DNA from: a virus
Taxonomy: Duplodnaviria; Caudoviricetes
IMG/VR virus record: IMGVR_UViG_3300028498_000046
Span: 1 to 33,178 of that record
Strand: one strand, 5' to 3'
Length of the DNA: 33,178 nt
The position numbers were made by a program, and so were the translations under genes. Under the pieces are notes generated by a model. The model did no database searches, was not told the DNA's origin, and was given only the letters and a program-made list of their open reading frames with translations. Numbering within the stretch: position 1 is the first letter of the stretch; each line of letters starts with the position of its first letter. Below, piece by piece: positions 1-33,178 of this stretch.

Positions 1-21
1 GTGTAGCTAATACATGACCCG
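1..21 (+). ncRNA. Possible 3' end of SRP RNA (4.5S, ffs-like), truncated by window start
   Basis: GTGTAGCTAATACATGACCC resembles the gammaproteobacterial SRP RNA 3' end (E. coli ...AUGUAGCUGGCAGGGCCCCC) and is followed by a terminator. The diagnostic SRP loop is outside the window. Confidence 0.35.
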
Positions 22-29
22 TTTTCCTC

Positions 30-63
30 AGCCCACAGTACCTCCTCTGTGGGCTCTTTTTTT
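30..63 (+). terminator. Rho-independent terminator, contains the integration site
   Basis: 9-bp stem AGCCCACAG (30-38) / CTGTGGGCT (47-55), 8-nt loop, then a T7 run (57-63). Confidence 0.85.
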
Positions 64-67
64 GCTT
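44..67 (+). repeat. Left attachment core (direct repeat)
   Basis: CCTCTGTGGGCTCTTTTTTTGCTT matches 32587-32609 except for a 1-nt indel. Confidence 0.85.
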
Positions 68-112
68 GTAAATCATTGATTTATATAGGTTTGATATTTT
101 AATATATTGAAT

Positions 113-136
113 TGACCACCAATTTGACCACCATTT
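113..136 (+). repeat. Putative integrase arm-type binding sites (left end)
   Basis: TGACCACCAATTTGACCACCATTT (two TGACCACCA units) is 23/24 identical to 32445-32468 at the opposite end. Confidence 0.75.
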
Positions 137-415
137 GCTCAAAATTTTAATGATTTGACCATCGATAATGGTGTAGTGACGCCTGCTTAATACCTTATTA
201 GACTCTTAAACCAAAGGATTACTGTATCGATGCTGGCTAGTGGTAGCTTATATTGCTCGCTTTCGTTCTCTCATATGTACATAACCTTAGAAGGATAGGT
301 ATTTATATAGTTGCTCAGTAATAACCAATCGGTTAAAGTTAACTAATATTTAGATATTTGCTAACAGCAGTTAACATGTGAGTTATTAAGCTATAACCAA
401 TACAATGGAGTGTTT

Positions 416-1225
416 ATGAGTCAGTACAACTTAGCTTTGATTTCTCATGAGGTAGATCAACAGATAATTTATCAACGTGCTGGAGATGGGTATGTAAATG
501 CTACCGCCATGTGCAAAGCCGTAGGAAGATTATTTGCTGACTATAACAGAAGTAAACAAGCACAAGAGTTTTTGAGTGCACTATCCGACGATATGGGAAT
601 TCCCATATCGGACTTAGTACAAGTGATTAAAGGGGGTGAGCCTCATTTACAAGGTACTTGGGTTCATCCTGACGTAGCTATTCACCTTGCACAATGGTGC
701 TCACCTAAGTTTGCTGTTCAGGTTAATAAATTTATTAGAGAGTGGATGCAAGGTGAAAATCCTTTGCAAAAAGCTCTCAGTCAGTGGCAGTTTTACATTG
801 ATAGAGCTTCCTTAGTAAACAATTCCGTACCACAAAATTACTTCAGCGTATTTAAAGAAGCAGCTCCATTGATGGTTACACTTATATAAAGTGGTGTCTT
901 AGTTGACGATAAGACAGTTCCGGATATTTCTATTGGTTCTCACTGGGCAACCTACTGGAAAAAGCAAGAACTAGCTCTTGATCACGGTGAGCCTACTAAT
1001 TATCTGCATTTTTATCCAGAGAGTTATCCTCAATCTGTTTCAAATCCTCAGAGCGTCAAAGCTTATCCTTTGAGCGCTCTTTCAGATTTTAGAATATGGC
1101 TAGAAGGCATTTATTTACCTGAAAAATTTCCAAAATATATGCTCTCTAAACAAAAACAAGGTCACATAGAAGCTGGTACCGCAAACAAATTAATAGATGC
1201 TTTTTCACCCAAAAGAATTAACTAG
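416..1225 (+). pseudogene. BstA-like abortive-infection protein (KilA-N N-terminus), interrupted by in-frame TAA at 887-889
   Basis: N-terminal KilA-N motifs (DGYVNATAMCK, GTWVHPDVAIHLAQWCSPKFAV). The same frame continues past the stop to TAG at 1223-1225 with VPDISIGSHWATYW...YLHFYPESYPQSVSNPQ...YP..ALSDFR.W, which I recognise as BstA C-terminal-like. GGAG precedes ATG 416. Confidence 0.7.
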
Positions 1226-1249
1226 TCAAACCAGAAAAGGACTTCACCC

Positions 1250-1543
1250 ATGAAAAAGCTAATATTAGCTGCAGCACTGTCTATCTTTGCAATATCATCC
1301 AATGCTGGAATCACTACGATAGATAACCCATTCCAGGGCAATACTGTTCTAAAACAGCCTGTAGAGGTTGACCATCCTCTATTTGCTAAAGGCTCTGGTG
1401 GTTCGCAGTGCAAGAGTCTACCGCGTACTTGTGGGCAGATGGCTAGCTGTGAGCAAGCCAAGCTGGCTCTTGAGTGTGGTAACACTAGACTGGACAGAGA
1501 TAAGGACGGAGTGCCATGCGAATCGATTTGTCCAGGTGGTTAA
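1250..1543 (+). CDS. Secreted Excalibur calcium-binding domain protein
   Basis: Signal peptide MKKLILAAALSIFAISSNA; C-terminal CGQMASCEQA...CGNTRLDRDKDGVPCESIC. Confidence 0.85.
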   Translation: MKKLILAAALSIFAISSNAGITTIDNPFQGNTVLKQPVEVDHPLFAKGSGGSQCKSLPRTCGQMASCEQAKLALECGNTRLDRDKDGVPCESICPGG

Positions 1544-1911
1544 TTAGCCTAGCGGCTCTATCAGCAGCTGCATGCACTCCTTCTCAAAATGAAATTTACG
1601 CTCGTCAATTTGTTTCTGGTGATGTTACGGTTCATGAAGCTTTTTGGGGAGCGGATCATGATACGCCCTACCCTTTTACGACATCAGGTGAGATATATTG
1701 TATTTATTATCCAGATTTTGGTATTGAAGTGTATTTTGAACCTGTCGGCTATAGTGAGGATTCGTCTATTGGGACACCACTTAATAAATCTGCTGCTAAA
1801 GCTCTGAAGAAAACAGGTCTGACGCCAAACGTGCCTTATAGTATTAAGAAAGGTGCTGATTTGAGTGAGGCTATAGAGGTTGGACTGAAGGCGTGTACTA
1901 TCAAGCAATAG
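1516..1911 (+). CDS. Putative lipoprotein (possibly YebY/DUF2511-like)
   Basis: Lipobox-like LSAAAC; YPFTTSGEIYC...GTPLN...DLSEAIEVGLKAC. Overlaps the upstream gene. Confidence 0.65.
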   Translation: MRIDLSRWLISLAALSAAACTPSQNEIYARQFVSGDVTVHEAFWGADHDTPYPFTTSGEIYCIYYPDFGIEVYFEPVGYSEDSSIGTPLNKSAAKALKKTGLTPNVPYSIKKGADLSEAIEVGLKACTIKQ

Positions 1912-2042
1912 ATTGGAGTTGGTGCAGAGCTTATTTAAGGATGATTAATTTTAATATCTAGATAGCTATGTTTTTGATTGAAATAATAGAAAATACATCA
2001 TGACTATAAATTTAAGATCATTTCTCACTATAGGAGCAGAAA

Positions 2043-3020
2043 ATGGGAGAAACAGCAAACACATCAAAACTAGCAAATAGAGTTTCAGATGATATCTTCA
2101 AATGGCTGAAATGGAGTAGCAAGCCATTGACTGATGTTGACTGGGAGTGCGTAAATGTTGAAAAGCATCAAACACACAAATTTAAAAAACATCCTACAGA
2201 TATTGTTTTCTACTATACACATCCTTACTCTGGGAAAACTATTTATATAAATACAGACTTAAAAAGTTATAAATCTACAAGTATTACCGAGTCTTCAGTT
2301 AGAAATTCTTTGAAAAGTTTAGCTAGGTCTATCGAATGCGCCTTGATTAGCCCAGATTGGCAGGAGAAATTTACCGATCCCAACGATGATTTTGAAGTAT
2401 CAGGACTTTTATTTACATTCAATTATGATAATCATTATTCAAAAGATTTTCTAAAGATATTGCAAGGTATTCGCTTAGAAACACTGGGTATTCAAGAGGG
2501 TCAAGTTATAGCTGTCTTTGGTCCAGAAACTATAAACTACTTAATAAACTTAGTTAATGACTTAAGACTTGTAGTACAGGATAACGAGCAGTTGGGCCCT
2601 AATTCTTATAATTTCTTTTATCCTCAACTGGTAATGAATAAAAAGCACTCATTAGATAATTATGCTGCAACTACAGAAGCAATTCTCTCACCTTATTTAA
2701 TAGTTGAGTTTAAAGAAACCTGTAAAAAACAATACGTTATATATTACAAAGAGAGTGGCGATACAGTAGATGAATTCATTTATCTTATTGATATTTTATC
2801 AAACTATCAGATTTTAGATACAAAAAACAGTATAGAAGTAGTGCTATATAATACAGAATGCAGCAATATATTAATTCACTTTGAGAGTGCAAAGAGACAA
2901 TATGCAAAAGCTTGGGGTTTAAGCCTAGAGGATAGTAACTTCAAGAATCTTACTGCAAGGTTGATAAGTAGAATACAACATACTTACAATCCTTTGAATG
3001 AAGGTATGCAAGATGAATAG
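2043..3020 (+). CDS. Putative PD-(D/E)xK-like nuclease, first gene of a low-GC three-gene operon (GAPS4a-like, tentative)
   Basis: 325 aa, RBS AGGAG. HPTDIVFYY...NTDLKSY fits a PD...DxK nuclease motif. AT-rich; lies in the accessory arm. Confidence 0.6.
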   Translation: MGETANTSKLANRVSDDIFKWLKWSSKPLTDVDWECVNVEKHQTHKFKKHPTDIVFYYTHPYSGKTIYINTDLKSYKSTSITESSVRNSLKSLARSIECALISPDWQEKFTDPNDDFEVSGLLFTFNYDNHYSKDFLKILQGIRLETLGIQEGQVIAVFGPETINYLINLVNDLRLVVQDNEQLGPNSYNFFYPQLVMNKKHSLDNYAATTEAILSPYLIVEFKETCKKQYVIYYKESGDTVDEFIYLIDILSNYQILDTKNSIEVVLYNTECSNILIHFESAKRQYAKAWGLSLEDSNFKNLTARLISRIQHTYNPLNEGMQDE

Positions 3021-4116
3021 AATCAAAAAAAGCTTATTTTTTAAAGATGACAAAGATGTTTATGATGCGCTTGTACAAAAAACTCCAAGTAAGAAAATAC
3101 TACTCAATCATCTAAAAAATAGAGGTCTGTTACTTTCAGAGGATGAAGATAAAACTGGAATTGCTGAATATATCTCACCGTTTTTTACAGGATTTTTTGA
3201 TCAAAAATTCATAGTAGATGCGAACAATGATACTAAATCAAATAAGAAGTTCGCTTCTGTTGGTTTAGATGTTGACTATGATTATTCTGAATTAAAGAAA
3301 ATATGTGATTCTATTAAAAAGCAAGAAGATGGACTTATAATTCAGAAGCATGGAGATAATATTAAGATAACGCAATCTTATACAAAGCCAGATTACTCTA
3401 AAAATGTCTTATCACAAAATACACCAAGAATGGTAGAAATAGAAATTGAAAAAAACTCGGATGGCACAGTCTTAGTACGTTCAAACAATGATGAACAGGC
3501 AACTAATATAGTATCTAAAATAAAAGAACGTGTTAAAGAAAAACATGCTGATGAATATAATGAGTTCAACATTTCATTTTCCGCCTTAGCTAGCCCAGTA
3601 GCTCGAACTGAGTTTTTCTCTAACCTAATAAAAAGCATAAAGGGTTATAGACTAACTAATGTTAAAATGGTGGCTGTTAGTAAAGAAAGTCGGTCTATGG
3701 TAAGCGATGAAGATGCTGATACTAAACTAGGTTACATTAGAAAAGCTGTCCTAAATGGTGGCTCTGTTAACTCCTCAGAAGAATTCTTGAGACTAGTTGA
3801 ATCAGGTTTCTATGTGACCAAAATTGAATGGACGATTGAATCAGACCTGCATAGTGGAGACAAAATCGACTTATATGCTGAATTCAAAAATATAGAAGAT
3901 TGTTCTGATTTTATATACTCATTACAAAGAGTTTATAAAAGAAAGGATAATGGTGATTTTTTATCTAGTGGATCTTCCCCTTCAGATATCGAGAATTCAG
4001 TTATGTTGCCAAAAATAGAGCTAGCTGCCAAGATTTCATATGAGTCTATATTATCTGAATATGGCGAGCTAGATGTTACTGTCGAGATGACTAATGAAAA
4101 CAATAAGATGGTTTAA
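3013..4116 (+). CDS. Hypothetical protein, second gene of the putative defence operon
   Basis: Long AT-rich ORF. ATG 3013 overlaps the upstream stop and is more plausible than 2998. Confidence 0.75.
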   Translation: MNRIKKSLFFKDDKDVYDALVQKTPSKKILLNHLKNRGLLLSEDEDKTGIAEYISPFFTGFFDQKFIVDANNDTKSNKKFASVGLDVDYDYSELKKICDSIKKQEDGLIIQKHGDNIKITQSYTKPDYSKNVLSQNTPRMVEIEIEKNSDGTVLVRSNNDEQATNIVSKIKERVKEKHADEYNEFNISFSALASPVARTEFFSNLIKSIKGYRLTNVKMVAVSKESRSMVSDEDADTKLGYIRKAVLNGGSVNSSEEFLRLVESGFYVTKIEWTIESDLHSGDKIDLYAEFKNIEDCSDFIYSLQRVYKRKDNGDFLSSGSSPSDIENSVMLPKIELAAKISYESILSEYGELDVTVEMTNENNKMV

Positions 4117-4786
4117 AGTAAAGCTACCTATAGATGCAGAGAGCTTATCAAAAACATTTTTAGACAATCCTTTCTCTGAAGAAGTAGGTGAAGGCTTTAT
4201 TATAAAAAAATCCACACGTTCTGAAATAATCGGTTCATTTGTTAAGACTAAAAAATTTATAAAAAAGGTTGAAAGCCCTAGAGGTGAGATCAGCACTATC
4301 TCAGGTATAGAATACTTTACTATTGAATTTAGATTTATATTAAATAATGTTAATTTGTTAGAAATATATTCTAAGCCTAGAACCCTTTTACCATTTATAA
4401 ACAAAATAATTCAAGAAATAGGTATAGGTTTTTCCATAGCAGAAATAGATATTGATATTTTTAGCTTTTTGTCTGTATTGGAAATAGAGTTCGGCAGTAT
4501 GCATATTGAAAAAATAGTTATAGAAAACATTAATATTAACAACTATGCCCTTGGTCAATTAACTATAGTCAGTGATAAAGATGCTAGAGAAAGTATAAAA
4601 AACTACTTATTGGAAGGTAAAGATTATACAGTAAAATCAATAAAAGCTCGCCTGACTAATGAGGAGTTTAAAGGTGGCTTGATAGAAATAAATAGAAACT
4701 CTAGGATAACTATCAACGATCTACCTTATAAATTATTTAGTAAGCGTTACTTGCAGATATATTTAGAATTTATAGGTTATGCTTAA
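4094..4786 (+). CDS. Hypothetical protein, third gene of the putative defence operon
   Basis: 230-aa AT-rich ORF overlapping the upstream gene and followed by a terminator. Confidence 0.75.
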   Translation: MKTIRWFKVKLPIDAESLSKTFLDNPFSEEVGEGFIIKKSTRSEIIGSFVKTKKFIKKVESPRGEISTISGIEYFTIEFRFILNNVNLLEIYSKPRTLLPFINKIIQEIGIGFSIAEIDIDIFSFLSVLEIEFGSMHIEKIVIENININNYALGQLTIVSDKDARESIKNYLLEGKDYTVKSIKARLTNEEFKGGLIEINRNSRITINDLPYKLFSKRYLQIYLEFIGYA

Positions 4787-4823
4787 TTAGGGATAGATTT
4801 TTTACTACCCACCCTATCACCCG

Positions 4824-4849
4824 ACCCGCCATTGAGCGGGTTTTTTATT
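4824..4849 (+). terminator. Rho-independent terminator of the three-gene operon
   Basis: ACCCGC-CATTGA-GCGGGT followed by TTTTTATT. Confidence 0.8.
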
Positions 4850-4879
4850 GGCCAATTTAGATCTCTAATTGTAAACAAG

Positions 4880-7090
4880 GCGCTCGACATCATGTCGAAC
4901 CCTACTATCCAAAATTGGACAGTGATATAAACTTGCCAGCCTTGCCCAACTTTGGGCACGCCTTTGTATTTTTCTACATCCTCACTCTGAGTGAAGTTTA
5001 AGACCGTTCATCATCACGATGAACCCTATCTCCTTCCCCAAACTTGGGGAGGGTAGCATTTCAAATGTAACCCTTGCTATACATCCAACCTCAATTTGAG
5101 GGTGGATAAGCACACTGCCCAAAGTTGGGCAATGGAAATAACCCATCGTAATTATCCAACCCTCAGTGGGGAGTGGGCCTAATCAAGATGAGCCCAAAAC
5201 TGGACCTATTTATTTACCTATGCATTACGCTACTACCGTTGGTGGAACGTCTTCTGAATCATAGCTGTCCTAAGCGACTGATTTTTATAAACTTCCACCA
5301 TTGACGGGAGTTGGATTACAACCGCCAGTGACGGTTAGAGCGACTCATTCAGAATTTCACATTCTGGATTGTTAAGGGTATGCTGATTTTTAGCACACCC
5401 TATCAATAAAGGTGCTAAATAAGCTGACACCAATGGGGCGGACGTTTGCTTATAGATAGGCGTCGTAATATCTACGACACCTCTATGATTTTAATCATCA
5501 GCGATGCGCCCAAATTAGAGCAGACCTTGCCAGCCTTATTCATAGCATAACTGCCAGTGGCGAATATGGTAATTATGAATATGAGTGTCCTAAATTCTAG
5601 GACACCCTGTAGCCCCCAATCATCAATGGTGATTAGATCTATTCATTCAATACTCGAGCTGACGCAAAAATCCGCTGGCATGTTGATATTGACTAATAGG
5701 TTTTTAATAGCCATGCTCAAAAGTGAGCATGGGCCTCCACACCTTAAAGAAGTCATAAACAATTGATTTTATTGCTAACGAAAAATTGCGTTGGCTGTGT
5801 AAAGATACCTCCCCAATTTTGGGAAGTGGTAAGTTTTCTACAATCAAGGGCGATAACACGATAATGAATGAGTAATTGGCTGCCGCTTTGAGTATTCAAC
5901 CCGGGGTTGTAAAGCCCGTAATCCATACCTTCTCTGCTAAGTTGTTTTTCAGCATGCGTATAAAAGTTAATTTCCACCGTTGGTGGTAATTCAATAACGG
6001 CGTTTGTTGAGGTCTGCCTAATGTACATCGTCACAACCTTTTTTATGGAATCTTAGAACCCTTATTGCGGGGATAGATATAAGCAAAGTTGAGGGGATTT
6101 ACTATAAGTGCAAAAAACATTCTTGTTATTCGCCTTGTTTAAGATGTTCTCTAATGGAATAGCATGACATCCACAATCTGTAGAAGTCCTATAGCACGGT
6201 CATTTGTCTGTGTTTCAATAGTGCGTTTGACACTATGTCACGTTTGGATATTTTCATAATTACTGTGTTAGCTCGGCTATCGCTTTTGTATTTGTATCAA
6301 TACCAACAATAGCGTCAATTTTGACCTTAAGCCATTTATTTGGCCGACCATAAATATCAGGCTCAGGTAAAAAGCCAGACTTTCGACGCTGGGTGATGGT
6401 ATCGTCAGACTTCCAACCAAAAATGGTTTTAATATCCGCTGTTGTATAGTAAGCACCTGTCACAATTTTAATTCCTTATTCAGATTGTTTGTAATATGCT
6501 CAGTGTTATCGATATAGGGTTTTATGAGGTCCTGTACCTAAAGCTTGCTGAGGTAGTAAGCTTCAGGTGCAGCGGTGAAGTACAACCCCAAGTCTAGATA
6601 TTATATCCACTAAGTTTTATTAAATCGGTCTGCCACCTTGGGTATTCACCATTGAGGTGTAAACCCCGTAGTCCGTGCCTTATCAGGCATGCTGGTTTTG
6701 TGGATGTAGAAATTTGAGCCGTTGGCGGTAATTCAATGAGACTAAGTGCTGATATCCCTATGATTGCTTTCTTAAGAACGCCCACCGTTGGTGGCGATGC
6801 TATTATGACTTAGGCATTCGACATTAAGTCGTAAACCCCGTATTCAGTGTCTTCTTGGGTATGCTGTTTTTTAGCATACCTCTAAAATTAAATTCTCTCA
6901 ATTTGAGATGATTCAATAAGACTTGTCTGTAAATATCATATTGTAGCTGTAGCGATAGGTGTGCAAATGATACGCCCAAGTGCTATTTATAATAATGTCA
7001 GATGAATCACTTTTGAATTATCAGTAGTATCAAGTATTTAGATTATAGGGTGTTAACTTCTTTACACCCTAATCAATGATTGATGATCTA
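4880..7090. repeat. Array of ~30 diverse short imperfect palindromes
   Basis: Examples: 4884-4898 TCGACAT-C-ATGTCGA; 4943-4958 TGCCCAA-CT-TTGGGCA; 5006-5024 GTTCATC-ATCAC-GATGAAC; 5035-5050 TCCCCAA-AC-TTGGGGA; 5585-5605 GTGTCCTA-AATTC-TAGGACAC; 5711-5732 CCATGCTCA-AAAG-TGAGCATGG; 6858-6880 GGTATGCTG-TTTTT-TAGCATACC; 7047-7070. No T-tails and no shared repeat unit. Confidence 0.85.
6260..6463 (-). CDS. Small AlpA/excisionase-like winged-helix protein
   Basis: YYTTADIKTIFGWKSDDTITQRRKSGFLPEPD...NKWLKVKID pattern; GTG start with AAGGA RBS. Confidence 0.7.
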   Translation of the reverse strand: MTGAYYTTADIKTIFGWKSDDTITQRRKSGFLPEPDIYGRPNKWLKVKIDAIVGIDTNTKAIAELTQ

Positions 7091-7594
7091 TTTAGAAGTA
7101 TTACTATAAATCTAAGGGCTTCATAATATACATTTCATCTATCTAGCCTTAATTTATGCGTTACATTACCGAAACTTAACAAGTACAAAAAACAGGTTGC
7201 GCGGTGCTTCCATGGGGTTGTTTTGCTAACAACTACACGTGCGCGATTATTTGCCGTTTTAGTCGTGCATTTTTGATTCGTTAAATCATACTTTAGCAGT
7301 AAATCGACAAGTTGGATGTCCTTATCTTTGATGGTAATCAAATATATTGTGGTGATTTTCTGATACTAAAATCAACTTGCAACTTTCTTTCATGGGGTTA
7401 AATTGCTGACGCAACCTATCAGTAGCTATATATAATATTTGAATAGGTCTAAGTAGGAATTTTTGACTATATCTTAGATATAGAAATGACGCTTGCTTTC
7501 ACGATGTTCAAAAAAGTCGCAAGTTAACAAAGAGAGTATTCCAGAGCCAATCTAACCAGCTATAAGATTTGAAGTAAAAACAAGGAAGTGCCCA

Positions 7595-7870
7595 ATGGCT
7601 AAGAAGTTATGGAAGAACGTCACTGAAGACGAAAAAATGAAGATGAAGCAGTTTGTTATTAATAATCCACCGGACACACCGCTGACGCCTGAATATGCAG
7701 CAAGCTACTTGGGTGTATCGACAGCAACCCTGCAAAAAATGCGCTGCGAAGATACCAATGGCATAGCATTTTTTAAGCCCAGTTATAGGTGTGTCGTTTA
7801 CTACAAGCGCGACTTAGATGCGTATTTGACAAGCTCGCCAGCCTATCGCTGCACCTCTCAATACACTTAA
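7595..7870 (+). CDS. Excisionase/HTH_17-like DNA-binding protein
   Basis: LTPEYAASYLGVSTATLQKMR...GIAFFK...VVYYKRDLDAYL; AAGGA RBS. Confidence 0.8.
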   Translation: MAKKLWKNVTEDEKMKMKQFVINNPPDTPLTPEYAASYLGVSTATLQKMRCEDTNGIAFFKPSYRCVVYYKRDLDAYLTSSPAYRCTSQYT

Positions 7871-8047
7871 CTACATGAATGCGTCAATAAGTATTGGGAA
7901 GCACTTGCTGGCAAGTATAGGATTGGGTGTACTCCAACTACCAATAGCGAATAGATTAAGCCTACTGATTATGAGGCTAGATAGTTATCATTGATTTTCA
8001 ATAAGCTTAATGGCATTAATAGAAGTCTATAGTAACGAGAGAGTGAA

Positions 8048-8236
8048 ATGATTAAATGGTTAAGCATGAGAGAAACAGCAAATGAGCTAGGGTTCAAGGA
8101 CCCACGCACCTTCCGCGATAACTATATGGACCAGTACCCACCAGATAGGGTTAATAAGCACTTAAAATGGTGGAAGCAATCAACAGTCGATTATATTAAA
8201 GAAAATGAGTTTCCAGATAGAACAAAGAAAAACTAA
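8048..8236 (+). CDS. Small AlpA/excisionase-like DNA-binding protein
   Basis: WLSMRETANELGFKDPRTFR...YPPD...KWWKQSTVDYIK. Confidence 0.7.
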   Translation: MIKWLSMRETANELGFKDPRTFRDNYMDQYPPDRVNKHLKWWKQSTVDYIKENEFPDRTKKN

Positions 8237-8343
8237 GTACAAACCTCTATTCATCTGAAAATAGGATTAACGACGCAACCAGTTAGCCCTGATGCCGGTC
8301 AGTCATAACAGCTAAGCTGCCAAAGATAACACCATGGTTAAGA

Positions 8344-8754
8344 TTAATAGCTGCCGCACAAGCTCTCGCATGGTACTCCGTCCCCATCCCTATCCAAATC
8401 ATAATTACCGCACTCAAAGGCTTTCTCAGCCTGACTACAGCTGGTCATCTCATAGCAGTACTGAGGTAACTCTGAGCAGTTATCTTCGTCCTCTTCCTCG
8501 TCTGCAGACTTATCATTGTTGAAAAATGAGAGCAATCCTCTAGGATTATCTTCATATGCTTGGGGGCTGTCATCTGCATCGCTAGCTTTGTATAGCTGAC
8601 TATACAAAATGACTCCAACTATAGAAGCTATAGCTAAGCCGGCCATTGTCTTTTTATGAAGAAGTAATTCTTTTAACAAGCAGAACATAGCCCATAGAGC
8701 AATACCTATAACAAGCAAGGCAAAGAATGTTTGAACAATAAAGACGATGCTCAT
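8344..8754 (-). CDS. Membrane-anchored Excalibur calcium-binding domain protein
   Basis: Two hydrophobic segments, an acidic linker, then CYEMTSCSQA...CGNYDLDRDGDGVPCESLC. ATG 8754 overlaps the upstream TGA (ATGA coupling). Confidence 0.8.
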   Translation of the reverse strand: MSIVFIVQTFFALLVIGIALWAMFCLLKELLLHKKTMAGLAIASIVGVILYSQLYKASDADDSPQAYEDNPRGLLSFFNNDKSADEEEDEDNCSELPQYCYEMTSCSQAEKAFECGNYDLDRDGDGVPCESLCGSY

Positions 8755-9017
8755 AGACCCAATAAGGGTGCAAAAATCCCGATGAGCCACAGCGCCACCG
8801 CTACTTTTAGCACGTCCTCTCTCTTCATCTTTGAATGCTTAGCGACCGCTATAAACACGAATGGAATACATAAGACCCCAGCCGCAGCGGTAGCTATAAA
8901 ACCCACTATCCCAACCGCATGTTCGACAAAAAAAGAATAGTAAGCATTAACGAGTAGCGCGATGCCAATCAATGAGCTGAGTGAATATAAACCATACTTG
9001 ACAACATTCTCTTTCAC
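8751..9017 (-). CDS. Small integral membrane protein (three hydrophobic segments)
   Basis: 88 aa, GTG start with GAGGTGAG RBS. Confidence 0.75.
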   Translation of the reverse strand: MKENVVKYGLYSLSSLIGIALLVNAYYSFFVEHAVGIVGFIATAAAGVLCIPFVFIAVAKHSKMKREDVLKVAVALWLIGIFAPLLGL

Positions 9018-9046
9018 GACTCACCTCTACTTTATTAGTTTAACCG

Positions 9047-9075
9047 ACTATAACCAAACCAATGCCGCTTAGCAA
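9047..9075 (-). promoter_or_regulatory. Putative sigma70 promoter for the membrane protein/Excalibur pair
   Basis: Minus strand TTGCTA-17 nt-TATAGT, ~30 nt upstream of GTG 9017. Confidence 0.55.
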
Positions 9076-9110
9076 TTCAAATAAATGGCGTTATAATGAG
9101 GTTTACCCTG

Positions 9111-12100
9111 TTACGTGCCAGCCAATTCCTCCTGTCTTAATGCTAGGCTGTCCTGTATATTCTGGCGCTCAGCACTGCCAAAGTCTTTACGCTCGACGCG
9201 CTTCTCTGCTGACTTTTCAATCTTGTCGATATCAACATTAAAGTGCTCAGCGTTACGCTCATTCCATGCGTCCATCTCGTTATACAGTGCATCGACACGC
9301 GCATCGTCATCTTGATAGATAGCCTCTGCTAAGTGTTTGCTAAAGTAATCCGTCTTAGCCTTCAGCATGTTTTTCATATCATAAGCGTTACTACGGTCAC
9401 GCCCTGGTCTTGCGTTATTGGCAGGGTTAAAGGCCAACGACTTAATCACGGCATCGGTTTTATCCAAGTCCATGATCTTATCACCTTTGGTGTTACGGTA
9501 TGATCCAGTCAATGCAATCTCAGCACCTGACGCCGCATCACGAATATAACGAGGTGACGCCGTGATAAGTGCGTCTTTATACTTCCCATCGGCGGCCATT
9601 GACGCGGCTGAAAAGAAACTCTCGTAAAACCCTGACGACGCACCCAATATTTCAGCCCAGTCGGTAGGCCCTGGTCTAATCACATCAGTACCGGGAATAA
9701 CATTACCCAGACTTGAACGACCATGAATATCAATACGACCCTTCTCACTGGCAATCCCATACATCAGCGCGTCGGCATTACTCTTACCTAGCAGTCCTTC
9801 TAAATAATCAGGCAAGTTAAATGCTTTACCAAACACGCGATAAGCAATACCTTCAAACAGATCGCGTAAGTCATCAGCGAACGGTAAGCCCAACATGCCA
9901 GCCAAGGCAAATTGCCACATCATCGCTACTGCCAGCGCTTTAACTTCTTTGTCTCGACCGTGGCGTATCATCTGCTCAGTATAGTTAATCGTGAACTGTT
10001 TAAACACGAGGATTAATGGGCCATACTGACCAAGCTTGCCGTTACCGCGTGCCAGCCCTGAACGGTTCGCTTTGTTATAGATGCCCTGCGTCTGCTGGAT
10101 GATTGATACCGCAAAGTCGTAGTCGCTATCAAACCCCTTTGCTTTTAATTTAGCGGCGCCCATATCTTTCGCTACCCTAAAAGCGGCAATCATAGTGCTA
10201 CGGCGGTTGATCGATTCCGATACTTCGGCAGGCCAGCCAGCGGCGGCTTCAATATTACCCCACACGCCACTCGCCACCCCGCCTTTACCTCGTTCAAGCC
10301 CTTTAATCATGTAGATATTTTGCGGATCAAGATGCCCTTCTCGCGCCATGCGTAAGTAATCTTCTTTTTTTACCCACGCTGGCAGGCTATCTTCAAAACC
10401 TTTCCAATTTGGTGTTGGCAGTCCGGTCGCTTTTTTACCCATATTAATGGCAGACGCGCCCATATTTTTACTAACGATACCAAGTGCTTGCGCCATATAA
10501 GCATGGCCCTTGCCAGCGCCTACATAAGCAGTCAGTTTGGGTATGGTCTGGGTAAATGGCTGCGTTAAGTTTAAGAATAAAAACGCTGGTGAGAAGCCCA
10601 TAAAGTAATGAAACATAAGACTTCTTTGCTGAGCGAACTCCTCTTGCGGGTTTTCCATATTCTCAAAGACTTTCTGCGCCTCATTCTGCAAATTGCCGTC
10701 CTCAATGTTTTGTATTGAGCGTTCAATCTCATTGTTGTATAGGCTGCGCCCACTGTAGCGGGCATTACTCATCACGAATGATGACAGTACGCGTGGCATA
10801 TCCTCACTATAACCAGGAACTTTCTTACGATGAATCAGGCGTTTTAGTGCACTACGATCACTGACCGCAATCTTTAAGTACGCTTGATAAGCGCCATCAT
10901 CATCTAAGCCAAGTTCAGCGGCAAATAGCTGCACCGTTTCAGGAGATAAGCCTTTATCCTTAAACTGCTTAAATCCTTCTGGATTCAGCGTGCCAGTGCC
11001 GATGGTAAACTGGCTCTCATCGTAGCGCTCTTTTAACTCTTTGATAGCCTTACGCTGCTGACCTTTGGTTTCGTATAACTCGAACAAGTCTAAGTCATTC
11101 GATACTTTATCGCGCACCTCTACCGCATAGTGGCCAAAACGCATCAGCGGTGCATAACCATCTTCAACCAGCTTGTCATACTTGCCAGCGACCGCATTCA
11201 TCACATCAAACACGGCATCCAACTGCTTCTGCATACGTGCTTCAGCTTTTGGTGTAATTAACCCGCCCTTGGCTAGCTTCTCAAGCTCATCCGTCATGTG
11301 CTGCTGAAGCATAAGATTATGGCCAATAGGTGGCAGCCCTGCCAACTTTAACCTTTGCACAGTAGGAAGGCTGACTAGTTTTGTACCTTTAGCTAATGCA
11401 GACAGCGTATCGACCGTCATATTTAATACCGAGCCATCAATTGCCTGACGCGCTCTGCGGTAAAGATTAATATCCTTATCAGTTAAATCAAACATCGTTT
11501 GCAGCTCGTTATCATCCCACACCTTGTCTGCCATGGTGCCGTCAAAAATTGCTTTTGAAACACGCTCCATCGCTTCTTTTTTCTTACCAACGACTAGGCG
11601 CGTGTCCCATATCTCAGGTAGGTATGTTTGCACCAACCCTGCCTCGTTATTCTCATAAGCGATGCGCGCCTGCACGTTGTCCGTAAATATTTTAAACACT
11701 GGATTAAGTAGCGCAACATGCTGCGGTGTTGCCAAGTGGCGTCTAAGTAGCAGATTAACCCCAAACTTAGACGACATGGTAGTCGCTTGTGCAAGCGCCA
11801 CTCTGTCTCGTGCTTTTTCTTTAGCGGTGACTGGCTTGCCGTCGGTACCAAGGCTTGAATAGCGTCGGCTGAACCTGATATCAGGATTTGAGCTATCAAA
11901 CGTGCCAGCGTTGTCGGTGGCTGATTTAACTTGGTTAGCATCTAACACCATGACTTCTAAGTTATCAGCGCCATTATCTAACACCACGCTGTCATGACCG
12001 TTATCTATGAGGTACTGCGTGAACTCTTCTGCTTCCGCTTTACCACCATCACGGATCATGTTTTTTAAGCTTTGGGTAGCAACAAAGGGATTGCGCGCAT

Positions 12101-15100
12101 TAAGATACACGTTCATTACGCTAAGCCCAGCGTCACCCTTTTTATTAAAAGCATAAAGGCGAGCTAATGGCTCATTTGTTGCAAAATAATGGCCTACACC
12201 TAGCCAACCAAAGTCTTTCTTGTTGGCGTGCGCATTATCAAATATAAAGAACTTGTCTCGTGTACCGTGTGAAAGCACACGTGGCTCGCCGGTCTCAGGG
12301 TCTAAATTGAAAATTCTCTGCGGATTATGTTTGCTGCTATTAGGGCTGTCGGATTGCCGCTTGTTTCCAGTATCTCTACTGTCTCTCTCGCCATTACTCC
12401 TGGTGTCATCCATGCTTCTTGTGATAGCTTCATTGGGCTTTCCTCTTTTATCCTGTCTAACTCCTCTATCTGCTCGCTCGTTAAGTCCAGTAGCGTTTTC
12501 GGTTCTTTGTCCATTTTCCCAATCTCCAAACCAGTTTTTGAATGAAGGCGTGCGTACCTGTAACCATTGTAGTTCAGTTAATTTACTTGGTAAACCATTA
12601 GGTGCCTTCATCCAACTGTCTGTACCTTCGTACTGTTTGCGCACTGCATCGACTTGTGACTGCGGTGCTGGCGCTTGGCTAAACTGCGCCTGTCCTGCTG
12701 GCATGTCATCAATACCAGCAATATTTAACGGGCTGGCTTCTTGATCAGATAAACGCTTAACCATGCGCTCAGCCAACTGAACGATATCATTAGGCGTCAT
12801 CTTTAACTGTACGCCAGTATGATTGCGAACCCATGCCCGCACGCCAGCCATAACGCGATTAACAAAGCGTTTAATGACTGCAAGCGGACCGCCACGCTCT
12901 GTTGCCTGCGCGTACTCAGTGATTAGGTACGGGATATATTCATCGCGTGCCTCACTTTCTGTATCGGTGACTGCCTCTGCTCGCTCCTTGGCTGCCACTG
13001 CATACTTGTTGCCAGACTTCACTAGGTTATCAAAGTTGGTCATGAGGCCCATGTAAGTTTGCGGCGCAAGCATCGATTGAATACCAGCATGACCGCCCAT
13101 TTCATGTAGTAGAGTAGCGATGGCATTGTCAGCGGTTAGGTTGTCTGCAATCAGCGTTACCTTGCCGTCGTAGTAAAACCCTTCCGCATCACTTGGGATA
13201 AGCAATCGACCATCGGCATTAACAAAATCGTTGAGGGTGCGCACTCGTAACTTGCCAGACTTGACCAGGCTTGCGACCGCTTCTTTGCCGAAGCGCTTTT
13301 GCAATGCGCCAATAATTTGCTGGCTAGTGGTGCCGGTTACACCTTTGGCTGGGTTGGTTGTTATGCTTTCGGCTGCTTGCTTCATCTGTCCGGCGCGGCT
13401 AAATAATATTTTGCCGTTACCACCTTCTGAGGCTTTGCTGTCGATGGTGGCGAATAGGTTATCAAACGCCTCTACAACGGGTGCCATCTCACTCTCTAGC
13501 AAGTACGGATATCTATCCATGTTTCTAGGAAAGGCATTCTCTGGCGTGACGTTGGCTAGGAAGTCGCTGCGTGCGCCTTGCTGCTCTAACTTATGAATAA
13601 TATAACTCTCAAAACTACGTGCCGCACGTTCGATAATGCGTGACCAATAACCATCGGGTGCGCCTTTATCGATGGTGGTTGCACGATCTTTCATGGGCGA
13701 ATCATTAAGCGAGTTAACCAAATCCGCAAAAGCTTCTTCAACTTTTGGGCGCACGCCCTCTGGATGACTTGGGTCGGGTGCCCAATTTTCAGCGGCGTAC
13801 ATTGGGTCATTGCTATTAGCTCTGCGCTTCTCAAGCGCTGGTTTGCTAATTAAATAACCTCTACCTTTTTGAGGTGTGTACATCATAGAAGGTTCAGGCT
13901 TATAGGTGATATAAGTATCTTCTCGCGACTTGTTTCTCGCTGGCGAATCACGGAATGATGTGAAGTGATGATCGAGTGCATGAAACCATTCATGCGCCAA
14001 CGTGCCAGCGCCTTTGGTTTTGGTTAGGTTAATCACCACTTGCGATGGTTCATAGTGCGCCATAGCACTGCCCTTGCCACGCGCACCAAAAGACATACCA
14101 AGCTTACCGCCTAGTCCGATAGCTTCAGATGGAATACCTAGCACGCCAGCCAAGTCCATGAAGGCGTCATAAGCATCATTAAGCATACCTTGACGGTCTT
14201 TACTATTTGCGCCTTGCTTAACCCAATTACCAAACTGACCACCACGCAAGCCGAACGCTTTCATGAATTGTTCGGTTGTTACATCTTGACCGCTTCGATG
14301 GTCGGGGCCAATGCGTTCACGGTTTTGTCTTGAACGTGTGTCAGTTTTTTTGACATTCACTTTTTCTTTGTGCTGCGCCCACAGCTCAGACAGATCGTTA
14401 TTATTTTCTTTCAGGAAAGCCCGGGCAGAATCTCTGTCGTTAAAGGTGATTAACGGCGTCTTATCTTTGTCACTGGTCTGCGTGATAAACCATGATTTAC
14501 TATCGCCACGACCGCGACTGTATAAATCAAATTTTAAAGTCGGTGTTTTTACCTCACCTGACAATAGCTCGTTTACCTTACTTACCACCTCTGATATTTG
14601 CTTATTGTCAGTAGGAATAACGTGGCGGCGCTTATCGATAGTGATATCAAAGCTCATATCAGGCGATGTGCTACCGTCGTCATTTTGAATGGCGTAGTAA
14701 GGGCGATGATCCACGGCGGTCACTCGTGCCCACTGGTCCTGCTCGATGGCAGATAGTAATTGCGCGTGATAGCCAGTAGTCTGCAAGCCCTTTACTTTGG
14801 TCATTTGCTCGATGAACTGCCCCACCAATGTATCGTCACCCATTATCTGCTGCATGATACCGCGTGCATTTTTGACCTGCTCTACCCAGTTATTGAGTTT
14901 GTAACCTTTGCGCGGCTTACTTGGTATAGTGCCACGCAAGACAGTAGCGAGAGCTGCCGTCTGCTTGTCTTCGATAGCCTCAATATCCTTCTTGGGCCAT
15001 ATCTTACTTAATGGCTGGCTAGAGATATCGTCATCAGTAATCTCTCTTTGATAGAACGACTCCATATCTTTACGCGCACCAGTTATCTTCTCGCCAAAGT

Positions 15101-18100
15101 CTTCAATCTCTGCGACTGTCTCAATAGACGTGGCTGGCTTGTCTGCTTTTTCGGCAGTAGGTTTTTTGGCTGCCTTTTCTTCGGATTTTTCGGGCGATGG
15201 CTGTTTGTCGGCCTCAACTTCTACGGCGGTGCTTTTGGTTTCGCTCGCTGTATTCGTGGTGACCATATCTTCACTTTGTACCGGCTTTAAATCCTCAGCA
15301 CTAGAAACCTTTTGATTGTCTTCTGACGCTTTATTCTTAACCGCCTTTTTCGCTGCGGCTCGCTTGGCGTTGGCGGATTGAGGCGCTTCAACCTCATTGT
15401 TCAAACCTAATGAGGCTGTATTAGCAAGCTTGCTTACCTCCGCCTCTTCAGCGGCTTTCTTAGCTGCTCTAACCTCTGCGTTAGCTTTAGCTACTGCACG
15501 ATAAGAGTCGTCCCTAGCTTTAGCAGCTACCTTGCCAGCATTGACCTCTATATCGGTGTGAAAGTCACCAGCCTTGTCGCTCTGACCTGCATCACCAACA
15601 TCAAAGAACTCGCCCGATGTAACCAATCTGCCAGCATCGTTATAAGATATACGCTGACCATCAGGCGCTTCATACACCGGCTTGCCATAAGCGTTTTCGC
15701 CGATGATGCTGTTTACTTGGCCACGACCATACTTCACGGTTGGTGGGTGGTTATTCGGATTGGAATAAGCAGGCGCTTTATTTTGAATTGTAAAGCCATC
15801 CTTCGACTGCACAATATCAACTGTAACAGGGTTAAGCTTGCGCTTCTTGATAGCGGCTCTAGCGGCAGATTTACTCTTATATGCCGTCGTCTGGTCTGCT
15901 GGCTCAGTGGTGCTGACATTAACCACAGGTGTTGCTGGTTTGCTTGCAATAGGTGCTGGAGTATCAATGACAGGATTTTGCTCTGTGAGCTCGATAGGGT
16001 CTGTTGATATTGACTCAGTATCAATTGGTTCTGGCTGCTGCTCTTGCATTGGCGCGGTTGATTCGTCTGCTTGCTCAACCGGTTGTTTGCCTGCCTCTAC
16101 AATTGCATAGCCATCCGCTACTTCCATGATGCTGACCGACTTTGGGTCAATCTTTTGCTTTTTAATGGCAGCGCGTGCCAGCGGCTTGCTTTTATAAACC
16201 TCCTGCTTATCTGCTTCCGCTTGTTCGGTTGCGATTTCAATAGGTGCTGTCATGTCTGTGGTTTTGGTTGCGCCCGGGGCTGGGATATTGATGACTGGGT
16301 TTTCATCAGTTAACTGGGTCGGATTCGTCCAGCCTACCTTCTCACTTATTGTTTCATGAACCACCCTGTTGACTTCAGGCTGTGGCAATCCTGCGTCTTC
16401 AGCGCGCTTCTGTGCATCAAGCATAGCTTGTGGGTCGCGCCCATAGTTATTAGCAATATCGTCTTTGAGGTTATCAAGTGTATAGCTAGTAGATTCCTGC
16501 TCTACTACTGGTTGCTGTGCTGGCATGGTTAAACCATTGGCGGTAGGTGCGATTTCTTGCGGCTGCTCGATTGTTGGCGCAGTAACTTGTTCATCTGTCT
16601 GCGCCACTGCGCCTTCACGACTTTGTCGCACTCTCGTTAGGCTGTCAGTGAACCACTGGTGCAACTCTTTTTGCACGCCCTCTGGCATAGACTGCCAGTC
16701 AGACTTAGCGACGTTCTGTTCTATCTCACCACCAAACGCCTCAGCGATTGCCTTTGCTTTGGCTGTCGCTGGCAAGCTACTATCCCAAAAACGTGCCAGC
16801 TTAAACGGCGCGCCATCAGCACCCACGATAGTAGTATCAAACGATTCATTTTCATAAGGCTGTGCAAGCTGCTCGCGTGTCGATAGCAACTCATCTTCTT
16901 TGGCACGATCAGCTTCGCGCTGTTCAATTTTTTGCGCGACAGCTTGTTTTTCTGCATCAGTAGTAGCGGCTTGCGCCTCTTGCTGTAACTGACCGTCGAT
17001 TTGCTGCTGTTTTGCGCGCTCACTAGCGATGTAATCATTAATACCTGCGGTAGCGCCTTTGATGCTTTCTTGCTGCTGTGCGAACGCTGTGTCCTGTTCT
17101 GTGGCTGCGGCTCGACTAACCACGCCTGACAGTCCTTGCTTACCTTCACCGCGCTTGCTGTCGTACCAGCTTTGGGCGGCTGCAATTGATTCCTCTAATG
17201 GCTTCTCACTGCTACCGTCTTCAATCGCCTCATCAAGCGCTGCTTGCTCTGCAATAAGCTCAGCAATCTGTGCGTCTTGGGCATCAAGCTCTTTTTCGCT
17301 CAATACTGGTGCGGCTGGCGTTGCTTGCGGGGCTGGCGTGCCGTCTGGGTTTAATGCGTTTTCAAAGCCTTGGTCATCCAGTTCAGTAGCGCCATCGACT
17401 TGACCGTCAAATTCGGTTGCCGTGCTATTGGTTGGTTCAATACGTGGTGCGCGACGTGCCAGCGAGGTGCGAGGAATACTTGCCTTTTCTGCCTCTGCTG
17501 CCATGGCATCAAGTGCGGCGCGAGTTTCTTCCACACGCGCCGTTAGTGCCTGACCTTCTGGTGATCGTGGCGATACAGCTTCAATCTGCTGTTGCAGCTG
17601 CGGTATTTGTCCGGCAACTTCAGCATAAGCTTGCTGTGCGGTCTTTAAATCATCTTGCGCTTGCTGTAGTTTTGAGTTGCGTGTGCCAACATAGACACTG
17701 CCGCCCATTACACCGCCTAAGATACCGCCCATCAGCATCGCTTCCTTAAGCTGCGGCTGATTTATCTTGTCTTTTACCCCTACATCAACGGCAGCTTGCT
17801 GTGCTTTATAATCGGTATAACCTTCTTGCAGCGCCTCTTCTGCGACGTTCAGTCCAACAATACCAGCACCAACGGCAGCGGGGATAGCAACCCTTGCCAC
17901 CTTGCCAGCGTCAGCTTTGACCGCCAATGTGTTAAATACTTTTTGCCCCCACTTGCTGACAGCGCCACCAGCGGCGCGGTTGGCAGTAAATGAGCCAACA
18001 CCCGGCGCAAGCATACTAAGCGCCAGTGTCGCAAGACCAACAGCATCACCTGATTCTTCTGCAATACTACTGATTGTCTGGTCGCGTGATTTTTGGTGCG

Positions 18101-19055
18101 CTTCTTCTTCACTCATGCCGTCTTTAATATTTTTATCAAAGTGACCTTTGTAAATATCTTTTGATCGTACTGCTGTGGCTAGTTGCTCGGGTGTGGCGTT
18201 CTCTAACTCTTGCTTGGTGCTATCATTACCATCGCCATAAGCTTGTGGGTACATGGTTGCAGCTGCTGTACCGTAGGCAGTGGCGGCAGTCATCTTCGCG
18301 CCTGCGCCTGCCAGCTGCGCACCTTTTGCAGCGGCGCCGGCACCCGTAAAGCTTAAGGCAAGGTTTGGTATTTGTTCGATAGCGGATAGTGTTAGATTTT
18401 CGGTAAACGATCCGTTTTGCTGGGTATCAGCATAGGCTGGATAGACTTGTTGTAAGTTATCCTCGTGGCGCTCTAACGCCTTAGCGCCGCGGTCGAAGAT
18501 TCCACCGTCGTCATTTTCACCTACGTCAGCGGCAAGCTGTAATGGATAACGCAATGCTCTTGATGTACCAGTAGCGAGCGCGCCAGCCGCTTCCTCAGCT
18601 ACATCACGCCCAACGCTTGCGGCTGATTGTATTTTAGCTGTGTTGTTGCGTAGAGATTCTTTTTGGGTGTAACGATTATCAACTTGGCGTTGTGTCTGGC
18701 CTTTTTGGCGTAACGTACCTAGTTGCTGGTAGGCTTTAGCTTTCGCTGCCTGTAAACCTTGGTGGTTTTTATTATAAAGACTGTCGTAGGTCTCCTGATA
18801 CTTCGGACTACCTGGCTTTAACTTAGGGGCGATTCTTTGTAGTTCCTGCTTGAGCTTGACCTCAACCTTTGGCTTCCAAGTCTCATTTTCCCACTTGCGC
18901 AAGGCTGCTGCTGCGACTTTTTTATCTTCATTGGCATAGCTTTTATTGGTGACAGCATCGACGCCTTTTGATACGACGTTACGTCCATCGCGTGATTTAC
19001 GCTGCGTATCAACGGCAGACTTGGCAATACCTAATAGTGTTTTATCTAAGCTCAT
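9111..19055 (-). CDS. Giant polyvalent virion ejection/internal protein (LPD5/LPD1-like, HExxH metallopeptidase-like, ART-PolyVal-like, PLxRFG domain)
   Basis: 3314 aa. Gly/Ala-rich hydrophobic N-terminal region; IEDFGEKITGARKD (~15066-15110); FGLRGGQFGNW...AHEWFHALD (HEWFH 13980-13994); LLHEMGGHAG (13089-13106); VRTPSFKNWFGDW...HGT...GHYF...EVMV...QVKSATDNAGTFD (~11866-12614); YAPLMRFG (11133-11150). Confidence 0.85.
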   Translation of the reverse strand: MSLDKTLLGIAKSAVDTQRKSRDGRNVVSKGVDAVTNKSYANEDKKVAAAALRKWENETWKPKVEVKLKQELQRIAPKLKPGSPKYQETYDSLYNKNHQGLQAAKAKAYQQLGTLRQKGQTQRQVDNRYTQKESLRNNTAKIQSAASVGRDVAEEAAGALATGTSRALRYPLQLAADVGENDDGGIFDRGAKALERHEDNLQQVYPAYADTQQNGSFTENLTLSAIEQIPNLALSFTGAGAAAKGAQLAGAGAKMTAATAYGTAAATMYPQAYGDGNDSTKQELENATPEQLATAVRSKDIYKGHFDKNIKDGMSEEEAHQKSRDQTISSIAEESGDAVGLATLALSMLAPGVGSFTANRAAGGAVSKWGQKVFNTLAVKADAGKVARVAIPAAVGAGIVGLNVAEEALQEGYTDYKAQQAAVDVGVKDKINQPQLKEAMLMGGILGGVMGGSVYVGTRNSKLQQAQDDLKTAQQAYAEVAGQIPQLQQQIEAVSPRSPEGQALTARVEETRAALDAMAAEAEKASIPRTSLARRAPRIEPTNSTATEFDGQVDGATELDDQGFENALNPDGTPAPQATPAAPVLSEKELDAQDAQIAELIAEQAALDEAIEDGSSEKPLEESIAAAQSWYDSKRGEGKQGLSGVVSRAAATEQDTAFAQQQESIKGATAGINDYIASERAKQQQIDGQLQQEAQAATTDAEKQAVAQKIEQREADRAKEDELLSTREQLAQPYENESFDTTIVGADGAPFKLARFWDSSLPATAKAKAIAEAFGGEIEQNVAKSDWQSMPEGVQKELHQWFTDSLTRVRQSREGAVAQTDEQVTAPTIEQPQEIAPTANGLTMPAQQPVVEQESTSYTLDNLKDDIANNYGRDPQAMLDAQKRAEDAGLPQPEVNRVVHETISEKVGWTNPTQLTDENPVINIPAPGATKTTDMTAPIEIATEQAEADKQEVYKSKPLARAAIKKQKIDPKSVSIMEVADGYAIVEAGKQPVEQADESTAPMQEQQPEPIDTESISTDPIELTEQNPVIDTPAPIASKPATPVVNVSTTEPADQTTAYKSKSAARAAIKKRKLNPVTVDIVQSKDGFTIQNKAPAYSNPNNHPPTVKYGRGQVNSIIGENAYGKPVYEAPDGQRISYNDAGRLVTSGEFFDVGDAGQSDKAGDFHTDIEVNAGKVAAKARDDSYRAVAKANAEVRAAKKAAEEAEVSKLANTASLGLNNEVEAPQSANAKRAAAKKAVKNKASEDNQKVSSAEDLKPVQSEDMVTTNTASETKSTAVEVEADKQPSPEKSEEKAAKKPTAEKADKPATSIETVAEIEDFGEKITGARKDMESFYQREITDDDISSQPLSKIWPKKDIEAIEDKQTAALATVLRGTIPSKPRKGYKLNNWVEQVKNARGIMQQIMGDDTLVGQFIEQMTKVKGLQTTGYHAQLLSAIEQDQWARVTAVDHRPYYAIQNDDGSTSPDMSFDITIDKRRHVIPTDNKQISEVVSKVNELLSGEVKTPTLKFDLYSRGRGDSKSWFITQTSDKDKTPLITFNDRDSARAFLKENNNDLSELWAQHKEKVNVKKTDTRSRQNRERIGPDHRSGQDVTTEQFMKAFGLRGGQFGNWVKQGANSKDRQGMLNDAYDAFMDLAGVLGIPSEAIGLGGKLGMSFGARGKGSAMAHYEPSQVVINLTKTKGAGTLAHEWFHALDHHFTSFRDSPARNKSREDTYITYKPEPSMMYTPQKGRGYLISKPALEKRRANSNDPMYAAENWAPDPSHPEGVRPKVEEAFADLVNSLNDSPMKDRATTIDKGAPDGYWSRIIERAARSFESYIIHKLEQQGARSDFLANVTPENAFPRNMDRYPYLLESEMAPVVEAFDNLFATIDSKASEGGNGKILFSRAGQMKQAAESITTNPAKGVTGTTSQQIIGALQKRFGKEAVASLVKSGKLRVRTLNDFVNADGRLLIPSDAEGFYYDGKVTLIADNLTADNAIATLLHEMGGHAGIQSMLAPQTYMGLMTNFDNLVKSGNKYAVAAKERAEAVTDTESEARDEYIPYLITEYAQATERGGPLAVIKRFVNRVMAGVRAWVRNHTGVQLKMTPNDIVQLAERMVKRLSDQEASPLNIAGIDDMPAGQAQFSQAPAPQSQVDAVRKQYEGTDSWMKAPNGLPSKLTELQWLQVRTPSFKNWFGDWENGQRTENATGLNERADRGVRQDKRGKPNEAITRSMDDTRSNGERDSRDTGNKRQSDSPNSSKHNPQRIFNLDPETGEPRVLSHGTRDKFFIFDNAHANKKDFGWLGVGHYFATNEPLARLYAFNKKGDAGLSVMNVYLNARNPFVATQSLKNMIRDGGKAEAEEFTQYLIDNGHDSVVLDNGADNLEVMVLDANQVKSATDNAGTFDSSNPDIRFSRRYSSLGTDGKPVTAKEKARDRVALAQATTMSSKFGVNLLLRRHLATPQHVALLNPVFKIFTDNVQARIAYENNEAGLVQTYLPEIWDTRLVVGKKKEAMERVSKAIFDGTMADKVWDDNELQTMFDLTDKDINLYRRARQAIDGSVLNMTVDTLSALAKGTKLVSLPTVQRLKLAGLPPIGHNLMLQQHMTDELEKLAKGGLITPKAEARMQKQLDAVFDVMNAVAGKYDKLVEDGYAPLMRFGHYAVEVRDKVSNDLDLFELYETKGQQRKAIKELKERYDESQFTIGTGTLNPEGFKQFKDKGLSPETVQLFAAELGLDDDGAYQAYLKIAVSDRSALKRLIHRKKVPGYSEDMPRVLSSFVMSNARYSGRSLYNNEIERSIQNIEDGNLQNEAQKVFENMENPQEEFAQQRSLMFHYFMGFSPAFLFLNLTQPFTQTIPKLTAYVGAGKGHAYMAQALGIVSKNMGASAINMGKKATGLPTPNWKGFEDSLPAWVKKEDYLRMAREGHLDPQNIYMIKGLERGKGGVASGVWGNIEAAAGWPAEVSESINRRSTMIAAFRVAKDMGAAKLKAKGFDSDYDFAVSIIQQTQGIYNKANRSGLARGNGKLGQYGPLILVFKQFTINYTEQMIRHGRDKEVKALAVAMMWQFALAGMLGLPFADDLRDLFEGIAYRVFGKAFNLPDYLEGLLGKSNADALMYGIASEKGRIDIHGRSSLGNVIPGTDVIRPGPTDWAEILGASSGFYESFFSAASMAADGKYKDALITASPRYIRDAASGAEIALTGSYRNTKGDKIMDLDKTDAVIKSLAFNPANNARPGRDRSNAYDMKNMLKAKTDYFSKHLAEAIYQDDDARVDALYNEMDAWNERNAEHFNVDIDKIEKSAEKRVERKDFGSAERQNIQDSLALRQEELAGT
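12302..12514 (-). CDS. Candidate overprinted 70-aa protein nested in the ART domain of the giant gene
   Basis: Alternative frame MDKEPKTLLDLTSEQIEELDRIKEE...ALIAANIIRREFSI. GGAG lies 9 nt before the ATG. Limits coincide with a low-complexity insertion in the host frame. Confidence 0.5.
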   Translation of the reverse strand: MDKEPKTLLDLTSEQIEELDRIKEESPMKLSQEAWMTPGVMARETVEILETSGNPTALIAANIIRREFSI

Positions 19056-19062
19056 ATTGTAT

Positions 19063-21051
19063 CTACCAGTCTATGTTGTCGTTTAGGTTCTCTAAGTAGT
19101 TAACATTCTCTGCTGTTTTCGGGTCAGTCTTTACGGCTGGTAAGCCGCGTAAGGATAGAGCTTGCAGCTTACCGGTTTGCGGAGTTTGTCTTGCTGGCGC
19201 TTTTGGCTGCTGACCGGGTAACATCAGCCCACCACCCGTATTGGCACTGGCAGTAGACCCACCGCCTTTTGCATTGGGATTGATGTCGTAGATCATTTGC
19301 TTGAGCTGACCAAGTGATGACGCGCCTGCCATTGAAAGTAATACTTTATGTCCTAGGGCGTTCTTATCAGCCTTACTCATCGCTTTCTTCTTACCTCTTG
19401 GCTCTGGCACCGCACCAATCACCAAGTCAAACGCTTCTTGATATAGGCTTAAAAACTCTTGCTCATTCTTGGCTGTACCCATGCTTTTTAGCTTCGTGCC
19501 AGCACGTGCGTAGGTGGCAGTGGTGGCAGCATCCGGCTTGATACCTAGATTCTTCACGTCTTTTAGCGCGATATTGACACCCTTATCAACTGTGGCGTTA
19601 TAGTCTTTTGTGGTTCTGACGGCTTGTGCTGGCGTCTGATTGGTTTTATTTGCGCCTTTTGGAGGCTTTGCTGCCAATGGCTGTGTAAGTGTGGTTTGCA
19701 CGCCGCCCGCTGTGCTTGACCGATGTTTTACTAGGTAGTCTGTAAGAGAAGTCCCTAGCTGGTCTTTAGGGTTATAGCGGCCATTGGTTTGCACAAACTT
19801 ATTCATGCCGCCCTTACCGCCAAGATGAGCGACGGCAACCAAGCCGCCTAATGTCACTGGAACGCCATTAATTACTTTGCCTACTGCACCGGTTGCTTGT
19901 GCTGCGCTAATCAGATCGTTTACGTGCCACTCATTAACGGCTCGCTGCTGCGCTGGTGGCAAGTTTTTAAACTGGCCTGCTGATATAGGTCTTGAGCCTG
20001 TTGCTGTTGCGTAGTCTTTTAAACGGTCATCGCCCATCTGTATTAAGCCGCCATAGCCTTTGCCATTAGTATTGGTTCTAAATGCTCTGCTATTGCCGCT
20101 GCTTTCTGTGCCAGTGAGTGAGCTTATAATCCCATTGACTTGACTGGCTCTATCTTTGCCAAGCGTTACACCTGGCGTCTGACCTTGGTCGACTCCTGCT
20201 TTGTATAAATACTCTTCCATTCGATTGTAGGTCTGTTGGTCGATACGTCCTGCAGCAAGCTCGCCCTGAATGTACGCTAACGATTGTGCGTGCCCTGCTT
20301 GGTTGTCTTGCTTATCTATTGCGTAGCCCTGCAATTTTTCATCGCGCTCTGTTTGGTTTTTAAAATCAAGGCCCTTTAAGCTGACAGTATAACCATGGTC
20401 GCGTTCAGCTTTTATGCCATCCGCTTTGACATCAATCTTTTTCTTACCGCCATACAGTGTTAGCTCGCGCTGATCCTTCTCAGTCTCTTTGCGCTTCTCC
20501 GCTTCATAAGCGTCTTTCTCTGCGGCAAGAGACTGCCCGTTTTGCAACTGCTTGTAACCATTCATCAGCTGGTCATACGTCACTGAGTCAGTGCGCATGA
20601 CTTTGCCGGTGTCTTTATCAATGATATTTTGGAAGTAGTATTTATTGCCATTCTCATCGGTGCGTGCCGCGACCTTGCCATTGGCATCACGCGCTACGTT
20701 TATCTTGTACGGTAAATCGCTGTGACTGTTTGCGCCTTCTACAATGGCATCGATAGCACCTGACTCATCGCCCAGATTCTTAAAGTATTCGACTTTATTA
20801 AACGCCTTGCCATAGTTTCTTTTATTGATAGTATCAGTGCGAGTGTCTTTTTCGTCTTCAAGCTTGAGAGTATCAGACTGATAATTAACGTCATGTGTTT
20901 CTTGCGCATTCTTATCCTGCTGCGCTTGACGGTTGCGGTCGTACTGTTTATCCGCTACACGCTCCGCTTCTTTTTTCTTATCGTCTTCATGCCCCATGAT
21001 ATTTTTGGCAAATTGATTGGTAAACTGTGCAATTCCGGTCAAGCTGCTCAT
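19063..21051 (-). CDS. Putative virion ejection protein with lysozyme/transglycosylase-like domain
   Basis: 662 aa. TESSGN...GYGGLIQMG...GKVINGVPVTLGGLVAVAHLGGKGG...DQLGTSLTDYL (~19730-20135) is lysozyme-fold-like. AGGAG RBS. Confidence 0.75.
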   Translation of the reverse strand: MSSLTGIAQFTNQFAKNIMGHEDDKKKEAERVADKQYDRNRQAQQDKNAQETHDVNYQSDTLKLEDEKDTRTDTINKRNYGKAFNKVEYFKNLGDESGAIDAIVEGANSHSDLPYKINVARDANGKVAARTDENGNKYYFQNIIDKDTGKVMRTDSVTYDQLMNGYKQLQNGQSLAAEKDAYEAEKRKETEKDQRELTLYGGKKKIDVKADGIKAERDHGYTVSLKGLDFKNQTERDEKLQGYAIDKQDNQAGHAQSLAYIQGELAAGRIDQQTYNRMEEYLYKAGVDQGQTPGVTLGKDRASQVNGIISSLTGTESSGNSRAFRTNTNGKGYGGLIQMGDDRLKDYATATGSRPISAGQFKNLPPAQQRAVNEWHVNDLISAAQATGAVGKVINGVPVTLGGLVAVAHLGGKGGMNKFVQTNGRYNPKDQLGTSLTDYLVKHRSSTAGGVQTTLTQPLAAKPPKGANKTNQTPAQAVRTTKDYNATVDKGVNIALKDVKNLGIKPDAATTATYARAGTKLKSMGTAKNEQEFLSLYQEAFDLVIGAVPEPRGKKKAMSKADKNALGHKVLLSMAGASSLGQLKQMIYDINPNAKGGGSTASANTGGGLMLPGQQPKAPARQTPQTGKLQALSLRGLPAVKTDPKTAENVNYLENLNDNIDW

Positions 21052-21064
21052 AATAATCTCCTAG

Positions 21065-21796
21065 TTATAGCCATACGCCGGTGCCGACGGTGGTTTTTGC
21101 TGGCTTGTTTTTGTATTGATCCCACGCCTTATAGACGGTGCCGCCAAGGTCAGCCCAGCTTTTAGAAGCGTTATCGGCATTGGTTTGCGACTGTGTGGCG
21201 CGGTTGGCATAGGTTTTTGATAGGGCGGTTGACGCGCTATCAATGTTTGATTGCACGCCATTTAGCTTATTGATGCCGGTTTGATTGGCGTCTTGGTAAC
21301 GTGCAAAGGTTAAATCTTTAGCTCGGTCCATTTCTTGCTGGCGCGACTGATTGATAGTGCCTGCCAGCGCAAGTGCTCGTGATAAAGATAAGTCTCTTCC
21401 TAATGATTCAGCACGCCCGCTATTGGGATTAATACCCATGCGTTGCATGCCTCTAATTCTGGCGTTCTCTGAATTGGCGAACTGAGTATTTACATCACCG
21501 ATGGCGCGAGTAGTGACACCATCAATATCAGGCTTTACGCCCTGCCTTACTAGAGATAAATAACCCTCTTCAATTGGGCCGTAGGTTTCGTCGTAGTCCG
21601 CCTGCCTCTGCTTAGCAATTTCGAGCTGCTGTTGTTGCAAATACAAAGACTGATCACTAGCCTTGTTGGCTGCTTTTTGCTGCTTATCCTGCTCCTTTCC
21701 ACCTAGAAAGCCACCAACCCCACCAATGACGGCACCAGCCGGGCCACCTGTTAAAAAACCTGTCGCCGCACCTAAAACCCCACTTAAAAACCCCAT
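21065..21796 (-). CDS. Putative DNA transfer/pilot protein (P22 gp7-like position and composition)
   Basis: Gly-rich hydrophobic N-terminus MGFLSGVLGAATGFLTGGPAGAVIGGVGGFLGG followed by a Gln/Ala-rich helical region. First gene of the late operon; GAGGA RBS. Confidence 0.7.
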   Translation of the reverse strand: MGFLSGVLGAATGFLTGGPAGAVIGGVGGFLGGKEQDKQQKAANKASDQSLYLQQQQLEIAKQRQADYDETYGPIEEGYLSLVRQGVKPDIDGVTTRAIGDVNTQFANSENARIRGMQRMGINPNSGRAESLGRDLSLSRALALAGTINQSRQQEMDRAKDLTFARYQDANQTGINKLNGVQSNIDSASTALSKTYANRATQSQTNADNASKSWADLGGTVYKAWDQYKNKPAKTTVGTGVWL

Positions 21797-21850
21797 AATG
21801 TCCTCGCTTGTTTAATAATGAATATGACGTTGACGAATTTCAGACATGCC

Positions 21851-21880
21851 AAAAACCCAATCATCTGTTAATGACTAGGT
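21851..21880 (-). terminator. tR'-like terminator in the late leader
   Basis: Minus strand ACCTAGTCAT-TAACAG-ATGATTGGGT-TTTT (10-bp stem with two G-U pairs). Confidence 0.65.
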
Positions 21881-21949
21881 ATCTGTTTGTTGTGAGGTGG
21901 CAAAGACTGCCTAATTACTGCAAGTGGAACAAGGTATTACTATGTTTTA

Positions 21950-21978
21950 ATTATAGCAAAATACAATGTAAGCATTGT
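21950..21978 (-). promoter_or_regulatory. Putative late promoter (extended -10) with a palindrome in place of -35
   Basis: Minus strand TGcTATAAT (21958-21950); ACAATG-TAAG-CATTGT at 21963-21978. Confidence 0.55.
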
Positions 21979-22065
21979 GATTAATAGCATAAAATTTCTT
22001 GTTTCTGTAAGCGCTCACAATGATGAACGCTTGACACAATCAATAACACATCTGCCCTAGAAGCT

Positions 22066-22275
22066 AGAAGACACGTACTACGCGATATCAAGTTAATGCT
22101 ATCTCAAATAGATGATCCAAATATGGATGATACTGATTTTAAAGAGGTTTTTGACAGTCGTGGCTATACGTCAGAAATCCTGCTTAACAAAGGCTTAACC
22201 CTTACGTTGGTCGCAGGGTACAGCTCAAAAGCTAGATACCAGATTATTAAGCGCTGGCATACATCAGACAGTTAG
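22066..22275 (+). pseudogene. Rha-family phage regulatory protein fragment
   Basis: Translates RRHVLRDIKLMLSQIDDPNMDDTDFKEVFDSRGYTSEILLNKGLTLTLVAGYSSKARYQIIKRWHTSDS*. Rha motifs H.VLRDI and LV.GYS...R..II.RW. No start codon between the upstream in-frame stop (22024) and the motif. Confidence 0.75.
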
Positions 22276-22307
22276 AAACATTCCAAGCAGACATTCTCGC
22301 TACAACA

Positions 22308-22760
22308 TTAACTCAATTCTAAAATCGCTTCATAGATATGCCTTTCTGCATTACTCAGATGCTCCTGAACCTTGCGTACATGACTGCGCTTAGTTGTGCC
22401 CTCGCCATGCTCATACTCGCTCACTACTGACTTGCTAAGCCTCGTATAAGACATGCCATACAAGTAATAACGCTTTATAATACTCGCCCACATCATAAGC
22501 TCTTTATCACCTGACTGTCTCATGCCAGCCAACTCGCGGTCTATCAACGTGTAGTATGCCTGATCATCCATATTCCACAGTACCGGGCGACTTCTTTCGC
22601 GACTTTGTTGAACGTTATTGCGTAGTATTTTTGCCATAGGTGATTTATACCCTAAATGACTACCAACCCTCTCACGATTGCAAAAATCACCCCACCCAGT
22701 TAACCAACTCTGTACCTCTAATACATCAACCACTTCGTCTTTTTCGATAGTTTCGCTCAT
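22308..22760 (-). CDS. Q-like antiterminator / late activator
   Basis: VQSWLTGWG...LGYKSPMA...IIKRYYLYGMSYTRL...VQEHLSNAE with a C-terminal HTH-like segment; lies between dnaB and the late operon. Confidence 0.65.
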   Translation of the reverse strand: MSETIEKDEVVDVLEVQSWLTGWGDFCNRERVGSHLGYKSPMAKILRNNVQQSRERSRPVLWNMDDQAYYTLIDRELAGMRQSGDKELMMWASIIKRYYLYGMSYTRLSKSVVSEYEHGEGTTKRSHVRKVQEHLSNAERHIYEAILELS

Positions 22761-22824
22761 GGGCCACCCTTAAAATTGTTATAATCGTCATGAGTAATAA
22801 CACTTCACTGTTAATTGCCAGCTT

Positions 22825-22857
22825 AAGCACTCATGCGACCAACATGAGTGCTTTTTT
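22825..22857 (+). terminator. Rho-independent terminator, antisense to the early operon
   Basis: AAGCACTCATG-CGACCAA-CATGAGTGCTT followed by TTTT. Confidence 0.7.
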
Positions 22858-22917
22858 ATTACGCTGACACATTGTTTCAATACTTATCAAATAGAGAGTG
22901 CTTGGAATAACTAATTA

Positions 22918-24294
22918 TCAAGCGTAGCTACTCCCGTATTCCGGTATCTCGTCCAAGTCACCCATCATTGGTATGTAATTGGTGAAGCGCGCGTATTGCC
23001 CTTCAAAACCTAACCTGACGGTACCAGTTGGTCCGTTTCTGCTTTTGGCCAATATAATTTCTGCTGAACCATCAAGCTTGGCGCTGCCACCTTTCTCTTT
23101 TTGTTCGTAGTAATCATTGCGATAAACAAAGGCGATAAGGTCAGCGTCTTGCTCAATCGTGCCTGAATCACGCAAGTCGGACATGATAGGTCGCTTATTG
23201 GGGCGCTTCTCAACGTCACGGCTCAACTGAGACAGCAAAAACACAGGGCAACCAAACTCATGACCCAGGGCTTTTAATGTGCGAGTGACCTTGCCGATGT
23301 TATCAATCTTGTACTGCCCATCAAGCCCGCCCATTATTTGTAGATAATCGACACCAATAGCCGATAGCTTCCCGCCAGCTTCACGCTTAATGCGGTTCAA
23401 GTGGGTGCGTATCTTTGCAATGCTGATATCCTTTTCATCTACGATGGTCAGCGGCATGCTCTCTTGGTCTGAGATAAAGCGCTGCATTCGGGCCCATTCA
23501 TCGGTGCTTAACTGACCCTTTCTGATAGAGGTAAGCTCAACCTTAGCCTCGGCGCTTGCCAACCTGTCCATGACCTGCTCTTGTGGCATCTCTACGCTAA
23601 AAAATACGGCTTCGCCTTCTCGGTACTTGGCAATATGTGAAAGCCAATTCATGACCAAGGCAGTCTTACCCATTGAAGGGCGAGCGGCCACAACAACCAA
23701 GTTACCAGCATCAATCATCATCAAGTTATCAAGCTCAGGGAACCCAGTATCAATGAAGTTACTGACGCCATCCTTAGCCGCCGCAATACGTTCAATCATG
23801 CTGCCCATCAAGTCACCTACTCGAGCGCAGCTGTTATCGGTATCGCCCACTTCAAGGTTGGAGATAGCGCTCATGACCTCGTTATTCACATCGATGGTCT
23901 GATTATTTCCTTCCTCAAGCTTCTGTACGCCGTACATCAACTGGGCAATGGACTGCCTACGAATGGAGCGGCTTTTGACCAACTGGGCATGGTTGCGCAA
24001 ACTACTGGATGTAATACTTGGCACCAAACTCATTTGGGCAAAGTAACCAGGCGGGCAGCAATCCTCATTGAGCTGATTGCGCTCTTCAAGCAAGTCCATC
24101 ACCATAACCTGATCGTAAGGCTTGCCGTTCATCGCTAAGTCACTGACTGCCTGATAGATAATTTGGTGTCTTAGGGCGTCGAAGTCATCAGCGATAACAA
24201 CATCACTGACCATATCGAACGCGCCATCTCTGCCAAGCAACTGATTGAGCACACATTGCTCAACTTGGATAAATCTCTTTTGGTCATCAATCAT
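22918..24294 (-). CDS. dnaB: Replicative DNA helicase (phage-encoded DnaB-like)
   Basis: AARPSMGKT Walker A, FFSVEM, VDYLQIM, LSQLSRDVEKRPNKRPIMSDLRDSGTIEQDAD, KSRNGPTG. Confidence 0.95.
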   Translation of the reverse strand: MIDDQKRFIQVEQCVLNQLLGRDGAFDMVSDVVIADDFDALRHQIIYQAVSDLAMNGKPYDQVMVMDLLEERNQLNEDCCPPGYFAQMSLVPSITSSSLRNHAQLVKSRSIRRQSIAQLMYGVQKLEEGNNQTIDVNNEVMSAISNLEVGDTDNSCARVGDLMGSMIERIAAAKDGVSNFIDTGFPELDNLMMIDAGNLVVVAARPSMGKTALVMNWLSHIAKYREGEAVFFSVEMPQEQVMDRLASAEAKVELTSIRKGQLSTDEWARMQRFISDQESMPLTIVDEKDISIAKIRTHLNRIKREAGGKLSAIGVDYLQIMGGLDGQYKIDNIGKVTRTLKALGHEFGCPVFLLSQLSRDVEKRPNKRPIMSDLRDSGTIEQDADLIAFVYRNDYYEQKEKGGSAKLDGSAEIILAKSRNGPTGTVRLGFEGQYARFTNYIPMMGDLDEIPEYGSSYA

Positions 24295-25139
24295 TGGGCA
24301 GCTCCTGCAATCTGAATGTCTGAGGTTTTAGCTCTGTAGCTACCCCAATCACAATGCGTCACTAATAGGTTTTGCTGCAAGCGGTCCCATGCTCTATCGC
24401 CTAAGTATTCACGCAAGCTCTTAATGTCCATATTAGTCGTTATGATGGTCGGCGCTCGGTTGTAACGTAAGGCGATTATCTGAGCAATGCGAGCACGGTC
24501 TTTGTCGTGTCCGTCACCGGCGCCCAAGTCGTCAACAATCAAAAGCTCATTCGATACAAGCTCCTGAAGGTAATCATATTCACTGACCTGATAATTACCC
24601 CAATGCCCCCTTGCCTGCGCACCAATGTCAAAAGACGTTATCAGCTCACAAGTGTGGTCGTAAAAGTCTTGCTGGTTGTAGCTCTTAAATTCGCTTGGCA
24701 AGGATTGCTCTTTGACCAAGTAATGATTGACCGCGATTGCATTGGCCAACATCGTCTTGCCTGTACCAGTAGGACCAAGGATAACGATGTTGCGTGACCG
24801 GTCATCGATGGTTTTACTGTACTGCTGCAGCTGGGCGATTTTGGCGCGCTGGTCGTTACCCTTCACTGGGTCATACTGCCATTCGCTAAAACGTCCCATG
24901 TTCGCGCTCACGCCCTTTGCTTTCATTTTTGCTAGCATTAGTGCCCTCATGATGCCGCGGTCAGTTTTAAGGCGTTCTGAGTTGTCACGCACGCGCTTTT
25001 CTTCACTACACTGGCAACAGCTGATATTACCGGCTATTTCTCTGTGGGCTGTCTGACCATGAATATCACAATCAGCCAATACCTCACGCAGAACCGTCGT
25101 TCCTAACTCAGTCCGTGATAACTCTTTAATAATTTCCAT
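24291..25139 (-). CDS. DnaC/IstB-like AAA+ helicase loader
   Basis: CDIHG...CCQC zinc motif, GPTGTGKT, LLIVDDLG, TIITTN, GDRAWDRL, WGSYR. ATG 25139 has an AGGAG RBS. Confidence 0.9.
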   Translation of the reverse strand: MEIIKELSRTELGTTVLREVLADCDIHGQTAHREIAGNISCCQCSEEKRVRDNSERLKTDRGIMRALMLAKMKAKGVSANMGRFSEWQYDPVKGNDQRAKIAQLQQYSKTIDDRSRNIVILGPTGTGKTMLANAIAVNHYLVKEQSLPSEFKSYNQQDFYDHTCELITSFDIGAQARGHWGNYQVSEYDYLQELVSNELLIVDDLGAGDGHDKDRARIAQIIALRYNRAPTIITTNMDIKSLREYLGDRAWDRLQQNLLVTHCDWGSYRAKTSDIQIAGAAQ

Positions 25140-26031
25140 TAGATGCTCCTGTTCTGCTAGATAGTCCGTCCAAAGGGTCATAGTTTGGGTCTTCATATTT
25201 AGCATTTACGTTCATGTTTTTATAACTGGTTAATTGCTTGTCAGCTGCAATATGCTTGAGGTACCACTCTTCTTTTATCGTAGTCCAACCACGTTCCAAC
25301 CAAACTGAAACTATCTGCTCTACGCTGTGACCCGTGTTTTGCTGAATAACCTCTATTGCATTTGCGGCCATCTTCCAAGAAGTTGCTGTCAATGGCGCTC
25401 TCTTTGCTTTCCTGAGAGTAATTAGGTCATCCCAAATCTGTTGCGTTAAATTAATGGGTTTAGTGACCGTCGTAGTGGCTGGTACTTTCTTAACAGTATT
25501 TTTTGTTAACTTATTACTCTTGTTATCACTATCTTTTATATTGTCTTTATAGTTTTCTTTAGTTGTCTTTATAAGTATGGCGCTTTCCGCCACTACTCCT
25601 GTGGCACTTTCCGCCACTACCCTATGGCGCTTTTCGCCACTACCTATGTGGCACTTTTCGCTACTACTGGCGATTTCCGCCACTACTGGCGCTTTATGCC
25701 ATAAGCCAGACTCTTGATTGATCGAATAGACGCTAACACAACCCTGTTTTTTTATTACCTGCACCAGTCCTGAGTCCACAGCTTCTTTGACGTGTAGATA
25801 AGCAGTTTTATCTCTGTTTGTACCTAAAACTCGCTTGAATGTTTCAGTAGGAATTGCTGCTGACTTCTTACCACCCATACCTTCTGTGTACCTGATAACT
25901 GTCATAACAACTAATAATGCACCGGGCTTGAGTATATCTCCTGCCACACAATCAATTATGCTATTAGGAGCTCTATACCACTGCGATTGGTATAAGCCTT
26001 CACCCTCATTCCTCTGTTTATCGACGCTCAT
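25126..26031 (-). CDS. Phage replication initiator (lambda O-like organisation)
   Basis: N-terminal wHTH-like region, central iteron-encoded repeats (VVAESA), C-terminal WDDLITLRKAKRAPLT...RGW; upstream of the loader and helicase. Confidence 0.85.
   Translation of the reverse strand: MSVDKQRNEGEGLYQSQWYRAPNSIIDCVAGDILKPGALLVVMTVIRYTEGMGGKKSAAIPTETFKRVLGTNRDKTAYLHVKEAVDSGLVQVIKKQGCVSVYSINQESGLWHKAPVVAEIASSSEKCHIGSGEKRHRVVAESATGVVAESAILIKTTKENYKDNIKDSDNKSNKLTKNTVKKVPATTTVTKPINLTQQIWDDLITLRKAKRAPLTATSWKMAANAIEVIQQNTGHSVEQIVSVWLERGWTTIKEEWYLKHIAADKQLTSYKNMNVNAKYEDPNYDPLDGLSSRTGASNGNY
25578..25695 (+). repeat. Replication origin iterons
   Basis: Five ~19-bp copies of TGGCRCTTTYCGCCACTAC at 25578, 25602, 25625, 25649 and 25668, plus a partial copy at 25687, next to an AT-rich tract (~25490-25575). 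Confidence 0.85.
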
Positions 26032-26333
26032 TCTTCAGCCCTCCATCTATTAGAAAGCCATAGATTTTTTGGTCTATTGAAGCTTGCTATTTGGAAGGCA
26101 TCAACCCCACTAAGACAAGTCAATGTAGAGTCATGGACGTAAGTTAGTACAATCTCACAGATAGTTATGCTATTATCACTCTCGTGGTGTTTAGCCATTG
26201 ATGTGAATGGTGTTTGCTTGCCTGCTATTCCTTGCCGTGGAGTTAGCATAAAAGTATTTATCAGTTTCAAGAAGCCTGAGCTAATCGCTCGGGCTTTTTT
26301 GTGTCTGAACGTTTTACGCAGTGTGGTAGTCAT
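26028..26333 (-). CDS. Hypothetical protein upstream of the initiator
   Basis: ATG 26333 follows GGAGGGAG; stop overlaps the initiator ATG. Confidence 0.5.
   Translation of the reverse strand: MTTTLRKTFRHKKARAISSGFLKLINTFMLTPRQGIAGKQTPFTSMAKHHESDNSITICEIVLTYVHDSTLTCLSGVDAFQIASFNRPKNLWLSNRWRAEE
26274..26300 (+). terminator. Rho-independent terminator, antisense to the early operon
   Basis: GCCTGAGC-TAATC-GCTCGGGC-TTTTTT. Confidence 0.7.
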
Positions 26334-26463
26334 CACTCCCTCCATGCTTGCTTATTTGCTTGCGATTTTGATTGGAAGGCTGGCGCGCAGACTGATATTT
26401 TTGGTAATGGTTTTTGCGCTTGGCGTGACGGCGGCTGTGCTTTGATGTAGGAGACTTCTTCAT
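26314..26463 (-). CDS. Small Arg/Lys/His-rich peptide (49 aa, below the ORF track cutoff)
   Basis: MKKSPTSKHSRRHAKRKNHYQKYQSARQPSNQNRKQISKHGGSDDYHTA; GGAGG RBS; ATGA overlap with the upstream stop. Confidence 0.55.
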   Translation of the reverse strand: MKKSPTSKHSRRHAKRKNHYQKYQSARQPSNQNRKQISKHGGSDDYHTA

Positions 26464-26669
26464 TTCTGCACCCTCCAACTGTCACAAATAACGATCGGTT
26501 TCGATACCTTTTTCTCGCTCTTTACTTCCTTAAAAAACCCACTAAACGAGGAAGAAAAACAACGTACTAAAACACCTGTTATTTTCTCTTGTAACGGGTA
26601 CTGTAAGATAATTTTTAGTGGTATCGTGGCAATCTTTAGAGCGTGATTTGGATTGGTAAAATCAATCAT
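26460..26669 (-). CDS. Hypothetical protein
   Basis: Coupled to neighbours; AAGGGAG RBS. Confidence 0.55.
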   Translation of the reverse strand: MIDFTNPNHALKIATIPLKIILQYPLQEKITGVLVRCFSSSFSGFFKEVKSEKKVSKPIVICDSWRVQK

Positions 26670-26895
26670 TATCTGCTCCCTTTTCTGCCTGTGAATTTGC
26701 TAGATCATCCTCTGAGTAATGAAGAAAATCTTGCGCTAGATACTGTCCAAGATCGGCAAGTTTTTGCGCTTTATGTGCATCATCATTTTTAAGGTCATTC
26801 TTGATGGTAGTGAATAATGCGTCAAACCATGAAAGGCGTTGCATTTCCGCTTCTTTGGCGTTTATCAAATCGTTAGCTGGTTTATTAGTACTCAT
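26662..26895 (-). CDS. Hypothetical helical protein
   Basis: 77 aa, GAGGTGG RBS, ATGA overlap. Confidence 0.7.
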   Translation of the reverse strand: MSTNKPANDLINAKEAEMQRLSWFDALFTTIKNDLKNDDAHKAQKLADLGQYLAQDFLHYSEDDLANSQAEKGADND

Positions 26896-27500
26896 GCTGC
26901 CACCTCAGTACCAAAAATACTTTGAGCTAATGGCTTATTGATAGTGTTTAATCTACTATTAAGTAATTCTGCCCATGTTTCCGTGGCTTCATGTGATAAC
27001 CGCGCCATTGATATTGCTTGTCCAGAAGTTATCTCTTCTTGATAGATCATCCATAACAGCATGCCGATATCGTCCAATAAGGTAATAGCACCGCCAATAT
27101 CACAAGCGGTATTAGATAGCTCGAATGAAGACATTAAAATAACTTCGTTGTCATCAGCTTCGGTAATATCGATTACTTTGCGTTGGCTTGATTGGGTGGT
27201 AGAGGCATTGCTATATAGAGTAGCAATCGCTTGGCGGTTAGCTGGTGTGTCGTGAAATAGGTTTGGCCTATAGTCACCTGTTTCTGTGTCAGACGCTGGG
27301 ATGAAATAGCCTCGTACATCGTAATAGAAATAGCTGCCATCATAAGTGAGAGCTAGTAGATCACGTTGGCCAGCTATAAGAGTAAACGGCTCGCTACTTA
27401 ATGACGGGCACAGAACAACATCACCAATAGCAAAGATAGCTTGATTGGTAGCTGGTGTAGGGGTGGTAGTTTTTGAGGTCGTGCGAATTGAATTACCCAT
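26892..27500 (-). CDS. Hypothetical protein
   Basis: 202 aa, AGGAG RBS adjacent to an antisense target repeat. Confidence 0.75.
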   Translation of the reverse strand: MGNSIRTTSKTTTPTPATNQAIFAIGDVVLCPSLSSEPFTLIAGQRDLLALTYDGSYFYYDVRGYFIPASDTETGDYRPNLFHDTPANRQAIATLYSNASTTQSSQRKVIDITEADDNEVILMSSFELSNTACDIGGAITLLDDIGMLLWMIYQEEITSGQAISMARLSHEATETWAELLNSRLNTINKPLAQSIFGTEVAA

Positions 27501-28239
27501 GAAGGATAGCTCCTGAACAATTAGTTAGTTTGTTGCCGCCCAAAAAAAAGGGTGACAGGTTATTAACTACCGTGTTCAGACGGCGGGGCTTATTTCCCAC
27601 AAGGGGTCTTTTATTCGGCCCACTTAACCCGTCATAGATGTTCGCACCGATAGTATCGGCACTATATTTATGACTTGTCTGCAGTGCAGAAATATTCGTA
27701 TTTATGTCATTGGTAAATCGCTGATAGTTAGTCAGACAAATTTTGGACATAAAAATAGCCAGGGAATGACGGCTTGGCTTTGCCGCTGAACAATTAGTAG
27801 TGAGGCTATGATAACGCTTGTTATCGTAGCTTGTAAAGCTCTTAATGTTAATTAACGTTTGAGCTAGTTCGCATGTGGTCAATAACATTAACAGACCACG
27901 CTTGCCAGCCCATGTGTGACTATGCGCTTCGTTATGGCCTTTTAAATTAGGTCTAGTATGATTACACTCATGGCTTGATGCCTCCATTTCAGGCAGTAAT
28001 ATAAGCCCATCCATCATTTCACTTACTACGCTTCCCAGCTCACTATTAGCAAGTAGGGCCGTCCTTACAGCAACTATTACACCCTTGCTTGCGTCATCAT
28101 CGGCATTGATAGTGTTAAGCGCCATTGCTAGGCTTTCAGCGTCGTTTGATAGGTCTTGTATGTGGTCATTAATGACAGATAAATAATAGCTATCGACTGC
28201 TACGAGCCGCGGTTCTAAAACTTCATTGTTATTTTTCAC
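27493..28239 (-). CDS. Hypothetical helical N-terminus fused to an Ash/Icd-like region
   Basis: C-terminal half SAAKPS...AIFMS...IYDGLSG...PRRL..VVNNLSP is Ash-like. GTG 28239 has a GGAGG RBS. May be two genes joined in frame. Confidence 0.55.
   Translation of the reverse strand: MKNNNEVLEPRLVAVDSYYLSVINDHIQDLSNDAESLAMALNTINADDDASKGVIVAVRTALLANSELGSVVSEMMDGLILLPEMEASSHECNHTRPNLKGHNEAHSHTWAGKRGLLMLLTTCELAQTLINIKSFTSYDNKRYHSLTTNCSAAKPSRHSLAIFMSKICLTNYQRFTNDINTNISALQTSHKYSADTIGANIYDGLSGPNKRPLVGNKPRRLNTVVNNLSPFFLGGNKLTNCSGAILHG
27545..27640 (-). ncRNA. C4/CI-like antisense RNA (limits approximate)
   Basis: Minus strand ...ATGACGGGTTAAGTGGG...CCGTCTGAACACGGTAGTTAATAACCTGTCA can pair end to end (TGACGGGTTA/TAACCTGTCA). 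Its CTGAACA segment is complementary to the flanking repeats. Confidence 0.55.
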
Positions 28240-28765
28240 TGTCACTACCTCCTGCAAGCTCTAGACTTGGCTGCATCTTTTCAAGCGTGTCATCAATGCT
28301 GCGCTGCAATTGCGGTTTAATCTGTTTGCCAGCAATATTTAGAAAGCGCCCAGCACTACTAAGGTTTAAAGTTACAGCGTTTATGTCTTTACATAGTTCA
28401 TCGAGCCGCTTGCTAAGCTTATGTTGATGATTTGCAACCTCATCAAAAGTTTGAATAACGAGCAAAGTAAACTCTGCACTAATCCACATTGCATAGCGAT
28501 AAACTAACTCTTTACAAACGTAAGTACCTTGTTTGCTCTTTGCATTACCGCCTTTAATTATCTTATATGCCTTGGTGCTGTTACCGTTCACCATATTTGG
28601 TGTTCGCTCTACTGCCTTAACCAACTTCCTTGTTTCGGCATTTCTCATAAAGCGATATGGTGCGTGCTTTTTCTGACCCCCACTCGCCCTATGAAAGTCA
28701 TTTAGACAATAAAGGCCGTCTTCTGTTATGCCTATTTTGTTGTTTAATACAGTCAGCATAATCAA
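28229..28765 (-). CDS. KilA-N domain protein (antirepressor-like)
   Basis: DGLYCLNDFHRASGG...P..FMR...QGTYVCKELVYRYAMWISAEF. Confidence 0.9.
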   Translation of the reverse strand: MIMLTVLNNKIGITEDGLYCLNDFHRASGGQKKHAPYRFMRNAETRKLVKAVERTPNMVNGNSTKAYKIIKGGNAKSKQGTYVCKELVYRYAMWISAEFTLLVIQTFDEVANHQHKLSKRLDELCKDINAVTLNLSSAGRFLNIAGKQIKPQLQRSIDDTLEKMQPSLELAGGSDSEK

Positions 28766-28986
28766 GCCTCCTCAACCCAATATTCACTAAATGATTTGCC
28801 GTTACGAGTTACCATCTTGCTTTGTACGGATAGTCCAGCTTTTCTTAGATCATGAATACGCTGTGCTAAGCACGTTATGTTGTAGAGCTTATACGCCTGC
28901 CAAGTATCGATAACATTACCTGCCAGCATGTGCGCCTTGATGGTGTCGTTTTGAGATTTAATTGGTGTGTGCCGTGGAGTAGTCAT
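28762..28986 (-). CDS. Small winged HTH protein
   Basis: SQNDTIKAHMLAGNVIDTWQA...CLAQRIHDLRKAG...SEYW. Confidence 0.8.
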   Translation of the reverse strand: MTTPRHTPIKSQNDTIKAHMLAGNVIDTWQAYKLYNITCLAQRIHDLRKAGLSVQSKMVTRNGKSFSEYWVEEA

Positions 28987-28988
28987 CG

Positions 28989-29249
28989 CTATGCTCCTTG
29001 TACTGGAGAGCTGTTAGCTTCATCAGTGGCAGTTGAGCCTTGATGATCTTTCAGCCACGACAATAGGTCAGCATTTCTAAATAATAGAATGCCGTGGATG
29101 TCGGTAGGTTTTGGGAATTTATCAGCTTTCCACCATCGGCGAAGGGTCTGGTGGTGAACACCAACGAGCTTGGCCGCGGCTTTGATACGCGTCTGCCCTT
29201 GAGGGTGAAGTTTTTCTGTAGTTTGAGTGTTATCTGATATATGCAGCAT
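28989..29249 (-). CDS. alpA: AlpA-family regulator / recombination directionality factor
   Basis: RIKAAAKLVGVHHQTLRRWWKADKFPKP...FRNADLLSWL; canonical position after the integrase and regulator. Confidence 0.8.
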   Translation of the reverse strand: MLHISDNTQTTEKLHPQGQTRIKAAAKLVGVHHQTLRRWWKADKFPKPTDIHGILLFRNADLLSWLKDHQGSTATDEANSSPVQGA

Positions 29250-29323
29250 GTCGCTAACTCCTAATTCATGCCATTAGTTAATTGGCGTTGACTTGAGTTA
29301 GCAATGTTAGCTTTTGATATTAG

Positions 29324-29375
29324 GGTCATATAAGGTCATATGACGGTCACATGACCCTTAAACTTTGATATGACC
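29324..29375. promoter_or_regulatory. Putative operator repeats upstream of alpA
   Basis: GGTCAT/ATGACC units at 29324, 29334, 29345 (GGTCAC), 29351 and 29370, in direct and inverted orientation. Confidence 0.6.
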
Positions 29376-30953
29376 CTACTTCTTGCTGCAATTAATTTTT
29401 GCTTGATTGGCTCTTTTAAGCCAGTCTGCTACGAAGTTTTTAGTTACTGGTGTGCCATGAACTTGTGAGGCATTAACTATTAAATCATTAGCTAACCCTT
29501 TGCCCATAGGTGGAGATAAGTCGTAATTATTTTCTTGTAGAATAGCGTAAAGCATACAAGCTACTTTAGTTTGTGAGTTATAGGCTAACTCTTTGTCGTC
29601 ATCACTTGGCTGGCTTGTCTTAGCTGCTTCTATTGCAAAATGGGCGTTATTCAACTGCTTATTGAGGTCATTATTTGCAGCGGTAAGCTGTGCTATCTGT
29701 GCTGTTAGTTGCCTAACCTGTGCTACTGGGTCGACTGGTATGTTGTCATTAAAGCCTTCGTAAATATAGTTATTACGTGCCAGCCATACCTTGACCTGTT
29801 GAGCGTCAATATTTCGAGCGTCAACATTATCCGCCTCGCTAGAAAATACTAGATTGCCTGATCTCATCTCCTCATCTATCCAATGCAAATATGAAATAAA
29901 CTCATGGTCACTACTGCTAGAGTTTGGTGGATAGTTGAGGATAAGACAAATTATTTGATTAAGTGTAAATATATCATAAGTGATTAATAGCTTTTGATGT
30001 TTGCCTAAATCCGTATGCAACGTGTTGTCCTTTGGGTGTTTTGGTAGGCAAACCCTCTCTATAGGAGTTACGCTATTAATGGCTTCCGAACTATCGCTTT
30101 TAATAGTTGGCTGTACAATATTTTCTTGAACGTCTATTAACTGCTGGCTTAAATAAGTTATATTATTTTTACTTAAAGGTTTTATTGCTGGTACAGCTAA
30201 ACCTTGATTATGACCTTCAATAGTGAAACCATTTTCATACAAATAACGCTGTATGTATTTATTGCTGAATAGTTCGTCTTCTATATCGCTTTTTAAGCTA
30301 CCGCTTTCATACTCTTCTTGTAAGAAGTTTCTGCAGCTCCAAAACTCTTCAGAACAGCAACTGTAATCAGCATGGCCTTCTATATTATGAATGTGGCAAT
30401 AACACTCGCTGCTCATCATACAAGCAATCTCATCAAGATTAAGCTTGTTTTGAGTTCGGATTGCCTTGAAGCAATAACAAGACTCTCTTCTTTCCTCATT
30501 TCGATATCTTATTAGTTCGTGATTCCTATAACCGTATAATTCGACAATATCTTTTTGATATTCTTCTCCAGATAGACTCAAACCTAACTCTTTAATGTAA
30601 GAGATTTCTAGCAAGTCAGATTTTTTCAACAGACATTCTCTGTAGTGTTCTTCTATAGCTTTTTGAGGCAATCTGTTTATATTTGACGATTCGTCATAAT
30701 CATCAAAAAAATTATCACTAATTAGATCCTCAAGCATACCTTCTAGAAATTTTTTATCTTCTAATTTTTTAATTCTAAAGGCGTTATCTATGGAATAGAT
30801 ATTAATACTTTGATTAAAATTTTGATTCAATAAAAGAGTGGCTGTTTCCTTATAGCCAGCTCCAGTATGTAACATTAACAAATCAACAAAATACTTATAT
30901 TCAACATATTCATCGTTAAGTTTTTTAATAGTTGAGCTCATCACCTCAAACAT
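29376..30953 (-). CDS. Hypothetical protein, putative regulator with coiled coil and C-terminal HTH-like segment
   Basis: 525 aa, AT-rich. Internal repeat (LDEIACMMS.../LNQIICLIL...), coiled coil, C-terminal VTKNFVADWLKRA; lies between int and alpA. Confidence 0.75.
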   Translation of the reverse strand: MFEVMSSTIKKLNDEYVEYKYFVDLLMLHTGAGYKETATLLLNQNFNQSINIYSIDNAFRIKKLEDKKFLEGMLEDLISDNFFDDYDESSNINRLPQKAIEEHYRECLLKKSDLLEISYIKELGLSLSGEEYQKDIVELYGYRNHELIRYRNEERRESCYCFKAIRTQNKLNLDEIACMMSSECYCHIHNIEGHADYSCCSEEFWSCRNFLQEEYESGSLKSDIEDELFSNKYIQRYLYENGFTIEGHNQGLAVPAIKPLSKNNITYLSQQLIDVQENIVQPTIKSDSSEAINSVTPIERVCLPKHPKDNTLHTDLGKHQKLLITYDIFTLNQIICLILNYPPNSSSSDHEFISYLHWIDEEMRSGNLVFSSEADNVDARNIDAQQVKVWLARNNYIYEGFNDNIPVDPVAQVRQLTAQIAQLTAANNDLNKQLNNAHFAIEAAKTSQPSDDDKELAYNSQTKVACMLYAILQENNYDLSPPMGKGLANDLIVNASQVHGTPVTKNFVADWLKRANQAKINCSKK

Positions 30954-31069
30954 ATTTACACCCCTACACCCTTAAGTAAAAATAGGAGCAAGGCAGTGAC
31001 AGTTTAAGGGTGTAAATACCTGTCGTTCGGGAGCAACCCCTAGCCTTGCAAAGCATTTAAAGCATGATA

Positions 31070-32404
31070 TTAACCATGCTTTTGTGTCTGTTGTTTAAAG
31101 CTGGCATGAATGACATTATCAAACTTGCCTGCCTTAATATCATCTAAATAGTTCGCCCATTCATTCATCATGCGCGTTCGTTCAGGTATGGCTTGCATAC
31201 GGTTATATGCCTTACCGTACTTGTTAAGCATTTGGTGCCCTAGCTGTATCTCTGTTAGTAGCTCGTCATAGCCTAATCGTTCCATCAGCATAGTTTTGGC
31301 GCTGGCACGAAAGCCGTGGGGCGTGTGCACCTCTTTATAGCCCCTACCTTCGTAATTGTTGCCAATGCCGCCGCTATTCATAGATGGGTCGTTCAATATC
31401 TTATTTACTAACTGTGGGTCTTGATAAGGGCCTTTCTTACGTTTGGGATTGTGGAATACATAATCATGGCCGCCCGTTAATGACTGCATCTGTTCGATGA
31501 CTGCTATTGCTTGCGGTGCCAGTGGTACAACCAAGCTTTCTACCATGTCCTCACGGCGCTGTCCTTTTTGAGGCTTAAATGCCCATTGCTTAGCGTTTAG
31601 GTCAATATCTGTCCACCTCATCGCGCATATATCACCTACACGCGCAAAGGTAAGCGTTAATAGCTTTAATATTGGTTTGTTGTACACATGCTTATCACTT
31701 AGCCCGTCGATGTCTCTTAACAGGACAGCAAAGTCTTTAGGGTCTGTTAACGAAGCGTGATGCTTTGTCCTAGTGGGCTTCAATGCTTTAGCGCCTGATA
31801 ACTGCGTTACCGGGTTATATTCAATGAGCCCCTTTAAAACAGCATGCGCAAATATTCGCTGCGCCATGTGCTTAACACGATTCCCTTTATGAACATATTC
31901 TCTTTGTATGTCACGACATAAAGCTAGAACTTGCTGAGTAGTGATCTCGCTAACCGGCAGCTTCCCAAAGGCGTCTGTTAGCGGTCTAAGGTAATTGTGG
32001 ACGTTTCTTAAAGTGCTAGTTGCTGGCTGGTGGTCAGGGTTGTTAGTCAACTCATTTAACCAATCATCAGCAACTGCTTGAAATGTATTGTTGATAGCAG
32101 CGGCTTGTTTTGTTCGCTCATTATCGCGCTGAGTTATGGGGTCCAACATCTGAGCAAGCATGCTCATATTATCGTTGTGCATTCGTCTTGCCTGCTCAAG
32201 TGTCAATGCAGGATATTGTCCTAGCGTCATTTCCTTACGCTTACCTGTCATTGGGTGCGTGTAACGATGCTGAAACTCAATGCAACCACCCCTCATGCGC
32301 AACCTTAAACCTTGATACCCACCAATAGTGTGATAGACACGCTTTTGACCATGTGCCTCTTTTATGGCTCTTTTAATTTGAGTATCAGTTGTTAATGCTG
32401 CCAT
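31070..32404 (-). CDS. int: Tyrosine integrase, P4-like with Arm-DNA-binding domain
   Basis: GLRLR...TLGQYPALTLEQAR N-terminus; catalytic ARVGD, HGFR, LGH, AYNR motifs. Confidence 0.95.
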   Translation of the reverse strand: MAALTTDTQIKRAIKEAHGQKRVYHTIGGYQGLRLRMRGGCIEFQHRYTHPMTGKRKEMTLGQYPALTLEQARRMHNDNMSMLAQMLDPITQRDNERTKQAAAINNTFQAVADDWLNELTNNPDHQPATSTLRNVHNYLRPLTDAFGKLPVSEITTQQVLALCRDIQREYVHKGNRVKHMAQRIFAHAVLKGLIEYNPVTQLSGAKALKPTRTKHHASLTDPKDFAVLLRDIDGLSDKHVYNKPILKLLTLTFARVGDICAMRWTDIDLNAKQWAFKPQKGQRREDMVESLVVPLAPQAIAVIEQMQSLTGGHDYVFHNPKRKKGPYQDPQLVNKILNDPSMNSGGIGNNYEGRGYKEVHTPHGFRASAKTMLMERLGYDELLTEIQLGHQMLNKYGKAYNRMQAIPERTRMMNEWANYLDDIKAGKFDNVIHASFKQQTQKHG

Positions 32405-32444
32405 GACCGCGCACTCCTATCACTTACTTATGACGTTAAGAAAC

Positions 32445-32488
32445 TGACCACCAATCTGACCACCATTTATGTAACTAATTGGTGGTCA
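32445..32488 (+). repeat. Putative integrase arm-type binding sites (right end)
   Basis: TGACCACCA at 32445 and 32457; inverted TGGTGGTCA at 32480. Confidence 0.75.
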
Positions 32489-32586
32489 TTAATGATAATC
32501 AAGGATAACACACGTTAGCATTAGAATCATATAAATAAAGGGTTTAAGCTAACAAAGGTTAACATGAGATAACATGATAAAGACCC

Positions 32587-32609
32587 CCTCTGTGGGCCTT
32601 TTTTTGCTT
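32587..32609 (+). repeat. Right attachment core (direct repeat)
   Basis: CCTCTGTGGGCCTTTTTTTGCTT; only the 3' arm of the terminator hairpin is present here. Confidence 0.85.
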
Positions 32610-32669
32610 ACATTTTGCTAAAACCAAATATCGTTAAACGATGCAAAATAATGAGTATGGATATTACGC

Positions 32670-33178
32670 TTACTGCGTTTGCATGATTGCCTTAACGGTT
32701 TGCTGCGCCATCTGATAGCAGCTCTCAATATTACCTTTTGCACACCAATCACCACTGACGATCCATTGTTTGGTTTCATCAACCAAGATACCTAACTCTT
32801 TAGTATCCTGATTTAAGATGGTAGCGGCATAGCGCCAACGATGACAATCTGTTTGGCTAGGTGCGCTAGCTTCGTTCCAGTTTAATGCTTGTTTTGCCGC
32901 CTGTAATAACTGTTCTTTGACTATCTCTATATCATCATCGACGTGAGCTTCTGACCAGTCATTACCTGCATGAATAGTGATACTTGGTAGCAAAGCATCA
33001 TGAGCAGGTTTTTGATGCTCAATAAATATCCTATCAAGAACAGCGCTATTTAAATAAGCGACATCCCATTGTGGTGCTATCTGACTGTTTAATGTCTCAG
33101 GTAGCTTTTGAACATCATCCCAACCAAGCATCAGCGTATAGCAAGCTTGCATTTGCGGTTTAGTAATTTTGTCTTGTT
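32670..33178 (-). CDS. Host NAD(P)/FAD-dependent oxidoreductase (renalase-like), 3' part only
   Basis: HRWRYA and SGDWC..GNIE motifs; the frame runs off the window end. Confidence 0.8.
   Translation of the reverse strand, partial: QDKITKPQMQACYTLMLGWDDVQKLPETLNSQIAPQWDVAYLNSAVLDRIFIEHQKPAHDALLPSITIHAGNDWSEAHVDDDIEIVKEQLLQAAKQALNWNEASAPSQTDCHRWRYAATILNQDTKELGILVDETKQWIVSGDWCAKGNIESCYQMAQQTVKAIMQTQ

Follow-up and report, generated by a model that had tools for sequence, protein, structure and literature searches.

A non-coding array of palindromes on a putative Psychrobacter satellite, very probably a library of phage Rha and AntA protein sites

The window, that is, the whole stretch of DNA analysed here (a single virus record of 33,178 bases), contains a non-coding array of about 30 short palindromes located after an Hp1-Hp2-Hp3 (3HP) defence operon. 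The array very probably constitutes a library of cognate Rha and AntA sites, corresponding to palindromes that phage genes for these proteins carry within their coding sequences. It represents a real, recurrent and undescribed kind of element, whose identity is well supported and whose function is predicted. A literature search with poor coverage of subscription journals found no paper on arrays of this kind or on the Rha code reported below.

Palindrome array and genomic setting

Positions 4880-7090 contained 23 palindromes with a score of at least 6, compared with 5.0±2.1 in 200 dinucleotide shuffles, none of which exceeded 11, which amounts to an excess of roughly four- to fivefold; a dense array had been proposed for this region in a preliminary description of the sequence, and the shuffle scan upheld it. 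The excess was found in positions 4880-6000 (17 palindromes versus 2.5 in shuffles) and, more weakly, in 6600-7090 taken on its own (4 versus 1.2±1.1). No enrichment was detected in 6000-6600 (2 versus 1.2), which holds an excisionase-like gene; the excess is genuine but the single array of the preliminary description has to be divided into two blocks. Most of the individual sites listed there also stood: of the 29, 25 reach at least six paired positions out of nine (background 21%), and 17 resemble a palindrome of a phage gene at 17/22 or better. The view that the region is not a CRISPR agrees with the finding of no common repeat family in the array and no cas gene among the 25 ORFs scanned.

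The array is composed of the following features, with units present in both orientations:

4881..5991, no strand: array block 1, with about 28 palindromic units
Centres 4913.5, 4950.5, 5042.5, 5123.5, 5198.5, 5514.5, 5668.5, 5721.5, 5784.5 and 5817.5: even-centred Rha-type units of block 1
Centres 5095, 5166, 5301, 5328, 5388, 5470, 5595, 5626 and 5980: odd-centred Rha-type units of block 1
Centres 4891, 5015 and 5903: AntA-type units of block 1
6630..7084, no strand: array block 2
Centres 6653, 6825 and 7058.5: AntA-type units of block 2
Centres 6869 and 6902: Rha-type units of block 2
Centres 6722, 6788 and 6969: weaker units of block 2

The element is enclosed by att-like direct repeats at 113-136 and 32445-32468. 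Its replication module includes O-like, DnaC-like and DnaB genes, a Q-like gene is also present, and no capsid, portal or large terminase genes were recognised among its genes. At its C-terminus, the 3314-aa protein of the element shares 89-98% identity with eight loci, among them two named genomes of Psychrobacter as well as some larger phage records. The element would be a satellite or a defective prophage from this genus. The 3314-aa protein is the largest of three ejection-type proteins (9111-21796, minus strand), which are retained although no capsid genes were recognised, and by eye its relative in phage L001 contains a methylase/helicase-like insert.

The cargo at the left end comprises the Hp1-3 defence operon, two lipoproteins and a BstA homolog broken by a stop; in relatives, the slot of the operon is filled by Panacea toxin-antitoxin, Lamassu-like, PDC-S42 or P63C cargo instead. 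The main features outside the array are:

410..1224, plus strand: BstA homolog, interrupted in frame by a stop (887-889); its in-gene palindrome (589-610) is perfect over 22 bp
2043..4786, plus strand: Hp1-Hp2-Hp3 (3HP) defence operon, in the cargo slot
4823..4850, plus strand: intrinsic-terminator-like site between the 3HP operon and the array
6260..6463, minus strand: excisionase/AlpA-like gene of 67 aa (phrog_1553, E 1e-5), which separates the two blocks and lies outside the array
7595..7870, plus strand: HTH_17 gene, found downstream of the array in several satellites and not in full prophages
22069..22260, plus strand: start-less and truncated Rha gene remnant, with helix and palindrome (centre about 22122) retained
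28229..28765, minus strand: the element's own KilA-N/ORF11CD3 gene, with a palindrome at about 28596 that is missing from the array
31070..32404, minus strand: tyrosine integrase

Two short sequences deserve mention beside these features. A non-coding stretch at 7340-7410 is deeply covered by metagenome contigs, with many loose ends, and is probably a multi-copy Psychrobacter repeat. The 9-mer GCTGGCAAG is located at 4932, 5526 and 7907 of the window and is also found inside arrays; in G014, G056 and G122 it occurs 156-203 times per genome, compared with 6-11 times for the reversed control, and 99 of the first 100 matches listed for G014 lie on one strand. We regard it as a candidate Chi-like site of Psychrobacter.

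Correspondence with sites inside Rha and AntA genes

KilA-N, AntA, Rha and Bro-N genes were taken from 154 Psychrobacter genomes, and Rha and AntA genes also from viral contigs. The comparison library consisted of 208 in-gene sites, 14 of 222 genes being left out for having no palindrome of at least 7/11. The palindrome of Rha and AntA genes varies in sequence but keeps its place in the coding region: among 77 viral Rha genes, 65 have their best palindrome inside the same 38-nt window (18% expected), and 40 pair at 9/11 or better, compared with 0.8% of control windows. The positional signal was weaker in AntA (33 of 67 genes, 21% expected). The in-gene site is mostly single near its gene, with a second copy in one of 105 Rha genes and in none of 68 AntA genes.

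Fourteen of the 29 strong palindromes in the window match a library site at 17/22 or better (11 Rha and 3 AntA), where 0.1 were expected from pair-permuted palindromes with the same symmetry and composition, in line with the earlier proposal that the units correspond to genes for phage DNA-binding proteins. Across ten arrays, a gene site is matched at the same threshold by 108 of the 182 strong palindromes (about one expected; control palindromes 0/52), although these are not independent counts because the arrays are partly homologous. Scanning the window gave 21 units at 17/22 or better, representing 20 distinct core pairs. Unit 6825 agrees at 22 of 23 positions with the antA-kilAC site of the complete phage L001, a phage that has the large ejection protein in common with the element. 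Homology to the genes usually ends at the ~22-bp site, as in 17 of 20 units (27-32% identity beyond 16 bp), and in three AntA units some 50 bp of flanking coding sequence are retained. Against the phages and plasmids of GenBank, BLASTN with the array produced only chance matches and the excisionase-like gene. At nine loci with the C-terminus of the 3314-aa protein, no array was present in the flanks examined, and the units were matched only by the L001 antA gene.

The range of gene families was narrower than first proposed. Rha and AntA dominate the matches; no ORF6N gene turned up in the 154 Psychrobacter genomes, KilA-N was the best match of no window unit in the 208-site library, and Bro-N was the best match of a single unit, at 17/22 and with poor symmetry.

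In 76 Rha proteins, three residues of an H-X1-X2-V-x-R helix, the putative recognition helix, predict bases of the palindrome located about 60 bases downstream in the same gene. X2 His goes with C in 94/96 arms, Asn with T in 34/34 and Asp with G in 18/20; the helix Arg goes with C in 129/132 arms and non-Arg residues with G in 18/20, and X1 co-varies with the next two bases outward. These tables cover 76 of 105 Rha genes, all even-centred; the 29 excluded were odd-centred, from one clade, or mis-centred (two). The code residues were the top mutual-information columns among the 64 outside the stretch encoded by the palindrome. The Asn, Asp and non-Arg states recur on several separate branches of a Rha tree built without the code residues, a short and poorly resolved tree whose bootstrap is not settled. 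A similar residue-base pattern was seen in AntA by eye and is unquantified.

In an AlphaFold model of Rha (pLDDT 93), the code residues begin helix 14-30, which follows helix 3-10, and the palindrome encodes a loop and the first strand of a hairpin. From this predicted secondary structure, the Rha N-domain would be a winged helix-turn-helix. The Rha profile found no credible relative among solved structures, only ubiquitin artefacts and AspA at E 0.2.

Because the helix residues predict their bases, the in-gene palindromes are likely self-binding sites, that is, predicted binding sites of the Rha and AntA proteins encoded by the same genes. All ten even-centred units of the window fit the code, with about six specificities, and the array further holds several odd-centred Rha classes as well as AntA classes. 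The preliminary description had taken the palindromes for sites of DNA-binding proteins, and their counterparts in the genes do look cognate, both by their fixed position and by the helix-base co-variation. The intact BstA homolog of L211 differs from the window copy in both its in-gene palindrome and its helix residues, and site-helix co-variation may thus extend to BstA.

A precedent is coliphage HK022, whose Roi protein reportedly binds a site in its own gene beside an IHF site. The HK022 roi gene has a palindrome at the same coding position as in Rha genes and an IHF consensus at +23. Roi is like the Rha/AntA-KilAC proteins in having a Rha-type N-domain and a KilAC-like C-terminus (by eye), and its E. 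coli copies are annotated as KilAC-domain proteins. It has one site within its own gene, whereas the array has about 30 multi-specificity sites outside rha/antA genes and no intact proteins. Among 40 of 75 matches listed for the HK022 roi site in E. coli genomes, all were in genes. From the co-variation together with the Roi precedent, we infer that the array sites are bound by protein. With the IHF consensus, two perfect matches were found in the window array (0.10 expected), one of them in gene-like geometry:

5756..5768, minus strand: perfect IHF-consensus match, 22 bp from unit 5784.5, with the geometry seen in antA, kilA-N and HK022 roi genes
7028..7040, plus strand: perfect IHF-consensus match, 24 bp from unit 7058.5, with polarity opposite to the in-gene geometry

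One-mismatch IHF matches were unenriched in the window array (5 versus 4.5), and most units have no IHF match.

The sites appear to be foreign to the element. An aba-like self-immunity cassette had been suggested for the array, a claim that found no support: the palindromes of the element's own BstA and KilA-N genes match it at background level only (13/22 and 14/22, respectively). No intact Rha or AntA gene was found in the element, only the remnant at 22069-22260, which is a possible intermediate in the origin of array units; no KilAC domain was detected in the window or in the L211 and L212 records, and 0/5 other array-bearing records, some of them incomplete, contain Rha or AntA. Since its own palindromes are missing and cognate genes are mostly missing, the array would consist mainly of sites from other phages. 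An exception was the mini-array of the G148 phage, which includes a site of its own Rha class.

Related arrays and turnover of units

Matches somewhere in the array region were found in 21 of 154 Psychrobacter genomes, four of which have long homologous arrays. Further arrays were detected in G012:C181, G089, G107, G135, G121 and G085, as well as in IMG/VR records. They are located either in satellites, before an HTH_17 gene, or in full prophages, beside tail genes, and non-homologous arrays arose in several settings. Unit content and order vary between arrays, and a 316-base deletion between two similar units was observed in contigs of two studies. The gain, loss and reordering of units anticipated in the preliminary description are therefore evident among Psychrobacter satellites and prophages.

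Array identity between species was 75-81%, similar to that of neighbouring genes, and site cores were not better kept than linkers (79.0% versus 77.5%); selection on individual sites of the array is thus not demonstrated by sequence conservation. Where both arm bases had changed between arrays, 18 of 22 cells were still paired, several of them at a code position, but the 18 are not independent events. Template switching at quasi-palindromes can also yield symmetric double changes.

A shared lipoprotein gene followed by an array was found at 6 of 19 viral loci (four with less than 1.7 kb downstream) and at 0 of 20 further genome loci (three short), so the link of the array to the defence-cargo slot is loose.

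A two-site exact pattern gave no match in viral contigs. A two-site degenerate pattern matched nine of 401 Moraxellaceae genomes, and the reversed control pattern matched three. The nine comprise G085, which has a new 15-unit array, the known G089 array, small arrays in G015 and G080, in-ORF units in G345, iterons in G170 and G408, and two apparent chance matches. How far the arrays extend beyond Psychrobacter is thus barely shown.

Several smaller arrangements were also noted. Five back-to-back palindromes of ~20 bp, with no linkers and of Bro-N, KilA-N and Rha type, form the G148 mini-array in a phage tail region (L090 921-1035, G148:C5). Four back-to-back units are part of a 188-aa ORF and are read in its frame at the N-terminal end (L335 1450-1540, G345:C17), in a satellite-like element outside the Psychrobacter genus set. 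In L047 (G107:C12), about ten 11-bp tandem repeats are located between the cargo genes and the terminator, just before the array. The iterons of G408 and G170 are inside O-like replication genes (L337/L338, near 1500), have a core like His-type Rha sites and match an array unit at up to 16/18, a lead that some Rha proteins might bind rival replication origins. As a separate candidate, an iteron decoy for the element's own initiator was rejected, since the palindromes of four Psychrobacter O-like genes, including that of the window, agree with the window array at 15 of 18-19 positions at most, and no unit is repeated.

Proposed function and comparison with known systems

The full mechanism that we tentatively favour, with nearly balanced prospects, is a multi-specific DNA decoy that captures Rha/AntA proteins when the element replicates and shields the carrier from inhibition by them. 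Rha/AntA-KilAC proteins were adopted as its targets because 24 of 35 Psychrobacter Rha/AntA proteins with sites in the comparison library carry KilAC, in a scan that covered 23 of 29 Rha loci; this is the AntA/Rha/Bro-N plus KilAC architecture of AriS from Listeria phage 10403S (Azulay et al. 2022, PMC9043618). AriS would represent the target class and is not itself array-like; the passages of that paper available to us name no binding site or decoy. Most target proteins, with an AriS/Roi-like N-domain and KilAC, would curb phage replication as well as the SOS-driven induction of elements in the same cell. Once amplified, a satellite or prophage would soak up whichever Rha/AntA version a helper or co-resident prophage makes, and the carrier's own induction and replication could then proceed; capture would also disturb the autoregulation of the rival. 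Against the decoy, one to three copies per specificity represent breadth and not depth, a weak design for a stoichiometric sponge.

The same scarcity of copies weighs on an unlikely alternative, in which the amplified array would not protect its carrier but be anti-phage cargo that titrates autorepressing Rha/AntA proteins of helper or invading phages, derepresses early operons and mistimes the lytic programme. The position of the array directly after the defence cargo and the single in-gene site near each gene, which fits autoregulation, are consistent with such sabotage, as is the title of the Roi paper (Clerget & Boccard 1996, PMID 8763934, cited in PMC3430580), by which Roi inhibits lytic growth in IHF mutants. 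Arrays are present in full prophages too, and with the loose link to cargo this argues against it.

Breadth over depth would suit a role in cis, in which a helper regulator, with IHF, is recruited to the array as a landing pad or sensor and switches on the downstream excisionase-like gene or licenses replication or packaging. In several satellites the array stops just upstream of the HTH_17 gene, and ten arrays contain 10 perfect IHF-consensus matches where about one is expected. This role is nevertheless quite unlikely: in the prophages G012:C181, G107, L297 and G085 the genes on either side of the array converge and no HTH_17 gene follows it, about 500 additional bases separate the array from that gene in the window, and there was no promoter excess in the array (9 versus 10.1 expected).

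It is distinctly improbable that the units are a by-product, namely remnants of captured rha/antA pieces, either neutral or kept as silent cassettes that diversify in-gene palindromes by recombination. The equal conservation of cores and linkers, the coding flank kept by three AntA units, the decayed Rha gene, the deletion between similar units in two studies and the strand-skewed Chi-like 9-mer inside arrays would all agree with such an origin. Flanking homology is lacking in 17 of 20 units, however, the elements have no intact acceptor gene, and non-homologous arrays arose in several settings; moreover, swapping the site only would uncouple it from the helix encoded 60 bp before it, whereas about 97% of arms obey the code. 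A structured non-coding RNA of many hairpins is barely credible. In its favour are the folding z-score of -8.8 and RNA-library contigs over parts of the array, which may however be DNA. Against it, the palindromes by themselves account for the folding energy, arm mismatches show no preference for wobble pairs (G·T 58, A·C 81, other 125), units lie in either orientation, Rfam gave nothing above gathering score over 4700-7700 (two sub-threshold matches only) and a terminator is located upstream.

As predicted here, the DNA decoy can be compared with three known systems. CRISPR arrays, like the array, record sequence of foreign phages in non-coding modules that are gained and lost; the array differs in having no common repeat, no cas genes and one kind of site. 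The aba element, a DNA that neutralises the KilA-N-like phage protein BstA, resembles the array in acting as DNA on a phage protein, which for the array is a prediction. As a single element of 63 bp that overlaps the start of bstA and ends in direct repeats, aba acts on its cognate BstA and neutralises it in trans only at high copy (Owen et al. 2021, PMC8585504), whereas the array has inverted repeats, appears to be multi-specific and non-self, and is located 3.7 kb downstream of bstA. Satellite solo vrRNAs redirect VIPR to REP decoys (bioRxiv 10.64898/2026.10.15.759431). Both they and the array element are non-coding satellite cargo, and the vrRNAs divert a helper-phage silencing protein; that system uses RNA guides and host REP decoys, while the array would offer protein-read DNA sites on the satellite itself.

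Temperate phages very commonly carry Rha and AntA 'antirepressor' genes, for few of which a DNA target is known. With the residue-to-base code, each Rha target becomes predictable from sequence. If the array works as a decoy, it would represent a protein-free, purely DNA-level form of phage-satellite conflict, and would provide a natural set of small orthogonal repressor-operator pairs. A broader reading, possible though doubtful, is that Rha/AntA-KilAC proteins are widespread inter-phage lock-and-key weapons and the arrays a master key ring of rivals' sites. If true, each gene would encode a three-residue code together with its own DNA key and would restrain co-replicating elements that have no key, and the key ring would be an updatable, CRISPR-like DNA memory of rivals' sites with no protein or RNA of its own.

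Follow-up and report, generated by a model that had tools for sequence, protein, structure and literature searches.

Results

A gene nested in the ART module of a giant phage-type protein

In a 33,178-nucleotide stretch of viral DNA (Caudoviricetes; IMG/VR record IMGVR_UViG_3300028498_000046), hereafter called the window, we examined an ORF of 70 codons that is overprinted, in the +1 frame, on the ADP-ribosyltransferase (ART) module of a much longer gene. Judging from DNA comparisons and structure modelling, we are nearly certain that this frame is a real gene. As for its function, the modelling makes us lean towards a cis-encoded inhibitor that would shield the producing cell from a virion-delivered ADP-ribosyltransferase. 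The claim of a nested gene, made in a first-pass annotation of this DNA, gained support from codon positions, start signals, homologues and the predicted fold. The features concerned are listed in Table 1.

Table 1. Coordinates of the nested ORF, its host gene and associated features in the window
Feature	Position	Strand	Description
Nested ORF	12302..12514	-	70 codons, +1 frame of giant gene; overprinted
Host gene, large polyvalent, likely virion-delivered protein	9111..19055	-	3314 aa; LPD5, LPD1, ART-PolyVal and PLxRFG matches
Shine-Dalgarno-like GGAG	12524..12527	-	Host Gly-Asp codons, 9 nt 5' of nested ATG, weakly folded RNA
ART module N-terminal cap, KAPNG...FKNWFGDW	12516..12650	-	Host residues 2136-2180; last codons provide nested start signals
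Insert read in host frame	12306..12515	-	Residues 2181-2250; predicted disordered R/G/D/S/N-rich loop in place of usual short spacer
ART-PolyVal catalytic core	11898..12296	-	Host 2254-2386; H2263, Y2290, Y2301, E2367; Pfam PF18760, E 2e-18
Helix and loop after strand 2	12117..12170	-	Host 2296-2313; main predicted contact surface for nested protein
Two upstream ejection-type genes	19063..21796	-	243 aa (DNA-ejection/virion PHROGs) and 662 aa (lysozyme-like PHROG); one run with giant gene

The 70-aa frame was confirmed on the same strand as the host gene, and the protein quoted in the first-pass annotation was reproduced. It is an intact ORF with its own start signals, wholly within another ORF in a shifted frame, and overlies host residues 2181-2251. 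The proposal that its ribosome-binding site and ATG come from the GDWENG codons, and its TAG from the NLD codons, held at the codon level: the GGAG is made of the G-D codons of host FGDW (GGA G), the ATG of the N-G codons (AAT G) and the TAG of the L-D codons (TTA G). The RNA around the nested start was less folded than shuffled sequences (z +1.41). The encoded protein is acidic, with 14 D/E compared to 8 K/R.

Candidate signs of expression were rejected as evidence. A promoter scan for a separate promoter of the nested gene gave 3 sites compared to 1.2 ± 1.1 in shuffles; the RNA-labelled runs yielded contigs mostly flagged as probable DNA; and one RNA run held a 151-base contig, at a depth of 2, over positions 12468-12618.

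The insertion site

Alignment of ART-PolyVal homologues confirmed that the ORF coincides with an insertion. Among 175 WFGxW-to-GEP motif pairs in 120 homologues, 103 had a spacing in the 10-19 bin, nearly all of them 14, compared to 76 residues in the window. The insertion had been described as lying inside the ART-like domain, and that part can be refined: the Pfam match starts at host residue 2254, downstream of the insert, which sits between the N-terminal cap and the catalytic core, outside the Pfam core. Membership in PF18760 is clear (67.9 bits over host 2254-2386, compared to a curated cut-off of 31.2). In a model of host residues 2136-2396 the cap and the core were confident, while the insert had pLDDT below 50 (model residues 63-110). 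The site tolerates insertions, since this cap/core position is occupied in many homologues by an unrelated folded domain about 184-204 aa long.

The fold of the ART module resembles tankyrase/PARP (Foldseek, best E 2.3e-4), as expected of an ART. Residues H2263, Y2290 and E2367 are invariant in 52 aligned rows, and E2367, assigned without superposition, is the candidate catalytic acid. A sequence search found no solved ART relative. The model of the module (window 11868-12650) also matched a cyanophage A4 pre-ejectosome chain (PDB 9k3a_B, E 4.3e-4), where an ART-like domain may possibly have gone unrecognised; the words "ADP" and "ribosyl" are absent from the main text of the pre-ejectosome paper.

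Chance and codon usage

An open +1 frame is by itself weak evidence, with a chance of about 0.2: in 20% of random synonymous re-codings of the insert, the +1 frame stayed open. Linkers poor in hydrophobic residues tend to behave this way, because T is scarce at their second codon positions.

A codon-usage score trained on the window's own genes was more discriminating. Among 14 ATG-started shifted ORFs of at least 35 aa, the nested ORF was the one that beat the host frame. Sliding windows along the 3314 codons favoured a shifted frame in three adjacent positions, only at the nested ORF.

These results bear on the explanation that there is no gene, and that a disordered, hydrophobic-poor linker leaves the +1 frame open by default. 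The re-coding trials favour it, as does an ATG found near the cap motif in 24 of 43 insert-free homologues when the searched interval is wide. On the other hand, the true linkers of the same giant protein never favoured the +1 frame by codon usage, and the codon score of the nested ORF is joined by a shift of the wobble position, enriched start signals, higher conservation in the +1 frame and a confident predicted fold (all below). We consider the absence of a gene very improbable and already largely refuted.

Selection and start signals across inserts of related loci

Homologues with off-frame-looking inserts share the ART signature N[RK]KDxGWLG. Scans with the corresponding alignment gave the best 80, 78 and 80 of 115, 181 and 118 confirmed loci. 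After removal of duplicates and of loci without the upstream anchor, 86 distinct ART rows were left. Of these, a short spacer was present in 43 and an insert of 35-92 residues in 42, among them the window; one further locus was dropped as an insert locus, its +1 frame being broken and its insert looking different.

The +1 frame was free of stops in 39 of the 42 inserts, compared to 23 expected, and the +2 frame in 9 of 42, compared to 9.9 expected. Translated in +1, the inserts read as short helical proteins, acidic for the most part, which belong to at least four families. Profiles of the nested families recovered loci that had been held out, again at the insert site (L004, for example, at 1e-11). 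Many nested frames extend 13-35 codons into the ART core; that of the window stops at the junction.

Codon position 1 of the host frame is the wobble position of the +1 nested frame. We observed that the variable codon position moves, within the inserts, to this nested-frame wobble. In 15 locus-disjoint pairs, some of which may not be true homologues though the clear ones agree, mismatches at host positions 1, 2 and 3 numbered 204, 159 and 131 in the inserts, compared to 418, 345 and 747 in the ART cores. For example, L012/L094 had 9/2/2 in the insert and 7/4/27 in the core; the counts were 39/20/16 and 34/20/66 for L051/L085, and 23/17/14 and 26/21/58 for L005/L011. In 10 pairs picked by eye, amino acid identity was 235/429 in the +1 frame compared to 177/429 in the host frame, with one pair favouring the host frame and three near ties. 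These DNA comparisons support, family-wide, purifying selection on the nested frame. The first-pass annotation had named as contrary evidence homologous inserts that conserve the host-frame protein and break the alternative frame; the homologues came out the opposite way.

The start signals behaved similarly. An ATG followed the motif FxxW[FY]G[DE]W in 17 of 17 insert loci, compared to 13 of 43 controls, and the Gly codon of this motif was GGA in 11 of 17 (2.9 expected from local usage), compared to 9 of 43. As far as these sequences tell, half of the start signal is pre-existing in insert-free genes, and it is sharpened where the insert is present.

Ribosomal frameshifting is another way into the +1 frame, and would produce a shortened giant protein that ends in the helical domain instead of the ART. 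SD-like sequences can stimulate frameshifting, one is present here, and the +1 frame is open for about 20 codons upstream of the nested ATG. The ATG kept in all 17 insert loci, about 9 nt from the GGAG, is a feature that a frameshift would not need, and an informal look noticed no slippery sequence; we judge this route extremely improbable.

All significant local HMM matches of the nested families lie at the ART insert, in loci that had been fetched via the ART. Scans of viral sequences with two nested-family alignments returned only contigs already in the set and one chance match. One of the loci is an isolated and annotated phage: in Bacillus phage Dartukuta (MW749009.1), an unannotated 60-codon nested ORF occupies the same ART site inside gene 57 (L004:2119-2301). 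Additional candidate overprints, R/G/D/S-rich host stretches whose +1 frame reads as helical, were noticed further upstream of the ART in three loci, about 220-150 codons before it in L005, 280-220 in L233 and 500-440 in L099.

The window's own nested family

Protein relatives of the window's nested product comprise a cluster of 16 members (P0001), P0002 and P0018 (79-80% identical) and P0139 (44%), all of 70 aa. P0139 fits the +1 frame of a same-length insert in the host protein P0027 at 65 of 71 positions, compared to a mean of 17 and a maximum of 31 in shuffles. Between the window and this P0027/P0139 pair, identity was equal in both frames (30/71 host, 31/70 nested), and BLOSUM similarity favoured the nested frame (154 compared to 114). 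The determined differences were 22/64, 19/64 and 22/52 at nested positions 1, 2 and 3. This comparison gives modest sequence support for selection on the nested frame.

A diverged allele of the same length, between conserved flanks, is present in sequencing run X17. In 30 of its bases read by hand, 6 of 13 differences fell at the nested wobble position, 4 of them silent there, and 5 of 10 nested residues were kept compared to 3 of 10 host residues. The case for selection within the window's own family is thus built on proteins and on these 30 bases.

Searches for DNA homologues of the window's nested gene found none in viral or metagenome contigs (single-protein query), none in 154 genomes of a Psychrobacter-centred genus search, and none in genome contigs queried with a single ART protein; these negative results do not establish absence. 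The ESM Atlas gave no usable match for two nested proteins, and the nested protein had no match in Pfam, PHROG, NCBIfam or PADLOC. Profile comparison of the window's family with three other nested families gave no convincing match (P 0.025, 0.47 and 0.33), while two of the other families matched each other.

Predicted fold and complex with the ART

The alternative frame had been described as a natural-looking helical protein, which was borne out: from eight sequences, the nested product was predicted as three helices with pLDDT 93.6. A fold search with this model returned nothing at E ≤0.001 in the PDB or BFVD. Against known folds the best Z was 4.4 (rmsd 3.6, 65 aligned residues), not above background, with no Z of 5 or more. 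Absence of a fold match does not make the nested protein a new fold.

Co-folding with the ART domain, suggested by the first-pass annotation as a check, was carried out for the window's pair. It gave an ipSAE of 0.75 compared to 0.12 for the best of three controls; of 157 solved pairs 116 reached the ipSAE mark used, as did 2 of 215 mismatched pairs, rates that apply only approximately to the alignments made here. The three runs agreed in at least 91% of contacts, with partner pLDDT of at least 87. No like complex was found in fold or sequence searches. This controlled prediction lends support to the suggestion that the product is an antitoxin or chaperone of the ART.

The predicted contacts on the ART are K2268, W2284, 2294-2313, 2328-2335, N2361 and N2365, most of them on a variable surface helix. 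Positions at the predicted interface include L2300, F2303 and N2304 of the ART and M41, T45 and I64 of the nested protein. The interface also holds residues that are invariant or nearly so (W2284 and K2331), as well as Y2301. In PARP1, the catalytic triad is His862, Tyr896 and Glu988, and the acceptor site includes Met890 and Tyr986, according to the part of PMC6486540 consulted. W2284 lies 6 residues before the triad Tyr and N2365 lies 2 before the triad Glu, the same spacings as those of Met890 and Tyr986. We infer from this numbering, not from superposition, that interface residues may match the PARP acceptor site.

Differences between the window and P0027 were concentrated at the interface (8/22 compared to 11/115 elsewhere, p 0.003). 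As evidence of co-variation this was downgraded: among the variable columns of the diverged tract p was 0.06, and that surface also varies fast among ARTs that have no insert.

The product might bind the ART for a purpose other than inhibition: as a chaperone in folding or packaging, to stabilise the enzyme, or as a cofactor that specifies its target. The predicted complex is silent on activity and most of its contacts lie on the variable helix, which would suit such a role; moreover, products of overlapping viral genes often act together, with 11 cases cited in the portion of PMC8227390 consulted. The ART module is, however, predicted to fold well alone, and the interface includes the positions that match the acceptor site by spacing. 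We regard a helper role as quite unlikely.

Exchange of the ART and its insert

Two relatives of the giant protein indicate how the insert is inherited. P0080 is 93% identical to it upstream and 85% downstream, and only 36% in the ART core; P0129 is 81% identical upstream, 88% downstream and 34% in the core. The ART cores of both follow a 14-residue spacer, without the insert. With flanks so similar, and a diverged core behind a short spacer, the ART core and the nested gene were therefore exchanged together, in agreement with the earlier proposal that they are inherited as one cassette.

On the ART tree, which is weakly supported (20 of 59 inner branches open), the insert label required 4 changes, 2 of them forced, compared to 20 in shuffles. 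The window's row has a long branch and groups with insert-free rows. Given the weak support and the long branch, repeated origin of the nested genes is possible.

In the window's lineage the ART and the insert are linked. The same ART clade has 35 distinct rows without the insert. Nineteen of these were aligned, and H, Y and E are kept in every one; a nested partner is therefore not always required by this type of ART. That is the main difficulty for the inhibitor reading. A composition scan for a partner elsewhere in the insert-free loci was insensitive, as it missed the window's own insert.

Such rows would also be expected if the nested gene coded for an accessory protein with a role independent of the ART (acidic anti-defence and regulatory proteins are examples), the gene being lodged where a strongly expressed late gene has a loop that tolerates insertions. 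Occupation of the site by several nested families, and its acceptance of the unrelated folded domains described above, fit this explanation as well. Against it, the complex prediction is well above the controls and lands on conserved ART residues, the inserts cluster on the ART tree, and they were found with this type of ART, while the ARTs of the closest giant relatives have the 14-residue spacer instead. The significant nested-family matches, all at the ART insert though in loci fetched via the ART, point the same way. We consider an independent protein unlikely, though it retains some weight.

Genomic context

The genes of the element include an integrase, AlpA-like, KilA-N, O-like initiator, DnaC, DnaB and Q-like genes and three of ejection type; no capsid, terminase or tail-fibre family was matched among the 24 ORFs scanned. 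Repeats pair 110-136 with 32442-32468 and 40-62 with 32583-32605, and being near both ends they may mark the limits of the element. The gene content of the stretch 40-32605 suggests a phage satellite that brings its own ejection genes and encodes a giant polyvalent protein. Giant genes related to this one are found in Psychrobacter genomes.

Several other features were observed in the window. A three-gene operon at 2043-4786 (+) matches PADLOC Hp1, Hp2 and Hp3, which we take to be the 3HP system from satellite hotspots. With 159 aa, the KilA-N protein at 410-889 (+) may be truncated; its match is to the N-terminal half of BstA. Two small Excalibur-domain proteins, at 1250-1543 (+) and 8344-8790 (-), flank the accessory region on opposite sides. 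The region 4800-8300, about 3.5 kb without long ORFs and without an Rfam match, contains degenerate 63-nt repeats at 5887, 6637 and 6809, a 27-nt family at 5290, 5969, 6711 and 6777, and a perfect 17-nt inverted repeat at 4942/5116; it possibly consists of decayed genes or structured RNAs. Five 20-nt iteron-like repeats spaced by 19-24 nt at 25576-25687, inside the O-like initiator gene, are likely a replication origin. An Rfam sRNA-Xcc1 match above the gathering score lies at 27546-27633 (-), inside the weak ORF 27493-28257.

Discussion

In the inhibitor reading that we favour, the nested gene and the giant gene would be read from one late mRNA, and the small protein would be made wherever the giant protein is made. 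By covering the target-binding face of the ART, it would hold the enzyme inactive inside the producing cell. Packing of the giant protein and its delivery to the next cell would then take place without the nested partner, leaving the ART free there. Delivery from the virion is assumed because of the ejection-type neighbours and the proposal of Iyer et al. (PMC5512222; PMC9503650, each consulted in part). An inhibitor written inside the ART module would be kept together with it when modules shuffle between giant proteins. Insert-free ARTs may have another form of control or do less harm; alternatively, the nested proteins may be accessory.

A wider form of this idea we put forward tentatively, as somewhat short of probable: an antitoxin overprinted in a loop of its own toxin module, with several unrelated small +1 inhibitors arising as ART cassettes repeatedly converted the conserved Gly-Asp-Trp-Glu-Asn motif to a ribosome-binding site plus start codon, so that the antidote travels with the shuffled domain and stays behind at injection.

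Same-strand nested genes are known, for example, Rz1 of phage lambda, embedded in Rz, and traH, embedded in traI of RP4. The gene overlaps of phiX174 are a further case (cited in the part of PMC8227390 consulted). The window resembles them in having a small shifted-frame gene, with its own start signals, wholly inside a larger one, and in that the products may act together. It differs in that the overlap falls on a loop that the enzyme module can do without, a conserved motif of the host protein supplies the start signals, the site is filled by several nested families, and the nested product is predicted to inhibit the enzyme encoded in the host frame.

Among the predicted protein-modifying domains of polyvalent proteins, ART domains are the commonest, and Iyer et al. 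(2017) proposed, by analogy with T4 Alt, that polyvalent proteins with ART-PolyVal are virion-delivered host-modifying enzymes (PMC5512222, sections consulted). The window is alike in its Pfam match, its LPD1, LPD5 and PLxRFG neighbours and a giant phage-type protein beside ejection genes. The same sections describe no inhibitor or nested gene, in contrast to the window, and give the triad as H-Y-D, whereas the window's clade has an invariant Glu starting the last core strand. Phage ART pairs, namely ART with Dmd, RES-HTH and TNT-Imm63 (PMC9503650, in the part consulted), likewise combine an ART-family enzyme with a dedicated small partner whose neutralising effect on it has been predicted or shown. 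There the two genes are adjacent; in the window the predicted partner is overprinted inside the enzyme module, has no family match, and the enzyme is one domain of a 3314-aa protein.

Nested genes and ART-inhibitor pairs are thus known kinds; what is new here is an overprinted candidate partner inside an ART module. A full-text literature search, with subscription journals outside its reach, found no description of genes nested within ART-PolyVal modules, nor of toxins that carry their antitoxin overprinted in them.

If true, a nested inhibitor would explain, for one clade, how the producing cell tolerates ART domains, and would give a handle for cloning and assaying these enzymes. Bacillus phage Dartukuta, as an isolated phage and the one annotated phage checked, offers a practical test system. 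The predicted interface would mark the target-binding face of the ART. Finally, the insert-free ancestors with half of the start signal, together with nested families of 35 to 92 codons, would form a natural series for gene birth by overprinting.
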